From: Bacteroidia bacterium
GTDB taxonomy: Bacteria; Bacteroidota; Bacteroidia; M30B66
Assembly: GCA_965279035.1 (NCBI GenBank)
Contig: OZ257142.1
Span: 1,792,001 to 1,856,000 of the forward strand
Direction: 5' to 3'
Length of the DNA stretch: 64,000 nucleotides
Below the pieces are notes generated by a model, which saw nothing but the letters and a program-made list of their open reading frames with translations, ran no database searches and was not told the DNA's origin. A program made the position numbers and the translations under genes. Positions 1 to 64,000 of this stretch are shown one piece after another. Within the stretch, counting starts at the first letter, position 1. The number at the start of each line of letters is the position of its first letter.

Positions 1-3000
1 TAAACTGATGTCAGTAATTTTCACATACTGCGCCCAGCCCATGTTTGCTGCATCGAAATTGAAATCCGTATCGAGACAACCTTCACCCAAAATGCTATAA
101 TTAGTGCCATCCTGAGAAATCGAAACGCGAATTCGTTCTTTGTAATTTCCACAACTTGGATTTCCGAAAGAGGTTTCCACGATTCGTAAATCATTGCCAG
201 CTCCATTTGCAATTGGACCAGGGAATTTCACAATCAATTCACCTCCAAAACCAAGTGATAAGAAATTGATTGGCGCATTTTGACTGTCGTTATACTGCGG
301 ATTTCCAAGGCAATTACTTTGTACCGAACGTGCAGCTAGTACATTACTCATATCCTTGCGTTTTCCTTGTGTGAACGAAACAATTTCCTGTACAGTACAT
401 GATCCTGTTGGTTCTACAAAGATGGTTTTTTGTACACATGATGTGATTCCACAAGGACCTTCGGCTCTTACAAAATACGTGGTGTTTTGAGTTGGACTAA
501 CAATTAAACTTGGTCCTGATCCCATGTAAACTCCCGTTCCACAAGCACCTTTATACCATTTCCATACAGCATCAGTTCCTAACATTCCTCCACTAACACT
601 CAAGGCTACCGAAGCTCCAGAAGGAACCGAAGGCGATGAAGTATTAATTCCAGATGCGGCGATTGATGGAGTACGAACCGTTAGGATCAATTTAGCCAGT
701 AAATTACATCCTTGTTCATTGGTGGTCAGTTTTGTATAGGTTCCCGGTTGAGAATACGACTGTCCATAGAATGTGTACGAGCTACCAGCACAAATGCTTT
801 GGTTTACCGTTGATTGCATTGGATTCACCGTAATCACTTGGGTACGAATTCCAGATGAATTTCCACATGCATCTACTGCTTTCCATTTACGGGTGATGGT
901 ATAAATTCCAGTAACAATACTTGGAGCACAGGTTACTGTCGAAATAACCACCATGCTTGGTGTTCCACAATTATCGGTCGCTGTAGGTGCATCAAATTGA
1001 GCAACGGTTGGACAGGTAATCGTTTTGTTAGGACCCGCATTGGAGATGATCGGATTACTGTAATCGTAAATCGTGATGACTTGAGTAAACACCGCACTCA
1101 CATTGTTGCAGGCATCTTTCGCCGTCCATGTATTGGTATAGATTCCACCGCAAACCGCACCACTAAATGCTCCAGTAGTTTTGGTGATGGTTACACTACC
1201 GTTGTTATCCGTTGCAATTGGTGCTAATGCTTGTGCAGCATTCAAATCGGCAGTATTACCACATTCAACCATACGGTTTAATGATCCAGCTGCACTTACC
1301 CAAATTGGAGCGCTTTGCTCAGTAAGGGTAATGACTTGCGTGAAGGTCGTACTTGAATTATTGCAAGCATCCTTCGCAACCCAGGTGTTGGTGTATGTTC
1401 CACCACAAGATGTTGGTGCAAATGTTCCAGCTGTTTTGGTGTACGTTACTTGACTGCAAAGATCACTTGCCTCAGGTGCTAAAGATTGAGCTAAAATAAG
1501 CGCCTGTTCGTTCGATACAGCCATTGTTCTGTTTAATGAACCAGCTGCACTAACCCATGTTGGAGCTGTATTATCGGTGATGGTAATCACTTGAGTGTAA
1601 ACCGTGCTGGCGTTATTGCAAGCATCACGAGCAATCCATGTATTGGTGTATGTTCCACCGCAGGCGGCAGCAACAAATTCACCTGGATATTTCGTTAAGA
1701 TAATTGAACCACAATTATCGGTAGCAATTGGCTGTAACACTTGAGCTGCATTGAGTGCGCTCGTATTACTGCAACTTACACTACGGTTTAGCGCGTTTGC
1801 CGCAGAAGTCCACGTTGGTGCAGCATCATCTGTTACTGTAATCACTTGCGTGAACACATCGCTTTGATTTCCGCAGGCATCGGACGTTGTGAAAGTATTG
1901 GTATACGTTCCACCACAGCTTGATGCGATGAATGATCCAGCGAATTTGTGAATTTCAAAATCCACCGCATCTACATTATCGCGCACATCTGGACGCATGG
2001 CTTGAACTGTAATTAATGCTTGCGCATTGCTGCACGAAACCGTTACATTGAGCGATCCTGCTTCACTTATCCATGTTGGATTTACATCATCCGTAATGGT
2101 AATTACTTGAACGAATTCAGTGGCGCTGCTGTTGTTGCAATCGTCTTTGGCTGTCCAACGGTTGGTATAGGTTCCACCGCAAGAAGCAAATTCAAATACA
2201 CCCGATGTTTTTACGTAGCTAACTGTTTCATCACAGTTATCGCTAGCACTTGGTGCCATTGCTTGAGCAGCAATTAAACCGCTAGTATCGCCGTAGGCAA
2301 TGCTGATATTTAAACTACCTGCGGCACTTGTCCATACAGGAGCTTCTTCATCCACAATGCTGATTACTTGAGTAAAGGCAAGGCTTTCGTTTCCACAAGC
2401 ATCTTTCGCGATAAAGGTATTGGTGTACGAACCACCGCAAGCAGCTGGAGCAAATACTCCTTCTGTTTTCGTAATAGTTACATCTCCACCACAATCATCG
2501 CCAGCAATAGGCTCTAGCGCTTGTGCTCCAGTTAAGCCAGCATGATCAGTACACGAAATAGTTCTATTCAATGAATTTGCAGCACTAGTCCATTCAGGAG
2601 CTTGAGTATCAGCAATGGTAATGACTTGCGTGAATGTTGAACTTGTATTTCCACAATCGTCCGAAACATACCAGGTGTTGGTATAGCTTCCGCTCAATCC
2701 ACAAGAACCAGCGACAAACGAACCCGATGTTTTATGATAGCTTAGATTTTCACATAAATCGAATGCAACTGGAGCAGTATTTTGGGCATTGGCCAAACCT
2801 TGTAAATCGGTGCAAGCCAAAGTAACATTCAAGGCATCTTCGGCAGTTGACCAAACTGGTTCTGCTCCATCAATATGTGTTTCGTAGCTGACAATGCCGC
2901 TATTGCCACAATTATCAGCCACCGTTACTGTAATAACAGCAGTGCATGTTCCTTCGGTTGATGCAGTTTTCGTTACATCACCAGCACAATTTCCTGCTGC

Positions 3001-6000
3001 AACTGTTGTAGCTTCGATGGCAGCCGCTTCTGCAGCCGCTCTGTTTGGATAACAACTTTCGATAGAACCTTTTGTTGCCACCGGTGCTTCGGCCGAAACA
3101 GGAATGCTTACCGATGCTTCATCACAATTGGAAGGGTTGAGGATTTCACAAATACGATAGGTCAAGGAATAGGTTCCTGAAGTCGTATTCGGAGCAACAA
3201 TCACATTCAATCCGCTTAAACTTACCGCAGGAATGCTCGAACTAACAAAGCTCAAAGTGACTTCAGATGGATTTACATCAGTTCCATTGAGACGGTCGTT
3301 CGAAAGCACATTGACGAATGCAGTTCCACCTGCAAATCCATTCACTGTTGAGCCAGCATCATCGTTTGCCACAATAGGGGCAGAGGTAATAGTACCGCTC
3401 ACTTGAGCTTCGTCGCAGTTTGTAGGATTGAGAATTTCACAGATTCTGTAAGTCAAAGAATACTGTCCAGCTGGAGTTCCTGGAGCTATTACCACGTTAT
3501 TTCCGCTCAGCGTAATTCCTGCATTGCTTGAACTAACAAAACTTAGCGTAATTTCGGATGGATTGACATTATTTCCATTCAATTGATCGTTCGATAACAC
3601 ATTGCTGAAAGCAGTTCCACCTTCATATCCATTGATAGAAGCTCCAGCATCATCGTTTGCTACGATGGCTGTATGGTTTACTGTGATGCTCACATCTGCA
3701 TCATCACAATTGCTTGGATTCATCACTTCGCAAATACGGTAGCTAAGCGTGTAATTTCCAGCAGGAGTTCCTGCAGCAACATTCACTGATGAACCTGAAA
3801 GTGTTATTCCAGCATGGCTTGCATTGAGGAACGTAAGTACCACATCACCTGCATTGACAGTAGATCCATTCAATTGATCATTCACCAAGACATTGCTCAC
3901 AGCTGTTCCACCAGTGTATCCATTTACTGGAATTCCTGAATCATCATTGGCTACAATGCTTGCTGCACTTACACTTACGCTCACACTTGCTTCGTCGCAT
4001 ACTGTAGGATTAGAAACTTCACAGATTCGGTAAACCAAACTGTAATCACCAGCCGGTGTTCCCGGAGAAACAACCACAGAAGTTCCGCTTAAGCCAATGT
4101 TGGAATTCGTAGAACTAACAAAACTGATCGTCACATCACCCGATTCAACCAAGGCACAATTCAATTGATCATTCAGTAGCACGTTTGCTAAGGAAGTTCC
4201 GCCAATAAAACCATTGACTGAATTTCCAGCATCATCGTTTGCAGCAATGACGCTATTCACAACCAAGCTCGTATGGCAGATACTTGGGTTTCCACAAGCA
4301 TCGGTAACCGTGATTGTAATTGTATGAGTTCCCGGTCCAACTGGAGTTCCAGCCGAAGGGTTTTGGATGATGTTGAGGTTCGATGATTCTGAACCATTGT
4401 CGTTGGCAACAATTCCAGATGTAAAATCAGGAACGAGTGCTTGACAACCAGCATTGGCATTGATTGTTTGCGTTGGGCTGCACTCAGTAATCGAAGGGCC
4501 CGTTTGATCACCAACAAGAATGACTTGAGTGAAGACAGCACTTTCGTTATTACATGCGTCTTTCGCAATCCATGTATTAGTATACGATCCAGAACCGCTG
4601 CATTCGCCTGCTGTAAAAGCACCTGGAGTTTTCACATAGGTTACATCAGTACAAACATCACTTGCAATTGGCGCCTGTGATTGTGCTGTTGCTAATGCTT
4701 GTGCATTTCCTGCTTCAACCGTTGTATTTAATGCGGTTGCAGAAGTAGTCCATGTTGGCGCTTGCTCATCGATGATTTGAATGACTTGTGTAAATACCAG
4801 ACTTTCATTTGAGCAATTGTCTTTAGCAATCCAGGTATTGGTATATGATCCAGTTGAACCACAAGAACCAGCTACAAATTCACCTGAAGTTTTGGTGTAG
4901 GTTACAGTTCCGCAATTATCGGTAGCTGTTGGTGCTAAACTTTGAGCTTGAGTTAATGCTGCTGTATTGCCACATTGAACTTGCGCGTTTAAAGAACCCG
5001 CCTGACTGAACCAGATTGGTGCAATATCGTCGGTGAGTGTGATGGTTTGTGTGAATGTGATGCTGCTATTATTGCATTCATCTTTCGCCACAAAGGTATT
5101 GGTGTATGTTCCGCCACAGGCTAGAGCTACATAGCTTCCTGTTGTTTTAGTCACATTCACTGTTCCGCCACAATTATCTGTAGCCGATGGCATCAATGCT
5201 TGAGCGGCAGTAATTCCATCGTCGTTGCTGCATGAAACAGAACGATCGAGAGAACCTGCAGTGCTTGTCCATGTTGGAGCTGATTCATCAATGATTTGTA
5301 TCACTTGAACAAATGAGCTGCTCACATTTCCACAGGCATCAGAGGCAGTCCAGCTATTGGTGTATGTTCCAGTAGAACCACAAGCGCCTGATATAAATAA
5401 TCCAGCAGTTCGTGTATAAGAAATTGTTCCTTCACAATTATCGTTAGCAACAGGTGATAAAGCCTGAGCGGCTGATAATCCAGCTGTATCGTTACACGCT
5501 ACTGATCTGTTTAAAGAATTAGCGGCTGAAGTCCATGTTGGTGCAGCATTATCGATGCGAGTTGAATACACGACCGATCCAGTATTTCCACATTCGTCAT
5601 TCACCGTTACCGTTACTTCGGCAGAGCAGGTTCCTACAACGCTAGCTGATTTAGAAATTTCTCCTGAGCAATTGGTTGCAGTAACTTGTGTAGCAGCAAT
5701 CGCGGCATTTTTAGCATCATTCACCGAAGAATAACAAGCTGCAATTTCGCCTTTACTTGCCACTGGTGGCGCTGCAATAACTGGAACACTTACGCTTGCT
5801 TCATCGCAATTGCTTGGATTAAGCAGTTCACAAATTCGGTAGTTTAAGGTGTAGTTTCCTGCGGTTGTTCCTGCAGCTACAATCACATTAGAACCACTGA
5901 GTGAAATACCCGGATTGCTTGCGTTTACCAAAGTAATCACAACATTTTCAGGTAGTACAGATGAGCCGTTAAGTTGGTCGTTTGATAAAATATTCACGAA

Positions 6001-9000
6001 CGAAGTTCCACCTAAGAAACCATTCACAGCCGAACCAGCATCGTTATTAGCAGCAATCGAAGCCGCCGAAACCGATACACTCACCGTTGCTTCATCACAA
6101 TTTGTTGGATTAAGCACTTCGCAAATACGATAGACGAGAGAGTAGGAGCCAGCAGGTGTTCCCGGAGCAACTTCAACAGCCGAACCACTAAGTGTAATTC
6201 CAGCATGACTAGCACTTACAAAAGAAGTAATGACTTCGGCAGGAATGACTGTAATGCCATTGAGTTTATCGTTCGAAAGAACATTTGAATTCGCCGTTCC
6301 ACCCGTGAAACCATTCACCGAAATTCCGGAATCGTCGTTTGCTTGAATAGGTGCAGCCGAAACCGGAACACTCACTGTAGCTTCGTCACAATTGCTTGGA
6401 TGTTGAACATCACAGATGCTATACGTCAGCGAATAAGTTCCAGCCAGTGTACCCGCAAGGACAGAAACACTTGAACCATTCAGAGTAATTCCAGCATGAG
6501 TAGAACTAACAAAACTTAAGGTAACATGCGCAGGATTTACCAACGAGCAATTGAGTGAATCGTTCGCTAAAACATCCGACAGAGAAACTCCGCCAGCATA
6601 ACCATTCACAGAATTTCCTGCATCATTTACTGCTGCAATTGGTCCTGAAACTATAAGATTACTTGTGCAGGTTTTGGTGTTTCCACAGGCATCTTTAACC
6701 GTGATGGTTATCGTATGCGTTCCCGGTGAAACAAGCGTTCCCGCTAAAGGTGATTGAGAAATACTGAGTGAATTTGTTGCAGTACAATTATCACTTGCTA
6801 CAATACCTGTTGTAAAATCTGGTACGATGCCTTTGCATGATGCATTGGAAGCTATGGTTTGATTAGGTGAACAAGTCGTTATTGTTGGAACAACATCGTC
6901 CGTTACCGTAATCACTTGCGTAAATGTAGCACTTTCATTGTTACAAGCATCTTTCGCAATCCAAGTTGTTGTGTATGTTCCACCACATGCTCCAGCAAGG
7001 AATTCTCCTCCGGATTTTACATAGCTTACTGTTCCACATAAATCGCTAGCCACAGGGCTAAGCAATTGTGCTGCAGCGATCGCTTGTGTATTACTGCATG
7101 AGATAGTTTGGTTTAAAGCTCCTGCAACCGTAGTCCATGTTGGAGCTAAGGCATCAATAACCGAAATAACCTGTGTGAAAGCAGTGCTCGTATTATTACA
7201 TGCATCTTTCGCAACCCATGAATTGGTGTAGGTTCCACTTAAACCGCATTGTCCGACTACAAAACTGCCTGATGTTTTGGTATACGTTACCGAACCACAA
7301 TTATCAGTAGCCGATGGTGCTAATCCTTGAGCCGCAGCTAATGCAGCAGCATCGTTGCAATCGACTGTACGATTTAAACTTTCAGCAATGCTTGTCCATG
7401 TTGGAGCTATTGCATCGGTAACAGTAATGACCTGAGTAAATATTCCACTGGCATTTAATGCTGCATCTTTCGCAATCCAAGTATTGGTATAGGTTCCGGT
7501 TGATCCACACGATCCAGCTACAAATACACCGGAAGTTTTGGTATAGGTTACGTTTCCACAATCGTCTGTTGCTACTGGTGCTAAGGCTTGAGCCGTTGCT
7601 AGTGCCGATGCATTACTACACGAAACTGAAGTATTTAAACTACCTGCGACACTCGTCCATGTAGGTGCATTATTGTCGGAATTTGTAATGCTTAAGTTGA
7701 CAGTAACAGCTGGACAAAGCGCTGCATCTCGAACTTGAACCTGATAATTTCCAGGAGTAAGTGAGGATGCCGTTGCTAATGTTCCACCCGAAGGTGACCA
7801 AGCATAGGTATAAGGACTTGTTCCTCCAACAGCCGTAACGGTTGCGCTACCTAAAGTTCCGCAGGTTACATTTGTTTGAGAGGTGATGGAAGCACTTAAA
7901 GCCGCCGAAGGTTGATTGATTTGAACGATTGCCGTTGCAATACATCCCGTTCCATCTTTCACCGAAACAGTGTATGTGCCGGTTGCTAAATTTGAAAATG
8001 CATGCGTTGATCCGTATGCTCCACTGTTAAAGCTGTATTCATAAGGAAGTGTTCCATTTGCACCAAGCGCAGAAAATGCTCCGGTTGATTGTCCAAAACA
8101 GCTCACATGCGTGACTCCACTTGTGCTAATGCTCAAATTGGAGGTATTACTAACAATTGCATTCGCCGAAAACGTACAACCATTTGCATCGGTTACTACT
8201 ACCGAGTAAGGACCAGCAGACAATCCGCTCGCACTTGCCGTTGTAGCACCCGAAGACCATAAATAGGTATAAGGTGATGTTCCGCCAGAAGCTGTTACCG
8301 TGGCTATTCCGTTACTTCCTCCGCAGGTTGCATTGGTAGAACCCGTTGTTGCTGATAATGCAGCCGATGGTTGTGTAACTGTATGAGTAGCACTTGCCGA
8401 ACATCCACTTGCATCCGTACATGTGATGACATACGAACCGGGTTGTAAGTTCGAAATGGTTGCTACAGTAGAAATAACAGTGTTGTTCCCTTGTCGTTTC
8501 CAACTGTAAGTGTATGGTGCTGTTCCATCGGGCGTAGCCGTAATAGAACCGTTGTTCAAGCCATAACAACTAACATTGGTAATGTTAGCGGGAACACTCA
8601 ATACCTTCACTTTTACCGATTGATCAGCAGCTCCTGCAATCACGCAGGCATCGCCACCAATAATGCGTCGGTAATAGGTTTTTTGATACAATGCACCCAT
8701 CAGCGCAGCGGAAAGATTTTGAGTAGTTCCTCCACTGATGTTGGTCCAATTGGTACTATCGGTACTCGATTGCCATAAATAAGTGGAAGCAGCTGTTAAT
8801 CCTGAAGGATACGAGCTCGTGGTTCCATTACGGCTAATGGTTGCTAAGGAATAACTTGGAGCAGAACCGCTCAAGCCTGTTACCTGCGCTCCGGCACATA
8901 CGGTTTGACTTCCAGAAATAGTATTGTTCAACAAATCGGGTGGATTTGCCCACACAACCAATCCAGGTTCGTAAATCGAAGTTGAACTTGTTTTCGTTGT

Positions 9001-11355
9001 GTTGAGTGCACCTTGTGTGAGTGGAATATTGTTCGACTGCGCAGTCACAATGGTGTAAATACGACAATTCGAAAATTTAATTCCGCGTTCACCTACTGGA
9101 TCGTAATCATCTGCTGATCCACCGTAATATGTACTATAAAGTGGCGAAGCAACTAGGTTTGCTGGTAGTTTGAAAAAGACTTTATCATTTTTAGGTGTAC
9201 CTGAATTACTGCTCGTATTATTCAAATTCGATTGCAAAGCATCCGAAGTGAGTGGAAAGTCGGTACTGTTTGTATATCCGAAAATATAGACATCGTTGTT
9301 GAGGTCCACATTCAATCCCATCATGTTTACTTCATTCAAACTTCCTCCGATATAGGTCGAATTCACGAATGTTTGATTGGTATCCATGCTGGCAACAAAG
9401 AAGTCATTATCGCCGCTATTGTATGAGTTATCGTAATTTCCAGATGCTGGAATATTGCTTGGAGAATCGAGTCCATTGGTTGTTCCTCCAAAATACAAAC
9501 GATTTTTGAGTGTATTAAATTCCATACACAAAATGGAAGTGGATTTACTCGAAGCCGATTTAAAATACGAAGACCAAACAGTAGTTCCGTTCGATTTAAT
9601 TTTTTGAATGAATCCACTTTTCGTTCCGCCCAATGCATTTTGTCGTGCATTGCTTGTCACAGGAAAATCGCTTGAAGTAGTGTATCCTCCTAAGAAAATA
9701 TCTCCATTTGTGGGATTCATTGCCATGATGGTAGCTTGATCCAAGGAAACGTCTTTGGATGCACCTGTTCCACCAAAATTTTTCATCCAGACAATGGAAG
9801 AAAGCGCTTGATTGATTTTGAATAAATGAACATCTGTATTTCCAGTATAACCTGAAGTCCGATTGGTTGCACCGCTCGAAGAATACAGTGTTGCTAAGTT
9901 TTTACTACTCGTATTTCCACAAACAACTACATCACCTGAAGTAGTTAATCGTAAATCGAACGATCCATCATCTCCATCACCACCAATTACAGCAGCTTTA
10001 ATAGCAGTTCCTGCTTGGTTGATTTTTAAGATGAAGGTATTATCTGTTTTTTGCGAACGTTGATCTAAACCTCCTGAATTCCCAAATGCAGATCCTCCAA
10101 TGAGTGGAAAATCAGAACTTCCAGTATAACCAGTAATGTAAAGATTACCATCTGGTCCCATTTCCATCGCGTATGGATTATCGTCGCCCGAACCTCCAAT
10201 ATAGGTTTGCCAAACGCGAGTTCCGCTTCCTCCGATGCTTGATGGTTCCAAGTACTTTCCAACAACTAAATCAATTCCTCCATTCGAAGAATTATCTAAT
10301 GCTCCAACCGAAATTTCGTTGGTTTGTCCATCCACACGGGCAACTACGTAAATAGCACCATCAGTAGGATCAACCCAAATTCCGTGACCATGATTATCGC
10401 CACTTGTTGCATTTTTCCCTGAACCAACTACTTGCGAATTCGAATTCACCCATGTAGCCCAACGCAATGCAATGGGATCGATCACCAAAGGCAAACGTTT
10501 GTTGTATTCTCCTAAATCAAATTGTAGGATTCCTTTTTCATCGAGTTTGTATTTCGATGGAATGTCGATTTGTTTCCCATCTACTTTTTGATACACGATC
10601 GGTTGAGGTAAACGCATCTCACCCACGCTGGTAGAAATGATGAGTTCACCTTTATCCGAAAGTTTCAAACCTGAAACACCTTCCAACTGAATGGCAATGG
10701 CATCTTGCTTAAAACCAGGTTTACAAATGATGTCGTATTCGAGCATCCCATCAGCCGAAGGATAATAACGAACGTCCACTTGATCGTACACGTTGTTATA
10801 CCAAACTTCTTGGAAGCTACTCACCGAAGAAGCTTGACCACTTCCTGAGAAATAACTCATTTGATCGCCATGTTTCTGACGAGCATCAATGCTCATTTTT
10901 TCAGAACCATGAAGGAATTTCATCATCCAAGCATGCGACCGCACTTTGGCGATATCCTCTGTAAAAGGAACACCATCGCGATGCGCTTCTTCTTCGCGCA
11001 TACTTTGTTCGCTATGTCGAGCAAGATCATCTTCACTAAACCAACGCATCACAACACCATCGCGTGTTACGAGCGCTTTTCCTTGTGGGAATTCGGCTTT
11101 ATAAAGGATTTCCTTTTCCCACTGACCTTTGTTTTCGGTAAAGTGAATTTGCTTTTCAAAATAATGAAGCAAGCTTTCCACATCCGGATCCTTTTGAGTT
11201 CCGGTTTGCAAAGGCAAATTCCGACTCGGATTGTTTTGTGAAAATCCAAATACTGGTTGGATGAAAAGGCTTGAAAACAACAATAAGCGCTTAAGCCAGT
11301 TTGACTGACTAGCACATTTGATTGTTTTATTTCTGTAGGTAGGGCTTATAATCAT
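1..11355 (-). CDS. Giant secreted multi-repeat surface protein/adhesin (>3785 aa, 3' end outside window), probable T9SS cargo
   Basis: ATG at 11355 gives MIISPTYRNK...LKRLLLFSSLFIQPVFGFSQ (signal-like), then FTENKGQW (N-terminal domain typical of SBBP-repeat proteins). It also has SprB-like PYTYLWS repeats (~7750-8620), HYR-like YTNTWIAKDACxN repeats and ANDDAG...YRICExLNPSNCDEA Ig-like repeats. The same frame is still coding at position 1 (...LGEGCLDTDFNFDAANMGWAQYVKITDISL). The ORF track lists no long truncated fragment, which implies no internal stop. Confidence 0.9.
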   Translation of the reverse strand, partial: MIISPTYRNKTIKCASQSNWLKRLLLFSSLFIQPVFGFSQNNPSRNLPLQTGTQKDPDVESLLHYFEKQIHFTENKGQWEKEILYKAEFPQGKALVTRDGVVMRWFSEDDLARHSEQSMREEEAHRDGVPFTEDIAKVRSHAWMMKFLHGSEKMSIDARQKHGDQMSYFSGSGQASSVSSFQEVWYNNVYDQVDVRYYPSADGMLEYDIICKPGFKQDAIAIQLEGVSGLKLSDKGELIISTSVGEMRLPQPIVYQKVDGKQIDIPSKYKLDEKGILQFDLGEYNKRLPLVIDPIALRWATWVNSNSQVVGSGKNATSGDNHGHGIWVDPTDGAIYVVARVDGQTNEISVGALDNSSNGGIDLVVGKYLEPSSIGGSGTRVWQTYIGGSGDDNPYAMEMGPDGNLYITGYTGSSDFPLIGGSAFGNSGGLDQRSQKTDNTFILKINQAGTAIKAAVIGGDGDDGSFDLRLTTSGDVVVCGNTSSKNLATLYSSSGATNRTSGYTGNTDVHLFKINQALSSIVWMKNFGGTGASKDVSLDQATIMAMNPTNGDIFLGGYTTSSDFPVTSNARQNALGGTKSGFIQKIKSNGTTVWSSYFKSASSKSTSILCMEFNTLKNRLYFGGTTNGLDSPSNIPASGNYDNSYNSGDNDFFVASMDTNQTFVNSTYIGGSLNEVNMMGLNVDLNNDVYIFGYTNSTDFPLTSDALQSNLNNTSSNSGTPKNDKVFFKLPANLVASPLYSTYYGGSADDYDPVGERGIKFSNCRIYTIVTAQSNNIPLTQGALNTTKTSSTSIYEPGLVVWANPPDLLNNTISGSQTVCAGAQVTGLSGSAPSYSLATISRNGTTSSYPSGLTAASTYLWQSSTDSTNWTNISGGTTQNLSAALMGALYQKTYYRRIIGGDACVIAGAADQSVKVKVLSVPANITNVSCYGLNNGSITATPDGTAPYTYSWKRQGNNTVISTVATISNLQPGSYVITCTDASGCSASATHTVTQPSAALSATTGSTNATCGGSNGIATVTASGGTSPYTYLWSSGATTASASGLSAGPYSVVVTDANGCTFSANAIVSNTSNLSISTSGVTHVSCFGQSTGAFSALGANGTLPYEYSFNSGAYGSTHAFSNLATGTYTVSVKDGTGCIATAIVQINQPSAALSASITSQTNVTCGTLGSATVTAVGGTSPYTYAWSPSGGTLATASSLTPGNYQVQVRDAALCPAVTVNLSITNSDNNAPTWTSVAGSLNTSVSCSNASALATAQALAPVATDDCGNVTYTKTSGVFVAGSCGSTGTYTNTWIAKDAALNASGIFTQVITVTDAIAPTWTSIAESLNRTVDCNDAAALAAAQGLAPSATDNCGSVTYTKTSGSFVVGQCGLSGTYTNSWVAKDACNNTSTAFTQVISVIDALAPTWTTVAGALNQTISCSNTQAIAAAQLLSPVASDLCGTVSYVKSGGEFLAGACGGTYTTTWIAKDACNNESATFTQVITVTDDVVPTITTCSPNQTIASNASCKGIVPDFTTGIVASDNCTATNSLSISQSPLAGTLVSPGTHTITITVKDACGNTKTCTSNLIVSGPIAAVNDAGNSVNGYAGGVSLSDVLANDSLNCSLVNPAHVTLSFVSSTHAGITLNGSSVSVLAGTLAGTYSLTYSICDVQHPSNCDEATVSVPVSAAPIQANDDSGISVNGFTGGTANSNVLSNDKLNGITVIPAEVITSFVSASHAGITLSGSAVEVAPGTPAGSYSLVYRICEVLNPTNCDEATVSVSVSAASIAANNDAGSAVNGFLGGTSFVNILSNDQLNGSSVLPENVVITLVNASNPGISLSGSNVIVAAGTTAGNYTLNYRICELLNPSNCDEASVSVPVIAAPPVASKGEIAACYSSVNDAKNAAIAATQVTATNCSGEISKSASVVGTCSAEVTVTVNDECGNTGSVVYSTRIDNAAPTWTSAANSLNRSVACNDTAGLSAAQALSPVANDNCEGTISYTRTAGLFISGACGSTGTYTNSWTASDACGNVSSSFVQVIQIIDESAPTWTSTAGSLDRSVSCSNDDGITAAQALMPSATDNCGGTVNVTKTTGSYVALACGGTYTNTFVAKDECNNSSITFTQTITLTDDIAPIWFSQAGSLNAQVQCGNTAALTQAQSLAPTATDNCGTVTYTKTSGEFVAGSCGSTGSYTNTWIAKDNCSNESLVFTQVIQIIDEQAPTWTTSATALNTTVEAGNAQALATAQSQAPIASDVCTDVTYVKTPGAFTAGECSGSGSYTNTWIAKDACNNESAVFTQVILVGDQTGPSITECSPTQTINANAGCQALVPDFTSGIVANDNGSESSNLNIIQNPSAGTPVGPGTHTITITVTDACGNPSICHTSLVVNSVIAANDDAGNSVNGFIGGTSLANVLLNDQLNCALVESGDVTISFVSSTNSNIGLSGTSVVVSPGTPAGDYSLVYRICEVSNPTVCDEASVSVSVSAASIVANDDSGIPVNGYTGGTAVSNVLVNDQLNGSTVNAGDVVLTFLNASHAGITLSGSSVNVAAGTPAGNYTLSYRICEVMNPSNCDDADVSITVNHTAIVANDDAGASINGYEGGTAFSNVLSNDQLNGNNVNPSEITLSFVSSSNAGITLSGNNVVIAPGTPAGQYSLTYRICEILNPTNCDEAQVSGTITSAPIVANDDAGSTVNGFAGGTAFVNVLSNDRLNGTDVNPSEVTLSFVSSSIPAVSLSGLNVIVAPNTTSGTYSLTYRICEILNPSNCDEASVSIPVSAEAPVATKGSIESCYPNRAAAEAAAIEATTVAAGNCAGDVTKTASTEGTCTAVITVTVADNCGNSGIVSYETHIDGAEPVWSTAEDALNVTLACTDLQGLANAQNTAPVAFDLCENLSYHKTSGSFVAGSCGLSGSYTNTWYVSDDCGNTSSTFTQVITIADTQAPEWTSAANSLNRTISCTDHAGLTGAQALEPIAGDDCGGDVTITKTEGVFAPAACGGSYTNTFIAKDACGNESLAFTQVISIVDEEAPVWTSAAGSLNISIAYGDTSGLIAAQAMAPSASDNCDETVSYVKTSGVFEFASCGGTYTNRWTAKDDCNNSSATEFVQVITITDDVNPTWISEAGSLNVTVSCSNAQALITVQAMRPDVRDNVDAVDFEIHKFAGSFIASSCGGTYTNTFTTSDACGNQSDVFTQVITVTDDAAPTWTSAANALNRSVSCSNTSALNAAQVLQPIATDNCGSIILTKYPGEFVAAACGGTYTNTWIARDACNNASTVYTQVITITDNTAPTWVSAAGSLNRTMAVSNEQALILAQSLAPEASDLCSQVTYTKTAGTFAPTSCGGTYTNTWVAKDACNNSSTTFTQVITLTEQSAPIWVSAAGSLNRMVECGNTADLNAAQALAPIATDNNGSVTITKTTGAFSGAVCGGIYTNTWTAKDACNNVSAVFTQVITIYDYSNPIISNAGPNKTITCPTVAQFDAPTATDNCGTPSMVVISTVTCAPSIVTGIYTITRKWKAVDACGNSSGIRTQVITVNPMQSTVNQSICAGSSYTFYGQSYSQPGTYTKLTTNEQGCNLLAKLILTVRTPSIAASGINTSSPSVPSGASVALSVSGGMLGTDAVWKWYKGACGTGVYMGSGPSLIVSPTQNTTYFVRAEGPCGITSCVQKTIFVEPTGSCTVQEIVSFTQGKRKDMSNVLAARSVQSNCLGNPQYNDSQNAPINFLSLGFGGELIVKFPGPIANGAGNDLRIVETSFGNPSCGNYKERIRVSISQDGTNYSILGEGCLDTDFNFDAANMGWAQYVKITDISL

Positions 11356-11802
11356 AAGCGATAAATTGGTTGGGTTTTGATGGATAAAACTCTTTACTGA
11401 TGAGGAGTGTGAGCCTTTTTTAGGTTTCGAATTTTAATCCGGTTTTGTTGCGTTTTTGTTTGAAATAGGTTGACATTTCTTTGTTTTATTACTCAGCTTT
11501 ATACCTAAATCTCGTGTGGGGGTTTCCCTTCAGACACCCTAGAATTCATCAAGTCTTCAAAATGGGTGATAGGAAAATCGGACATCTTGTTTTTATTTTT
11601 CAATTCAAACTTTCATTTAAAGCAGCCGATTAACTCGTATTGTTTGATCACAACACGTATTAACCTGAATTCTATTTTGAGATACAATTCAGATTTGTGT
11701 GTAAGTTTTTATTGCATTCTTTTTAAAAAAATGCTGCCTTAAAGGAATTAGGATGGTTTGTGTTTGAATGAATAACTAGTGTTAGTTGATTCAATCATTC
11801 CT

Positions 11803-11810
11803 TAGCTTTG
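11803..11810 (+). promoter_or_regulatory. Bacteroidota sigma-A -7 element
   Basis: TAGCTTTG is an exact TAnnTTTG match, 10 nt before the ATG at 11821. No well-spaced -33 element was seen. Confidence 0.55.
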
Positions 11811-11820
11811 CTTTGTGAAA

Positions 11821-12204
11821 ATGAAATCGCTTTCGGGTTATTTGTTGCTGATGGTTTTCTGTCTGCGCTTCCTGCCATCGCTGGAAATGCACGACCATCG
11901 TACCTCCCATGAGCGATGCATTCAGGAGCATTTAGAACATCGCAATCAATATAGTTCTTGCGAATTGACTGAGGTCTTAGGATGGGATTTCGGAGGACAT
12001 TGTTCCGATAAAAATCACTTGAAAGAAACCCAAAAAGAATGCGCTTCTTGCGGTTTCGACTTTATTAAGAATTTCGATGCGGCTGTATTTTCAGTTCAAG
12101 AAGTAAGCACATTTCATTTAGCCAACATCGATTTTCCAATCGAAAATTGCTACTCCGGATTTACCTTATTGTTATGCAATAAAGGGCCGCCTGCCTTTGC
12201 CTGA
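11821..12204 (+). CDS. His/Cys-rich leader protein (DUF2946-like), putative translation-arrest regulator
   Basis: Hydrophobic N-terminus, His-rich segment, CASC (CxxC) and C-terminal NKGPPAFA*. It ends 49 nt before the TonB receptor ATG. Alternative GTG start at 11815. Confidence 0.65.
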   Translation: MKSLSGYLLLMVFCLRFLPSLEMHDHRTSHERCIQEHLEHRNQYSSCELTEVLGWDFGGHCSDKNHLKETQKECASCGFDFIKNFDAAVFSVQEVSTFHLANIDFPIENCYSGFTLLLCNKGPPAFA

Positions 12205-12253
12205 TATCAAATAGTACTATTCATTTCCTAATCAGGTCCAACAATTTTAAAGC

Positions 12254-14602
12254 ATGTCAATTCCATTTTCCTTTGGTAGGAAAGTGCTGACACTATTCCT
12301 GTTTCTATATATTCCTATGCATTATTGTAGTGCACAGGATTGTGACAGTCGTTTGTTTTTGCATTTCTCCAATCCTTCTGCAAAGCCCGTTGCAGTAAAA
12401 CTATTTTTCAAGAATTCAGAACGAACACTTTCGTTTAATTCATCCATAATGCTTTCTACATTATGTCCCGGACAATACCGCATTGTTTTGCTCCAAGCAG
12501 GATATCTTCCCTTGGATACGAGTTTCACACTGGCTAAATCTCTCGATTTAATTCTTCCACTTATTCCACGTGTGAAAGAATTGAAAGAACTTGAAATTCA
12601 TGAGGATCATCTCGATCAACAAGGGCGATTAACGCTGCAATCATCTCAACTGAATGCATCACAATGGCAAGCAAATGCAGGCAAACCATTGGGCGAAATG
12701 TTGAAGGAGGCGAGTGGAGTGAGTAGTTTGCAATCGGGTCCAACCATTTCGAAACCGGTCATTCATGGTTTACATAGCAATCGGGTAGTATTGATTAACA
12801 ATGGCATTCGGCTGGAAAGTCAGCAATGGGGCGCCGAACACGCTCCGGAGATTGATCCATTTAATGTTGTGAGTGCAACAGTTTTAAAAGGAGCTGCCAG
12901 TTTACGCTATGGTTCAGATGCGATAGCAGGCGTTGTATTACTTCAACCTAAAACGATGGATTTTGAGAAAGGCACACGAGGCGAAGTAGTTCTCAATGGA
13001 ATGAGCAATGGTAGAATGGGCGCTGCATCTGCACGAATTGAACATGCGTTTGGAGGGAAATTCAAAGGCATGGGAATTCGAATTCAAGGAACACTAAAAG
13101 ATGCAGGAAATATAAAAACACCTACCTATTATTTGAAAAATACAGGCATGTGTGAAAACGATGTTTCAGCGACTTGGATGTATACGAATAAACGTGTAGC
13201 AATGGAAATTTCTGGGTCGATTTTCAAAACTCAAATCGGGATTTTTACAGGTTCACATGTGGGGAATCTCAAAGACTTGGAAGCTGCTCTTCAAAGCGTT
13301 TTTCCTAAAGATTCTTCCGGATTCTCTCGCAAAATTGAACGTGGTTTTCAAGAAGTAAAACACGAAACATTCAAAGCACGTTTTTGCTATCATTTAAATG
13401 AATACAAACAGCTAGAAATTGTATACGGACTTCAACGCAATCACCGTCAAGAATACGATAGCGGCTTGCCTTTAAGTACCAATCCTGCGATATTAAATGC
13501 TGCTCAAGCCGACTTTTTAATTAGCACCAATACACTCGATGTTTTGTATTCTGAGAAGCTCAATGGGTTGTATTCATTGTCGATAGGAGCAAGTTTGCTG
13601 AGTCAAGGAAATGTGTTTAAAGGATTAGAATACCGTGCATTAATTCCCAATTTTCGAAACAATGGCGCAGGTAGTTTTATCGCGCTTTCGCGAAAGAAAA
13701 AAAGGTTGATTATCGAAGCTGGTTTACGTTACGATTATCGCTGGTTGGAGTGTTATCGATTGGATTATACAACACTCGAAACCTTTGCAACATTGCATCA
13801 ATTCCAAAATGGTTCCTTTTCACTTGGAGGCTTGTATCAATTCAACGAAAAGTTCAGCATACAGACAAATGTAGGTTCAGCATGGCGTGCACCCAACGTG
13901 AATGAATTATACGGAAACGGAGTTCATCAAAGTGCTGCTTCATTCGAAATTGGAGATAGTACTTTACTTAGCGAACGTGCTTATAATGCTATCATTTCAG
14001 GCCTTTGGGAAAGTAGTAAATCACGTTTCGAAATTGGAATTTATCGAAATCAACTAGATCATTTCATTTTCTTAAAACCACTTCTTGTCCCAGTAATTAC
14101 CATTGCCGGAGCTTATCCAGCCTTTCAACAAACTCAGGTAAATGCAGTATTCACTGGACTCGATTTCGATTTTAAAACCATCCTCTGGAGAAGTCTTAAA
14201 ATAGGAGGGAAGTTGGCTCTGATTCAAGGGTATAATCGAACAATTCATGATTATTTAGTCTACACTCCTTCGAACCGAGGAGACATGTTTTTGATGATCG
14301 AAGGCAATGCGAATGAACGTGGGAAAAAGTCCTATGTCAAGTTGAGTGCTCAGTATGTAGCTCGACAAAATCATGTACCATCGAATAGCGATTATGTAGC
14401 TCCCCCGGCAGACTATTTTCTGATGAATTTCGATGCTGGATTATCAGTAGGGAAGAAGCATCCAATCGATTTGGGATTTTCAATTTACAATGTATTCAAT
14501 ACACAATACCGAGAGTATTTAAATCGCTTTCGGTATTTTGCAAATGAGCAGGGACGATCGTTTGTTCTAAGAATTTCTGTCCCCTTTACTCTAAAAAAAT
14601 AA
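12254..14602 (+). CDS. TonB-dependent receptor, probable metal/heme uptake
   Basis: Plug motifs SKPVIHGLHSNRV, ESQQWGAEHAPEIDP and KGAASLRYGSDAIAGVV; barrel motifs GLRYD and WRAPNVNELYGNGVH; 782 aa. Confidence 0.9.
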   Translation: MSIPFSFGRKVLTLFLFLYIPMHYCSAQDCDSRLFLHFSNPSAKPVAVKLFFKNSERTLSFNSSIMLSTLCPGQYRIVLLQAGYLPLDTSFTLAKSLDLILPLIPRVKELKELEIHEDHLDQQGRLTLQSSQLNASQWQANAGKPLGEMLKEASGVSSLQSGPTISKPVIHGLHSNRVVLINNGIRLESQQWGAEHAPEIDPFNVVSATVLKGAASLRYGSDAIAGVVLLQPKTMDFEKGTRGEVVLNGMSNGRMGAASARIEHAFGGKFKGMGIRIQGTLKDAGNIKTPTYYLKNTGMCENDVSATWMYTNKRVAMEISGSIFKTQIGIFTGSHVGNLKDLEAALQSVFPKDSSGFSRKIERGFQEVKHETFKARFCYHLNEYKQLEIVYGLQRNHRQEYDSGLPLSTNPAILNAAQADFLISTNTLDVLYSEKLNGLYSLSIGASLLSQGNVFKGLEYRALIPNFRNNGAGSFIALSRKKKRLIIEAGLRYDYRWLECYRLDYTTLETFATLHQFQNGSFSLGGLYQFNEKFSIQTNVGSAWRAPNVNELYGNGVHQSAASFEIGDSTLLSERAYNAIISGLWESSKSRFEIGIYRNQLDHFIFLKPLLVPVITIAGAYPAFQQTQVNAVFTGLDFDFKTILWRSLKIGGKLALIQGYNRTIHDYLVYTPSNRGDMFLMIEGNANERGKKSYVKLSAQYVARQNHVPSNSDYVAPPADYFLMNFDAGLSVGKKHPIDLGFSIYNVFNTQYREYLNRFRYFANEQGRSFVLRISVPFTLKK

Positions 14603-14605
14603 ACC

Positions 14606-15184
14606 ATGAAAAATCATAAACGCTTTTGGAATATCATTTTTTCAATTTCCATTCTATTTGGAATGAATGGGTGTAAAAAGGACGAACAAGTTGTTTCTCC
14701 ACCTTTACCCGGAAATGAATTAATCACAACGGTGAAACTACAATTTATCAGTAGTGATCAGGCTGATACAATTCAAGCTGTGTGGCGCGATTTAACTCCA
14801 AACGACATCAATCCTCCGGATACGAGTGCCGCTGTAATTTCACTGCGTGCGAATAAATCCTATCAAGCAGAAATTGCTTTTTGGGATGAAACAAAATCTC
14901 CAGCAGTCGACTTAACTCCTGAGATTAAACAACGCGGTAATTATCACCGAATCTTTTATTTTTCTTCTAGCCTTTTGGGAAATAATCTCGTATTCATCAT
15001 CAACGATTTTGACACGAATTCTCCACCTTTGGCATTAGGAATTTCATCTACATGTACAACGCATGATGTATCTTCGGGCTTCCTAAATGTTATTTTAAAA
15101 CATCAACCTAACGTAAAAGATGGCACATTTGCACCCGGTTCAATTGATCTCGATGTGAATTTTCAAGTGTCTATTCAACCTTAA
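14606..15184 (+). CDS. Lipoprotein of the type commonly co-encoded with metal TonB receptors
   Basis: Lipobox-like MNGCKKD; motifs ELITTVKLQF and LKHQP; 3 nt after the receptor stop. Confidence 0.75.
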   Translation: MKNHKRFWNIIFSISILFGMNGCKKDEQVVSPPLPGNELITTVKLQFISSDQADTIQAVWRDLTPNDINPPDTSAAVISLRANKSYQAEIAFWDETKSPAVDLTPEIKQRGNYHRIFYFSSSLLGNNLVFIINDFDTNSPPLALGISSTCTTHDVSSGFLNVILKHQPNVKDGTFAPGSIDLDVNFQVSIQP

Positions 15185-15193
15185 TTCTCCGCA

Positions 15194-15904
15194 ATGAAAA
15201 AAATATTCTTAACAAGCTTTCTTTTTTGCTCTCTTATTTCATGGGCGCAAACCGACAAAGGAACCTACTTTATAGACCTTACAGCAGGTGTAGCTTTTGC
15301 TTCTGGCAATTTCATCAAAACCGATTATGCCGATTCCACTTCTGGATTTGCGCAATCGACCGGTTTGGCTATTCAGTGGAAATCGGGTGTTTTTATTCGA
15401 AAGAATTTTTCGATCAATATGGTCATTGGTTCAAACCAATTTGGAATTGCTGAATTGCAGAAAATGGCCGATGGATTTTTGAGCGATTTTAATGTGGATA
15501 GCACCACCGTTACTGTGAAAGGAAAATATGCAAGTGCGAATTATTTGTTAGGTCCTTCTTATTCATATCCTCTAGGGAAATTGATTCTCGATGCACATGT
15601 TTTAGCTGGAATTTCCACCTTGCAAATACCTCAAATGAAGGTTGATTTGGAAGATAATACCAGTGCAACGTTTTATCAGAAGAAATCAAGCGGGATAGGA
15701 TTTGGATTGCAATCCGGTATTGGAATAAAATACTTCTTAGGAGAACATTTCGCTTTAAGTTTTAACGGTGATTATTTACTAGCTAAACCCAAAGTCAGCA
15801 TCGAAAACGAAAACAGAACCAATACTGCGGGCAGGTATTTAAGAACCTATCAGCAATCGATTGGTGGCATTTCAGCTAAACTGGGATTGACGTATGTTTT
15901 TTAA
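15194..15904 (+). CDS. Outer-membrane beta-barrel protein
   Basis: Signal peptide ending SWAQ, amphipathic strands, terminal LGLTYVF. Confidence 0.75.
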   Translation: MKKIFLTSFLFCSLISWAQTDKGTYFIDLTAGVAFASGNFIKTDYADSTSGFAQSTGLAIQWKSGVFIRKNFSINMVIGSNQFGIAELQKMADGFLSDFNVDSTTVTVKGKYASANYLLGPSYSYPLGKLILDAHVLAGISTLQIPQMKVDLEDNTSATFYQKKSSGIGFGLQSGIGIKYFLGEHFALSFNGDYLLAKPKVSIENENRTNTAGRYLRTYQQSIGGISAKLGLTYVF

Positions 15905-15977
15905 TTGATAATCGCTGTTGATTCATGCGCGATGGTATATTTTCTATGAGGATGTTTGTGCTGCATAAGTTGAATCA

Positions 15978-17447
15978 ATGAGAGAAATAGTTCAATCGAA
16001 GTATCGTAAACTATTGCTGTTAGGATTGCTTGTGTATATTCTAACAGCGGTTTTTAGTATTGGATATTTTCATCCAGATGAGCATTTTCAAATTCTGGAA
16101 TTTTGTCAGTATAAATTAGGGAAATCTCCCCTGAGCGATTTACCTTGGGAATACAACGAACACATGCGTCCCGCTTTGCAGCCAAGCATGGTTTTTATTC
16201 TTATTAAATTCCTACAACTCTTCCAGCTTCAAAATCCATTTTACATAGCTAGTATTTTACGATTATTAAGTGGGATTTTAACTTGGTTTGTCACTTCTAT
16301 TTTAGCAATACAGCTCCTATCTAATTTTAAAACAGAAAAGGGAAAACGAAAATTTCTTTTAGCTACTTATTTCCTGTGGTTTATTCCTTTTTTAAGTGTT
16401 CGATTTTCTTCCGAAAATTTTGCAGCCATTTTCCTGCTTGCTTCCTTGATTGTTTTTTTTAGAATTTCCCCCAATAGTAAATCGTATGTCAACTATGTAT
16501 GGGTAGGAATTTTATTGGGACTTTCTTTTTTCTTTCGATTTCAAATGGGCTTCGCCCTTCTTGGAATTGCCGCCTGGTTGCTATTCATACGACAATTAGC
16601 ATTTCGAAGTATACTTATCATTGCCATCGGTGGAGTATTATCCATAGCCTTTGGAACACTCGTCGATCGTTGGTTTTATGGCGAATGGGTGTGCACTCCT
16701 TATCAGTATTTCTTTGCCAATATCATTCAAAATAAAGCAGCCAAATTTGGGACAGAACCAATCTGGTATTATTTCAATTCCTTTTTTATTTCAGCCATTC
16801 CACCCATTAGCATTTTGCTTTTTATATTCTTATGCATTGGTTCTAAAAACAATAAAAAGGATATATTTTTATGGATACTCATTCCATTTGTCCTTGCGCA
16901 TTCGCTTGTTGCTCATAAAGAAATGCGTTTTTTATTTCCTCTCATTTTTGGATTTATTTATTTAAGTGCATTGGGTTTAGATTCTATTTATCACCAATCG
17001 AAACATCTCAAATGGTGGAAATTATTTTTGCGCTTAGTGCTGATAATTAATATTCCAATTCTCTGCATTCGTTGCCTGATGCCCGCTAACGAATCCGTTG
17101 CGTATTATCGCTATATGTACAATCAGTATAACGAAAAACCAATAACCATTTTGAGTAGAGAAAAGGAACTCTATTTCTTGAAAACGAATTTCTATAAAAC
17201 TCCCGGTGTACACTCTCTCCAACTCGAAAATGATACTGCTATACGAGCCTTTTTATTGGAGAAAAATCCCAAATCAATCCTCCTGTTTGAATCCGAATTG
17301 AAAAATGGAACAATTCAATATCCCGGCTATAAACGCGAATTAAACTTTTGCTTATTTCCGCAATGGATTCTCGATAATAATCTAAATAATTGGCAAAGCA
17401 GATCGCGCATTTGGAGCATTTGGGAATTGAAAAGAATAGAGGATTGA
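15978..17447 (+). CDS. GT22-like (PIG-B/Alg9 family) membrane mannosyltransferase
   Basis: HPDEHFQILE, PWEY and AHKEMRFLFP motifs; polytopic membrane protein. Confidence 0.8.
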   Translation: MREIVQSKYRKLLLLGLLVYILTAVFSIGYFHPDEHFQILEFCQYKLGKSPLSDLPWEYNEHMRPALQPSMVFILIKFLQLFQLQNPFYIASILRLLSGILTWFVTSILAIQLLSNFKTEKGKRKFLLATYFLWFIPFLSVRFSSENFAAIFLLASLIVFFRISPNSKSYVNYVWVGILLGLSFFFRFQMGFALLGIAAWLLFIRQLAFRSILIIAIGGVLSIAFGTLVDRWFYGEWVCTPYQYFFANIIQNKAAKFGTEPIWYYFNSFFISAIPPISILLFIFLCIGSKNNKKDIFLWILIPFVLAHSLVAHKEMRFLFPLIFGFIYLSALGLDSIYHQSKHLKWWKLFLRLVLIINIPILCIRCLMPANESVAYYRYMYNQYNEKPITILSREKELYFLKTNFYKTPGVHSLQLENDTAIRAFLLEKNPKSILLFESELKNGTIQYPGYKRELNFCLFPQWILDNNLNNWQSRSRIWSIWELKRIED

Positions 17448-17559
17448 ACACGTGAAGGGTTAAAATTATCCTCACATAATAATTATAATTAAACCCAATA
17501 TTCAATGATAGTGTTAAGCTTTATTATTAGAAGATTAAATTATTAATTAGGTTTAGAAT

Positions 17560-18660
17560 TGAAACGGATCTTGCGATATTAGCATCTAGGCTGAAACCTC
17601 ACCCCCGGCCTCTCTCCACCGGGAGAGGGGAGTTTATTAAGGTACTTTTGCTGGTCTGCTTCTAAGTGTTTCGCATTTGAAAATTCAATTTCTATTACAG
17701 TTGAATGATTTACAGTAAATTGAATCTAGCTCAAAAAGTAGGATGTAAACACGGATTTAGTGCGCTAGCCTGTCTGGGCGGCGAGGCAGCGTTTCGCCAT
17801 TCCTTAGAAAAATATAGCTCTTAGCACATAGGGCGAAAAAAGGCTTTGCGCGCTGAAGCATCGTCCAGACTTGAATTTCTTTGCATGCACGCTGAGCTTG
17901 TCGAAGCGTGTTTCAAGACAAGAAAGTACCACGTCGTAGACATTCATGTACAGCCCAAAAGAAAACTGAATCTCGAATTTCCCAGAATGATTATTAATAT
18001 TTAAATGTAAACACGGATCTAATTCGATAGGAGACCTCACCCCCAGCCCCTCTCCTTCCCGTAGGGACCACTAAGTGGCAGGAGAGGGGAGTTTGTTACG
18101 TTACTTGTGCTGTTCAGAATGAGCGGTCAGACTGCACTTCTCATTTTTAGAAAAATTCAATTCTAATACAGTTAAATGATTTTATTAAATAGAATCTAGC
18201 TCAAATTGTAGGATGCAAACACGTATCAAGTGCGCTGGCCTGTCTGGGCGGCGAGGCAGCGTTTCGCCATTCCTTAGAAAAATATAGCTCTTAGCACAAT
18301 GGGCGAAAGAAGGCATTGTGCGCAAGCAGCATCGTCCAGACTTGAACTTCTTTATTCGTAAGTGTTTATTTTATAAAGGAACTCATGAGGGCTTCGCCGT
18401 TGCTTCCTTTCTTGTATCAAGACAAGAAAGGAAGACGTCGTAGACATTCATGTAATGACTCAAAAGAAAACTAAATTTCGAATTTCAATGAATGTTTATT
18501 GATACTAAAATGCAAAATCGAATCTTTGCAATTGCCCGTCATGCCGGTGAGGAAGTATCTTCAAGACTTGTGAATGTAAGTTGAAATTTTTCGAAGAGTT
18601 TATAAAAGCATATTTCAAGACAAGAAAGGAATACGTCTTAGACAAACATGAATGATTAAT
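17560..18660. repeat. Tandem duplication of a 440-500-bp non-coding structured unit plus a partial third copy, with embedded REP-like hairpins
   Basis: A 61-nt identical core lies at 17768-17828 and 18238-18298. CCTCACCCCC..CTCTCC..GGAGAGGGG hairpins start at 17597 and 18035. TCAAGACAAGAAAG..ACGTC.TAGACA occurs at ~17913, ~18417 and ~18615. Confidence 0.85.
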
Positions 18661-18722
18661 TGAAATAAAGCTGCCAAAGGTTTATTTTATCAATATCATA
18701 TAGAATTTCAAAAGCAAACAGT

Positions 18723-19265
18723 TTAATTAACCTCAATTAATTTCATTAACTCTGATTCCTGTCTTTTAAGCATTTCTAACTCATGTTTCCACTTGAAATA
18801 CAGTTTTGAAGCATTGGGCATTTCATATTTCTTCACTTCTTTTTTCTTTAATCTTAAAACGAGATTTCTCGCTTCTATTGGTTCTATTGTATTTCGACTT
18901 AATACTTCAATGGCTGTTTCTAATCGATATTTATAATCCCAGGTTTTTTCTAGTTTCTCAATCTTTTTTTCAATGGAATAAATAGTATGTTTTATTCTTC
19001 CTAATAATTTCTTTATTTCTAATTCATTTAAATCAGGTAGTGCTTTCTTTTCTAAATGCCATGCAGGATTTTCTTTCTCATGTTTTTGATACAAATCTAT
19101 TATTGAATAATATTTATGCTTCGCTGAATCACTTAAAGTATATTTATTCCGATCGTTTCTCGCAATTACACTTCGAGCTACTTCAATTAACATAGCTAAT
19201 TCATGTTGTTTTAGCCCCAGTGTTTCACGTTGAACTTTTCTTTCATAAGGTATACGGTCTTTCAT
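18723..19265 (-). CDS. XRE-like helix-turn-helix protein with coiled-coil C-terminus
   Basis: QRETLGLKQHELAMLIEVARSVIAR resembles the XRE HTH; K/E-rich helical tail; very AT-rich. Confidence 0.6.
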   Translation of the reverse strand: MKDRIPYERKVQRETLGLKQHELAMLIEVARSVIARNDRNKYTLSDSAKHKYYSIIDLYQKHEKENPAWHLEKKALPDLNELEIKKLLGRIKHTIYSIEKKIEKLEKTWDYKYRLETAIEVLSRNTIEPIEARNLVLRLKKKEVKKYEMPNASKLYFKWKHELEMLKRQESELMKLIEVN

Positions 19266-19290
19266 AATCTATTTTTAAATGAAATTAAGG

Positions 19291-19412
19291 AATGCTTGGA
19301 ACATTTCAAAAGAATGGATTCAAGATGTTCTAATGAAAGAACATTTATTAATGATATCGTTCAGAATGTTCTGAATTTGGAACATTTTATATTTGTAATT
19401 ACTGGAATGTTC
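19291..19412. promoter_or_regulatory. Putative operator array, ATGTTC-N8-GAACAT
   Basis: Inverted repeats at 19324-19345 and 19365-19386, plus half-sites near 19299 and 19406, between divergent genes. Confidence 0.5.
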
Positions 19413-19479
19413 TAATTGTAATCGTTATTGATAGTGTATCTTATAAAAATCATTGTTTCGAAAACATTTTTCGAAGCCG

Positions 19480-19487
19480 TATGTTTG
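19480..19487 (+). promoter_or_regulatory. Bacteroidota sigma-A -7 element
   Basis: TATGTTTG, 24 nt before the ATG at 19512. Confidence 0.55.
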
Positions 19488-19511
19488 AAGCGGCAAATCT
19501 TTCTTCAATAT

Positions 19512-21962
19512 ATGTTAATACGTGCTACACTTCTTTTACTTTTTCTAATTTCAACCACCACATTTGCCCAAAACACCGGCTCTATTCAAGGAACCGTGAA
19601 AGATAAAAACACTCAGGAAACTCTCGTTGGAGCTACGATCCAATTAGAAAATACCACCTTGGGTGTGAATACCGATATTGATGGAAACTTCAAACTCAGC
19701 AACATTCCGGTGGGTAGTTATGCCGTTAAAGCAACGCTTGTTGGATATAAACCACTTACCAAATTCAACATCAATATCACTTCTGGAAACGCCATCGTGC
19801 TCAGCTTTGAACTCGAATCTTCATCAACCGATCTCAAAGAAGTTGAAATAACTTTCGATAAAAATCGCTCTGCTGCAGCTGTCGATATGGTTACTCCTTT
19901 ATCTGTTCAAACGCTCACTACCGAAGAAATTCGTAGCAATCCGGGTGGGAATTTTGATATATCTAAAGTAGTGCAAGTATTACCCGGCGTAGCTGGTGCT
20001 GCAGGTGCCTCGTTTCGTAACGACATTATCATTCGTGGTGGCGCTCCTAACGAAAATGTATATTATCTCGATGGCATCGAAATTCCAGTCCTAAACCACT
20101 TTCAAACACAAGGGAGTTCTGGTGGTCCTGCAGGTATGTTAAATGTGTCGTTCATTGAAGATGTAAAACTCAGCTCCTCTGCATTCGACGCGCGTTTTGA
20201 TAATGCAATGGCTTCTGTTTTTCAATTCAAACAACGTCAAGGAAACCAAGACCGCATCTCCGGAAACGTGCGAACCAGCTCAACCGAAGTGGCAACTACA
20301 CTCGAAGGTCCCATTAATAAGAAAACCAATTTCCTCGTTTCAGGGCGACGTTCGTATTTGCAGCTTTTATTCAAAGCCATCGACTTACCCATTCGTCCCA
20401 ATTACTGGGATTTTCAATACAAAGTCACGCATAAAATCAACGATAAAACTACACTCACGGCTTTGGGAATTGGTGCAATAGACCAGTTTTCATTGGCTGT
20501 TCCGCGCAAATCGACACCCGATAATACCTATATTTTAAATGCTACACCAACCATCAATCAATGGAATTACACGGTTGGTTTTGGTGTAAAACGATTGATA
20601 AAACATGGATTTATCAATATAACGGCAAGTCGGAATATGTTTAATAATAACATCGACCGATTTGAGAATAAACAAGATGGCGATGAGAGCAAACGCATTT
20701 TAAAAATTCGTTCTCAGGAAATTGAAAATAAATTCCGATTCGATGTCAATACCTTTAAAAACGGATGGAAGATATCTTATGGTGTGATGTTGCAGTACGT
20801 GAAATTCAATAATGAATTATACAATCGTTTAGTTAAACAGCAACAAATAATCAATCCGCAATCGGGCGATACGATTACAGTTCCACAAGTTTTATTGCAG
20901 TATAATTCGAATATTGAATTCTTTAAATACGGTGCATTTGGACAAATTTCTAAACGCTTTTTTAAAGAGAAATTCTTGGTCAGCGCCGGATTAAGAACCG
21001 ACATGAATTCCTTTACCAGCACTGGAAATAATCCTGGAAAAACACTTTCGCCGCGTGTGTCAATCTCATGGAATTTCCTTCCTAAATGGAATTTAAATGC
21101 ATCAGTTGGGACCTATTATAAAATTCCAACTTACACCGTTTTAGGATTCCGCGATTCGTTGAATGTTACGGTAAATGCAGGTTCTAGCTATATTCGATCA
21201 ACGCATTATGTTACAGGATTTGAGTATTTACCGAAGGAAGATTTACGTTTTACACTCGAAGGATTTTATAAGAAATATTCGAACTATCCGGTGTCGTTGC
21301 GTGATGGTATTTCGTTGGCTAATCAAGGTGGTGGTTTCGATGTACTCGGAAATGAGCCTGTTACCAGCATTGGCGGTGGCGAAACCTATGGATTAGAATT
21401 TTATGTGCAACAAAAATTGACCAAGAAAACCTTTGCTGTATTAAGCTACACGCTAGTACGTTCGCGCTTTTCAGGGACCAATGGGAAATTAATTTCTTCG
21501 GCTTGGGATTATCGCAATTTATTTTCGGCATTAGTAGGTCGCAAATTCAAACGTGGTTGGGAAGTGGGAATTAAATATCGTTTCGCGGGTGGAGCGCCTT
21601 ACACGCCTTTCGATATGCCTGCATCGCAATTAAATTTCGCTACTACGGGTACTGGAATTTTAAATTACTCTCAACTCAATACTTTACGATTAATCAACTT
21701 TAATCAGTTCGATATCCGTATCGATAAGAAGATTTATTTCAAGCGCGCCACACTCGATTTATACATGGATGTGACCAATGCTGCCGGTTTTGCGAATCCT
21801 TCTTTGCCTAATTATTCTTTCAAACGTAACGCTGATAATTCGGGCTTCGAAACCACCGATGGTCAAGCATTGAAGCAAGATGGCTCGAATGGAATTCCAG
21901 TTTTATTGCAAGATCAATCGGCTTTAGTAACTCCTTCGATCGGCTTTATTTTCGAATTTTAA
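19512..21962 (+). CDS. TonB-dependent receptor with N-terminal CarboxypepD_reg-like domain
   Basis: Signal peptide (TTFAQ), SIQGTVKDKNTQETLVGATI, plug IIIRGGAPNENVYYLDGIEI and terminal FIFEF. Start moved from TTG 19428 to ATG 19512 because of the promoter and signal peptide positions. Confidence 0.9.
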   Translation: MLIRATLLLLFLISTTTFAQNTGSIQGTVKDKNTQETLVGATIQLENTTLGVNTDIDGNFKLSNIPVGSYAVKATLVGYKPLTKFNINITSGNAIVLSFELESSSTDLKEVEITFDKNRSAAAVDMVTPLSVQTLTTEEIRSNPGGNFDISKVVQVLPGVAGAAGASFRNDIIIRGGAPNENVYYLDGIEIPVLNHFQTQGSSGGPAGMLNVSFIEDVKLSSSAFDARFDNAMASVFQFKQRQGNQDRISGNVRTSSTEVATTLEGPINKKTNFLVSGRRSYLQLLFKAIDLPIRPNYWDFQYKVTHKINDKTTLTALGIGAIDQFSLAVPRKSTPDNTYILNATPTINQWNYTVGFGVKRLIKHGFINITASRNMFNNNIDRFENKQDGDESKRILKIRSQEIENKFRFDVNTFKNGWKISYGVMLQYVKFNNELYNRLVKQQQIINPQSGDTITVPQVLLQYNSNIEFFKYGAFGQISKRFFKEKFLVSAGLRTDMNSFTSTGNNPGKTLSPRVSISWNFLPKWNLNASVGTYYKIPTYTVLGFRDSLNVTVNAGSSYIRSTHYVTGFEYLPKEDLRFTLEGFYKKYSNYPVSLRDGISLANQGGGFDVLGNEPVTSIGGGETYGLEFYVQQKLTKKTFAVLSYTLVRSRFSGTNGKLISSAWDYRNLFSALVGRKFKRGWEVGIKYRFAGGAPYTPFDMPASQLNFATTGTGILNYSQLNTLRLINFNQFDIRIDKKIYFKRATLDLYMDVTNAAGFANPSLPNYSFKRNADNSGFETTDGQALKQDGSNGIPVLLQDQSALVTPSIGFIFEF

Positions 21963-21987
21963 ATTCATAAACGCATTTTCTATCTTA

Positions 21988-22149
21988 CCAAAAAGCGGCA
22001 GGGGTTGCCCATAGGGACAGGCATGGAAAGCCCGATTGCGCCATTAGTGTGTGTGCCGGTACCGAAAGCTTTCGGTATGGTAGGAAAGCCGTTTGTCCGC
22101 CCAAATAAATCGACATCGTATATCGTATATCGTATTCCGTATATCGTAG
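21988..22149. repeat. GC-rich intergenic element with an 18-bp palindrome, followed by heptamer tandem repeats
   Basis: TACCGAAAGCTTTCGGTA at 22060-22077; GGAAAGCC twice; five ATCGTAT-like units at 22115-22149; lies between convergent genes. Confidence 0.6.
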
Positions 22150-22156
22150 TTCTATA

Positions 22157-23104
22157 TTAAAACAAGTCTTCAGTCCAACGCATCGACGGGCGTTTTTCAT
22201 TGAGTTTTCCTAGAATAAAACCAAGCGTGAATTCATGTGCACCGCCAGTTCTATTAGTTAAATGAGAAATTGTGTAATCGTATGAATAAGCTGCGGAAAA
22301 GTGTTTTCCGGTATAGCCAAGCATTCCAATGACTGCATCTCCTTTTCGAATGGCACAACCAGCTTTCCATTTTCCATAGCGATACGAAATGCTTGGTAAC
22401 AGCTGGTGAAATTTTTGTTCTTTTATATAAAGCATGTTAATATAAAGCCCGCTAATACGTTTACCTTCATGTTGAAAAATGCGCAATGAAGCATGAGCAG
22501 TATGGCGAATGGGAAGGCGCGAATCTGAAGTGAAACTGATATTCGGTTGATTTATGTTTGCTGCTGAATAACCAATTAAATATCGTTTTGCATGTATCAC
22601 AAGTCCAGCATTTAGCAAAGCATAATGTACAATTGGATTTGAAATAGTTTCAGTTGAACTGTAGATAAAACCAGTGTGCGAGTCAATTTGATCACCAAAT
22701 ATGAGTTTTGAGAAATCAATCTTTTTTGTTGCAATGGATGCCGATACTCCAAACCGAATACTTAAGCTTTTGTAAATCTTAAATGAGCGGGCGAGACCAA
22801 TTCCAATGTTATTCGAAATGAGTGATCCACTTCCAGCATTATCATACGTACAAAATGTCCCTAAATCAATGGGTAATTTCGCAAAACTGAAATCAGCTGC
22901 AATGTTGGTTGTATAAAACGAACCCGGTATAGAAGGCCATTGAATGCGCTGAGCTGCTTGAATACGAATAGCTCCGCTGCTTCCTGTAAAAGCTGGATTG
23001 GTATATGTCGCAGTTCCATTATACTGTGTAAATGCTGGGTCTTGCGCATGTAGAATGGGTGTTATTAAAAGAAATATACCCAATAATTTAAACGATGTTC
23101 TCAT
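22157..23104 (-). CDS. Type IX secretion system membrane protein, PorP/SprF family
   Basis: AQDPAFTQY..NPAFTG, QWPSIPG and YSYDYTISHL...GAHEF family motifs. Confidence 0.9.
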   Translation of the reverse strand: MRTSFKLLGIFLLITPILHAQDPAFTQYNGTATYTNPAFTGSSGAIRIQAAQRIQWPSIPGSFYTTNIAADFSFAKLPIDLGTFCTYDNAGSGSLISNNIGIGLARSFKIYKSLSIRFGVSASIATKKIDFSKLIFGDQIDSHTGFIYSSTETISNPIVHYALLNAGLVIHAKRYLIGYSAANINQPNISFTSDSRLPIRHTAHASLRIFQHEGKRISGLYINMLYIKEQKFHQLLPSISYRYGKWKAGCAIRKGDAVIGMLGYTGKHFSAAYSYDYTISHLTNRTGGAHEFTLGFILGKLNEKRPSMRWTEDLF

Positions 23105-23209
23105 AGATATTTTAGTAAAACTGTTTTCTAATTTGAATTCAATAAAAGAAATATTTTCGAATGAATGAATTATTTTCTCAATCCTAATTCCTAATTGTCA
23201 ATTCGTAAT

Positions 23210-24604
23210 CAGTACTGTCCGGTTAAAGTTTAAATCAGAAAAAAGGAGCGACCATTTCGATCACTCCTTTTGTGATTATTTTTGAGTTACGACACACCAA
23301 AATAATCATGAGTAAAAGTAAATATTTTACCGGACAGCCGATTTACAGTCAACTCCTTTCTTATCTGCCTCAGACGAAAGTAAAGAACATAGCTGATGAG
23401 CATAACGCTGATAGGTATTATAAGAACTTCAGGACTTATACGCACCTAGTAACGATGCTTTACGCAATCTTTAATCGGTGTACAGGTATCCGAGAAGTGA
23501 CCTCAGGCCTACTTGCCTGGGAAGGCAGGATACAGCATTTAGGAATCAACTACTTTCCCAGAAGGAGCACGATTTCAGATGCAAATACCAGTCGACCAGC
23601 CGATGTCTTTGAAGATATTTACTACTGGCTTTATGACCGATACAAGCATTTTTTACCGGACAGCCGAAGTAAAATCGCATCCCGGCTTTATATTGTTGAC
23701 TCGACAACGATTCAGTTGTTTCAGGAAGTTTTGAAAAATGCCGGTCGTAATCCCGCCGATGGTAAGCGCAAAGGCGGTATTAAGGTGCATACTTTAATGA
23801 GGAGTGATCAAGACGTGCCTTGCTTGATAAGGTTCTCTGCTGGAGCTGGAGCCGACAGCCCATTTCTGCAGAACATACACCTGCAACGTGGGTCCATTGT
23901 GGTGTTTGATCGTGGTTATAATGATTACAAGCAATACAACCGTTTCTCGGAAGAAAATGTCACATGGGTGACCCGATTACGAAACAACACCGTGATCAAA
24001 GTCCTGCGGGAAAAGAAAATTTCAGACAAGGAAAAGCAGAACGGAATTTTGCTCGACCAGATTATAGAAATGGGCCACACCAAGCACAATAACAATACAC
24101 GAGTGAAGGCACGTCTTATAAAATATGAGGACAAAAAATCGAAGAGGATATTTGAATTCATAACCAATAACAATCAATTCAAACCCTCCTCAATCGCACT
24201 GTTTTATAAAAATCGTTGGCAGATCGAATCGCTATTTAAGCGTATCAAACAGAACTATCCGATGCAAAGCTTCCTTGGAGAGAGCGAAAATGCGATCAAA
24301 ATCCAAATCTGGTGTGCCCTGATCGCTGACCTTGTCTTAAAAATTGTCAAAGCAAGAGCTGGTAAAAACTGGTCGTTTTCAAATCTTGCAGCCATGGTCA
24401 GGCTACATTTGATGACCTATATCAACCTTTTTGAATTCCTCATCAATCCTGAAAAATCGCTAATTAGAAATCAAATTAAATCCTTTCAACTGCCATTGTT
24501 CCCTCCATAGGGGGCTTTATTTTAAATAAATACCATCAACACCCGCATTTACTGCAACTACAGAAGGTAAATCATGCAATCTCAATTTTAACCGGACAGT
24601 ACTG
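23210..24604 (+). mobile_element. IS4-family insertion sequence (1395 bp)
   Basis: Perfect 18-bp terminal inverted repeats CAGTACTGTCCGGTTAAA / TTTAACCGGACAGTACTG flank a DDE transposase. Confidence 0.9.
23308..24510 (+). CDS. IS4-family transposase (DUF4372 + DDE)
   Basis: MSKSKYFTGQPIYSQL, RSTISDAN, IVDSTTI, VFDRGY and YKNRWQIESLFKRIKQ (YREK motif). Confidence 0.95.
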   Translation: MSKSKYFTGQPIYSQLLSYLPQTKVKNIADEHNADRYYKNFRTYTHLVTMLYAIFNRCTGIREVTSGLLAWEGRIQHLGINYFPRRSTISDANTSRPADVFEDIYYWLYDRYKHFLPDSRSKIASRLYIVDSTTIQLFQEVLKNAGRNPADGKRKGGIKVHTLMRSDQDVPCLIRFSAGAGADSPFLQNIHLQRGSIVVFDRGYNDYKQYNRFSEENVTWVTRLRNNTVIKVLREKKISDKEKQNGILLDQIIEMGHTKHNNNTRVKARLIKYEDKKSKRIFEFITNNNQFKPSSIALFYKNRWQIESLFKRIKQNYPMQSFLGESENAIKIQIWCALIADLVLKIVKARAGKNWSFSNLAAMVRLHLMTYINLFEFLINPEKSLIRNQIKSFQLPLFPP

Positions 24605-24605
24605 A

Positions 24606-26039
24606 TTACAAATTCGTAATTCTTTTTCTCCTCCTAAAACCAATCGTCAAAAAAATCAATTGCAATAAAATTCCAGGTAAATAATATCGGTTATGAATCA
24701 CTTCTAAGGAACACGCTGCCAGCGACATTGCCAAGGGAACACTCATCAATAAAACCAGAATTGGATCAATGCTACGATATAAATACATGCGTAGAATTTC
24801 TAAGCCAATTAACAGGATATAAATTCCATAAAAAAGCATGTATAAATAGTGATTATTCATTTTTAAAAAAGCAGTATTCCAATAACTATACATCCAAATC
24901 ATACGATTTGAATAGCTATTTAATCCAATAGATTGCTCATTGATTTTATCTAACAAGGGTTGATGATGTTGAGATTGATACTGTTTAATAAATTCGCGAT
25001 ACTCTTGTGCGCTGCTATAAATACACAGACTTTCTTGTTGTTCGGTCGGTAAAGTCCACAATCCGCGTTGGAGTGAAATGGATAGGTAATTTACCGGATC
25101 GGCTTTAATTCCATCCCAACAAACATGCATGCAATACTCTTGAATTTCTTTGGGTTTTAATCCTTTGTGCGAAAGCTGTGAGGTAATGTCCCACCAATGT
25201 CCACTTTGGGCAACAAAGGTTGCATCGTGTAGCTGTCTTTTCATATTAAAAGTAGCTGCAGAACGATTTGGATCGTAGCCATCTTCATGCACTACACGGT
25301 TCCATAAATTCCAGGAAAACCCTTCACGTAAGGACCATGTATTATATACTACATGATTAAATCCCGATTGAATGAAAGGGAAAATTAAAAAGCAAGCAGC
25401 AGCCAATGTTAAACGAATGCGATGTAGTTTGAAATACGGATGAAACAATAAAACAAGGAAGACAATAGGTAGCATTACACCCGCAACTGGTCGCACCAAA
25501 AAGGTATATCCGCTTAAGCAAAATGCAAGAATAATCCAGGTGTTCTTATGTTTCAACACTCCACATTGGAAGCAATATAGGCTAGCCAATAAACAGGTGA
25601 TGAACCATGTTTCGGACATCAGCAAATGCGCATAATTGAAAAAAGGGATGTAGCACAAATAAGCTATCACGGTAAAGTTACATGCGGTTGTAGATGTATA
25701 ATTTCGACAAATCAACCAAATAAAACGAGCTGAAGCGAGGTAAGCAATAAATTGAATTTGCAGCACCGACTGAGCAAACGAACACTGGAAAATGGTACTA
25801 ACTAATTCTGCGATGTATAATAAAAACGGATAACCTAGAGGACAGTAATATAATATGGGTTCTTGAAACGACGGATAAAGTTCTTCCTGAATCCAAATTC
25901 CTTCGAATAAAAAATGTTTGTACATATAATACCAAGCCGGATCGTTCAAGAAATGTGGCATAAGAGGAATTCCACCATGCAAAACACATTGAACTAAAAT
26001 GGTACTAACTAATAAATAGGAACTTACCTTTTTCAACAT
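24606..26039 (-). CDS. Polytopic membrane protein, probable GT-C (ArnT/PMT-like) glycosyltransferase
   Basis: NDPAWY, PLGYPFL, LLMSETWF, LVRP and NRYYLP motifs; many TM helices. Confidence 0.7.
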   Translation of the reverse strand: MLKKVSSYLLVSTILVQCVLHGGIPLMPHFLNDPAWYYMYKHFLFEGIWIQEELYPSFQEPILYYCPLGYPFLLYIAELVSTIFQCSFAQSVLQIQFIAYLASARFIWLICRNYTSTTACNFTVIAYLCYIPFFNYAHLLMSETWFITCLLASLYCFQCGVLKHKNTWIILAFCLSGYTFLVRPVAGVMLPIVFLVLLFHPYFKLHRIRLTLAAACFLIFPFIQSGFNHVVYNTWSLREGFSWNLWNRVVHEDGYDPNRSAATFNMKRQLHDATFVAQSGHWWDITSQLSHKGLKPKEIQEYCMHVCWDGIKADPVNYLSISLQRGLWTLPTEQQESLCIYSSAQEYREFIKQYQSQHHQPLLDKINEQSIGLNSYSNRMIWMYSYWNTAFLKMNNHYLYMLFYGIYILLIGLEILRMYLYRSIDPILVLLMSVPLAMSLAACSLEVIHNRYYLPGILLQLIFLTIGFRRRKRITNL

Positions 26040-26100
26040 CAAGTTTCGAAAATACGATTTCTATTTTGGCATAGTCATTGAAAACGCAAAATCAAATTCA

Positions 26101-26889
26101 ATGGTTATGAAAACACAACTCCTCTCCCTCTCAGCGCTTATTGCAAGTAGTCTTGTAGCTCAAGCGCAAGTAGTAGTTCAACAACAAACTACCACCTACA
26201 CCAATACACCGGGCGTTCAGTTGCAAGTAAATGCTTGGAATCCCTTAATTCAACAACCTCAATATTATTCAGTATGGGATGCAATCACTAATCAATATAT
26301 TTTAGTTCCAGTTACTCAACAACAACAAATTGTTTATACCGATCAATACGGAAATCCCATTCAATCTCAAGTTACTTATTACACCGACCAATATGGGAAC
26401 CAAATTCAACAACAAACCACTTCAAGCGTAAATTATTATCCTCAACCCAATCAACCAATCGTTTATGTGGATCAGTTTGGAAATCCAATTCAACAACAAC
26501 AGCAAGTTATTTATACCGATCCATATTCAAACCCAGTTCGTCCAAGCGTAATTTCTGCTCAACCAATACAAGCCAATACCTGTGCTCCAGTTAACACCGC
26601 GTATCCAATGAGTCAGGCCGATTTTAATAATGCATTAGCTAATATTCACAATCAAAGTTTTGAGTCAACTCGTATCACCGTTGCTAAACAAATGTTAGCA
26701 GGAAATTGGGTTACTTCTGATCAGGTTCGACAAATGATGCGACAAATGAATTTCGAAGACAGTCGCATTGAAATTGCCCGTTTCGCTTACAATCGAGTGG
26801 TTGATCCACAAAATTATTACCTCGTGAATAATGGATTCACATTTAGTTCTAGTGTAGATCAACTCAATCAATACCTTTTCGGTCGCTGA
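26101..26889 (+). CDS. Secreted DUF4476-domain protein with Gln-rich repeats
   Basis: Signal peptide (AQAQ); YTDQYGNPIQ-like repeats; C-terminal PMSQADF...SFESTR...FEDSRIEIARFAYNRVVDPQNYY...FTFSSS. Confidence 0.8.
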   Translation: MVMKTQLLSLSALIASSLVAQAQVVVQQQTTTYTNTPGVQLQVNAWNPLIQQPQYYSVWDAITNQYILVPVTQQQQIVYTDQYGNPIQSQVTYYTDQYGNQIQQQTTSSVNYYPQPNQPIVYVDQFGNPIQQQQQVIYTDPYSNPVRPSVISAQPIQANTCAPVNTAYPMSQADFNNALANIHNQSFESTRITVAKQMLAGNWVTSDQVRQMMRQMNFEDSRIEIARFAYNRVVDPQNYYLVNNGFTFSSSVDQLNQYLFGR

Positions 26890-26915
26890 CCGTCGCTATA
26901 TATCCATCCACGTTT

Positions 26916-26942
26916 AAAAGCTGCTTTCGGGCGGCTTTTTTT
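26916..26942 (+). terminator. Rho-independent terminator
   Basis: AAAAGCTGC-TTTCGG-GCGGCTTTTTTT hairpin plus U-tract after the DUF4476 gene. Confidence 0.75.
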
Positions 26943-26982
26943 ATGTTTGTCAACTTTTACATTAATAAATGGTTTATCCTGA

Positions 26983-27813
26983 ATGAAAAATAATACATGG
27001 TTTATTACGGGTGTTTCTGGTGGATTTGGAAAAGCGCTAGCCGAAGAATTAATTCACCAAGGAAAGCAAGTCGTTGCTACGTTTCGTAAACAAGAGCAAG
27101 CTCAAGCTTTTGAATTAAAATATGGTTCTCAAGTTCGTGCTATCATACTTGATGTAAATAATTCAAATACAATTCATGAAGCTGTTTCAGCATCTTGGAA
27201 TTATTTCTCGGGTATTGATGTGGTTGTGAATAATGCCGGATATGGTTTGACTGGAGCGATTGAAGAAGCATCTGAAAAAGAAGTTCGTGCCCAAATGGAA
27301 ACGAATTTTTTCGGAGCACTTTTCATTACTCAGGCATTTCTTCCCTTTTTTAGAATTCAAGGACATGGAACGTTTGTACAAATTTCTTCGCAGGCAGGAA
27401 TTAGCAGTACTGCCGGACTCGGGATATATAATTCCAGTAAATTTGCGCTTGAAGGTTTTTCCGAAGCATTATCCAAAGAAGCTTCTCATTTAGGAATTCG
27501 TGTTTTGATTGTTGAGCCAGGACCTTTTAGAACCGACTGGGCAGGTAATTCGATGGTTTTTGCAAACAATGAAATTGCTGCATACGATTCAACTTCAGGT
27601 GTAATGCGTCGCCGTTTAAATCAGCTTTCTGGTAATCAACCTGGTGATCCAATCAAAGGAGCTCAAGCAATTATTTCGGTTGTAGATGCAGATGCGATCC
27701 CTTTGAGACTTACTTTAGGGAAAATTGCCGTTGATATTGTTCGTGCTAAAATCAAGCAAGTTGAAAAAGACATTGAGCATTTTGAAAACATCAGTCGCTC
27801 TGCTGATTTTTAA
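26983..27813 (+). CDS. Short-chain dehydrogenase/reductase (SDR)
   Basis: TGVSGGFG, VVNNAGYG and catalytic YNSSK. Confidence 0.95.
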   Translation: MKNNTWFITGVSGGFGKALAEELIHQGKQVVATFRKQEQAQAFELKYGSQVRAIILDVNNSNTIHEAVSASWNYFSGIDVVVNNAGYGLTGAIEEASEKEVRAQMETNFFGALFITQAFLPFFRIQGHGTFVQISSQAGISSTAGLGIYNSSKFALEGFSEALSKEASHLGIRVLIVEPGPFRTDWAGNSMVFANNEIAAYDSTSGVMRRRLNQLSGNQPGDPIKGAQAIISVVDADAIPLRLTLGKIAVDIVRAKIKQVEKDIEHFENISRSADF

Positions 27814-27830
27814 TTTTATTTTGAATTGAT

Positions 27831-28052
27831 ATGAATCATCAGATAAATAATCCGCTTCACGGTATTACTTTAGAGAATATCATTGTAGCTCTTGAAAAAG
27901 AATACGGATGGGAAACTCTATCAAACAAAATTCGGATTAATTGTTTTTATGAAAATCCCAGCGTTTCGTCTAGCTTAAAATTTTTGCGCAAAACACCTTG
28001 GGCAAGAAGCAAAGTGGAAGAATTGTATATCCAAATGATTCAAGAAAAATAA
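27831..28052 (+). CDS. VF530/DUF2132 family small DNA-binding protein
   Basis: NPLHGITLE...YGWE...[29 protein letters not shown]. Confidence 0.9.
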
Positions 28053-28087
28053 GGTTGAGTTTGATTCTAGATAAGATCATTTAATAA

Positions 28088-28131
28088 ATAAAAAATCCCC
28101 GGCTTTAGAAATAAAACCGGGGATTTTTATT
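28088..28131. terminator. Bidirectional intrinsic terminator
   Basis: ATAAAAAATCCCCGG...CCGGGGATTTTTAT between convergent genes. Confidence 0.8.
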
Positions 28132-28143
28132 CGTGATGATTTC

Positions 28144-31100
28144 TTATCGAATGATCAATTTACCACTGGCTTCTGATTTCTTAGAAGTCACTTTGTAGTA
28201 GTACATTCCAGCAGCATATCCATGAGCATCAAACACCGTTGCTTTTCCAGATTCTGCATTTAATTCGGCAACAATTTCTCCCAATACATTGTAAATCTGA
28301 ATCCGTGAATTTCCATTATCTGGAGTATTCACAAAGAACTGAGTGCTACCATTAAATGGATTCGGATATACACTCACCATCGTTCCATTTTGAACATTTT
28401 CTAGTCCTGCAGAACGATCAATAGTATGAACCGTTGTATTTGTTCTCACAGGAACATTAAAATCGAAATAGATATCAGCAAAATTATTTAAGACTGTTCC
28501 ATCCAACTGATTCTGAACAGGATCAATACTAAACGATACAAAGCCAATGCTACCAATTGGATCGGAAGTGCTATCGGGTAACATGATGTTATTAAATGTC
28601 CAACGAATGACACGCGTTGCTTGATCAATTTGAACGCTATAATTATCTGAAGCGGCAACCATGCTAAATGTTTCAATTAAGAAATCATCGCTAAGTGTAT
28701 CAACCAATACTACATTCACCGCAGGAGCCATTCCCGTATTTTGGAAACGAATAGTATACGATAAACGAGTATTTGGAAGAATACTTCCTTCTTCTCCTAT
28801 ACCAGCTGGTACTCCTTGTTTATCGTTTGGATCCCAAGAACCAACAACCACTTGATGTAATGTATCAATGTTGTTCGAGGGATAACTATCATTCAAAGGT
28901 GTAACTACGACTGTATTATTTACAGGCGTACCCAATACAAGTGAAGTAGGAGCAGGGGTGTTTTGATAGATATAAGTACATTGTCCAGGAGCAAGGTTAG
29001 TAAACGTCCAACTAGCTGTATTTCCAGCTGCATTAAACGTTGTTGGTGCTGGACTAAATACACCCGCACTGCTGATTGCTAATTGTGGATCCCAATAGTA
29101 ATTAAACGTTCCCGATTGTGCTGTTACTCCATTGTTGCAATAACTTAAATACGTCATAACCGGAAAACCTGGAGTGACAGTAGATATATGCGTAATAGAG
29201 GCCGATAGATCTTGTAAATTAGGATCAGCCCACAATCCGAAGTTATAACCACTGTATGTTTGACCAATGGTGTTTGCAATAACATTGTATGTATAAGGTG
29301 AAGCTGGAACTGAATACGAATATCCATTTCCAGGATACATGAGGCTGATCATATACGTTCCGGGGATGATGTTCAACATATAATGTCCATTGTAATCAGT
29401 ATAGGTCCAGTAATTACCAATTTGAATGGCTTTGTAAGGTGCACCGGTTTCTCCTGTATCTTGAACTCCATTGTTATTGGCATCGTAAAATACATTTCCA
29501 CTAATAACTACTGCCTGATTCTGATAACCGAAATCAAATCCTGTTTGATCAGCAGTTCCAGTTGTACTGAAAGTATATCCACCACCTATCGAAGGAAGTG
29601 TTGGAACATATAAGTTTTGCCATATATACGATGTAATTGAATAATTTCCTGCAAATACATCAAATGAATAATGACCACTTGAATCGGTTGTCGTCCAAAT
29701 ACATGAAGTAGAATCTTGGATTGATCCCGTATTCAAACACAATTGTACATACGAATTGATAAACGGATTTTCATTCGGTTCGAATAATCCATTTCCATTT
29801 GCATCATCCCAAACATAACCTGAAACATTATCCGAATTCAATGTTCCCAAATCAATATTCACACAGGCGCTGTCCATACAAACTCCATCTGCATACACAC
29901 ATATTTGATGAACTCCAGCTGTGAGATAAGTTATTTCAGCTTGTCCATTTACTATTTGTTGCCATGATTGATCACTCGACAATGAATAATAAAGTTGTGG
30001 ATCAAGATTGTTTACTATAACACTAACCGTATTTCCAGTTATCTGAGTTGTTAAATCAATTTGATAGGTACAAGGAACATCAACATATAAACAAGTTTGT
30101 TCGCTACAACCTAAAGAATTTACTGCCGTTAAACACAGTTGGTGATTTCCTTCTGGCATTGGGTAATTAAAACTTGCAGTTGTATTAGAAAGTGGAGCGC
30201 CATCCAAAGACCAACTGTAAGAAGTCCATGATTGGGCACTTGTTGAGCTAATTTGCCAGCTACCATTGTTTTGATTTACTGCAGCAATAGATAAATCGGT
30301 ACAAGAAATTTGAGCATTCCAGCCATTACTTACTACAGTGAAATCAGATGTAAAATGAAATGTTAATGATCCATCATTTGCTGTGGAAGTATAACTAATC
30401 GGACCCGTGATTGCTCCATTTAAGTTTGCTAAAATTTGACTTGAAGTAGATTGCCCATTATGAATAGCTAAATAATCATAATTGGTTTCTAAATCATACG
30501 AATTAAATGTAACGCGCAATTTTGAGCCAGGTGTTGAAGGATAAAGTGTCAACGTATAGTTTTCATTATTCAAATACGCCGCAGATAAATTACCGGAATC
30601 AAAAAATTGAGCATTGCAAGTAGTTTGATTTCCAGTATGCATCAGTAATTGTGGGCCTCCTGTTTGTGTGCATCCTACATATACAACACCCGTTACCACT
30701 TGGTTACATCCACAATTATCGCTTACAGTTAATATAACTGAATAGCTTCCAGGTTGAGTATAAGTAGCCGTAAAGGATGGTCCAGCTCCTGTTTGATTTT
30801 GGGTTTGCCATAAATACGTGTAAATTCCACATCCACCATTTATTAGTGGGGTAAACGTTGCAGTAAGTCCATTGGTTGTGGATATAATTTGAGGGAAGAA
30901 ATTAACACATGGATTAATGGTAATCTGTTGGCAATATTGTCCCGAACAACCATTTACATCAGTCACAGTTAAACAAGCTGTATATGTACCTGGGAAAGGA
31001 TAATTATATATTGATCCTCCGGTATCGGCTGTAACAACAGTACCATCTCCATAATTCCAAGTATAGGTATAGGGTGCTTGTCCACCAGAAACACTTGGGT

Positions 31101-32001
31101 AGAATTCAAAAACATTACCACCAAAGCCATACGATTGAAAGGAAACAGGAAGGGATAAACACGAAGTAGTAACAACGGGTTGACAAAGTGTATCGGTGCA
31201 ACCATTGGCATCAGTTGCAGTTAAACATAAAAGGTATGTTTGATTCACGTTGTTATAGTGGTGAGTTGCAGTAAATGCAGATGTTAAAATTGCATCTTGG
31301 ATTGCTCCATCGCCATAATCAATATGCAAAAGAACCGGCAAAGCAGATGTATTACTAAATACGACTAATGCTAAATCTTGTTGATTAATTTGTGGTTGAG
31401 CAGTAATGAAATTGTTTGCACATGGACCATTCGTTATGTTAAATGAATTACAAGTAGTATCAGTGCAACCGTTAGCGTCAGTTACAGTAAGGCAAACCGA
31501 ATAATATCCAGTAGGAAATGTTTGTTCAACCATTGGTGCAGTAGAAATGAAGCCGTTACTGAAAACCCATTCGTATGTAATGGGTAATACAGCATTGCTT
31601 ACTTCAACACTATCTAATATGACTAAGCCATTCGGAAGTGCTGTGGTTAAATAAGTTGTATTGATGTTACAGTTAACACCGCTATTCACTTGGATGGTAT
31701 AAATTCCATAGGCACACCAACTCGTTTGAAGAGAATCGTAAATTGTTAGTTCAACAATATAAACTCCATTGTTCGGATAAAAGTGAGTAGGGAATTGGCC
31801 GTAACTTGAAGAACCATCGCCAAAATTCCATACATAAATTGAATTACCAGAAGGAGCTTGGATTGTAGTTCCTACACTAATCGTATTGCCGTTTTGTTGG
31901 AGCAAATCGATAGGGGCGGAGGTCTGACATTGAGAAAACGCAGGAGCTGCGAAAGCCATCAGAGCAAGAATGACCGAAAATACGTAGCGATTGAATTGCA
32001 T
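28144..32001 (-). CDS. T9SS type-A cargo protein with PKD, CUB-like, SdrD-B-like and DUF7619-like domains
   Basis: PKD WNFGDG/WNYGDG; CUB-like FFDSG..YLNNEN..DLETNYDYL; VWDDANGNG; SWDPNDK..YTIRFQNTG..ADIYFDFN; C-terminal VYPNPF...GMYYYKV...KLIIR. Confidence 0.9.
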   Translation of the reverse strand: MQFNRYVFSVILALMAFAAPAFSQCQTSAPIDLLQQNGNTISVGTTIQAPSGNSIYVWNFGDGSSSYGQFPTHFYPNNGVYIVELTIYDSLQTSWCAYGIYTIQVNSGVNCNINTTYLTTALPNGLVILDSVEVSNAVLPITYEWVFSNGFISTAPMVEQTFPTGYYSVCLTVTDANGCTDTTCNSFNITNGPCANNFITAQPQINQQDLALVVFSNTSALPVLLHIDYGDGAIQDAILTSAFTATHHYNNVNQTYLLCLTATDANGCTDTLCQPVVTTSCLSLPVSFQSYGFGGNVFEFYPSVSGGQAPYTYTWNYGDGTVVTADTGGSIYNYPFPGTYTACLTVTDVNGCSGQYCQQITINPCVNFFPQIISTTNGLTATFTPLINGGCGIYTYLWQTQNQTGAGPSFTATYTQPGSYSVILTVSDNCGCNQVVTGVVYVGCTQTGGPQLLMHTGNQTTCNAQFFDSGNLSAAYLNNENYTLTLYPSTPGSKLRVTFNSYDLETNYDYLAIHNGQSTSSQILANLNGAITGPISYTSTANDGSLTFHFTSDFTVVSNGWNAQISCTDLSIAAVNQNNGSWQISSTSAQSWTSYSWSLDGAPLSNTTASFNYPMPEGNHQLCLTAVNSLGCSEQTCLYVDVPCTYQIDLTTQITGNTVSVIVNNLDPQLYYSLSSDQSWQQIVNGQAEITYLTAGVHQICVYADGVCMDSACVNIDLGTLNSDNVSGYVWDDANGNGLFEPNENPFINSYVQLCLNTGSIQDSTSCIWTTTDSSGHYSFDVFAGNYSITSYIWQNLYVPTLPSIGGGYTFSTTGTADQTGFDFGYQNQAVVISGNVFYDANNNGVQDTGETGAPYKAIQIGNYWTYTDYNGHYMLNIIPGTYMISLMYPGNGYSYSVPASPYTYNVIANTIGQTYSGYNFGLWADPNLQDLSASITHISTVTPGFPVMTYLSYCNNGVTAQSGTFNYYWDPQLAISSAGVFSPAPTTFNAAGNTASWTFTNLAPGQCTYIYQNTPAPTSLVLGTPVNNTVVVTPLNDSYPSNNIDTLHQVVVGSWDPNDKQGVPAGIGEEGSILPNTRLSYTIRFQNTGMAPAVNVVLVDTLSDDFLIETFSMVAASDNYSVQIDQATRVIRWTFNNIMLPDSTSDPIGSIGFVSFSIDPVQNQLDGTVLNNFADIYFDFNVPVRTNTTVHTIDRSAGLENVQNGTMVSVYPNPFNGSTQFFVNTPDNGNSRIQIYNVLGEIVAELNAESGKATVFDAHGYAAGMYYYKVTSKKSEASGKLIIR

Positions 32002-32359
32002 AATGCATGTTTAAATGTTGATTGAAAGGTAAAGAACTTTTCTAACGACCATGTTTTTTTATGGGCTATTTTTCAATAATTCTTACGTGGTTAAATTTTA
32101 GTTTCACGATTTTTCGATTGATATAGCTCATTTTAGAAGGTATTTTTATTACGAATGAGCTTGCGGTTCATAGTATTTATTTGAATAAGCGGGAGCTGTT
32201 TAAATAGATCTTAAAGCACCTTGTCTTAATAGTAATATAAATTGAATTTGTGTGACGTATTTAAATTTCAATTACTTTTGAAAAATAACTTTATTGAATT
32301 TAGAGATGAATTAATTTTTTAATCCATGAATTTTAAAATCATTTCATTATGACATTAGG

Positions 32360-33478
32360 ATGGGACAAATAATAGATTTCTTCCTCAATTTATTTGGAGC
32401 TGAGAGTTGGCCAGCTCGATGGTCATGTGGTAATTGGACAGGTTTTCATGGATGGTTATATATCATTTCAAGTTTTTTAATTGCATCAGCCTATTTGCTT
32501 ATTCCGTTCATTTTATACAAATACATCAAACTGAAAGCAGGTATTCCATTTCTGCGAGTTATTTGGTTATTTATATTTTTTATTCTTTCATGCAGTGCTA
32601 CTCATCTGTTCGATGGAATTATTTTTTGGATTCCCGTCTATCGTATAAATGCTCTCATTCTTTTTATAACAGCACTTTTTTCTTGGGCAACTGTTTTTGC
32701 ACTAATAAGAGCTTTGCCTCAGGTTATTCTTCTAAAAACACCTAGACAATCGGAAGCGATTATTGAAGAGAGAACGTTTGAACTCAATAAATCAAATCAA
32801 TTGTTGCTCAAAAAAAACCAAGAATTGGATAATTATGTTTATGCAGCTTCGCACGATTTAAAATCACCTATAAATAATTTGGAAGGATTAGTTGGAATTT
32901 TATTGGATGATATTGAAGAAGGAAAAATACCTGACAAACGAATTGTTGAAAAAATACAACATTCCGTATTTCGTGTTCAGAATACAATTATGAATTTAAC
33001 AGAGGTAATACGCTTAGAAAAGAACCCATATGATGATTTGGTAGAAATTTCTTTTCAGGATATTCTCGATGAAATTCTTTTAGAAAACGAAGAACTTATT
33101 CAAAGATTCCAAACGATTATACATGTAAACTTTGAAGAAATTGAATTTGTTTATTCGAGAAATGGATTTAAAAGTATTTTGTATAATTTAATTTCAAACG
33201 CAATTAAATACTCATCACCTGAACGTCGCTCAGAAGTTTGGATACGAACATATAGCGAACAGTCAAAATTGGTGCTCGAGGTTGAAGATAATGGTCTTGG
33301 GATCGACTTGAATCGACATCAAAATAAACTATTCAAAATGTTTAAGCGTTTGCACGATCATATAGAAGGAACTGGTATTGGTTTATATAGTATAAAGCAA
33401 CTGGTTGAACGTAAAGGTGGTAGCATTGAAATAGAGAGCACCATAAACGTAGGTTCTACTTTTCGGGTTCGATATTAA
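32360..33478 (+). CDS. Sensor histidine kinase with an ETR1-like (ethylene-receptor) transmembrane domain
   Basis: N-terminal IASAYLLIP...FILSCSATHL; H-box ASHDLKSP; N-box NLISNAIKY; G-boxes DNGLG and GTGIGL. Confidence 0.9.
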   Translation: MGQIIDFFLNLFGAESWPARWSCGNWTGFHGWLYIISSFLIASAYLLIPFILYKYIKLKAGIPFLRVIWLFIFFILSCSATHLFDGIIFWIPVYRINALILFITALFSWATVFALIRALPQVILLKTPRQSEAIIEERTFELNKSNQLLLKKNQELDNYVYAASHDLKSPINNLEGLVGILLDDIEEGKIPDKRIVEKIQHSVFRVQNTIMNLTEVIRLEKNPYDDLVEISFQDILDEILLENEELIQRFQTIIHVNFEEIEFVYSRNGFKSILYNLISNAIKYSSPERRSEVWIRTYSEQSKLVLEVEDNGLGIDLNRHQNKLFKMFKRLHDHIEGTGIGLYSIKQLVERKGGSIEIESTINVGSTFRVRY

Positions 33479-33542
33479 AATTGATTATTCCAATTTTTTC
33501 AGAGGTTTTTTTGATTTACTTGCATACACCCAATCCTAAATC

Positions 33543-33956
33543 ATGAACTCACCTTATTCTTGTGTTCTCATTGTTGATGACGATGAAACCAGTATTTTCC
33601 TAAGCGAAATCATTCTTGAACGAAATCGATTTGCAAGTGAAATCCATTCTTCAGCTAATGGTGAACAAGCTATTCAATTTCTATTGGATCATTGCTCAGA
33701 GATCGCTTCAAGTATCACAGGTTGCCCTGAAGTTATTTTGCTCGATATTAATATGCCAGTAATGGATGGCTTCGAATTCCTTGAAGTATTTACTACGAAT
33801 GCAGCTATTTCAAATTCATCGAAAGTTGTTATTTTGACCTCATCTAATAATCCTCGGGATATTGAAATGGCTCACAAATTTGGAATTAATACATTTATAA
33901 ATAAGCCTCTAACTGATGATAAAATCCTTCAAATACGCGATATGCTTCAAAATTAA
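33543..33956 (+). CDS. Single-domain response regulator
   Basis: LIVDDD, LLDINMPVMDG, ILTSS and NKPL. Confidence 0.95.
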   Translation: MNSPYSCVLIVDDDETSIFLSEIILERNRFASEIHSSANGEQAIQFLLDHCSEIASSITGCPEVILLDINMPVMDGFEFLEVFTTNAAISNSSKVVILTSSNNPRDIEMAHKFGINTFINKPLTDDKILQIRDMLQN

Positions 33957-33999
33957 AATTTGATTATTTAGAATAAATCATTTTACTACCTTCACCAAC

Positions 34000-34281
34000 A
34001 TGAAAAGAATTCTGCCACTTATTATTCTCATTGCAGGTTTTAGTTCTTGCAAGAAATGCTACGATTGTACTAAAAAATGTGGGTCTTGCCACAATGGAGC
34101 TATTACAGTTGCCGGTTGTACTGGTGATGATAACTTGAATGGAGCTTCAGTAGATTCTTGGAAAATTTACCTTGAAACTCAAGGATACACTTGTGCCTAT
34201 GACAATGTTACTGAAGAAGCATGTGGCAAGGATGACAAAACAAATAAAGAAAAGTCCTATTACGAATGCGTTGCTCAATAA
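34000..34281 (+). CDS. Small Cys-rich lipoprotein
   Basis: FSSCKKCYDCTKKCGSCH; lipobox. Confidence 0.75.
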   Translation: MKRILPLIILIAGFSSCKKCYDCTKKCGSCHNGAITVAGCTGDDNLNGASVDSWKIYLETQGYTCAYDNVTEEACGKDDKTNKEKSYYECVAQ

Positions 34282-34317
34282 TGAAACCGAGCATCGTTAA
34301 CGAAAAAATTAACTAGT

Positions 34318-34608
34318 TTGATTTACTTCAGAAGCCTCATAGGAATTCTCCTTTTGTTATGTTCAATAAGTTCATGCAAGAAGTGTTTTAATTGCTCAGA
34401 TCATTGCGTTCGATGTTTAAAAACGCCCTATAAATACGAAGCCTGTGGCGGAGAAGATTTTTTAAATAAAATGTCTGTTTCCGAATGGAAGGAGTATAAA
34501 ATGAGCATAGGATATACCTGCATTGATATATATAAGAATGATGAAGTGTGTGGTGTAGATGCGAAAAATGAGAAGGAAACACAGTATTATCTCTGTGAAC
34601 CGAAATAA
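34318..34608 (+). CDS. Small Cys-rich lipoprotein, paralog of the upstream gene
   Basis: ISSCKKCFNCSDHCVRC; shares SVxxWKxY, GYTC, CG and EKxxYYxC-like motifs; TTG start. Confidence 0.7.
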   Translation: MIYFRSLIGILLLLCSISSCKKCFNCSDHCVRCLKTPYKYEACGGEDFLNKMSVSEWKEYKMSIGYTCIDIYKNDEVCGVDAKNEKETQYYLCEPK

Positions 34609-34883
34609 AATTTTCTTTTGATGTAATACTTTTCAGGAGCTGAATACTAATAAATAAAGTAAGCGATGAAAAGGCATAAAATCCTAAGTGGGGTTCTTGC
34701 ATTTAGTTTTCCATGTTTATTAAATGCAACAGTTGTATTGCCATTAAATAAAGGCATGGATTCTCATCCCCTGAAAAAGTGTTCGACTAAATCATTATAC
34801 GTTAAACAACAGGACTCTCCTATTGGAGTTGATAGTTTAAAGAAATATGAGATAATTGTGAATCACAAATAAAGAGCAGTAGT

Positions 34884-35369
34884 TTGGATTCTAAGCTTCA
34901 GGAAGAATTTTTAAACCTCATTAATCAACATCGAGGAATACTACATAAAGTGGTAAATCTCTATATTGATGATAGTATTGAAAGAGAAGATTTAATTCAA
35001 GAAATTCTTTTTCAAGCATATCGAGGATTTGATCGATTTCGTGGAGAGTCTTTATTTTCAACCTGGCTTTATCGCGTTAGTCTCAATACTGTATTTTCAT
35101 ATCGCAAGAAAAATCAACGAAGAATGGAAGCGGAATCGAATGCAATCCCAGAAGTCGTAGTTGATTTACCTTCGGATGCTTCGGAAGAACTTTATTATCA
35201 TATTCGTCAACTCGACCCAATAAAACGAATGATCATTTCTTTGCATCTCGATGGATTTGGAAACAATGATATTGCTTCAATTACTGGTATGAATGCAAAT
35301 GCCATCGGGGTGAAATTATTTCGTATTCGTGAGGAATTAACACAAAAATTAAATGCCCGTCATGACTGA
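34884..35369 (+). CDS. ECF RNA polymerase sigma factor
   Basis: EDLIQEI, FRGESLFSTWLYRVSLNT and region 4 DIASITGM..AIGVKLFRIR; TTG start. Confidence 0.9.
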   Translation: MDSKLQEEFLNLINQHRGILHKVVNLYIDDSIEREDLIQEILFQAYRGFDRFRGESLFSTWLYRVSLNTVFSYRKKNQRRMEAESNAIPEVVVDLPSDASEELYYHIRQLDPIKRMIISLHLDGFGNNDIASITGMNANAIGVKLFRIREELTQKLNARHD

Positions 35370-35973
35370 TCTTCAAGAACTTTGGGATAAGAGAAATAAT
35401 AAAGAAATCAGCTCGCCCGTTTTGGAAGAGAAAGATATTGCTCAACTAAAAGAAAGCATTAAATCTCCTATTCAAATCTTAAAAAGAAATTTCATCATTA
35501 ATACAGCCTTTGCTCTTTTAATTCTCCTGGGATTTATTTATTTATTCTTTACTGTTGATTGGTTCTTGTTTCGACTATTTACTGCAATCCTTTGTATTTC
35601 TTATGTAGCTGCGATTGTTTTTAATGTGATTATCTATAAACGGTATCTTCAGGTACAATCTCCTGATCAACCAATAATTACTTATTTAACATTCCTTGTT
35701 GAAGGAATGAGAAAATCGTTTAAAGCAGCCGAAATAATTGCTTTAGCTATTTATCCAATTGCTATGACCGCTGGTTTTTTATTACCATTAAGTTTAGAAA
35801 ACAAATTATCACTTCTATACAACGAACCAATTGTCCAGGGAATTTTAATAGCTTGTTATGTACTATTAACTCCACTATGCTGGTATTTAGCTAGATGGAT
35901 GAATAAAGTTGCTTTCGGAAATTATGTTGATCAATTGGATGAATTGCTATTCGATTTAAAGAAAATTGATTGA
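35362..35973 (+). CDS. Membrane protein, probable anti-sigma factor
   Basis: Overlaps the sigma stop; DLQELW N-terminus and 4 TM helices. Alternative start 35353. Confidence 0.65.
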   Translation: MTDLQELWDKRNNKEISSPVLEEKDIAQLKESIKSPIQILKRNFIINTAFALLILLGFIYLFFTVDWFLFRLFTAILCISYVAAIVFNVIIYKRYLQVQSPDQPIITYLTFLVEGMRKSFKAAEIIALAIYPIAMTAGFLLPLSLENKLSLLYNEPIVQGILIACYVLLTPLCWYLARWMNKVAFGNYVDQLDELLFDLKKID

Positions 35974-35975
35974 AC

Positions 35976-36449
35976 TCAGTTGAATTTTCTAATTGGACGT
36001 TTTTGTTCTACATTAAAAAGTCCTACAAATACCGAATAACCCATTAAAGCACCAAACCCAATTTGCTTCATTACTCCAAGCAAATCCGTTGTTTGCCATT
36101 CTTGTAGCACTTTACCATCCTTCACTTTGCGCATAAAAATTCCATGAATTTCGAGCTTCTTTTTATTTGCTGGAGCGCCCATAAATTTACCAGTATTTAT
36201 TGCTGTCGAAATAAATCGTATCGAAGCCATATCACCATCCACAACAATGGATGGAAAGACCATTTTTAAATCCGAAAATGCCGCTTTCATATCTTGCATA
36301 AATCCAATATACTCATCTTTGGTAAATACAAAACCATCGCCTGTATAAGTGAATTTATCATCTAACAAAGCATCTAAATCATTCCAGCGTGCTTCTAAAA
36401 TTGCTAGCGACACAGCTAATGCTGTTTTTTTAACTTCTTCCTTTTCCAT
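35976..36449 (-). CDS. SnoaL-like ester cyclase
   Basis: MKAAFSDL, TGKFMGAPANKK and KDGKVLQEWQTTDLLGVMKQIG. ATG 36449 preferred as start. Confidence 0.85.
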   Translation of the reverse strand: MEKEEVKKTALAVSLAILEARWNDLDALLDDKFTYTGDGFVFTKDEYIGFMQDMKAAFSDLKMVFPSIVVDGDMASIRFISTAINTGKFMGAPANKKKLEIHGIFMRKVKDGKVLQEWQTTDLLGVMKQIGFGALMGYSVFVGLFNVEQKRPIRKFN

Positions 36450-36493
36450 GATTTTTTTTCTGTAAAGCAACACCGCTTCTTTGCACAGCACAA

Positions 36494-36553
36494 TACACTA
36501 CCCAAAAAGAAAGTACTATCTGTTGGGGTAGTATAAGCGATAAAGTACATTTG
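36494..36553. promoter_or_regulatory. Divergent control region: putative HxlR operator and -7 element
   Basis: Imperfect inverted repeat ACTACCCAA (36497) / TGGGGTAGT (36524); TACATTTG at 36546-36553 just before the regulator ATG. Confidence 0.5.
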
Positions 36554-36557
36554 ATCC

Positions 36558-36896
36558 ATGGAATCAAAAATTAAACGCTACAATCTCGACGGGACCTTCT
36601 TTTATTGTCCAGTTGATCTCACTTTATCTGTCATTGGCGGTCGTTGGAAAGGACTCGTTTTCTGGAACCTACGTGATGGTACTCGACGATATGGAGAATT
36701 GAAAAAAATACTAGTCGGTATCAATGATAAGATGCTCTCACAAGTACTTAAAGAATTGGAAAAATCAGGAGTTGTAAACCGCAAAGTATTTGACGTAATG
36801 CCACCAAAAGTCGAATATTCCCTATCAGAAGAAGGAAAGAAATTGCTCCCCGTTATGAAATTAATGTCAGAATGGGGAGGGAAATTCGAGATTTAA
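36558..36896 (+). CDS. HxlR-family winged-helix regulator
   Basis: CPVDLTLSVIGGRWK...RYGELKK...KMLSQVLKELE...PPKVEYSLS. Confidence 0.95.
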   Translation: MESKIKRYNLDGTFFYCPVDLTLSVIGGRWKGLVFWNLRDGTRRYGELKKILVGINDKMLSQVLKELEKSGVVNRKVFDVMPPKVEYSLSEEGKKLLPVMKLMSEWGGKFEI

Positions 36897-36928
36897 TTCG
36901 AATGCTGATTCAATTACTCAATCCAAAT

Positions 36929-38224
36929 TTAAGCCTTATAAAGACCCAGTCGCATCTTCACTTTTCGAATAGCAGCTCCTGCTAAATACGTCATGGTCAT
37001 TTCTTGTCCGCGACTCTTTTGCTGATCAATTCGAAAAATATTATAGAAGTTGGTGTAGTTTCCTCCTCTTGGTTTTTGAATACGACCATTGATTTGAGTT
37101 GTATCTAATCCATAAGGAAATTTCATACAAAATAAAAGCGATTCGGAAGATAGTGAAACATCGCATTTATCATAAGGAATAGGCGTTTCCTTTAATTTGT
37201 CATTTAAAGAAAGTAGATAGGTTTTATTGTAGTCGTGCAGGTGTATATGTGCAGGTTTAAGCAAACTTTTTACAATGAAGTTATTGGTCTTATTTAAATT
37301 GTTGATGAAGACATCTGCTTGCTTTTGTAGTTCAACTAAATCAACGGGTACGTTTTTAATTAATTTATCCTGATTTAAATCGATGTTTTTTAAATCGTTC
37401 ATATATTTTTGAATAGAATCGGTCGAATCCCATTTCTCAGGATACGTATATTCTTCACCATTATACAATACAACTGCTTGAGCTTTTGTATTATTTTTTA
37501 TGTATTGATATGTTTTCTCTGCCGTATTGATGCTGTCGTTTAAATAATAATTTTCTTCGTGGCAGAAGTAAACATAACTAGCAATTGGTATGATAGCTTT
37601 GGGTTCGAAAACGTCACATTGAAACTTGAGTGCTTCTAATTTATCATCAGCAATTTTCTGTCTAACTTCTTTTTCATCTTTGTTACCGGCCCAATAGGCA
37701 TAAGAAAACTGAGTTAATAGTACATCTACTTTTCCAACTATATTCTTAATGTAATTGGCTGGACCAATATTTCGAACTCCACAATCATTCGTATTTAAAA
37801 ATGTGTATCCACCACCTTTATATACTATCCATGAATCACCTTCTCCATAATATTCGCACAGTACTTTAAAGTCTTTACCTAAGTCGTAGTATGTGCCTTT
37901 TTGCATTTCAATTACTTCCTTAAACCCAGCTTTCCTACAATAATTAGCCACTCGTCCATCAATTGTATGTTGGAATAATACAGTAATATTCTTCTTGTAT
38001 TCAGCAGGAATCAACTTTAAATTGGGAGGATAAAAATGATCTGGATGTTCATGTGAAAACCAGATATAATTTATTTTTTTAAAATCTTCATAACTGAAAC
38101 GGGATTTGCTAATTAAATCCCATCCATTATTAAAAACACGTCCTTCAAGCCAAGGATCTGCAATAATTTTCACTCCTTCATGTTCAACAATAAACGAGGA
38201 ATGATTTACGAATTGGATTTTCAT
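36929..38224 (-). CDS. Metallo-beta-lactamase-fold protein, UlaG/CMAH-like
   Basis: NHSS, DPWLEG..FNNGW, SHEHPDH and LNTNDC. Confidence 0.8.
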   Translation of the reverse strand: MKIQFVNHSSFIVEHEGVKIIADPWLEGRVFNNGWDLISKSRFSYEDFKKINYIWFSHEHPDHFYPPNLKLIPAEYKKNITVLFQHTIDGRVANYCRKAGFKEVIEMQKGTYYDLGKDFKVLCEYYGEGDSWIVYKGGGYTFLNTNDCGVRNIGPANYIKNIVGKVDVLLTQFSYAYWAGNKDEKEVRQKIADDKLEALKFQCDVFEPKAIIPIASYVYFCHEENYYLNDSINTAEKTYQYIKNNTKAQAVVLYNGEEYTYPEKWDSTDSIQKYMNDLKNIDLNQDKLIKNVPVDLVELQKQADVFINNLNKTNNFIVKSLLKPAHIHLHDYNKTYLLSLNDKLKETPIPYDKCDVSLSSESLLFCMKFPYGLDTTQINGRIQKPRGGNYTNFYNIFRIDQQKSRGQEMTMTYLAGAAIRKVKMRLGLYKA

Positions 38225-38912
38225 TTGAATTATATTTTTAGAGTTGAATCCTGAAACTTCTTAACTGATATTTTAATAGATACCAAAAAGTCATTCACCT
38301 GCAAAATATAACTCAAAAAGTAATTTGTCAATAGTTAAACTCAGATTAATATTTATTTTATATATTATTGTATATGTAACATAGTGAGGAAGATACAAAG
38401 ATATTAATTACATTAGTAAGTTTTATATACATATAAAAGACAATAAATGCATCTATGATATGTGTGAGTGGTGGTTGTGTATAGCATGTTCAATTGTGAA
38501 TTTTAAAACAATCTATTAAGTGACATCATGTTCGGCAAAGTGCATGTCAAAGAGATAATATAGCTTGTTAAATGGATTAATACTACCACAACATTGGGTT
38601 TTGGCGATCCATTTACCTTTGAAATTAATAATGAAATGAAGTTTAGCGTTGGTTTATTTCGAGATTATTTGAATAAACTGAATCTATTCCTATCTATTAA
38701 AAATCTAGGTTTTGAGCTGTTGTTTCAACTAAATTGAAATCCAATAATCCATCAATTTTAAATTCTTTTAAATTAGTTTAGATGAATTAAATTCATTTTA
38801 AAATTAGTATTGAATTAACAAAACTACTATTAAATTTATTTAAACAAATTTAACCATAATCTCAAGAGTACCTTATTAACAAAAATTATCCAATTAAAAT
38901 GTTTTCTATTTA

Positions 38913-39401
38913 TTAAATACTCGACAATTTATTCAGTTCTGTTATAAAATCTGTTTTTATATTCTTCTCGTTTAAATCTTCATAAATCTGAGAATATACT
39001 TCATAATTCACCTTATTTGAATCCATTTTAATTAGAAAAGAAATAAAGTGAACACGCTTCACATCTTTCTGAGTTCCATTTAATGATACTAAGAAATCGG
39101 CTTCATTGCATTGCGTTAATATTAATACTTCATTCGGATTTAGTTGAATTATATGTAAAAACAAAAATTTATCAATTCGCGTATTTTCTTGAATAGATAA
39201 AAGTTTCTTAAATAAATCTGGAAAAGAGGTTATATCTATTTTGCCGTAAATAGCTGTTAAATTGGCAGCAATTTTACTTGCATGTGCAGGATTTTTTCTG
39301 ACTTTACGAACGTGATTATCTGCATTGGCTTTTTGAATTAAATTCTTAATTCCAATAGCAATTAATGAGATGATTAATATTAAAAGAACGACTACTTTCA
39401 T
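38913..39401 (-). CDS. Hypothetical protein with N-terminal membrane anchor
   Basis: 162-aa ORF, last gene of a co-oriented cluster. Confidence 0.6.
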   Translation of the reverse strand: MKVVVLLILIISLIAIGIKNLIQKANADNHVRKVRKNPAHASKIAANLTAIYGKIDITSFPDLFKKLLSIQENTRIDKFLFLHIIQLNPNEVLILTQCNEADFLVSLNGTQKDVKRVHFISFLIKMDSNKVNYEVYSQIYEDLNEKNIKTDFITELNKLSSI

Positions 39402-39407
39402 AACTAT

Positions 39408-39815
39408 TTATTTAGCTCTCATTTTATTATTCTTCGCTTCATGAGTTAATTCTATTAAACCCAATGCTTCCATTAATGGTGGAACATATACACCAAATCT
39501 TCCACGCAATCCTTTCTTCAATCCATACCATCCTCCAATCGGATTTTGTTCAGATCTTCCCCAGGCTTCAACAGTTCCTGCTTTAGCTTCTTTTTGTTCA
39601 TCCGCACCTCCTAAATCCATCCAATCGCCATGTTGTTTGAGCATTGCATGTAAATTGTTTAAGCAGCGAGCATCGTATAATAATGTTGTTTTTCCTACAA
39701 CACATACAATGACTTCCATACCATCTTTTTCATCGCGATACATTTGATATTCCGATGTATTGGGTGGAGTTTTTAATTGAAATTGATTTGATTTATTGCT
39801 TTCTTGAAAATTCAT
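39408..39815 (-). CDS. Conserved hypothetical protein (DUF6855-like)
   Basis: LKTPP.TSEYQMYRD...GTVEAWGRS..NPIGGWYGLKKGLRGRFG.Y.PPL, recognised from memory. Confidence 0.75.
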   Translation of the reverse strand: MNFQESNKSNQFQLKTPPNTSEYQMYRDEKDGMEVIVCVVGKTTLLYDARCLNNLHAMLKQHGDWMDLGGADEQKEAKAGTVEAWGRSEQNPIGGWYGLKKGLRGRFGVYVPPLMEALGLIELTHEAKNNKMRAK

Positions 39816-39836
39816 TTTTCTTCGTTTGAGAATGGA

Positions 39837-40295
39837 TTAAAATTCGGGGTCAATTAAAAAAACTATGGCAAATATTATGGCAATATTAATTAGCAAACCA
39901 ATCAAAGTAATTCCGAAAACACGCCATCCAGAATAAAATTCTCCATTGGAGGAACTGTGTTTTTCAATATAATCTTCTTGATATCGTTTCGCTAAATAAC
40001 CTGCAAGTTGTGATATTAATAATGGGATTAGTATGCTTGGGAAATGTTTTATTTCACTTACTAAAAAACCAATACTAATTGTCAGCAATAAAACTCCTAT
40101 TCCAATGAACCAGGTTAAACTTGTTTTCCTTTCATCTCCCATTTCTTTGAAGTTCGCAGCTATCAAGTATGTTCCAACGATTGGTCCACCAAAAAATGTA
40201 GCATTCCGAATATGCATTATTCTGTAAATTGGAGATTCCGAATTCTTGAAATTATCTAAAATTAAATCAGATGAATTATTCTTTTGATTTTCCAT
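39837..40295 (-). CDS. Hypothetical membrane protein
   Basis: ATFFGGPIVGTYLIAANFK plus several TM helices; overlaps the SPFH gene end. Confidence 0.7.
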   Translation of the reverse strand: MENQKNNSSDLILDNFKNSESPIYRIMHIRNATFFGGPIVGTYLIAANFKEMGDERKTSLTWFIGIGVLLLTISIGFLVSEIKHFPSILIPLLISQLAGYLAKRYQEDYIEKHSSSNGEFYSGWRVFGITLIGLLINIAIIFAIVFLIDPEF

Positions 40296-42201
40296 CAGTA
40301 TTTATTTCGTTCTTTTTGTTTGGATCCATCATTTCCATCAACTTCAACCCTAATAAGCCATCCATCGCGTTGCCACCTCCATTTTGACCACCAATTAAAA
40401 TATCAGGAATTAATTTTACATTTCCTTTAGATAATTCTTCGGTGATTTTATATCGCGTGAAATTTTCGCCTCCTAATGCACTTACGGCTAATTCATAGGC
40501 TTCGGCAGTTGATTTACCGATGGCTAATATTTTTCCAGCCTCTGCTGCACCTGTTAATGTTATTTGTTCTGCTTGTGCCGAAGCTTTCAATTTAATAGCC
40601 TCAGATTCTGCTTGAGCTCTTGCTTTGGTAGCTTCTGCTTCGGCAAATGCTCTCAACTTGGTCGCTTCCGATTCGGCACTTACTGCCAACTTCACACTCG
40701 CCGCATCTCCTTCTGATTTTTTTACTGTTGCACTTGCAGTTCTTTCCGCAATTTCAACACTCTGTTGAGCAGATACAATTTCCTTTTGCATATCTGCAAT
40801 GGCTGTTTCTTTCTCCATGCCCTGACGTGTTTCTTGGGCTTTTTTCTGCGTATCGTAGGTAACTTTTTGTTCTTCTGCAATCTTCCGATCCGTTAAAGTT
40901 TTCATTAACGATTCTGGAGGAACAATATCTCCAATCAAAGTATCTACAGCATTTACATTGTATTCATCCAACACTTTTTTTATGTGTGCTTTAGCAGATT
41001 CTTGACGTTCTTTTCGCGTACTTAAAAATGCTATTACATCACTATCCTGCGCTGAATTTCTAAAATAATTTCCAATGGTTGGTTCCAATACTTGTGAAAC
41101 CAAATTAACCATATTTCCAAATCGGGCAATTACTTTAGGAGCTTCCGTTGTAGGCACATGGATGATTTGTGCAACATCTAAATTAAAAGGAAATCCATCT
41201 TTCGAACGAACCGTTATAGTTGATAAATTTTTATCTAGATTATGTGCTTCACTTCGTGCGGATGCCCAATTCAAGACCAAATTCGTAGTAGGAACTTGCT
41301 CTACTTTCATTATGTATTTGTTGATTGGATATTTCCCAGGACCAAGAGGTTCTAACCACACGCCTTTATATCCTTTCTCAACAATATTTCCATGTTTAAA
41401 TTCTGATCCAGTTAAATCACTTCCCTCTTGTCCTATATAGGAAATCACCACACCAACATATCCTATGGGAATTTCCATCATCGGAATTTCTTCAATCTGA
41501 ACTGCCCAAGGATTTAAATTATAAGAACCTGCTAATATCACTTGAGGTTGTAAACCCCGATTTCCATTGTTCTTTAAAAAGGTATCGAAATCCTGAAAAT
41601 TATTATGTCCTTCAATCAATTTTCCAGCAATTTGATCAGCTTGAATCGGTTGTCCATCCAATGTAGTGACGATTCCTACCATGCTTTCTTGTATTCGCAC
41701 CATATCCGTTATCGACACTTGAAAGAGCATCGTGTTAATACGGTATGATCCTGCCGTGATGTATACGGTTTGTCGACCACGTTGGCCGCCATTGTTTAGA
41801 AATTTCTCAGCATCTTGAAAATTATCACACTCTGCTCTTCCTGCAAGGATGTTTCCAGTTGGAATTTCAGCTCCATCTTTCGCCATGACCAATCCAATTT
41901 TTCCTTCCGGAATCACCATGAAGCGTTCCATGGTAACATCGTATTGCCAAAACCACATCCCAAAATATAAACCCGGAGCTAAAGTTTTTGCTTGAAAACC
42001 GGCTTCTCCTTTTGTGGCGATTATTCTTCCGTCAGGAAGCTCTTTATTCTCACCAAAGAGTACAAATTTCTTAGTCACTAAGCCGATTTTATCTTCAGGA
42101 ACGATCACCATTCCAAATAAAAATCGCAGGATGTATTTATAGAGAAGTATGCAAATGATGAGTAAAATTACCCACCAATAATTTGAAAGAAATGTACCCA
42201 T
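40276..42201 (-). CDS. SPFH/flotillin-family membrane protein
   Basis: N-terminal TM; VRSKDGF, VLEPTIGNYFRNSAQ; AEA-rich coiled coil. Confidence 0.9.
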   Translation of the reverse strand: MGTFLSNYWWVILLIICILLYKYILRFLFGMVIVPEDKIGLVTKKFVLFGENKELPDGRIIATKGEAGFQAKTLAPGLYFGMWFWQYDVTMERFMVIPEGKIGLVMAKDGAEIPTGNILAGRAECDNFQDAEKFLNNGGQRGRQTVYITAGSYRINTMLFQVSITDMVRIQESMVGIVTTLDGQPIQADQIAGKLIEGHNNFQDFDTFLKNNGNRGLQPQVILAGSYNLNPWAVQIEEIPMMEIPIGYVGVVISYIGQEGSDLTGSEFKHGNIVEKGYKGVWLEPLGPGKYPINKYIMKVEQVPTTNLVLNWASARSEAHNLDKNLSTITVRSKDGFPFNLDVAQIIHVPTTEAPKVIARFGNMVNLVSQVLEPTIGNYFRNSAQDSDVIAFLSTRKERQESAKAHIKKVLDEYNVNAVDTLIGDIVPPESLMKTLTDRKIAEEQKVTYDTQKKAQETRQGMEKETAIADMQKEIVSAQQSVEIAERTASATVKKSEGDAASVKLAVSAESEATKLRAFAEAEATKARAQAESEAIKLKASAQAEQITLTGAAEAGKILAIGKSTAEAYELAVSALGGENFTRYKITEELSKGNVKLIPDILIGGQNGGGNAMDGLLGLKLMEMMDPNKKNEINTDGKSKE

Positions 42202-42395
42202 TGGGAAGTAGAATAATAGAATGAAATCGCCTTTAAGCGAAATTCAAACATACCAAGTTCTTTATCGATAATCAAATACTTGTTGAAAAATTAGAATAAA
42301 AAATATGCTCCAGTTAAACATACCCACATGATCGGATTTATTTTTCCAATGGTAAACGCAATACAATAGCCGATGAAAAGGATCGTTAGTGCAAA

Positions 42396-43076
42396 ATGAA
42401 ACATAAAAAACTGCTTTTTTACAGCTTTATTCTCTTTCCAATAATTGCCTTTTCACAAAGAAAAAAAGTTGATTCAATCAATCTAAGTGCATTCATCGAT
42501 TTAACTCATTACAATTCTTGGAATGTAATAACAACAAGTAAAGGAGCATCCTTTTTTATTGATTTCAGGGATAAAAAACGCAATTGGTTTGAAGCCTGCT
42601 TAGGAGTGAGTTTGCTAAACTCGAACGTATTTAAAGTGTATGATGTTGACTTCACTCCAATTCTATATCCTCGTCCTAATGGCTCATCTTCAAGACCCTA
42701 TTTTATTCAATCCCACTCACTCGATTTTACAATTCCCTTCTTCTTGCGTTTTCGAATTATTCATAATGAAAATATTTCGTTGAAATGGAGTTTAGGAATA
42801 GCGAGTTCTTATCGATTTCTAAATACAACAAAAACATATTCATATCAAGTAGAAACATGGAATACTCCTTTTGTTCGGGGGCCAAACTATTCTAGTTATC
42901 ATAGATTAAATAATGAATTCTTTTATCTAAATGCTTTATTTCCTCTGGCTTCTATTGATGCTGTTTTCTTTGAAAAATCATCGTTTCAATGTGTTAGCCG
43001 ATTTATTTTTTCGGGTGCTAAGAATCGATTTTTAATGAATGTTGGATTGGGAATTCAAAAGCGTTTTAAACATTAA
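42396..43076 (+). CDS. Hypothetical secreted/outer-membrane protein
   Basis: Signal peptide (AFSQ); beta-strand-like pattern ending VGLGIQKRF. Confidence 0.6.
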   Translation: MKHKKLLFYSFILFPIIAFSQRKKVDSINLSAFIDLTHYNSWNVITTSKGASFFIDFRDKKRNWFEACLGVSLLNSNVFKVYDVDFTPILYPRPNGSSSRPYFIQSHSLDFTIPFFLRFRIIHNENISLKWSLGIASSYRFLNTTKTYSYQVETWNTPFVRGPNYSSYHRLNNEFFYLNALFPLASIDAVFFEKSSFQCVSRFIFSGAKNRFLMNVGLGIQKRFKH

Positions 43077-43139
43077 TTTATGTTGAATAATTTCATTTTA
43101 AAATATAATTGAATGTATCATATTATTCAATTAAACAAT

Positions 43140-43625
43140 TTATTCGGATTTCAATTTCATAAAATTAAACAAGCCAATCATCTCTACCGAATAATCCCAC
43201 ATTTCAATGCTACTACTATATGGAATGACCGGCATTACAGCCATTGGTTCATAAACTGTTTGATCTAATTTTAATATATCCAATGAAAATTCTAATGGAT
43301 ATTCAGTGCCATTTCGAATGATAAAAACACTGTGTTTATTTGCTTTTTTTTCTTCCTCTGTGCTTCCTTTTGTTCCTATGGAAACCAAAATATCAATGGT
43401 TCCTTCGGGGGCTTTAATGGAGGTGTATTGGTCGAGTTGATTTAAATCGAACTTTTCTTCAAACAAATCAAAATTCAAAATAGCATAATGAAAACGTACC
43501 GAATCAATGGGAATTAAGCGAATGCTTATTTTTGAATACATCGGAAATGCAAAGCCAGCAATGGCTGATGTATCTGCCTGCTGAGCTTGAGCCGAACAGC
43601 TTATCAACAAGGCGAATATGATGAG
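43140..43625 (-). CDS. Hypothetical secreted protein (ORF track start 43646)
   Basis: The 168-aa ORF 43140..43646 has signal peptide MKLIRKTLIIFALLISCSAQAQ. The end coordinate given here is approximate; the ORF-track ATG at 43646 is the more likely start. Confidence 0.6.
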   Translation of the reverse strand, partial: LIIFALLISCSAQAQQADTSAIAGFAFPMYSKISIRLIPIDSVRFHYAILNFDLFEEKFDLNQLDQYTSIKAPEGTIDILVSIGTKGSTEEEKKANKHSVFIIRNGTEYPLEFSLDILKLDQTVYEPMAVMPVIPYSSSIEMWDYSVEMIGLFNFMKLKSE

Positions 43626-43706
43626 TGTTTTCCTGATTAATTTCATTTTTTTGAATACAATTTATCTACTATTAAACTCGCAATTTATTGTTTTATTTTT
43701 TATTCT

Positions 43707-43845
43707 CCGGATTGAAATCCGAGGTTGCGGGGGTGGGGATTATCTACGTCTTATTCATTTATTAGCCGGATTGAAATCCGGGGTTGCGGGGTTTTATTAT
43801 CTACATCTTATTCATTTATTCCCCGGATTGAAATCCGGGGTTGCC
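43707..43845. repeat. Three tandem REP-like palindromes CCGGATTGAAATCCGGGGTTGC
   Basis: Copies at ~43707, 43766 and 43823, 57-59 bp apart with near-identical linkers; an inverted copy lies at ~47414-47433. Confidence 0.85.
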
Positions 43846-43875
43846 ATTTCATTAATAAATCATGTATTAACGAAT

Positions 43876-44216
43876 CAGCATACCAGCACACCAGCACATC
43901 AGCACACCAGTTTAATGTGCTAATCCGATAGCTATCGGATAGTTGATGTGCTAATGTGCTTATGGAAAGATCAAATCTGCAACTTTCCGGTAACCTAACA
44001 GCACACTAATTCAATGTGCTAATCCGATAGCTATCGGATAGTTGATATGCTAAAGTGCTAATGGAAAAACACAGCTCCAACCTTCAAGTAGCCTAACAGC
44101 ACATCAGCATATCAGCACACCATTAAATCAATTCAATGTGCTAATTCGATAGCTATCGGATAGTTGATGTGCTAATGAACTAATGGAAAAGAACACTGCT
44201 CAAACATAACGCTAAC
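43876..44216. repeat. Tandem copies A-C of a ~110-125-bp REP/MITE-like unit (TGTGCTAA arm, CCGATAGCTATCGG, spacer, CAGCACAY arm)
   Basis: Units start at ~43913, 44013 and 44135, with palindromes at 43925, 44024 and 44146. Confidence 0.9.
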
Positions 44217-44350
44217 ATTTTGCAAACACCCGAGGTGACAAATTGGGTGAATGAATTGATTTAGTTTAGAAAAAACTCTAAATTAACGATTGCCTCAAAT
44301 GCTCAGAATGCTTGACTTTGCTGATGTTTTGTTTTAGGGTGTTTTTAAAA

Positions 44351-45031
44351 TCATTCAGGAATGTAATTAATTATTCCCTGGTCGCCACTTTGGTAAAAAC
44401 TCTCTTCTTTTTTAGCAAATTCAATAGACTTATCATGTCGGATTTCCAATGTTTGGCTGTCAAGCCACTTTGCATATACAAATTTTCCCTTTGAATAGAA
44501 GTTAAAAACAGATCCGCCACCAGATGCCCAACTTATACTTGAGCTTGTGTCTTTGTATTCACCATTCACATAACTTTCTATAATTTCAAATGTCTTTTTT
44601 CCGTCTGGTGCAATGAGTGTCAAAAGGTGAATAGCGCTATACTCGAACTTTGGTTTTACTCTTCGTTTCGCTTTTTCCTTTTCTGTTGAAATTTGAATTA
44701 GGAATTTGTCAAGTTCTTTTTTGCGTTTTTCTATTGTCTTGTTATCAGCACCAAGTCCTTTCCAAACTTCAAGGTCTTTACCCGTTTCAATAATTTCTTT
44801 TACTTTTTTATAAACTGTTGAGTCAAGTAATTTTGTTTCCCATTGTGCCAATGCAAGTCCAAACAAACTGTTGTTACGGTCGTCATTGTCGTTAAACATT
44901 TCAGCAAAGTCGTCTTGAATTTGTTTAGAAATGTCAGCGGGATGTTGTCCTTTATTGTATAAATCAAAGAAGGTTTGATAAATGTCTTGAAAGGTGTCAT
45001 TTCCGTTTATTTTCGTATTCCAAGTCCCCAT
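44351..45031 (-). CDS. Hypothetical protein, cassette-like insert
   Basis: 226-aa ORF MGTWNTKINGNDTFQD..., sandwiched between repeat copies C and D. Confidence 0.75.
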   Translation of the reverse strand: MGTWNTKINGNDTFQDIYQTFFDLYNKGQHPADISKQIQDDFAEMFNDNDDRNNSLFGLALAQWETKLLDSTVYKKVKEIIETGKDLEVWKGLGADNKTIEKRKKELDKFLIQISTEKEKAKRRVKPKFEYSAIHLLTLIAPDGKKTFEIIESYVNGEYKDTSSSISWASGGGSVFNFYSKGKFVYAKWLDSQTLEIRHDKSIEFAKKEESFYQSGDQGIINYIPE

Positions 45032-45069
45032 TTTTCAGTCTGTTAGCGTACTGTTTTTAAATGTCTTAT

Positions 45070-45211
45070 TAGCCTATTTCACACCATCAAATCAAATTAA
45101 TGTGCTAATCCGATAGCTATCGGATAGCTAATATGCTAATGTGCAGATGAAAAAGAAAACTGCTGCAACTTTCCGGTAACCTAACAGCACACCAGCACAC
45201 CATCACATCAA
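45070..45211. repeat. Copy D of the TGTGCTAA/CCGATAGCTATCGG/CAGCACAY unit
   Basis: Palindrome at 45110-45123; spacer CTGCAACTTTCCGGTAACCTAACAGCACAC identical to copy A. Confidence 0.9.
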
Positions 45212-46300
45212 TTATTTAAACCAGCCTTTTCTTCTAAAATAAAACACCATACCAATGGAAATTAAAATCATAATAATCCAAACAATAGGGTAGGCCCATT
45301 CTTGATCCAATTCTGGCATGAACTTGAAATTCATTCCGTAAACTCCTACGATAAATGTTAATGGGATAAATATTGTTGAAATAATCGTCAGTGTTTTCAT
45401 GACGTTATTCATCTTATTACTCAATGAACTTAAATACACGTCCATCATGCCCGAACTCAAGTCACGAAAGGTTTCTAGCGTATCAATAGCATGCACACAA
45501 TGATCATACACATCACGTAAATAAATATCCGTATTGCCTTTTAAATGCAGGTGTTCGCTTTTCGATAAACTACTCACCACTTCACGCATTGGCCAAATGG
45601 ATTTTCGTAAATAAATTAATTCCCTTTTTAATCCATGCAATATTTGTAAATCGCTCGTTTTTGCATCATTTAATAATTGAATTTCTGTTTCTTCCAAATG
45701 ATCGCCAATCCGCTCCAGTACTACAAAATAATTATCTACAATGGCATCCAATAAACTATATAAAATATAATCAGTTCCACTTTTTCGAACTTTCAAATTT
45801 CCCTTTCTCAAACGATCTCTCAAACCATCAAATAAATCACCTTCATCTTCTATAAAACTAATAATTGTATTATTTAATAGAATGATACTTAATTGTTCTG
45901 TCTTTACTTGTTTCTCTTTATCGTCGTAACTAATCATTTTAACAACCACATACAAATACGCTCCGTAATCCTCCATTTTCGGGCGTTGTGTGGGATGAAC
46001 AATATCTTCTTGCACTAAACTATGCAAACAAAATACACGACCTAATTGCTCAACAACCGATGGTTCGTGTATTCCGATGACATTAATCCAGCGTGTTTGT
46101 TCCGAACTAACATCGTCTTTAATATCAGCAATACGGACTTTTTTCTTCTCTGTAAAATGAGATTCATCCCAAGTGAGAATATCTGCATGGACTTCAAAAT
46201 CGCGTGTTTCGCCTACATAAGCTACTGTTCCAGGTGCTAAACCTGCTTTACTTCCAAGGCGACGTTGCCGATGACGATGCGGTGTGTTGTACTTTTTCAT
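45212..46300 (-). CDS. corA: Magnesium/cobalt transporter CorA
   Basis: EDIVHPTQRPKMEDY, MNNVMKTLT, PLTFIVGVYGMNFKFMPEL (GMN signature). Confidence 0.97.
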   Translation of the reverse strand: MKKYNTPHRHRQRRLGSKAGLAPGTVAYVGETRDFEVHADILTWDESHFTEKKKVRIADIKDDVSSEQTRWINVIGIHEPSVVEQLGRVFCLHSLVQEDIVHPTQRPKMEDYGAYLYVVVKMISYDDKEKQVKTEQLSIILLNNTIISFIEDEGDLFDGLRDRLRKGNLKVRKSGTDYILYSLLDAIVDNYFVVLERIGDHLEETEIQLLNDAKTSDLQILHGLKRELIYLRKSIWPMREVVSSLSKSEHLHLKGNTDIYLRDVYDHCVHAIDTLETFRDLSSGMMDVYLSSLSNKMNNVMKTLTIISTIFIPLTFIVGVYGMNFKFMPELDQEWAYPIVWIIMILISIGMVFYFRRKGWFK

Positions 46301-46317
46301 CTGCTCGAATATCGTAA

Positions 46318-47298
46318 CTATTTGCTTTTGTGACGCACTACACTCAATGGCCCATCAATGCGGTTCCCATCGGGTAAAATCAATTCGAATTGATACGTTC
46401 CACTGGGCAAACCAGCACCATCCCAATCGTTTCGATAATTATCCGTTTTAAAAACAACCAGGTCTTTTTTATTTCGAATCGTTAAACGACTATAGCGAGG
46501 CAATCCTTCGATATAAAATAAATCATTAAATCCATCTCCATTGGGTGTAACCACTTCGGGAACGTGCATGCGACCTGCTGGTAATATTTCACCCGAAGGA
46601 GGAGCGATAACCTGCACTTCGGTTGGTTTTTCTACTTCAGGTGTACAGCTACCTAAATACACATTGTCCACATAGAGATAGGCCAAACGAATGTATTGTG
46701 TTTGATCATTTGGCTGAAGATTCGTACTTGCATCGTTACGGAAATTACCAATGGTGACAAACTGTTCACCTCCTTTAGCTTTGAATGTAAAGGATAGGAT
46801 TTTCCAAGTTTTTCCTGTATCCGAAATGGCAAGGTATTTTTGACTTTTGAATTCTGGTTCGCGGATAATGGTGTTCCAGTCGTTCGAGCGTATGGAATCT
46901 TTGCTAAGCGCGATGCCCAATTCATCGGTAAAATAGCTCGATTTTTCTGCTGCCGAAACGGAGATTTTTAAACACAATTCTTCACCCGGAATGAGCATTC
47001 TGCTTAATCGAACTTCGAGGTATTCTCTGAAATTGGGATTGTCGGCATCGTAAAGTATCAAGCCGGCAAACTGTTGTCCTTCAGCAGCCTTTTGCTTTCC
47101 ATGTGGCACCTCTCCCGGTTTGATTAAATCGGGACTACCAATTCCTGCAGGAAACCAAGGACTTGCCTGCTCAATATTTCCTGAATATTTCGATTTTACA
47201 GGCTTCAACGAACGTTCGAAGCTCCCATTGGGTATCAAATTCTGCCCACAAACAGGCAGCACAGAAAGTAGAAAAATTATGGTCAGGAAGCGAATCAT
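46318..47298 (-). CDS. Secreted protein with gliding-motility-associated (T9SS type-B) C-terminal domain
   Basis: QNLIPNGSFE N-terminus; C-terminal VPEVVTPNGDGFNDLFYI...YRNDWDG..LPSGTY. Confidence 0.85.
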   Translation of the reverse strand: MIRFLTIIFLLSVLPVCGQNLIPNGSFERSLKPVKSKYSGNIEQASPWFPAGIGSPDLIKPGEVPHGKQKAAEGQQFAGLILYDADNPNFREYLEVRLSRMLIPGEELCLKISVSAAEKSSYFTDELGIALSKDSIRSNDWNTIIREPEFKSQKYLAISDTGKTWKILSFTFKAKGGEQFVTIGNFRNDASTNLQPNDQTQYIRLAYLYVDNVYLGSCTPEVEKPTEVQVIAPPSGEILPAGRMHVPEVVTPNGDGFNDLFYIEGLPRYSRLTIRNKKDLVVFKTDNYRNDWDGAGLPSGTYQFELILPDGNRIDGPLSVVRHKSK

Positions 47299-47324
47299 GC
47301 AAGGGGCGCAAGATAGTATTTTAG

Positions 47325-47670
47325 TGTGCTGATGTGCTAGTTTTTTGATGTGCTAGTTTTCCCGATTGCAATCGGGAGATGTACTAGTTTGTAGCTGCAG
47401 TATACCTCCCGCATCCCCGGATTTCAATCCGGGGGGAGATTACCCTAATCTTTCACATCGCCCCAATCTCTCAATCACCCGCTTCGACAAGCTCAGCGGG
47501 CGGACTCTAGTCTTTCTCTAACCTAAGAGCACACCAACCCACCATCACATCACTTTAATGTGCTAATCCGATAGCTATCGGATAGCTAATGTGCTCATGT
47601 GCTGATGGAAAAGAACACTGCTCCAACCTCGCACTAACCTAACATCACATCATCACACCATCACACCAGC
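47325..47670. repeat. Mixed repeat cluster, including copy E of the TGTGCTAA unit
   Basis: TGTGCT repeats; TCCCGATTGCAATCGGGA (~47360); CCCCGGATTTCAATCCGGGG; GCTTCGACAAGCTCAGC (~47481, reverse complement of the 17891 motif); CCGATAGCTATCGG at 47568. Confidence 0.85.
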
Positions 47671-47689
47671 CTTTAGACTTGCACTATTA

Positions 47690-47870
47690 TTTTAGTTGAG
47701 ATATCTTGACTGAAAATAAACAAAGAAACGGGGTGAACTATCTCATCAGCTAGGTCTTTAAATCCCTAAGGTGTGTATGAGTCCCCGTTTCCTTTAACCA
47801 TGTTGTTAATGGCCAGCTAGAATTTTAGACTTCGAGATCTATTAAAGGTTTTAGCCAAGAGCAACACTTA
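47690..47870 (+). ncRNA. Predicted IS110 bridge RNA
   Basis: 5' hairpin 47691-47714. Target-binding loop closed by GAAACGGGG/CCCCGTTTC, with guides CTCATCAGC (47742) and GGTGTGT (47770). Donor-binding loop closed by TGTTGTT/AGCAACA, with guides CTAGAAT (47817) and TAAAGGT (47843). Confidence 0.85.
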
Positions 47871-47881
47871 AAAACAAAAGT

Positions 47882-48862
47882 ATGAAGAAGAACTTTATTG
47901 GCATTGATGTGTCAAAATTAACGCTGGATGTTTATTTACATAATCAATCTCAGCACAACGTCTTTAGCAATGATATCGATGGTTATACACTGATGCTTGC
48001 TTGGTTAAAGCAGTTGAAAGTGAGTGTAAAATCGATGGCCATTTGCTTTGAGCATACGGGTATTTATAGCGAGGATTTATCTGTGTTTTTGAGTGAAAAG
48101 AAGATCTGTTTTTACATGGAATCCTCCTTAAACATTAAGTATTCTATTGGACTTCAGCGAGGCAAAAATGATAAGATAGACTCCCAAAGAATCGCAAATT
48201 TCATTGCATTACATGCAGAACAGCTTAGCCCAACGGTACTATCAAAGAGTGCTGTAGCGCAGCTGAGAAAGCTCTTGAGTATGCGTTCGCATCTGGAAAA
48301 AGAGAAGATAGGCATCAAAAACAGACTTAAGAACTCATCAAAAACCACTGGTGTAGATATAGTTTTTCAAATCGAAACGGATCTGTTAAAGACCTTTAAC
48401 GATAAACTTAAACTGGTAGAAGAGGAAATCAAATCATTGATAAAGTCAGATGATAATCTTCGTCAAATCGACGAATTAGTTCAATCTATAAAAGGAGTTG
48501 GACCAGTGTCGAGTTGGTATTTAATCGCCACAACAAATGGCTTTGAATACTTCGACAATGCTCGTCAATATGCATGTTATAGTGGAATAGCTCCATTCGA
48601 AAAATCATCAGGAACATCCATAAAAGGGAAAACACAAACCGATAGAAGATCAAATCGAAAAATCAATGGAGTATTAACAATGGCGGCGCGTTCGGCAGTA
48701 TTAAATAACACCGAAATGAGAGAATATATGGAGCGTAAAATCCAGGAAGGAAAACATTATAATTGTGCACTCAATGCAGTCAAAAACAAACTTGTATCAA
48801 GAGTATTTGCTGTCGTAAAAAGAAAAACACCCTATGTTGATCTAAAAAAATACGCTGCATAG
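47882..48862 (+). CDS. IS110-family DEDD recombinase/transposase (326 aa)
   Basis: GIDVSK, FEHTGIY, KNDKIDS (DEDD RuvC-like); SIKGVG and GIAPFEKSSGTS (catalytic Ser region). Confidence 0.97.
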   Translation: MKKNFIGIDVSKLTLDVYLHNQSQHNVFSNDIDGYTLMLAWLKQLKVSVKSMAICFEHTGIYSEDLSVFLSEKKICFYMESSLNIKYSIGLQRGKNDKIDSQRIANFIALHAEQLSPTVLSKSAVAQLRKLLSMRSHLEKEKIGIKNRLKNSSKTTGVDIVFQIETDLLKTFNDKLKLVEEEIKSLIKSDDNLRQIDELVQSIKGVGPVSSWYLIATTNGFEYFDNARQYACYSGIAPFEKSSGTSIKGKTQTDRRSNRKINGVLTMAARSAVLNNTEMREYMERKIQEGKHYNCALNAVKNKLVSRVFAVVKRKTPYVDLKKYAA

Positions 48863-49332
48863 ACTTGCATAAGTCCTAGAATACACACCAACCCACCAGC
48901 ACATCAGATAAGTAAGATTCTTACTCTCCTCATCTTATCATCCCTAAAATTTCCGGACTTGGGGGCTTCATTACAAAATCCATTTTCGTTTAAAGAGTGT
49001 AGAGATAAAGTTTTCAACAGAGCTAGTGTTATTTTGACACAATTAATTGGCAATGTGGGTGCTGATAGGCCTTTTATGTGGCTTATTCTGTTGAAAATCA
49101 AGGATTCTGTAAATTTGGTATTTCCATCTGATTGGTCTATTTTTATGCTCCCTAAATTTCCCTTAGAAGTACCCTAATCTGTTTTGCTTTGAAAAATTTT
49201 GACGTGCTTTCTCGCTTCTCAACCCAAAACACTGCATTTTCTGTGTGGTGTAAGAAAAACAGCAAGTCTGTAACGTTTCCGATTTCATCCCGTATGCTTA
49301 GTGTTTTGAAAACTACCCTTTTCCCCGCATCC

Positions 49333-52300
49333 ATGAAGAACTTCAACTCCACCACCATGATGCTTACCCGTATTCGTTTAACCTGCTTGTTAGTACTTGC
49401 CGGTTTATCTGCTTTTGCGCAGACTACCGTTACCTACACCCAGCAACAGGCAAACTACTACACCACTTTTACTGCCGGTACTGCTGGTAACTTCAACCAA
49501 GGCTCTTTCCAACTTGGGATGTATGCCAATGCTGGAGGTACAAAACAAGTAGCATCATTTCGTAAATTTCGAACGGATGGTTCGGGTTCATCTACCGGTG
49601 ATCGGAGTATGAAAGTCGGTGATCAGTTTGTAGTCACCTTATCGGCTACTCGTGCCTATGGTAGAATCGGTTTCTCCCTTTTGGCTTCTCCAAGTGCAAC
49701 TACTGCTTGGACCGATCGGGAAAACAATTATGCGATGAGCATGAATTTGGACGGAAATTCCGGAGCTTGGGGTAACTGGTATGCGAAGTACAATGGCGGT
49801 GGAACTTCTGCAGGATCGGCAAACGTAGCTGGACAACAAACTACCTATAAAAATTTCACTTTCACTCTTACGCTTACAGCTCCAGATCGGATGAATGCCA
49901 CCTGGACAGATGGAACAACAACTAGTAATCTCTACGATATTCAATTAAATACTTCCAACCCGATTACCGACTATTGCGTGTTTTTGGAAGACGACTGGGA
50001 TGGCGGAGCAAATCGAAACATCTACTGGGGATTAGGAGCAGTAGGAACTCAACACACATTAACCAATACAGGTAACTGTACTATTGGACAAAGCAATTCT
50101 TCCTTTACAACTTCAGGAGTAATTTTTAACGGACTCGATGCCAATAGCGCATCCACCAATAGCTTAAACAACAACTTAGTAAAAAGCGGAACTGGTACAC
50201 TCACCTTGAGCGGCGCTAATACATATGTTGGAACTACAACAGTAAATGGTGGTTCACTTCTATTAGGTGCATCCGGTGTGATTCCTGATGCAAGTAATGT
50301 AACTCTTAATGGTGGAACCTTGAGTTCTGGATCCGGTGCAGGTTTTACAGAAGTCATGGGGACTTTGAACCTTAGCGCCAATTCAACCTTAGCTCTCGGA
50401 ACAGGAGCACATACAATCACTTTTGCTAATTCCAGTGCTGTTTCTTGGACAGCCAATACGATCCTTACTGTTACTGGTTGGACAGGTACCAATAATGGAA
50501 ATTCATCTGGAACAGCAGGGAAGCTGTTTGTTGGAAATGGCTTTGGCGGATTGACAGGTATTCAATTATCAAGAATTCGATTTAATATCAGCGGTACTTT
50601 GTATGGAGCCATGCAATTGAGTACAGGTGAAGTGGTACCTACAGGTGGAACGGTTTTATACTATGGTGGTGCAAATGGTACTTGGACTGGAAGTTTATGG
50701 AGTGTTAATGAAGGTGGACCATATACTACAGCATGGACATCTGGTTGTCATGCTGTAATGAATTTAACTTCAGGAGCAAATACTCTTACTGGAGCTACTA
50801 CTAACATTGCTGCAATTACTGTAAATGCTGCGGTAACATATGCAATAGGAGGTACTTGGAGTATGGGTCCTGCAGGTGCTGCCGTTGCTCCAATATACGT
50901 AGATAATGGGGTAACATTTTCAATGCTTGGTCAGGGAATTTCAGTTACAGCTGGAAATGGTATAATAAAAAATGGTTCAGGGATTTTACAAGGCGCCAAT
51001 GGTAATAATTACTTAGGTGGATTTACAATTAACAATGGAATGTTTGCCATTGGTGGAATTAATTCCATGGGAAATGGTGGAACTTTAAATATTAATGGTG
51101 GAACATTAGCCGGAACTGCAAATCGTGATTTAACAGGAAAATTTAGTTCAATAACTATTGGTGGAGATTTTACATTAGGTTCATCTACTTCTCCTGCATC
51201 AGGTACTGCAACATTAACTTTTACAAATAATACAGCTTTAGGAAGTTCTGTTACACGTACAATCACATTAGGTGGAACTGGTTTAATTACTTGGAATGGT
51301 ATCATCAGTGGTACTAGTTCTAACTTAACGATTGGTGCTACTGCAGCGGGTTCTATGTCGCTTGGTGGAGTTAATACATTTGGAGGAAACTTTACAGTCA
51401 ATGCAGCATCAAGTACCATTACACTCGCAGCAGCAAATTCATATGGTGGAGGAACAGTTGTTAATGCTGGTACATTAAAACTTACTATTTCTTCTGCAAT
51501 CCCATCAGGTTCGGCATTAAGTTTTGCGAATACATCAGGAGCAATTCTCGATTTAACTACGACTGCTTTAACACACACTGTTGCCTCTCTTTCGGGTGGT
51601 GGCTCAACTGGTGGTAATATCAGCTTTGGCGCTCCAGCTACAGGCGAAGTGTTAACAATCAATCAATCAGGTAACACAACGTATTCAGGTTTAATTAGTG
51701 GTAACGGTTCAATCACCAAAACAGGTGCTGGAATCTTAACCTTTGGTCATACTGCTAATACTTATACAGGTTCTACAACCATTTCGGCTGGAGAGCTTCG
51801 CTTGAACCCAAGCACAACCACAGCTACATTTGCTTCACCCGTAATTTTAAGTGGTGGTAAATTGAGCACTACTTCGATTACAGCTGCTACAACTTTCACT
51901 AGCTCATCAACCTTAAAACTTAACGCAAGCAGCAGCATCGACTTAGGTTCGAATGCGCATTCCTTGAAATTTGCTGCTTCGAACGGTGTTGCTTGGACAG
52001 GTGCAACTACCTTAACAATCAATGGTTGGACAGGTACAGGAGGAGCAACAGGAACTGCTGGTAAAATCTTTTTCGGTTCTGCAGTAGGAACACTTACAGG
52101 AACTCAATTAGGGCAAATCACATTTACTGGTTATACGGGAACACCTATCCTTTTATCAACAGGAGAATTGGTTCCTCCAGTTCCGTCAGTTACCTATACA
52201 TGGACTGGTGGTGCAGGAGATTTTCTTTGGACAAGTCCAGCCAACTGGAGTCCTGGAACAAGTACAGCAGGCGTTGGTCCAACAGCTACCGACAATGTTG

Positions 52301-55300
52301 TTATTCCGGTTGCAACAAACATGTTAAACTTAAACGTTGCTAAAACGGCAGCGAATTTCACATTAAGTGGAACAGGAAGTTTCCAAGTAGGAGCATCAGG
52401 CTCGCTTACAGTAACAGGTACATTAACGAATTCAAGTTCGGCTACACCAACATTTAACTGTGGTTCAACATTCACAGTAAGCAGTGCTGGACAAACCATC
52501 CCTGCATGGAATTACGGAAACTTGGTATTGAGTGGTACAACAGCCACATTAGCAAGTTCAGGAACGATTGGTATTTGCGGAAGTTACACACCTTCTGCTA
52601 CTACCACTGTAACAGGAAGTACTGTTGATTTCAATGGTTCTACCGCTCAAAGTATTTTAACCAATGCAGCGGTATTCAATAATTTAACGATTTCGAATAC
52701 GGCATCAACTGTAACATCGGGAGTAAACGTAACGGTAAACGGAACAGGAACGATTAATTCAAGTGCTACCTTTATTCAATCGGCAGGAACTTTTGCAGCC
52801 AATGCAGTTGCCACAACGGTTAATGGTACATTACGAGTTACAAGTACAGGGGCAGCAACAGGTTCGGCAGCGAACTTAATTTTCAGCTCTACTGGAACTT
52901 ATGATCATAATCGGGATGGAGGAGCAATTCCATCGGCTTCTTGGAATGCAACTTCTAATTGTAATATCACCGGTATTAACGCAACATTGTGTACAAACAC
53001 AGCTCAAACATTTGGTAACTTCTTATGGAATTGTCCTTCATCGTCGACAACATTTAACTTTGGAGCTGCATTAATGACCAATGTTGTAGGGCTTTGTGAG
53101 ATAAGAAATACGAATGGAGCTACAGGTACACTGGGTTTTGATGCAACTAGAACTTGGACTGGAAATTTATCGATCACAGGTGGTAGAATTGCATTAACAA
53201 GAACGGGTTCAGCAACAAGTTCTTCTTTAACTGTCAATAATTTTACATTAGATAATACAAGCGATGCCAACGCACGATTTACACTTGGAGGAAATGCTTC
53301 TAATGTGGCATCAACTCTCACTGTAAATGGAACCTTCACTATTACATTGGGACAAAATGCGGCTGTCTCTCCAATTATAGTTTACGGAGGATTAGCAGGA
53401 ACTGAGAATGTTAATGTAGTAGGTAATTTCTCTCAAACGGGAGCTTTCACAGGATCTATAGGAGGTTCTTCAAGCAGAAACTTCAATTTTACGGGTGCTG
53501 GAACAAGAACAATATCTTGGGCAAGTTCAACTTTATGGGGTTCTGTTGCTGTTAATGTAAATAGTCCAGCCATTATAGATATTGCAAACTATGTATTAAA
53601 TAACACGGGTACATTCACACTAAACTCTGGAGCAGGTATCATCACAGCCAATGTCAATGGATTAACCACTTCGGGAGCAACAGGATCAATTCAATCGTCT
53701 GGTTCACGTACGTATACTTCAGGTGCTAACTATACCTATAATGGTACTGCGTCACAAGCAACTGGAAATGGATTAAATCAAAATACACCAACCAATGTTA
53801 ATATTGATAATACTGCAGGAGTAACGCTTTCTGGAGCAACAACCATAAGCGGTGTATTAACTTTGACTAACGGGAAGTTGGATATTGGTGCAAATGATTT
53901 GACTTTGAGTAGTGTCGGATTAGGAAGTGTAACGGGAGCGAGTTCATCCAAATACATTATTACTTCTGGAGCGGGACAATTACTAAGAGCAATTTCAACT
54001 GGAGGATATCCTTTAACCTATACCTACCCGGTTGGAGATGCAAGCAACTATACACCAGCAGCATTCAATTTTACTTCTGGCGGAACTGCTCGCAATATTG
54101 GAGTACGAGTAGTAAATACAGTACATCCGAGCAATACTCCTTCAACCGATTATGCCAACCGTTATTGGGCTGTAAGCAATAGTAATGCAGCTGGCACTTT
54201 TGCTTATACTCCTACGTTTACGATTGTTGATCCAGGAGATATTGGAGCTGGTTCGTATGCCAACATGAAAATAAATCGTTGGAATGGTACTTCTTGGACT
54301 CAATATGATACATCACCCAATACTACGTTTAGCACTCCTGATTTTACCTTAACTTCTACACTTATTCAGTTCACAATTGTCAATGGTGGTACTAATGAAT
54401 TTGCTATTCGCTTAAACAATCCAGCAATCAATTACACTTGGAACGGAGGTACAAGTTCATCGTGGACTACAACAACCAACTGGACACCGAATGGAACTCC
54501 AGGTGTGAATGATAATATTACCATTCCAGATGTTGCATCATATACCAATGAATTGATTGTAAGTGGTTCAAAAACAGTAACCGATTTCACAGTAAGCGCA
54601 AATGGAAAGTATACTTTAGGTGCTGCCAGTTCATTAAATGTTGCAGGAAACTATACCTATAGCAGTTCAACTGCTCCAACATTTGATTGTACTAGCACAT
54701 TGAGTTTGAGTTCAGCTTCAAGTCAAACTGTACCAGCACATAATTATGGTCATTTAAATTTAAGTGGGGGAGATCGCGTTTTAGCAAGCAGTGGAACGAT
54801 AGGAATTTGCGGAAATTATACTCCAAGCAGTGGTGTTACAACCATAACAGGAAGCACTGTTGATTTCAATGGTACATCGGCACAAACGATCATTACCAAT
54901 GCGGCATCATTTAATAATCTAACCATTTCCAATACTTCATCTACAGTAACTGCCAGTGTGAATGTTACAATCAATGGAACTGCTACGATTAACTCGAGCG
55001 CAACGTATGTTCAATCGGCCAATACATTAACCATCGCAGCAGCAACAACCACCAATGTAAATGGAACCTTACGTAATTCGGGAGGAACTATTACTAACAG
55101 TGGCACTTTAAACTTCAATGCATCGTCTATATATGACCATGCACGCGATGGTGGAGCAGTACCAACAGCTACTTGGAATGCTACTTCAAACTGTAATATC
55201 ACCGGTATTAATGCAACATTATGTACAAACACAGCTCAAACATTTGGTAATTTCTTGTGGAATTGTCCTTCATCGTCGACATCATTTAACTTTGGAGCAG

Positions 55301-58300
55301 CATTAATGACCAATGTTGTAGGACTTTGTGAAATAAGAAATACGAATGGAGCAACAGGTACACTAGGTTTTGATGCAACAAGAACTTGGACAGGAAATTT
55401 ATCGATCACAGGTGGAAGAATTGCATTAACCAGAACGGGTTCTGCAACAAGTTCCTCTTTAACTGTCAATAATTTTACATTAGATAATACGAGCGATGCG
55501 AATGCACGTTTTACTATTGGCGGAAGTGGTTCGAACGTTTCAGCGGTATTAACTACCAATGGTAATTTTACCATGGTTATGGGTCAAAATGCAGCAGCTA
55601 CTCCAGTTATAGTTTATGGTGGTATTTTAGGAACTGAAAATATTATCGTTAAAGGTAATTTTAGTCATAGTGGTTCAGGAACAGGAACCATCAGTAGATC
55701 TGGAACAGGAGGAACATCCGAAACATTCACATTTACACCAACAGGAGCTCAAACATTCACAAGTGCAAATGCTAGTTTATTTGGATTATGTGATGTAGTT
55801 CTTAATGGAACTGGATCTTTAGCTTTTGATGCAACAAGTATCATCGCCAATACAACTGGAGCTACGCCAACAGTAGGTCGATTTACCTTGGCTTCTGGGG
55901 CAACAATTATAACAGCAAATACAGGTGGTTTATCCCTTACCGGTTCTACAGGTAGTATACAATCAGGAGGAACTAGAACATACAATGCTGCCGCGAATTA
56001 CACTTACAATGGTAGTTCTGCTCAGATAACCGGTTTAGGTTTGGTTCAAGCGAATAATTTAACAATCAACAATGCCGCAGGAGTTACTTTATCGGCAGGA
56101 ACAACAATAACAAACAATGTCAACCTGAGCAATGGTGTTTTAACATTGAATACGGCTGATTTAATTATCAATAACGCAGCAACAATCACGGGAACTTTTG
56201 GACCAACTGCCATGATTGCAACCACTGGTTCAGCATCGAGAAGCTCAGGAAGAGTTATGCGCATGTTCCCATCAGGAACTTCTAGTGGATCTTTCACTTT
56301 CCCATTAGGAGATATTACAGGAACAGCTGAATATTCTCCTATAACTATTTCTCTATCTTACACTGGAGCTACATTGCCTCCTTATGTTGCCTATAAAGTA
56401 AAAGATGCACAAAATCCAAGTGATCCATCCATTACAAATTATATCAGCAGATATTGGGAAGTAACTTCCAATTTATATTCAGCTACAGGTATTTCGTTTA
56501 CAACTACATCAACCTATGTAACAGCCGATATTGTAGGAACTGAAACTTTAATAGAACCGAATCGCCTTTCTCAATCGGGTGTTGATATCGGTACTTGGTA
56601 TGAAGATGCTACCGGAAGTGCTGGTTCAAACACACTCAATGGAGCAACCTTAACTTCTGCAAACGATTTCAATGATGATGATTTAACGGGAAGATTAACA
56701 GTACCAATTTATTTCCGTTCGAATGTTGCTACAGGCAATTTTGAAAGCCCGGGTTCATGGTTAGTATCTACCGATCCTGCTTTCCTTGCACCTGTTGGAA
56801 CAACTACTACTGCATCTCCAACATATAGTAATTGTGATGGTATTGAAATTATGAGTGGTCATAATATTACCATTGCTGCTGCAGCCGGAATTGATCAAGC
56901 AACGGTAAATTCTGGAGGAACATTAACGATTGGTGCAGGAGCTACTTTGGTTGTATACAACGGAACCGGTACCGATTTACAAGTGAATGGTTCTTTGGTC
57001 AATCAATCGAGCATTGCTGTAACATTAGCAGGAACTCTTGTAATTGGATCTACTGGTTTGTACAATCATAACATCAACAGTGGAACTATTCCTAGTGCAA
57101 CATGGACTGCAGGTTCAAATTGTTTGATTTCAGGAATGACCACAACAGCACCATCTGGATTAGGTCAAGCATTTTCTGATTTCACGTTTAACTCAACATT
57201 ATCTGCAAGCAATAGCTTAAGCAGCGCTTTAACGAATGTTGGAAGAGACTTAACTATCAATGGAACTGGCGGTTTCACTTTAGGTTTAACATCAACTACA
57301 GCTTTAGCATTAACTGTTGGTAGAGATCTGAATGTAACATCAGGCTTCCTAACATTAGTTACTGGAGCAAATACCAATACTGTTTCACTTACTGTTTCGG
57401 GGGATTTAAAAATCTCTGGAAATGGTGGATTCTCCATCGCTGGTGGATCATCATCAGGAGCTGGTTCAACTACTTTAACTGTAAATGGATTAGTTAATAA
57501 TACTTCTTCTTCTGGTACTTCGTTCGTGATGTCGGGAGCATCTAAAATTGTTACTGCAACCATAGCTAATGGATATTCTCAAAGTTCAGGAACGGCTTCT
57601 ATGTCGCAAGGTTCTGGAGCAACTACATTAACCATTGCAACAGGTGGATTTACATTAAGTGGCACCGGTTCTTTCAATATGAACAATGGTGGAACGGGTG
57701 GAGCAACAATGAACATTACTTCTGGAGATTTCACACAATCTGCGGGTAACTTTAATCTCTGTGCTTCTAGTACTGGACCAGCTTATATCAACCAGAATAA
57801 TGCAGCCAACGGAATGGTATTATCTGGTGGAACAATGAATGTTTTACTTGGAAATTCTGTTACGTATGCGAATCGCCCAATCATCACCTTGGCTGGTTCA
57901 TTTAGTCAAAGCGGCTCCCATGCATTTGATTGGGGCGGAGGTTCTGTATCAAATACAGCAAGTCCATACCCAGCCGAATTAAGAGTTGCTAAAGATTTCT
58001 CACGTGCAGGAACATCTACTATCAACTGTAGTAGCGGAAGTGTGACGAATAAAGGCTTGATCTTATTCAATGGAACACAAAACATTTCCTCGCTTTCAAC
58101 AGGTACATTTAATAAAACAGAGACTCAAATTTCAGGTACTTCAACACTGAATAACGACTTCACCATGACTTCTGGTGCGAACACCGTTTTCACGATTAAT
58201 TCGGGAGGTCGTTTAAATACAAACAATTATGTAGTATCAGCTCCAGGAGGTACACCAACCTTTACTTTATCAAGTGGAGGTACTATTTCTTTAACTGCAG

Positions 58301-61300
58301 CTTCTGGAACTAGTAATTCAACTGGAAACATACAGATCAATGCCCCAACCTATAATGCTGGAGGTAACTACTTGTTCGAAGGAAGTACTTCAGGTATGGT
58401 TACTGGACCTTATTTACCTGCTTCTGTAACAGGAAATATAACTATCAATAATAGCAATGGGGTAACACTTTCGAATAACCTTACTATAGGTGCTGCAAGT
58501 GTTCTTACTTTAACCTCTGGTGTATTCGATCTTGGAACTAGCAATCTAATTTTAACATCGGGTGCAACGATTAGTAACTATGCTATTTCTCGTTACATTA
58601 AAACAAGTAGCACTGGAACAATTCGTCAAACTTTAGCTACCAATACACCTGTTCTTTTCCCAGTTGGGAATAGTGGGTACAATCCTATAACTTTGAGTCA
58701 ATCGGGAGCTAGCGATAATTATACGCTTCGTATGATTGATGGAGCTATTTCTGGATTGAGTCCAAATGATGTTACTAAGACAATCAATCGTAATTGGTCG
58801 TTTACACGAACAAGCTCAAGCATTGTAAGCATTACAGCAAGTTCTATCTCTTATAATGTAGGTGAAGAAAACAATGCAACAAACTTTAATGCTGGCACTC
58901 AACCGTATTATGGTTTATACAATGGTGCTTTATGGGTTCAAGCTACAGCCACACAAGGAGCGCAAACATTCACCTCTGCCAATGCTGTTTCTTCCTCAAC
59001 TTCTACAAGTTTCAATGTAGCAATGGGTAAAGATGATGCCTTTATTAATCCATCTACTACGTATACTTGGGTTGGTAACGGAGCTGCTGGCGATTGGACA
59101 GATCCGAATAACTGGAATCCAAGTACATCACTTGCAGGTCCTCTTCCGGGCGATAACATCATCATTAATGCTCCAGGTACTGCAAGTAATAATTTGAATT
59201 TGAATATTTCTAAAACCGTTACCGATGTTACATTCAATGGAACTGGCGTTATGGCTTTAGGAGCATCAGGTAGTTTAACCATTAATGGTACTGTAACATA
59301 CGGAGGTAGCTTTAGTGCAACTCTCAATTGTAGTAGTACAATCAATTATGCGAATACTACTGCTCTAACAATCCCGCCATTTAACTATGGAAATTTGGTG
59401 AACGCCAATGCATCAGTAAGAACATGGGCAGCAAGTGCTACAACTGGTATTTGCGGAACTCTAACAGCAGGAATTGGATCAACATTCACAGCTGGTGCAG
59501 GTAGTACAGTTGATTATAATGGAACAGGTGCACAAACAGTTGTTAATCTCAATTATAATAACCTAACGATCAGTCAAAATAGAGGAGGAGCTACTGTTAC
59601 TTTAGCTTCTGGAACTATTGATGTTGCAGGTACATTTAACCCAAGTTTGAGTAACAATTCTATTTCTTATTCAGGAAATACAATTAATTTCTCAGGTTCT
59701 GCAGGACAAGGAATTCCAGCCTTTACATATAATAACATCACAAGTTCAAATCTTGCTCGTACATGGGCAAATTCAGGGGTGATTGATGTAAATGGGACTT
59801 TTGCAATTCCATCTTCCGGTGTGCAAACTGTAACAGGAAGTACTGTTCGCTATTCTAGTACTGCAGCTGGAACAATTACTTTAACAAGTTTCTCTAGTTC
59901 TGCAACACCACGTCATTACAATAATTTAGAAATAGTTGGTGGAGCTTCTTCTATCTGGAACTTAGCTTCTGGATTTAATTTAGGATGCGCTGGTAATTTC
60001 GATTTAACTGGCGCAGGTACATTTACAGTTGCTGTTAATGCCACAGCAAATTCAATGACTGTGGATGGAAATTTAACTGTAAGTGGTTCTGGTAATTTGA
60101 TTATAGCCAATACAGCTACAGCAACTTTAGTCAACAATTTAACTGTTACAGGAAACACAACCATCAGTAATGGATTGCTTACTTGTATTGGTGCTTCTAG
60201 TAGTACTACTGTTCAAGGAAATTTAAGTACGACTGATCTAACCATTAGTGGTTCAGGAGCAGTAAACCTTGATGCAGCAAGTAATACAGCAAGTGCTGCC
60301 ATTACGGTTAATGGAAATATGAGTGTTACCAGTACTTCGGCCAGTGCAGTAAACTTTGGATCAGGTACTAATAATGCAAACAACGTATTCAACCTTAAAG
60401 GAAACCTAAGTAAATCTGGAACAGGTTCATTTAATTGTACTGGAACCTTCAATTCTACTACAGGTTTCTTCTTCAATAATGGGAGTGGAACACAGCAGTT
60501 TAGTTATGCAGGAACTGCAATGACAGCTGCGAATATCAATGTTTCAGCAGCGAGTACCTTGCAGTTAATGAGCAGCTTTAATTTAGGTTCTGCTGGTGCA
60601 AGTAGCTTAAATGTTGTGGGAACAGGTGTTCTTATTATGGGAACCAATGTAGTAACAGCAGGAAACAGTGCCAATCTCTTCAGCTTGAGTTCAACCGGTA
60701 CCTTGAAAACTGCTAATACATCGGGTGTTATAGGATCGATTGCTGGATTTACCTTTGCGAACTGTACGTTTGCATCAGGTGCTATTTTTGAATTCAATGG
60801 TGCTGCAGCTCAAAACACAGGTGTGTCAACCTTTACAGGAATTACTACTGCAAGTTTTTACACCATTACTTGGACTGGAACAACCAGCTTAACATTGGAT
60901 AAATCTTGGAGTTTAAATACTCTCAATTTCACTAACAGTGGTTTGATTTATTTGGGCACCAATAACTTAACAATTACTTCAGCTGGATCAATTACAGGAG
61001 GTTCATTCTCTGCATCCAAGATGATTGTAACCGACAATACAGGAACATTAGTTAGAAGTGTAACTTCAGTTGGTGTAGGATTACCATTTACTTGGCCAAT
61101 TGGCGAAAATACAGGAACAACAGAATACTCTCCTGTTACAATTGCTTCTTTAGCTTCTGGTGGTATTGCTGGATCCATAGGTTTCAGAGTCGTGGATGGT
61201 ATTCAACCGAATATGAGTCCTGCAACCATCTATGCAAGCAGATACTGGCCATGTACAGTTTCGGGATACAATGCAACTTATACATTAGGAAGTTCGACCT

Positions 61301-64000
61301 TTACTTATGTACCAGGCGATATCGTAGTTGGTCCTGAGTCTTCATTTAAAGGAGATGTTTATAATTCTACAACATCACTTTGGACTGAGTTAGCATCGTC
61401 ATCTGCCGTTTCTAGCGTCTTAACTATTGCATCCGGTTTGAATGGTACTGTAATGCCTACTGGTGGTTCTTCTGCAACGTATGATATTGCACCTAGAGTA
61501 GATGTACCAACGTATTATCAAACAGTAGCTTCTGGCAACTGGACTACTTTAGGTACTTGGGAAATTTCAACAGATCCTGCCTTTGTTTCTCCTGCTGGTT
61601 CACCTGCGGTAAGTGTTCCAACCAACTTGAACAGTGCTGGAATTTTCATTCGAAATGGACATACAGTAACTGTCAACACTAGTTTATCCGGTGATGATGT
61701 TACCATTTATTCTGGTGGTACTTTACAATTAACTGGAAATACATTCACATTGGCTAATGGATCAGCAGCAACCGATTTAACTGTTAATTCAGGAGGAACC
61801 TTGCTTTGTGCTTCTGCAACGAATAACTCACTTGTTGTTGCTTCAGGTGCAAGTATGCAAGTGAATGGATTATTTATGCAAGCTGGCTCTGCTAGTCCTG
61901 ATTTGACAAACAGTGGAACCATCACCATTGGAGCTACTGGAACGTATGAGCATGCTCGAAATGCGGGTATCATTCCAACTTGTACTTGGACTGCAGGTAG
62001 TCTCTGTTTATTATCAGCCGTAACGAATAATGTTCCTTCTGGTTTAGCTCAAAGTTTCCATCACTTCACTGTTAATACAACATTAACAGCAAGCGTAAGC
62101 ACATCTGGAAATCTTCAAACAATTTTGGGTGATTTTAATTTGACTACTAATCACGCATCATTTGCCTTTAGCCTTTCTGCTGGTACATCCTATAGTTTGA
62201 ATGTTTCCGGTGATATGACTATTAACAACGGAATTTTAGATTGTGCGAATAGTGGAGCTGGACCAAATTCAGTTACAGTTACTGGTACAACAACAATGAC
62301 TGGTGCCAATTCTCAAATAACTAAGAAAGGTCCAGCAGCAATGACATGGAATTTCAATGGGAATTATACTCAAAACTCAGGAACATTGGAATTCAATGCG
62401 GGTGGTTCAAGTAACACAACTGTTAACTTTAGAGGGGATGTTGTGATGAACGGGCCTGTTCAAAGAACAAATGGTGGTACACATTTGATGAATTTCTTAA
62501 AGGCAAGCGGTGTTCAGACCTTAAGTCAAGGAACTCCAATTACTACAGCTCAGGCAATTGTTTGGGCAGTAGGAAATGGAACTACAACCAATACAGTTCA
62601 AATGCTTACGGATGTGAACGTTGGAACTTCTGGATCAACAACCTTTACTGTTAATAATGCGGCCACATTAGATTTTCAAGACAAAACTTTATATGGTACT
62701 AATGCACCATTTTCTATGGGGGCAACTGCAACCTTAAAAATGGGTTCTCAATATGGAATAACCACTGCAGCAGTAGGGGCTACTTCTGGTAATTTGCAAA
62801 CTCAAGTAGCTGGAAGGGTTGTTCAAGCGACTGGAACTTTTATCTATAGTGGTACTGTCAATCAGGTTACTGGAAATTTATTGCCTTCAACATTAACTGG
62901 AACTGGTAAATTAACTATTTCAAATACTGGAACAATTGGAAATAATACAGTTACCTTAACTACAACTCCTACAACTACACCAACCTTTAATCTTGTTTCT
63001 GGGTTATTTGCTGCAGGTGTAGGTCAGACATTAAATATTACAAGTGGCGGAACTGTAAATGCTACAGGTGGTGATTTTGTTACAGGAAGTACAGCAGGTT
63101 TTATTAACTTCCCAGGAACTGGCACATGGACAGGTTCATGTAATCCGTATAATGTAAATATTAGTGGTGGAGTTAATTTTGGAGCAGGAACTGTAACCAT
63201 TCAAAATAGTGGTACACTAAAAATAAATGCTGGTGGTTTTGTGTCTACAAACGCACCTTTTTATAATGCTAATTCAAATTTACAATACAATGTAACTTCA
63301 GGAACTACTTATGGTAGAGGTTTGGAATGGTATCAATCCGCAGGCAGAGGTTATCCTGGAAATGTTAGAATTAGTAATAATAATACATTAGATCCAGCCA
63401 ATGGTGGTGGAAATATTAATGGATCTGCCGCTGTAAATACTGTATTAAATTGTGCGGGTAGTCTTACAATTGATGCAGGTTCAAGCATGTACATGGACTT
63501 TGGCGGAAATAATATGCAGGTGAATTTGAATATACTTGGTTCACTAAACATATCGGGCAATCTTTCTTCTTCAGGAACCGCAGGAAAGGATATATATGTT
63601 GGGAGAGATTGGAATTATAATACAGGAGCCTCGTATAATGCAAATACACGTGCCGTTTTCTTAAATGGATCAGTTAACCAGAATGTAGGAGGAACAGCCT
63701 CAACTACTTTCCCATATTTAGTATTAAATAACAGCGCAGGTGCAACACTTACTATTTCTCAAACAGTAAGCAATACACTAACACTTACAAATGGTAAACT
63801 AACTCTTGGGAATTTCGATTTAAATAGCAATGGAACTATCAGTGGTGCATCAACTTCTAATTATGTTGTAACCAATGGAACTGGTCGTTTGAAACAGACC
63901 GTTGCAGCTAGTAACGTTGCTTTCCCTGTTGGAAATTCAACATACAATCCTATAACGTTGAATAATACCGGTACATCGGATGTATATGGTGTAATAGCTA
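49333..64000 (+). CDS. Giant secreted beta-helical repeat adhesin (>4889 aa, 3' end outside window)
   Basis: MKNFNSTTMMLTRIRLTCLLVLAGLSAFAQ signal peptide; autotransporter-associated beta-strand repeats (KSGTGTLTLSGANTYVGTTTVNGG); G/S/T/N-rich; ~2.2-2.4-kb modules with FPVG..YxP motifs. Frame checked at several points, and the ORF track shows no truncated long fragment. Confidence 0.9.
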   Translation, partial: MKNFNSTTMMLTRIRLTCLLVLAGLSAFAQTTVTYTQQQANYYTTFTAGTAGNFNQGSFQLGMYANAGGTKQVASFRKFRTDGSGSSTGDRSMKVGDQFVVTLSATRAYGRIGFSLLASPSATTAWTDRENNYAMSMNLDGNSGAWGNWYAKYNGGGTSAGSANVAGQQTTYKNFTFTLTLTAPDRMNATWTDGTTTSNLYDIQLNTSNPITDYCVFLEDDWDGGANRNIYWGLGAVGTQHTLTNTGNCTIGQSNSSFTTSGVIFNGLDANSASTNSLNNNLVKSGTGTLTLSGANTYVGTTTVNGGSLLLGASGVIPDASNVTLNGGTLSSGSGAGFTEVMGTLNLSANSTLALGTGAHTITFANSSAVSWTANTILTVTGWTGTNNGNSSGTAGKLFVGNGFGGLTGIQLSRIRFNISGTLYGAMQLSTGEVVPTGGTVLYYGGANGTWTGSLWSVNEGGPYTTAWTSGCHAVMNLTSGANTLTGATTNIAAITVNAAVTYAIGGTWSMGPAGAAVAPIYVDNGVTFSMLGQGISVTAGNGIIKNGSGILQGANGNNYLGGFTINNGMFAIGGINSMGNGGTLNINGGTLAGTANRDLTGKFSSITIGGDFTLGSSTSPASGTATLTFTNNTALGSSVTRTITLGGTGLITWNGIISGTSSNLTIGATAAGSMSLGGVNTFGGNFTVNAASSTITLAAANSYGGGTVVNAGTLKLTISSAIPSGSALSFANTSGAILDLTTTALTHTVASLSGGGSTGGNISFGAPATGEVLTINQSGNTTYSGLISGNGSITKTGAGILTFGHTANTYTGSTTISAGELRLNPSTTTATFASPVILSGGKLSTTSITAATTFTSSSTLKLNASSSIDLGSNAHSLKFAASNGVAWTGATTLTINGWTGTGGATGTAGKIFFGSAVGTLTGTQLGQITFTGYTGTPILLSTGELVPPVPSVTYTWTGGAGDFLWTSPANWSPGTSTAGVGPTATDNVVIPVATNMLNLNVAKTAANFTLSGTGSFQVGASGSLTVTGTLTNSSSATPTFNCGSTFTVSSAGQTIPAWNYGNLVLSGTTATLASSGTIGICGSYTPSATTTVTGSTVDFNGSTAQSILTNAAVFNNLTISNTASTVTSGVNVTVNGTGTINSSATFIQSAGTFAANAVATTVNGTLRVTSTGAATGSAANLIFSSTGTYDHNRDGGAIPSASWNATSNCNITGINATLCTNTAQTFGNFLWNCPSSSTTFNFGAALMTNVVGLCEIRNTNGATGTLGFDATRTWTGNLSITGGRIALTRTGSATSSSLTVNNFTLDNTSDANARFTLGGNASNVASTLTVNGTFTITLGQNAAVSPIIVYGGLAGTENVNVVGNFSQTGAFTGSIGGSSSRNFNFTGAGTRTISWASSTLWGSVAVNVNSPAIIDIANYVLNNTGTFTLNSGAGIITANVNGLTTSGATGSIQSSGSRTYTSGANYTYNGTASQATGNGLNQNTPTNVNIDNTAGVTLSGATTISGVLTLTNGKLDIGANDLTLSSVGLGSVTGASSSKYIITSGAGQLLRAISTGGYPLTYTYPVGDASNYTPAAFNFTSGGTARNIGVRVVNTVHPSNTPSTDYANRYWAVSNSNAAGTFAYTPTFTIVDPGDIGAGSYANMKINRWNGTSWTQYDTSPNTTFSTPDFTLTSTLIQFTIVNGGTNEFAIRLNNPAINYTWNGGTSSSWTTTTNWTPNGTPGVNDNITIPDVASYTNELIVSGSKTVTDFTVSANGKYTLGAASSLNVAGNYTYSSSTAPTFDCTSTLSLSSASSQTVPAHNYGHLNLSGGDRVLASSGTIGICGNYTPSSGVTTITGSTVDFNGTSAQTIITNAASFNNLTISNTSSTVTASVNVTINGTATINSSATYVQSANTLTIAAATTTNVNGTLRNSGGTITNSGTLNFNASSIYDHARDGGAVPTATWNATSNCNITGINATLCTNTAQTFGNFLWNCPSSSTSFNFGAALMTNVVGLCEIRNTNGATGTLGFDATRTWTGNLSITGGRIALTRTGSATSSSLTVNNFTLDNTSDANARFTIGGSGSNVSAVLTTNGNFTMVMGQNAAATPVIVYGGILGTENIIVKGNFSHSGSGTGTISRSGTGGTSETFTFTPTGAQTFTSANASLFGLCDVVLNGTGSLAFDATSIIANTTGATPTVGRFTLASGATIITANTGGLSLTGSTGSIQSGGTRTYNAAANYTYNGSSAQITGLGLVQANNLTINNAAGVTLSAGTTITNNVNLSNGVLTLNTADLIINNAATITGTFGPTAMIATTGSASRSSGRVMRMFPSGTSSGSFTFPLGDITGTAEYSPITISLSYTGATLPPYVAYKVKDAQNPSDPSITNYISRYWEVTSNLYSATGISFTTTSTYVTADIVGTETLIEPNRLSQSGVDIGTWYEDATGSAGSNTLNGATLTSANDFNDDDLTGRLTVPIYFRSNVATGNFESPGSWLVSTDPAFLAPVGTTTTASPTYSNCDGIEIMSGHNITIAAAAGIDQATVNSGGTLTIGAGATLVVYNGTGTDLQVNGSLVNQSSIAVTLAGTLVIGSTGLYNHNINSGTIPSATWTAGSNCLISGMTTTAPSGLGQAFSDFTFNSTLSASNSLSSALTNVGRDLTINGTGGFTLGLTSTTALALTVGRDLNVTSGFLTLVTGANTNTVSLTVSGDLKISGNGGFSIAGGSSSGAGSTTLTVNGLVNNTSSSGTSFVMSGASKIVTATIANGYSQSSGTASMSQGSGATTLTIATGGFTLSGTGSFNMNNGGTGGATMNITSGDFTQSAGNFNLCASSTGPAYINQNNAANGMVLSGGTMNVLLGNSVTYANRPIITLAGSFSQSGSHAFDWGGGSVSNTASPYPAELRVAKDFSRAGTSTINCSSGSVTNKGLILFNGTQNISSLSTGTFNKTETQISGTSTLNNDFTMTSGANTVFTINSGGRLNTNNYVVSAPGGTPTFTLSSGGTISLTAASGTSNSTGNIQINAPTYNAGGNYLFEGSTSGMVTGPYLPASVTGNITINNSNGVTLSNNLTIGAASVLTLTSGVFDLGTSNLILTSGATISNYAISRYIKTSSTGTIRQTLATNTPVLFPVGNSGYNPITLSQSGASDNYTLRMIDGAISGLSPNDVTKTINRNWSFTRTSSSIVSITASSISYNVGEENNATNFNAGTQPYYGLYNGALWVQATATQGAQTFTSANAVSSSTSTSFNVAMGKDDAFINPSTTYTWVGNGAAGDWTDPNNWNPSTSLAGPLPGDNIIINAPGTASNNLNLNISKTVTDVTFNGTGVMALGASGSLTINGTVTYGGSFSATLNCSSTINYANTTALTIPPFNYGNLVNANASVRTWAASATTGICGTLTAGIGSTFTAGAGSTVDYNGTGAQTVVNLNYNNLTISQNRGGATVTLASGTIDVAGTFNPSLSNNSISYSGNTINFSGSAGQGIPAFTYNNITSSNLARTWANSGVIDVNGTFAIPSSGVQTVTGSTVRYSSTAAGTITLTSFSSSATPRHYNNLEIVGGASSIWNLASGFNLGCAGNFDLTGAGTFTVAVNATANSMTVDGNLTVSGSGNLIIANTATATLVNNLTVTGNTTISNGLLTCIGASSSTTVQGNLSTTDLTISGSGAVNLDAASNTASAAITVNGNMSVTSTSASAVNFGSGTNNANNVFNLKGNLSKSGTGSFNCTGTFNSTTGFFFNNGSGTQQFSYAGTAMTAANINVSAASTLQLMSSFNLGSAGASSLNVVGTGVLIMGTNVVTAGNSANLFSLSSTGTLKTANTSGVIGSIAGFTFANCTFASGAIFEFNGAAAQNTGVSTFTGITTASFYTITWTGTTSLTLDKSWSLNTLNFTNSGLIYLGTNNLTITSAGSITGGSFSASKMIVTDNTGTLVRSVTSVGVGLPFTWPIGENTGTTEYSPVTIASLASGGIAGSIGFRVVDGIQPNMSPATIYASRYWPCTVSGYNATYTLGSSTFTYVPGDIVVGPESSFKGDVYNSTTSLWTELASSSAVSSVLTIASGLNGTVMPTGGSSATYDIAPRVDVPTYYQTVASGNWTTLGTWEISTDPAFVSPAGSPAVSVPTNLNSAGIFIRNGHTVTVNTSLSGDDVTIYSGGTLQLTGNTFTLANGSAATDLTVNSGGTLLCASATNNSLVVASGASMQVNGLFMQAGSASPDLTNSGTITIGATGTYEHARNAGIIPTCTWTAGSLCLLSAVTNNVPSGLAQSFHHFTVNTTLTASVSTSGNLQTILGDFNLTTNHASFAFSLSAGTSYSLNVSGDMTINNGILDCANSGAGPNSVTVTGTTTMTGANSQITKKGPAAMTWNFNGNYTQNSGTLEFNAGGSSNTTVNFRGDVVMNGPVQRTNGGTHLMNFLKASGVQTLSQGTPITTAQAIVWAVGNGTTTNTVQMLTDVNVGTSGSTTFTVNNAATLDFQDKTLYGTNAPFSMGATATLKMGSQYGITTAAVGATSGNLQTQVAGRVVQATGTFIYSGTVNQVTGNLLPSTLTGTGKLTISNTGTIGNNTVTLTTTPTTTPTFNLVSGLFAAGVGQTLNITSGGTVNATGGDFVTGSTAGFINFPGTGTWTGSCNPYNVNISGGVNFGAGTVTIQNSGTLKINAGGFVSTNAPFYNANSNLQYNVTSGTTYGRGLEWYQSAGRGYPGNVRISNNNTLDPANGGGNINGSAAVNTVLNCAGSLTIDAGSSMYMDFGGNNMQVNLNILGSLNISGNLSSSGTAGKDIYVGRDWNYNTGASYNANTRAVFLNGSVNQNVGGTASTTFPYLVLNNSAGATLTISQTVSNTLTLTNGKLTLGNFDLNSNGTISGASTSNYVVTNGTGRLKQTVAASNVAFPVGNSTYNPITLNNTGTSDVYGVIA

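Follow-up and report, generated by a model that had tools for sequence, protein, structure and literature searches.

The window, by which we mean the whole 64,000-nucleotide stretch of DNA analysed here, contains an intact IS110-type mobile element of 1214 bp, counting the right-hand AC (Table 1). It is very probably an IS110-group insertion sequence that is intact and whose left end specifies a bridge RNA, with guides that read both the flanking DNA and the element's own ends. The basis for this reading is observed: the family membership of the recombinase, its aligned catalytic residues, the boundaries of the element, helices that are conserved and covary, and guides that covary with their flanks. 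Mechanistically, a left-end transcript of about 47686-47865 would act as the bridge RNA, and a recombinase tetramer with DEDD and serine active sites would bring donor and target together, with strands exchanged immediately 3' of the C shared at position 9. An IS110 bridge recombinase with an IS621-like RNA architecture was what the first-pass annotation had proposed, and the proposal is supported by the NCBIfam model NF033542, by full-length homology to IS621 and ISCro4, by the guide rule and by guide-flank covariation.

Table 1. Positions of the element, its gene, RNA modules, guides, junctions and related sites in the window.
Feature	Position	Strand	Remarks
Best unoccupied guide match in the window	43895..43908	+	13 Watson-Crick, 1 wobble, 0 unpaired
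Unoccupied paralogous site	45188..45201	+	same 14-mer as the restored target
Left target half, LT	47662..47668	+	positions 1-7 of the 14-nt site; positions 3-7 pair with LTG (one U.G wobble)
Left junction dinucleotide GC, target-derived	47669..47670	+	matches LTG positions 8-9
IS110-family element	47671..48884	+	homology with the L001, L015 and G003 copies begins and stops here
Right donor half, RD (CTTTA)	47671..47675	+	first bases of the left end; complementary to RDG 47843-47847
-7 box candidate TAGACTTG	47674..47681	+	motif match only
5' hairpin ahead of the target-binding module	47690..47715	+	minimum-free-energy fold; other sequence there in L001 and L015
Target-binding module	47723..47793	+	outer stem 47723-33/47783-93; inner stem 47751-54 (TAGG)/47765-68 (CCTA)
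Left target guide, LTG (CTCATCAGC)	47742..47750	+	7/9 identities with its own flank and 1 wobble; changes with the flank in L001 and L015
Right target guide, RTG (GGTGTGT)	47770..47776	+	7/7 complementary to 48883-48889
Target-loop handshake dinucleotide AT	47777..47778	+	pairs with T and A at donor positions 7 and 6; no complementarity to target 7, 6
Donor-binding module	47802..47865	+	stems 47802-07/47860-65 and 47810-13/47854-57; inner stem 47826-29 (TAGA)/47838-41 (TCTA)
Left donor guide, LDG (CTAGAAT + TT)	47817..47825	+	first 7 = 48876-48882
Right donor guide, RDG (TAAAGGT)	47843..47849	+	7/7 complementary to AC + CTTTA
Donor-loop handshake dinucleotide TT	47850..47851	+	first T pairs with target position 7
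Recombinase gene, 326 aa	47882..48862	+	domain, profile and structure-homologue matches
-33 box candidate CTTG	48864..48867	+	paired with the -7 box in the circular form only
Left donor half, LD (CTAGAAT)	48876..48882	+	last bases of the right end
Right junction dinucleotide AC, donor-derived	48883..48884	+	
Right target half, RT (ACACC)	48885..48889	+	

Element boundaries and recombinase

The ends of the element are defined by seven distinct left and eight distinct right junctions, drawn from the window, three MAGs and two metagenome contigs. Homology begins at CTTTAGACTTGCAC in every left junction and stops at CCTAGAAT-AC in every right junction, with RD unchanged in 7/7 left ends and LD unchanged in 8/8 right ends. 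The junction strings CACACCA-GC-CTTTA (47662-47675) and CTAGAAT-AC-ACACC (48876-48889), from which the first-pass annotation had started, lie exactly where it placed them. The junction set was assembled by a scan of one genome per species, which gave five loci and behind them the three MAGs, and by a search of these MAGs with element DNA, which gave four left and three right ends in MAG G003, all at contig edges. A metagenome scan gave ten relatives, two of which are close, namely L015 (a complete copy, 67% amino acid identity) and L016 (a right end); the other eight (L017-L024) are distant, none of them matched the covariance model described below, and they were left out. The named relatives are Bacteroidota MAGs.

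The recombinase carries the Pfam domains DEDD_Tnp_IS110 (PF01548, residues 6-151, E 2.5e-16) and Transposase_20 (PF02371, residues 198-283, E 2.2e-18), and scores 169 bits against a cut-off of 140 with the NCBIfam equivalog NF033542, 'IS110 family RNA-guided transposase'. Of 6160 candidates, 3329 proteins fall in its family at E <= 1e-30, the closest of them is 96% identical, and those members that have names carry the annotation 'IS110 family transposase'. Of solved structures, the ISCro4 transposase (PDB 9t56) is the best relative (E 1.6e-25), and the IS621 transposase aligns over the same residues 4-318 (E 1.5e-22, 84 bits). Recombinase residues D9, E57, D97, D100 and S243 align with the catalytic residues D11, E60, D102, D105 and S241 listed for IS621 (PMC11208158), which were located via chain 8wt6_A with a numbering offset of +2. 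A neighbouring gene shows a weak match to a T9SS type B sorting domain, at 30.7 bits under the cut-off of 35. The first-pass annotation's assignment to Bacteroidota is plausible.

The left-end RNA and its guides

The fold of the non-coding left end has two internal-loop modules; the loop of the first matches the flanks and that of the second the element's own ends. The minimum-free-energy fold of 47670-47881 includes the long outer stem that encloses the first loop, and taken alone it is unremarkable (z = -1.74, with 10 of 200 shuffles folding equally well), so that structural support comes from the relatives. Across five close sequences the two-module structure pairs 94.5% of cells, against 38.6-51.7% with the partners slid, and the five compensatory pairs present are confined to the outer donor stem (GGC/GCC vs AAC/GTT). 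A covariance model made from these five places the RNA immediately before the gene, on its coding strand, in 28/28 loci of the class, and also matches L003. The wider-clade sample consisted of 400 genomes of the same class, with the protein present at E <= 1e-50 in 26 of them and amino acid identities of 34-41%. When the wider alignment is fitted to the covariance model, four spurious opposite-strand rows included, 89.9% of cells are paired vs 59.3% when shuffled, a score attained by 0/500 shuffles. Compensatory changes occur in 28 of the 29 pairs, including 11/11 pairs of the outer target stem, and all five helices covary. RNAalifold pairs LDG with the RDG side, so the free RNA may have a closed donor loop. 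No Rfam family matches the left-end RNA, the only hit near the region being a chance 11-bit tmRNA fragment.

In the guide rule of Durrant et al. 2024 (PMC11208160), the 5' sides of the loops carry top-strand sense and the 3' sides are complementary to the core and right half. The first-pass annotation had read the guides of the window correctly in this respect. In the donor loop CTAGAAT equals the right end 7/7 and TAAAGGT is complementary to AC-CTTTA 7/7; in the target loop LTG matches the left flank 7/9, with one further U.G wobble, and GGTGTGT is complementary to the core plus ACACC 7/7. An 8/9 match of LTG to 43895-43903 is likewise correct. As LTG is written in the sense of the left flank, it would base-pair to the target's bottom strand, and by the same rule LDG and RDG would recognise the element's right and left ends in their joined form. 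The mismatches of LTG to its own site fall at positions 1-2, and the last two bases of LDG, TT, mismatch the AC that follows CTAGAAT. The guides had also been described as occupying identical positions around the two inner stems. This holds for the 3' sides, where each guide lies one base 3' of CCTA or TCTA, and for the 5' sides only with the donor guide read as 9 nt, given that LTG abuts TAGG while CTAGAAT is followed by TT and then TAGA.

Beyond the guides, each loop carries a handshake dinucleotide that does not pair with its own cognate DNA. Handshake guides that pair with non-cognate DNA at positions 6-7 are reported as necessary for strand exchange (PMC11208158). Target position 7, opposite the first T of the donor-loop dinucleotide, is A in 7/7 left junctions, and target position 6 is left unpaired by the donor-loop handshake.

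An unlikely alternative is that the element is a real IS110 copy that has become an immobile relic, its RNA motifs inherited and unused in the genome. The outer target stem of the window has an A.C mismatch where four relatives show G-C, and no 48884-47671 joint is present in the contigs of four runs, although contigs cannot show a rare circle. Against this, the reading frame is open at its full 326 aa, as in relatives P0001-P0010, all catalytic residues are kept, and every guide fits the flanks and ends of this very copy. In run X1 a Logan unitig of the element spans 47667-48887 with a depth of 748, the flanking unitigs having 165-185 (a depth is not a copy number), and further contigs run into it from differing flanks, a hint of several copies that have a left CAGC and a right ACA in common. 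Run X1 is probably the window's own sample and is therefore not independent.

The insertion lies in a CACAYCAK octamer run of a repeated intergenic unit. The restored target 14-mer is identical to an unoccupied paralogous site (Table 1), and both pair with the guides through 12 Watson-Crick and 2 wobble pairs with none unpaired. With wobbles counted, seven sites in the window pair fully with the guides, compared with a mean of 0.975 and a maximum of 3 in 40 random windows. These sites sit in CACAYCAK octamer runs at 41.4-48.9 kb, and the runs are part of a repeated intergenic unit of ~116 nt in which there is a perfect 18-nt palindrome. Five copies of the palindrome lie within 43.9-47.6 kb vs 0.02 expected, and one lies in a G003 locus. 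Insertion into host repeats is usual for the IS110 family (Tobes and Pareja 2006, cited by Durrant et al., PMC11208160). The joints listed in contigs of sequencing runs fall in the repeat-rich left flank, at 47200-47627.

Guides and flanks change together in the close relatives. In L015, LTG is unlike that of the window at 7/9 positions and RTG at 4/7, and its own flanks match 9/9 and 7/7; non-cognate pairs of L015 with the others reach only 2-5/9 and 3-5/7. The LTG of L001 is altered at three positions and its last 7 bases match its own flank 7/7, with RTG giving 6 matches and 1 wobble. MAG G003 holds two RTG variants, each in two left ends, and its right flanks fit one or the other. In the wider clade the mean LTG match is 5.43/9 for cognate and 2.71 for non-cognate flanks (21 loci), and that of RTG 6.29/7 and 2.75 (17 loci), neither cognate value being attained in any of 20000 permutations; a five-position comparison of RTG gives 4.25/5 vs 1.44/5. 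Before these counts were made, L052 and L053 were dropped as second copies whose guides are identical, as were loci with an end unlocated or with alignment gaps in a guide string. Because the ends in the wider clade were located via the donor guides, the target guides are an independent test. In the fixed register LTG has four or fewer of nine matches in 9/21 loci, several of which match after a shift of 1-2 nt, and the RTG of L031 matches at only 3/7. The donor guides and ends are invariant within the close clade, so that donor covariation rests on the wider one, where the exact LDG 7-mer is found at the right end in 19/27 loci and in six sequence variants, with the ends located by the guides themselves. 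Covariation across homologous elements had been put forward in the first-pass annotation as a check on its reading, and it is seen both in the helices and in the guides.

This covariation contradicts the idea, which we consider most improbable, that the left-end RNA is a mere leader regulating expression of the transposase and that its matches arise by chance or from repeat-rich surroundings. The flanks are indeed low-complexity octamer repeats, and the 7/9 left match of LTG is weak by itself, arising in 2034 of 20000 mononucleotide shuffles of the left end, or ~10%. Of the same shuffles, 470 contained the LD 7-mer, 507 the complement of core plus RD and 128 that of core plus RT, whereas all three 7-mers occurred jointly in 0/20000. 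A leader is further opposed by the different guides of L015 with their matching, different target, and by the permutation tests. Membership of the IS1111 or seekRNA branch, in which the guide RNA would lie downstream of the gene, is scarcely credible: the protein family domains are the same, but the structured RNA sits in the 211 non-coding bases before the gene (47671-47881) and only 22 nt lie between stop codon and right end (48863-48884), as in the IS110 group and not the IS1111 group, and a second NCBIfam IS110 model scores 50.9 vs a cut-off of 180. Judged by comparison of sequences, the guides covary with the flanks in the relatives, and it is the relatives that settle the reading of the left-end RNA as a bridge RNA.

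Junction dinucleotides and a predicted circle junction

One correction to the first-pass reading is that the two dinucleotides at the junctions do not form one shared core, GC standing on the left and AC on the right. The left dinucleotide is GC in six of the seven junctions and TC in one (L015), its first base following LTG each time, and the right one is AC in 8/8. No one identical core is common to both junctions and all four guides, LDG reading TT. With GC or TC on the left vs AC on the right, the only shared base is the C at position 9, and position 8 stays with the 5' top-strand segment in every junction, as G or T on the left and A on the right. In the wider clade 11/14 loci have equal dinucleotides on both sides. 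The RTG core bases of two loci with unequal cores, L031 and L034, match the right junction, and their RDG core bases agree with the left junction, fully in L031 and via a G.U wobble in L034; a third unequal locus, L045, is doubtful, its left end having been located with a mismatch. The complement of the RTG core equals the right junction in 16/16 loci.

Placing the core at positions 9-10, or taking AT as the core, gave a worse guide fit. A heteroduplex was also considered, in which GC/AC would be resolved at random after a 2-bp staggered double exchange. It predicts reciprocal junctions in about half of insertions and was dropped because none was present among at least nine (the window, L001, L015, L002, L016 and at least four in G003); inheritance of the top strand or a 1-nt overlap is preferred. 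As far as the junctions can tell, their pattern fits a transfer of the top strand only, and a 1-nt overlap fits equally well. More tentatively, these natural junctions may be a population-scale record of top-strand-only exchange by IS110 elements, with replication filling in the rest. Transfer of the top strand only has been reported in preprints for CazIS110-1 (10.1101/2025.10.25.684509) and IS621 (10.64898/2026.08.31.748434), and the biochemistry presented in both runs against the earlier Holliday-junction model with a 2-bp overlap.

Were the ends to be joined in a circle, motifs from the two ends would face one another. The Bacteroidota promoter consensus has TTTG at -33 and TAnnTTTG at -7 (PMC7366714). 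In the computed circle, the -33 candidate and TAGACTTG are separated by a 20-nt spacer across the junction in 3/3 complete elements, with TTTG in place of CTTG in L001 and L015. In the integrated form no -33/-7 pair of this kind was found. A candidate promoter of the Bacteroidota type would hence be assembled across the circle junction, and may drive transcription of the left-end RNA from the circle.

Relation to known systems

The element is an ordinary further member of a system described in 2024, and its class is not new. The bridge-RNA class has been in print since then, with covariation over thousands of orthologues (PMC11208160), variants have been mined at scale in a 2026 preprint (10.64898/2026.10.21.760802), and an NCBI model already names the family RNA-guided. 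This clade may already be present in the orthologue tables published with Durrant et al. 2024 and with that preprint. Our literature search, whose scope lay outside subscription journals and supplements, found no paper on a native Bacteroidota bridge RNA. What the element offers is a cleanly readable Bacteroidota bridge recombinase with a 7-nt RTG, a fixed core base C rather than T and a junction promoter motif of the host type, features that could serve anyone wanting a Bacteroidota-native orthologue. The unequal first core base yields a cheap, testable prediction on strand choice in transposition. Neither use alters the picture of how the class works.

The closest parallel is IS621 of Escherichia coli (PMC11208160, PMC11208158). 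Its recombinase has the same length and the aligned D/E/D/D/S residues, and its RNA likewise lies at the left end, with target loop followed by donor loop, a 9-nt 5' guide, a 7-nt 3' guide and the same strand rule. Handshake dinucleotides 3' of RTG and RDG and insertion into a genomic repeat are further points in common. IS621 rebuilds a promoter across its circle junction, where the present element has a candidate motif; that of IS621 is of the sigma-70 type, whereas the motif here is of the Bacteroidota type (TTTG / TAnnTTTG). The two proteins are distant, their full-length alignment scoring 84 bits. The second core base is C here and T in IS621, and RTG is 7 nt long here and 4 nt in IS621. 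Unlike IS621, the element has a first core base that is not shared, donor A standing against target G or T, and an LDG that does not pair with the core. The likeness to ISCro4 (PDB 9t56) is at the level of the protein only.

Two other systems bear on single features of the element. For CazIS110-1 of Caloranaerobacter azorensis, the top-strand-only excision and insertion described by Sun et al. 2025 (10.1101/2025.10.25.684509) would yield the junction pattern found here, with position 8 coming from the target on the left and from the donor on the right; the evidence there is biochemical and ours comparative, and the two are likened by junction pattern, not by sequence. ISPpu9 and ISPpu10 of Pseudomonas putida (PMC12288879, 10.64898/2026.03.19.712850) are, like the present element, IS110 elements residing in repeated extragenic sequences. 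The host repeat in their case is REP, and in ours the ~116-nt unit with its octamer runs and 18-nt palindrome.

The target site and the downstream frame

The target site of the IS110-family element lies inside a repeated intergenic unit of ~116 nt, in which CACAYCAK octamers occur in runs and inverted octamers stand 3' of a perfect 18-nt palindrome. This palindrome is present in five copies in the window, against 0.02 expected, and was found once in G003, a MAG with several copies of the element (L014:1353-1370). The insertion also occupies the upstream region of a long open frame, which begins 304 nt 3' of the element. The frame contains long internal repeats in which T, S, G and N are abundant, and its product is probably a giant surface protein.

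Coordinates of features around the element
Feature	Window position	Remark
Repeated intergenic unit, ~116 nt	43871-44215, 45080-45210, 47505-47668	
TAGACTTGCA, left copy	47674-47683	includes the -7 box candidate
TAGACTTGCA, right copy	48861-48870	overlap with both the stop codon and the -33 box candidate
Long open frame, at least 4937 aa	49189-63999	still open at the window end

Element ends and the 5' part of the predicted bridge RNA

A 10-nt direct repeat, TAGACTTGCA, lies close to both ends of the window's element, where its copies overlap the candidate promoter motifs that are paired only across the predicted circle junction. The related loci L001 and L015 retain it only in part. In place of the left-end 5' hairpin both carry a longer G-rich stretch (GGGGGTCTGGGGG...; L001:1275-1335 and L015:70-140), and the part of the predicted RNA 5' of the target loop is therefore not conserved.

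In genome G237, two copies of the same wider-clade element (L038 and L053) have unlike left junction dinucleotides, TC and AC, and the flanks beside them differ by a few bases, a comparison that covers left ends only.

Right target guide alleles

Contigs bearing the element from two other sequencing runs (X5 and X6) show a variant of the right target guide at window 47769-47770 (A>T, G>A), which is also that of L001 and of half of the G003 copies. Both guide alleles thus circulate in several samples.

What the first reader, a model, noticed from the sequence alone, without database searches (positions are those of the whole stretch)
47742..47851. Non-identical cores (target GC, donor AC) and a product-matching handshake guide
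Seen: only one base (C) is shared by the two junctions. The left target guide encodes GC, while both right guides end in GT, which pairs with AC or with GC through a U-G wobble. The left donor guide has TT at the core positions. The extended right target guide GGTGTGTAT (47770-47778) is the exact reverse complement of the recombined junction ATACACACC (48881-48889). Known: IS621 uses a shared CT core, and handshake dinucleotides bias strand exchange. Inference: natural core-mismatch tolerance, with possible consequences for directionality and engineering.
Basis: partly seen in the sequence, partly recalled or inferred. Interest (0 to 1): 0.75.

Follow-up and report, generated by a model that had tools for sequence, protein, structure and literature searches.

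The report
Bridge-RNA insertion sequence with one-base core
This is a mobile element of the IS110 family, steered by its own bridge RNA, and its two ends share one base instead of the usual two, which could loosen a design rule used when these enzymes are adapted for genome editing.

Summary
Window 47671-48884 is an IS110-family element: a 211-nt left end encoding a two-loop bridge RNA, then a DEDD/Tnp recombinase gene (47882-48862). It sits in an 8-bp repeat array. The left junction reads CACACCA-GC-CTTTAG and the right junction CTAGAAT-AC-ACACC. GGTGTGTAT (47770-78) occurs twice in the window: once in the right target guide and once as the reverse complement at the right junction.

The G/A difference is not a later mutation. 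In the close clade, 8 of 9 distinct left junctions have G and one has T, where the left target guide covaries. All 8 right junctions have A. By my reading, 10 of 24 more distant lineages (32-41% identical recombinases) also differ at this position, while the next base is the same at both junctions in all 24.

The right target guide base opposite this position is complementary to the donor base in 29 of 29 rows. In two lineages it cannot pair with the target base at all. So the wobble idea does not hold generally.

The better reading is a one-base core. The preceding base belongs to the arms and acts as a third handshake position, one base more than the heterology at positions 6-7 known for IS621.

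Verdict: new variant of a known kind, moderate interest.

The parts
47671..48884 (+). IS110-family insertion sequence, 1214 bp. The shared C is counted once, at the right end. The other copy of the C, at 47670, is counted as target.
   Evidence: Boundaries come from guide-flank matches, from alignment with 8 further left and 7 further right junctions, and from a single high-depth unitig spanning 47667-48887 in the contigs of runs X19 and X20.
47669..47670 (+). Left junction positions 8-9 (G, C). G is the last target-specific base and C is the shared core base.
   Evidence: The intact repeat elsewhere reads ACCAGCAC 9 times on the + strand against 0 for ACCAACAC.
47690..47715 (+). 5' stem-loop of the left end, upstream of the two guide loops
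   Evidence: Minimum-free-energy fold. Not tested by covariation.
47724..47794 (+). Target-binding loop module of the bridge RNA: an 11-pair outer stem (about 47724-47734 with 47784-47794) and an inner hairpin (47751-47754 with 47765-47768)
   Evidence: Model R1 and alignment A5: helix 1 has 11 of 11 pairs with changes on both sides and 93.1% of cells paired.
47742..47750 (+). Left target guide CTCATCAGC, same sense as the left flank 47662-47670. Its 8th base, G, reads the target's position 8.
   Evidence: It covaries with the flank in L001 (AAATAGC) and in L048 (TCATCTATC, 9 of 9).
47770..47776 (+). Right target guide GGTGTGT. GGTGT pairs with the right flank ACACC, G pairs with the core C, and U lies opposite position 8.
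47777..47778 (+). Handshake guide AU of the target-binding loop. It pairs with the last two bases (AT, 48881-48882) of the right end.
   Evidence: In relatives AU goes with TAGAAT ends and UU with TAGAAA ends.
47801..47866 (+). Donor-binding loop module: outer stem 47801-47807 with 47860-47866, second stem 47810-47813 with 47854-47857, and inner hairpin 47826-47829 with 47838-47841
   Evidence: Helix 3 has 6 of 6 pairs with changes on both sides and 95.7% of cells paired.
47816..47822 (+). Left donor guide CTAGAAT, identical to the right end at 48876-48882. It is followed by UU, which does not match AC.
47843..47851 (+). Right donor guide TAAAG (pairs with CTTTA at 47671-47675), then G (pairs with the core C), then U (pairs with the donor A at position 8), then the handshake UU
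47882..48862 (+). Recombinase gene, 326 aa: DEDD RuvC-like domain plus Tnp domain
   Evidence: Pfam PF01548 (E 2.5e-16) and PF02371 (E 2.2e-18). IS621 transposase E 1.5e-22 and ISCro4 E 1.6e-25. D9, E57, D97, D100 and S243 align with the IS621 catalytic residues.
48863..48884 (+). Right end, 22 bp, ending in CTAGAAT-A-C. A at 48883 is donor position 8 and C at 48884 is the core.
47611..47670 (+). Left part of the target: an 8-bp repeat array (CACATCAT CACACCAT CACACCAG C) belonging to an intergenic repeat family
   Evidence: families D6, D8, D14, D16; 16 target-like sites against 3.12 expected.
48885..48908 (+). Right part of the target array (ACACCAA CCCACCAG CACATCAG). It stays in 8-bp register with the left part once 47671-48884 is removed.

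Best explanation
The element is an IS110-group insertion sequence guided by a bridge RNA encoded in its left end. The stretch that donor and target must share is one base, the C at position 9, and not a dinucleotide.

The base before it, position 8, belongs to the arms:
- In the target it is free. It is G here and T in L048, and it is read by the left target guide.
- In the donor it is A, and it is read by the U of the right donor guide.
- After the top strands are cut 3' of the C and exchanged, the donor A is read by the U of the right target guide.

So the right target guide carries a three-base handshake, UAU against donor ATA, where IS621 has two bases.

Each top strand keeps its own positions 6-9. 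Every insertion therefore ends with the target base at the left junction and the donor base at the right junction, and the next excision rebuilds a donor carrying A.

Shown here: the anatomy, the guide-junction complementarity, the covariation, and the constancy of the asymmetry across copies and lineages. Inferred from IS621 and CazIS110 work: the cleavage positions, the order of strand exchange, and the way the bottom strand is completed.
For: 1. Family and RNA.
- Pfam finds the DEDD_Tnp_IS110 and Transposase_20 domains.
- The IS621 catalytic residues align.
- A covariance model built from 5 clade sequences found 32 distinct full-length plus-strand homologues upstream of related recombinase genes, among 36 rows from the 46 sources searched. 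The other four rows were three minus-strand rows and one duplicate (L071 = L021).
- On that alignment 91.2% of cells pair, against 63.0% in shuffles, and 26 of 27 pairs change on both sides. The covariation score is 0.712, against 0.210 in shuffles (0 of 500 reach it) and at most 0.182 when the partners are slid. The alignment was fitted to the model, so these counts lean towards the structure.

2. Close clade (67-93% amino-acid identity).
- Left-junction position 8 is G in 8 of 9 distinct junctions and T in 1 (L048). Its left target guide reads U there, and the guide matches the flank at 9 of 9 positions.
- Right-junction position 8 is A in 8 of 8.

3. Targets carry G.
- In the window ACCAGCAC occurs 9 times on the + strand and ACCAACAC 0 times.
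- In G003, CATCAGCACAT occurs 18 times (reversed-pattern control 0) and CATCAACACAT 5 times (control 2).
- Removing 47671-48884 restores the 8-bp register of the array.

4. Wider branch.
- By my manual reading, 10 of 24 lineages with both junctions read differ at position 8. Position 9 is identical at the two junctions in all 24.
- The right target guide base opposite position 8 is Watson-Crick complementary to the right-junction base in 29 of 29 rows.
- G370 has AC at the left in 5 of 5 copies and TC at the right in 5 of 5. The only 2 intact sites in that genome read TTTGAC-AC-ACCTTC.
- L040 has left GA and right AA, with both target guides matching at 9 of 9.

5. Source organism.
- The contigs give one unbranched unitig, 47667-48887, at about four times the depth of the flanks. 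At least three different left flanks enter it. This fits all copies sharing CAGC at the left and AATACACA at the right.

6. Literature.
- In IS621 the top strand is cut after position 9, and the bottom strand between 9* and 10*, which corresponds to top positions 5 and 6. Positions 6-9 are therefore exchanged, and 6-7 already differ between donor and target (Hiraizumi 2024, passages; Hiraizumi 2026, passages).
Against: - No empty site, circle junction or excision product of this element was seen. The contigs laid on the stretch show neither a joint that skips the element nor a right-end to left-end joint. The target G and the donor A are therefore inferred from junctions, guides and paralogous repeats.
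- In this clade G.U wobble pairing of the guide U with the target G is possible.
- The left donor guide has UU where AC is expected, so one of the four guides does not read positions 8-9 at all.
- In several distant lineages (L019, L021, L022, L033, L042, G237) the register between the left target guide and the flank is off by 1 to 9 bases or is unclear. The right flank of L022 does not match its guide. My 10 of 24 tally is a manual reading. About 7 of the 10 have both guides confirming the register.
- Fourteen of the 24 lineages do have identical dinucleotides.
- Cleavage positions are carried over from IS621, whose recombinase is only distantly related (E 1.5e-22).
Confidence: 0.75

Rival explanations
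1. A true two-base core (target GC, donor AC) is recognised as a unit. The mismatch is tolerated because U in both right guides pairs with either A or G. The wobble is the enabling feature.
For: In the window clade the two purines are exactly the pair that U can read. L020 and L019 also combine a left target guide G with a right target guide U. In L025 and L030 the right donor guide U could wobble with the target G.
Against: L048 has target T opposite guide U. G370, L072 and L028 have target A opposite guide A. L040 has a right donor guide C opposite donor A. All are non-pairs, yet these elements have junctions that match their guides. The right target guide base follows the donor in 29 of 29 rows and does not follow the target.
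Confidence: 0.15
2. The G (or the A) is a point mutation acquired after insertion in this copy. The functional element has identical cores.
For: None was found.
Against: The left junction has G in 8 of 9 and A in 0 of 9 copies, and the right has A in 8 of 8, across four genomes and two metagenome contigs. The unitig boundaries in the source organism fit this. The left target guide itself encodes G.
Confidence: 0.02
3. The boundaries are misplaced. The AC at 48883-48884 is target sequence, the element ends at 48882, and nothing is shared.
For: AC is compatible with the ACAC-rich target array.
Against: Keeping AC breaks the 8-bp register of the array, while removing it restores the register. The G of the right donor guide pairs with a C before CTTTA, and the U next to it pairs with A, which fits a donor joint AAT-AC-CTTTA. 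In L023 and L047 the right end abuts the left end directly, with exactly one dinucleotide between them.
Confidence: 0.05

Closest known systems
IS621 (E. coli), the reference bridge-RNA recombinase
   Same: - The same two protein domains and aligned catalytic residues.
- RNA encoded in the left end, with a target-binding and a donor-binding loop.
- Left guides in the sense of the top strand and right guides antisense to it.
- A handshake guide 3' of the right target guide that matches the donor's last bases.
- A repeat-element target.
   Different: - IS621 has CT at both junctions, described as invariant and always paired with the guides. Here only a C is shared. It is a C, where IS621 has its near-invariant T.
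- The handshake of the target loop is in effect 3 bases.
- The left donor guide does not read positions 8-9.
- The recombinases are only distantly related (E 1.5e-22).
CazIS110-1 (Sun et al. 2025 preprint) and the IS621 single-strand circle (Xie et al. 2026 preprint)
   Same: Both report that mainly or only the top strand is excised and inserted (abstracts and passages). That would produce exactly the junction asymmetry seen here.
   Different: Those are biochemical results on elements with identical cores. Here there is only sequence evidence, and it cannot separate top-strand-only transfer from dual-strand exchange followed by repair.
IS621 with reprogrammed cores GT, AT and TT (Durrant et al. 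2024)
   Same: The first core position is flexible (passages).
   Different: In the passages I read, donor, target and all four guide positions were changed together. Donor and target were not made to differ. Later design rules require matching cores (IS622 preprint, passages).
ISCro4 transposase (PDB 9t56)
   Same: The best match among solved structures (E 1.6e-25).
   Different: Nothing about its RNA or core was examined here.

Membership tests
IS110 family, IS110 group (bridge-RNA insertion sequences) | Recombinase with an N-terminal DEDD RuvC-like domain and a C-terminal Tnp domain carrying a catalytic serine | tested here: met
   PF01548 at residues 6-151 and PF02371 at 198-283. D9, E57, D97, D100 and S243 align with IS621 D11, E60, D102, D105 and S241, assuming a 2-residue tag in the PDB chain.
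IS110 family, IS110 group (bridge-RNA insertion sequences) | Long non-coding left end upstream of the gene and a short right end | tested here: met
   The left end is 211 bp (47671-47881) and the right end 22 bp (48863-48884).
IS110 family, IS110 group (bridge-RNA insertion sequences) | Structured RNA with two internal loops, each flanked by a stem and holding an inner hairpin | tested here: met
   Model R1 found 32 distinct full-length plus-strand homologues among 36 rows. 26 of 27 pairs show compensatory change. The alignment was fitted to the model. Rfam has no matching family (0 hits).
IS110 family, IS110 group (bridge-RNA insertion sequences) | Target guides complementary to the two flanks and covarying with them | tested here: met
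   Window, L001, L048 and the copies in G003. 16 target-like sites in the window against 3.12 expected.
IS110 family, IS110 group (bridge-RNA insertion sequences) | Donor guides complementary to the right-end and left-end termini | tested here: met
   CTAGAAT equals the right-end terminus, and TAAAGG is the complement of CCTTTA at the left end.
IS110 family, IS110 group (bridge-RNA insertion sequences) | Handshake guide complementary to positions 6-7 of the other substrate | tested here: met
   The target loop has AU against the donor AT. In relatives AU goes with TAGAAT ends and UU with TAGAAA ends. The donor loop UU pairs only with the target A at position 7.
IS110 family, IS110 group (bridge-RNA insertion sequences) | An identical core dinucleotide at both boundaries | tested here: not met
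   GC at the left and AC at the right. The difference is constant across copies. Only position 9 is shared.
IS110 family, IS110 group (bridge-RNA insertion sequences) | Circular intermediate with abutted ends, and a promoter rebuilt at the joint | not testable with these tools
   No right-end to left-end joint was seen in the contigs laid. The promoter scan offered is of the sigma-70 type and was not run.

The most novel reading that the evidence does not exclude
The constant left and right asymmetry at position 8 is found in about 10 of 24 lineages and is kept while the recombinases diverge to 67% identity within the clade. It could serve as a natural genetic marker showing that only top-strand information is inherited through the whole IS110 cycle. 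That would mean copy-out and top-strand paste-in, or bottom-strand completion templated on the top strand. In that reading, this branch has turned the first core base into a third handshake base that locks the reaction towards insertion, and only one base must match between donor and target.
Probability: 0.4. Interest if true: 0.65.

Novelty: new variant of a known kind. Interest (0 to 1): 0.5.

Why it matters
- **Design rule.** Bridge recombinases are being developed as genome-editing tools under the rule that donor and target must share the core dinucleotide (IS622 preprint, passages). The IS621 core is also described as invariant and always paired. A natural branch in which only one base is shared would relax that rule for suitable orthologues. 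It also points to the right target guide base opposite position 8 as a further handle on directionality.
- **Mechanism.** These elements offer a ready-made marker for the open question of whether one or both strands are transferred.
- **Annotation.** Pipelines that define the core as the sequence repeated at both ends, and that require concordant cores (Durrant 2024 methods, passages), may misplace such elements or drop them.

Tried and rejected
- **Rfam.** A search of 47000-49500 at E up to 1 gave no family.
- **Own genome.** None is held for this window, so copies were sought elsewhere.
- **Genome collection scan.** Only 5 loci came back, of which 4 were useful.
- **Metagenome scan.** It returned 10 loci and only 2 belong to the clade.
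- **Single-sequence fold.** The fold of the left end was not distinctive (z = -1.59) and was not used as evidence.
- **RNAalifold.** On 5 sequences it paired the left donor guide with the right donor guide. I did not adopt that and gave my own structure to the model.
- **Paralogue alignment.** Aligning the rebuilt empty site to the paralogue at 45120-45260 did not discriminate between G and A, because the array is periodic.
- **Sequencing runs.** The contigs of four runs showed no joint that skips the element and no right-end to left-end joint. Contigs cannot show rare forms. Runs X1 to X18 hold only small shares of the sampled words, and I draw nothing about habitat from them. The roughly fourfold depth of the element in X19 and X20 is a hint of copy number, not a measure.
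- **Unclear lineages.** The register between the left target guide and the flank could not be settled in L019, L021, L022, L033, L042 and G237. L020, L034 and L039 lack a readable left junction and are not in the tally of 24. L023 and L047 have a right end abutting a left end in place of one of their flanks (upstream of the left end in L023, downstream of the right end in L047) and are also left out.
- **Unpublished genome.** L024 comes from the unpublished genome G117.
- **Literature.** Searches, and passages of the papers read, gave no description of natural IS110 elements whose donor and target differ at a core position. This is a limited search.
- **Not run.** Structure prediction, complex prediction, the protein-wide searches and the promoter scan. 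They do not bear on the question.

Full report
**What is there.**
The stretch 47742-47851 lies in the non-coding left end of an insertion sequence. The gene at 47882-48862 encodes a 326-aa protein with the two Pfam domains of IS110 recombinases: PF01548 (E 2.5e-16) and PF02371 (E 2.2e-18). Its best solved relatives are the ISCro4 transposase (E 1.6e-25) and the IS621 transposase (E 1.5e-22). In the printed alignment D9, E57, D97, D100 and S243 fall on the IS621 catalytic residues, if the PDB chain carries two extra N-terminal residues. Rfam has no family that matches the RNA.

**The observation.**
- The left junction is CACACCA|GC|CTTTAG, with G at 47669 and C at 47670.
- The right junction is CTAGAAT|AC|ACACC, with A at 48883 and C at 48884.
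- The left target guide CTCATCAGC (47742-47750) has the sense of the left flank and ends in GC.
- The right target guide GGTGTGT (47770-47776) and the right donor guide TAAAGGT (47843-47849) both end in GT.
- The left donor guide CTAGAAT (47816-47822) equals the last seven bases of the right end and is followed by TT.
- GGTGTGTAT occurs twice in 64 kb, in the guide and as the reverse complement at 48881-48889. Shuffles give a mean of 0.35.

**The RNA is a bridge RNA.**
I aligned the region from five clade members and gave it a two-module structure: an outer stem and an inner hairpin for each loop. I then built a covariance model.
- Searched over 46 sources, the model returned 36 rows. Three are spurious minus-strand rows and one is a duplicate locus. 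The other 32 are full-length matches just upstream of related recombinase genes.
- On that alignment 91.2% of cells pair, against 63.0% in shuffles, and 26 of 27 pairs change on both sides. The covariation score is 0.712, against 0.210 in shuffles (0 of 500 reach it) and at most 0.182 when partners are slid.
- The alignment was fitted to the model, so these numbers lean towards the structure. The margin is nevertheless large.

**The difference at the junctions is not a mutation.**
No whole genome is held for the window. I collected copies from the genome collection, from the genomes behind those loci and from metagenome contigs.
- In the close clade (67-93% protein identity) there are nine distinct left junctions: the window, L001, four in G003, two in G005, and L048. 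Eight read AG-C-CTTTAGAC. L048 reads AT-C-CTTTAGAC. None has A.
- There are eight distinct right junctions: the window, L001, L002, L049, L048 and three in G003. All read GAAT-AC.
- In L048 the left target guide reads TCATCTATC, identical to the flank at 9 of 9 positions, so the guide covaries with the target at position 8. Its right target guide AAATGTAT is still the exact complement of the junction ATACATTT.
- In contigs of the source organism the element is one unbranched unitig, 47667-48887, at about four times the flank depth. At least three different left flanks enter it. This fits all copies sharing CAGC on the left and AATACACA on the right. The depth ratio is only a hint of copy number.

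**The target carries G.**
- The element sits in an array of 8-bp units that belongs to an intergenic repeat family with five copies in the window.
- Sites resembling the guide-specified target occur 16 times, against 3.12 expected, nearly all in these repeats.
- In the window ACCAGCAC occurs 9 times on the + strand and ACCAACAC does not occur there.
- In G003 the G form of the local target occurs 18 times (reversed-pattern control 0). The A form occurs 5 times (control 2).
- Removing 47671-48884 restores the 8-bp register: CACACCAG CACACCAA CCCACCAG CACATCAG. Keeping the AC breaks it.
- No orthologous empty site was available, so the G at this particular site remains an inference.

**The wider branch.**
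A protein search of 400 genomes of the same class found relatives at 32-41% identity in 34 of them. I read junctions from multi-copy alignments and by matching donor guides to the ends.
- By my manual reading, 24 lineages have both junctions. Position 9 is the same on both sides in all 24: C in 22 and A in L040 and L042.
- Position 8 is the same on both sides in 14 lineages and differs in 10.
- The ten that differ are the window clade (G left, A right), L048 (T, A), G370 (A, T), L025 (G, T), L030 (G, T), L072 (A, T), L028 (A, T), L040 (G, A), G237 (T or A, A) and L022 (A, G).
- About seven of the ten have both target guides confirming the register. L022, G237 and L072 are weaker, and several identical-core lineages also have unclear registers for the left target guide.
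- The cleanest cases are L040 and G370. In L040 both target guides match at 9 of 9. In G370 all 5 copies have AC at the left and TC at the right, and the only two intact sites in that chromosome read TTTGAC-AC-ACCTTC.
- Across 29 rows, the right target guide base opposite position 8 is always Watson-Crick complementary to the right-junction base, that is, to the donor base.
- In L048, G370, L072 and L028 that guide base cannot pair with the target base at all.
- The right donor guide base opposite position 8 pairs with the donor in some lineages, including the window clade, and with the target in others (G370, L072, L028, L040).

**How it most likely works.**
In IS621 the top strands are cut after position 9. 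Positions 6-9 leave their guides and are exchanged. The two bases 3' of each right guide, the handshake guides, pair with positions 6-7 of the incoming strand. The bottom strand is cut opposite positions 5 and 6, so positions 6-7 are already heterologous within the exchanged stretch (Hiraizumi 2024, passages; Hiraizumi 2026, passages).

The data here fit the same scheme with one change: position 8 behaves like positions 6-7.
- It is programmable in the target and read by the left target guide.
- It is fixed in the donor.
- The right target guide is matched to the donor base, so the target loop gains pairs on exchange. In the window a G.U wobble becomes A-U, and A-U and U-A pairs are added at positions 7 and 6.
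- The shared core is then the single C.
- Because each top strand keeps its own positions 6-9, the left junction keeps the target base and the right junction keeps the donor base. Excision by the reverse reaction rebuilds a donor with A.

The anatomy and the statistics are shown here. The cleavage sites and the order of events are inferred from IS621.

**What remains open.**
- The pattern is also what top-strand-only transfer predicts (Sun 2025 and Xie 2026 preprints, abstracts and passages). Sequence alone cannot separate that from dual-strand exchange followed by repair.
It fails in the relatives.
- The left donor guide does not read positions 8-9. IS621 offers a partial precedent, since its left donor guide stops at position 8.

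**Comparison and novelty.**
The element meets every tested defining feature of the IS110 group except the identical core dinucleotide.
- In the passages I read, first-position core changes were tested in IS621 only with donor, target and guides changed together (Durrant 2024).
- Design rules require matching cores (IS622 preprint), and the core is called invariant.
- The boundary pipeline of Durrant 2024 defines cores as repeated end sequences, which would hide such cases.
- My searches and the passages read found no description of natural donor-target differences at a core position. The search was limited and supplements were closed.

I rate this a new variant of a known kind, of moderate interest. 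It is a natural extension of known handshake heterology. It has practical meaning for target choice, and it provides a usable natural marker for the question of which strands are transferred.

Noticed in passing
47674-47683 and 48860-48869: A 10-bp direct repeat, TAGACTTGCA, lies near both ends of the element. The right copy begins with the stop codon. It is only partly kept in L001.
   Followed up: no
47816-47832: The 5' half of the donor-binding loop reads CTAGAAT followed by TTTAGACTT. This is the right-end terminus followed by the left-end start, without the three bases ACC of the joint. It is conserved in the clade.
   Followed up: no
47815-47825 with 47844-47855: RNAalifold pairs the left donor guide with the right donor guide (CUAGAAUUU with AAAGGUUUUAG). 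This could mask the donor loop in the free RNA.
   Followed up: no
43876-43968, 43975-44067, 44097-44189, 45061-45153, 47519-47611: An intergenic repeat family of about 90-130 nt: 8-bp arrays (CACACCAG or CACATCAG) next to a palindrome, TAATCCGATAGCTATCGGATAG. It is the natural landing site of the element. G003 has a similar family.
   Followed up: partly
43707-43731, 43766-43790, 43821-43844, 47408-47434: The GC-rich hairpin CCGGATTGAAATCCGGGG is repeated three times in one intergenic region and once, inverted, upstream of the element.
   Followed up: no
1-11355 (-) and 49189-63999 (+): Two very large open frames (over 3785 and over 4937 aa, both running off the window) are built from repeats with periods of 255-261 and 291 nt. 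The neighbouring gene 46318-47298 ends in a motif that I recall as a Bacteroidota gliding or secretion C-terminal domain. This was not tested.
   Followed up: no
L023 around 2170 (minus strand) and L047 downstream of the gene: A right end abuts a left end directly, with one dinucleotide between them: TTGGAAT-GC-CTTTAG in L023 and ATAGAAA-TC-CTTTAG in L047. These are either tandem copies or an assembled circle joint.
   Followed up: partly
window 47679-48214, in run X1: A wastewater metagenome contig carries a relative with 15 differences over 536 nt. These include A47769T and G47770A, which turn the right target guide into the type seen in L001 and L005.
   Followed up: no
L004 and L005 (G003): Two copies in one genome share the left target guide but differ in the right target guide (AAGGTGT and ATAGTGT). 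This matches the two kinds of right flank found in that genome (ACATC and ACATT).
   Followed up: partly
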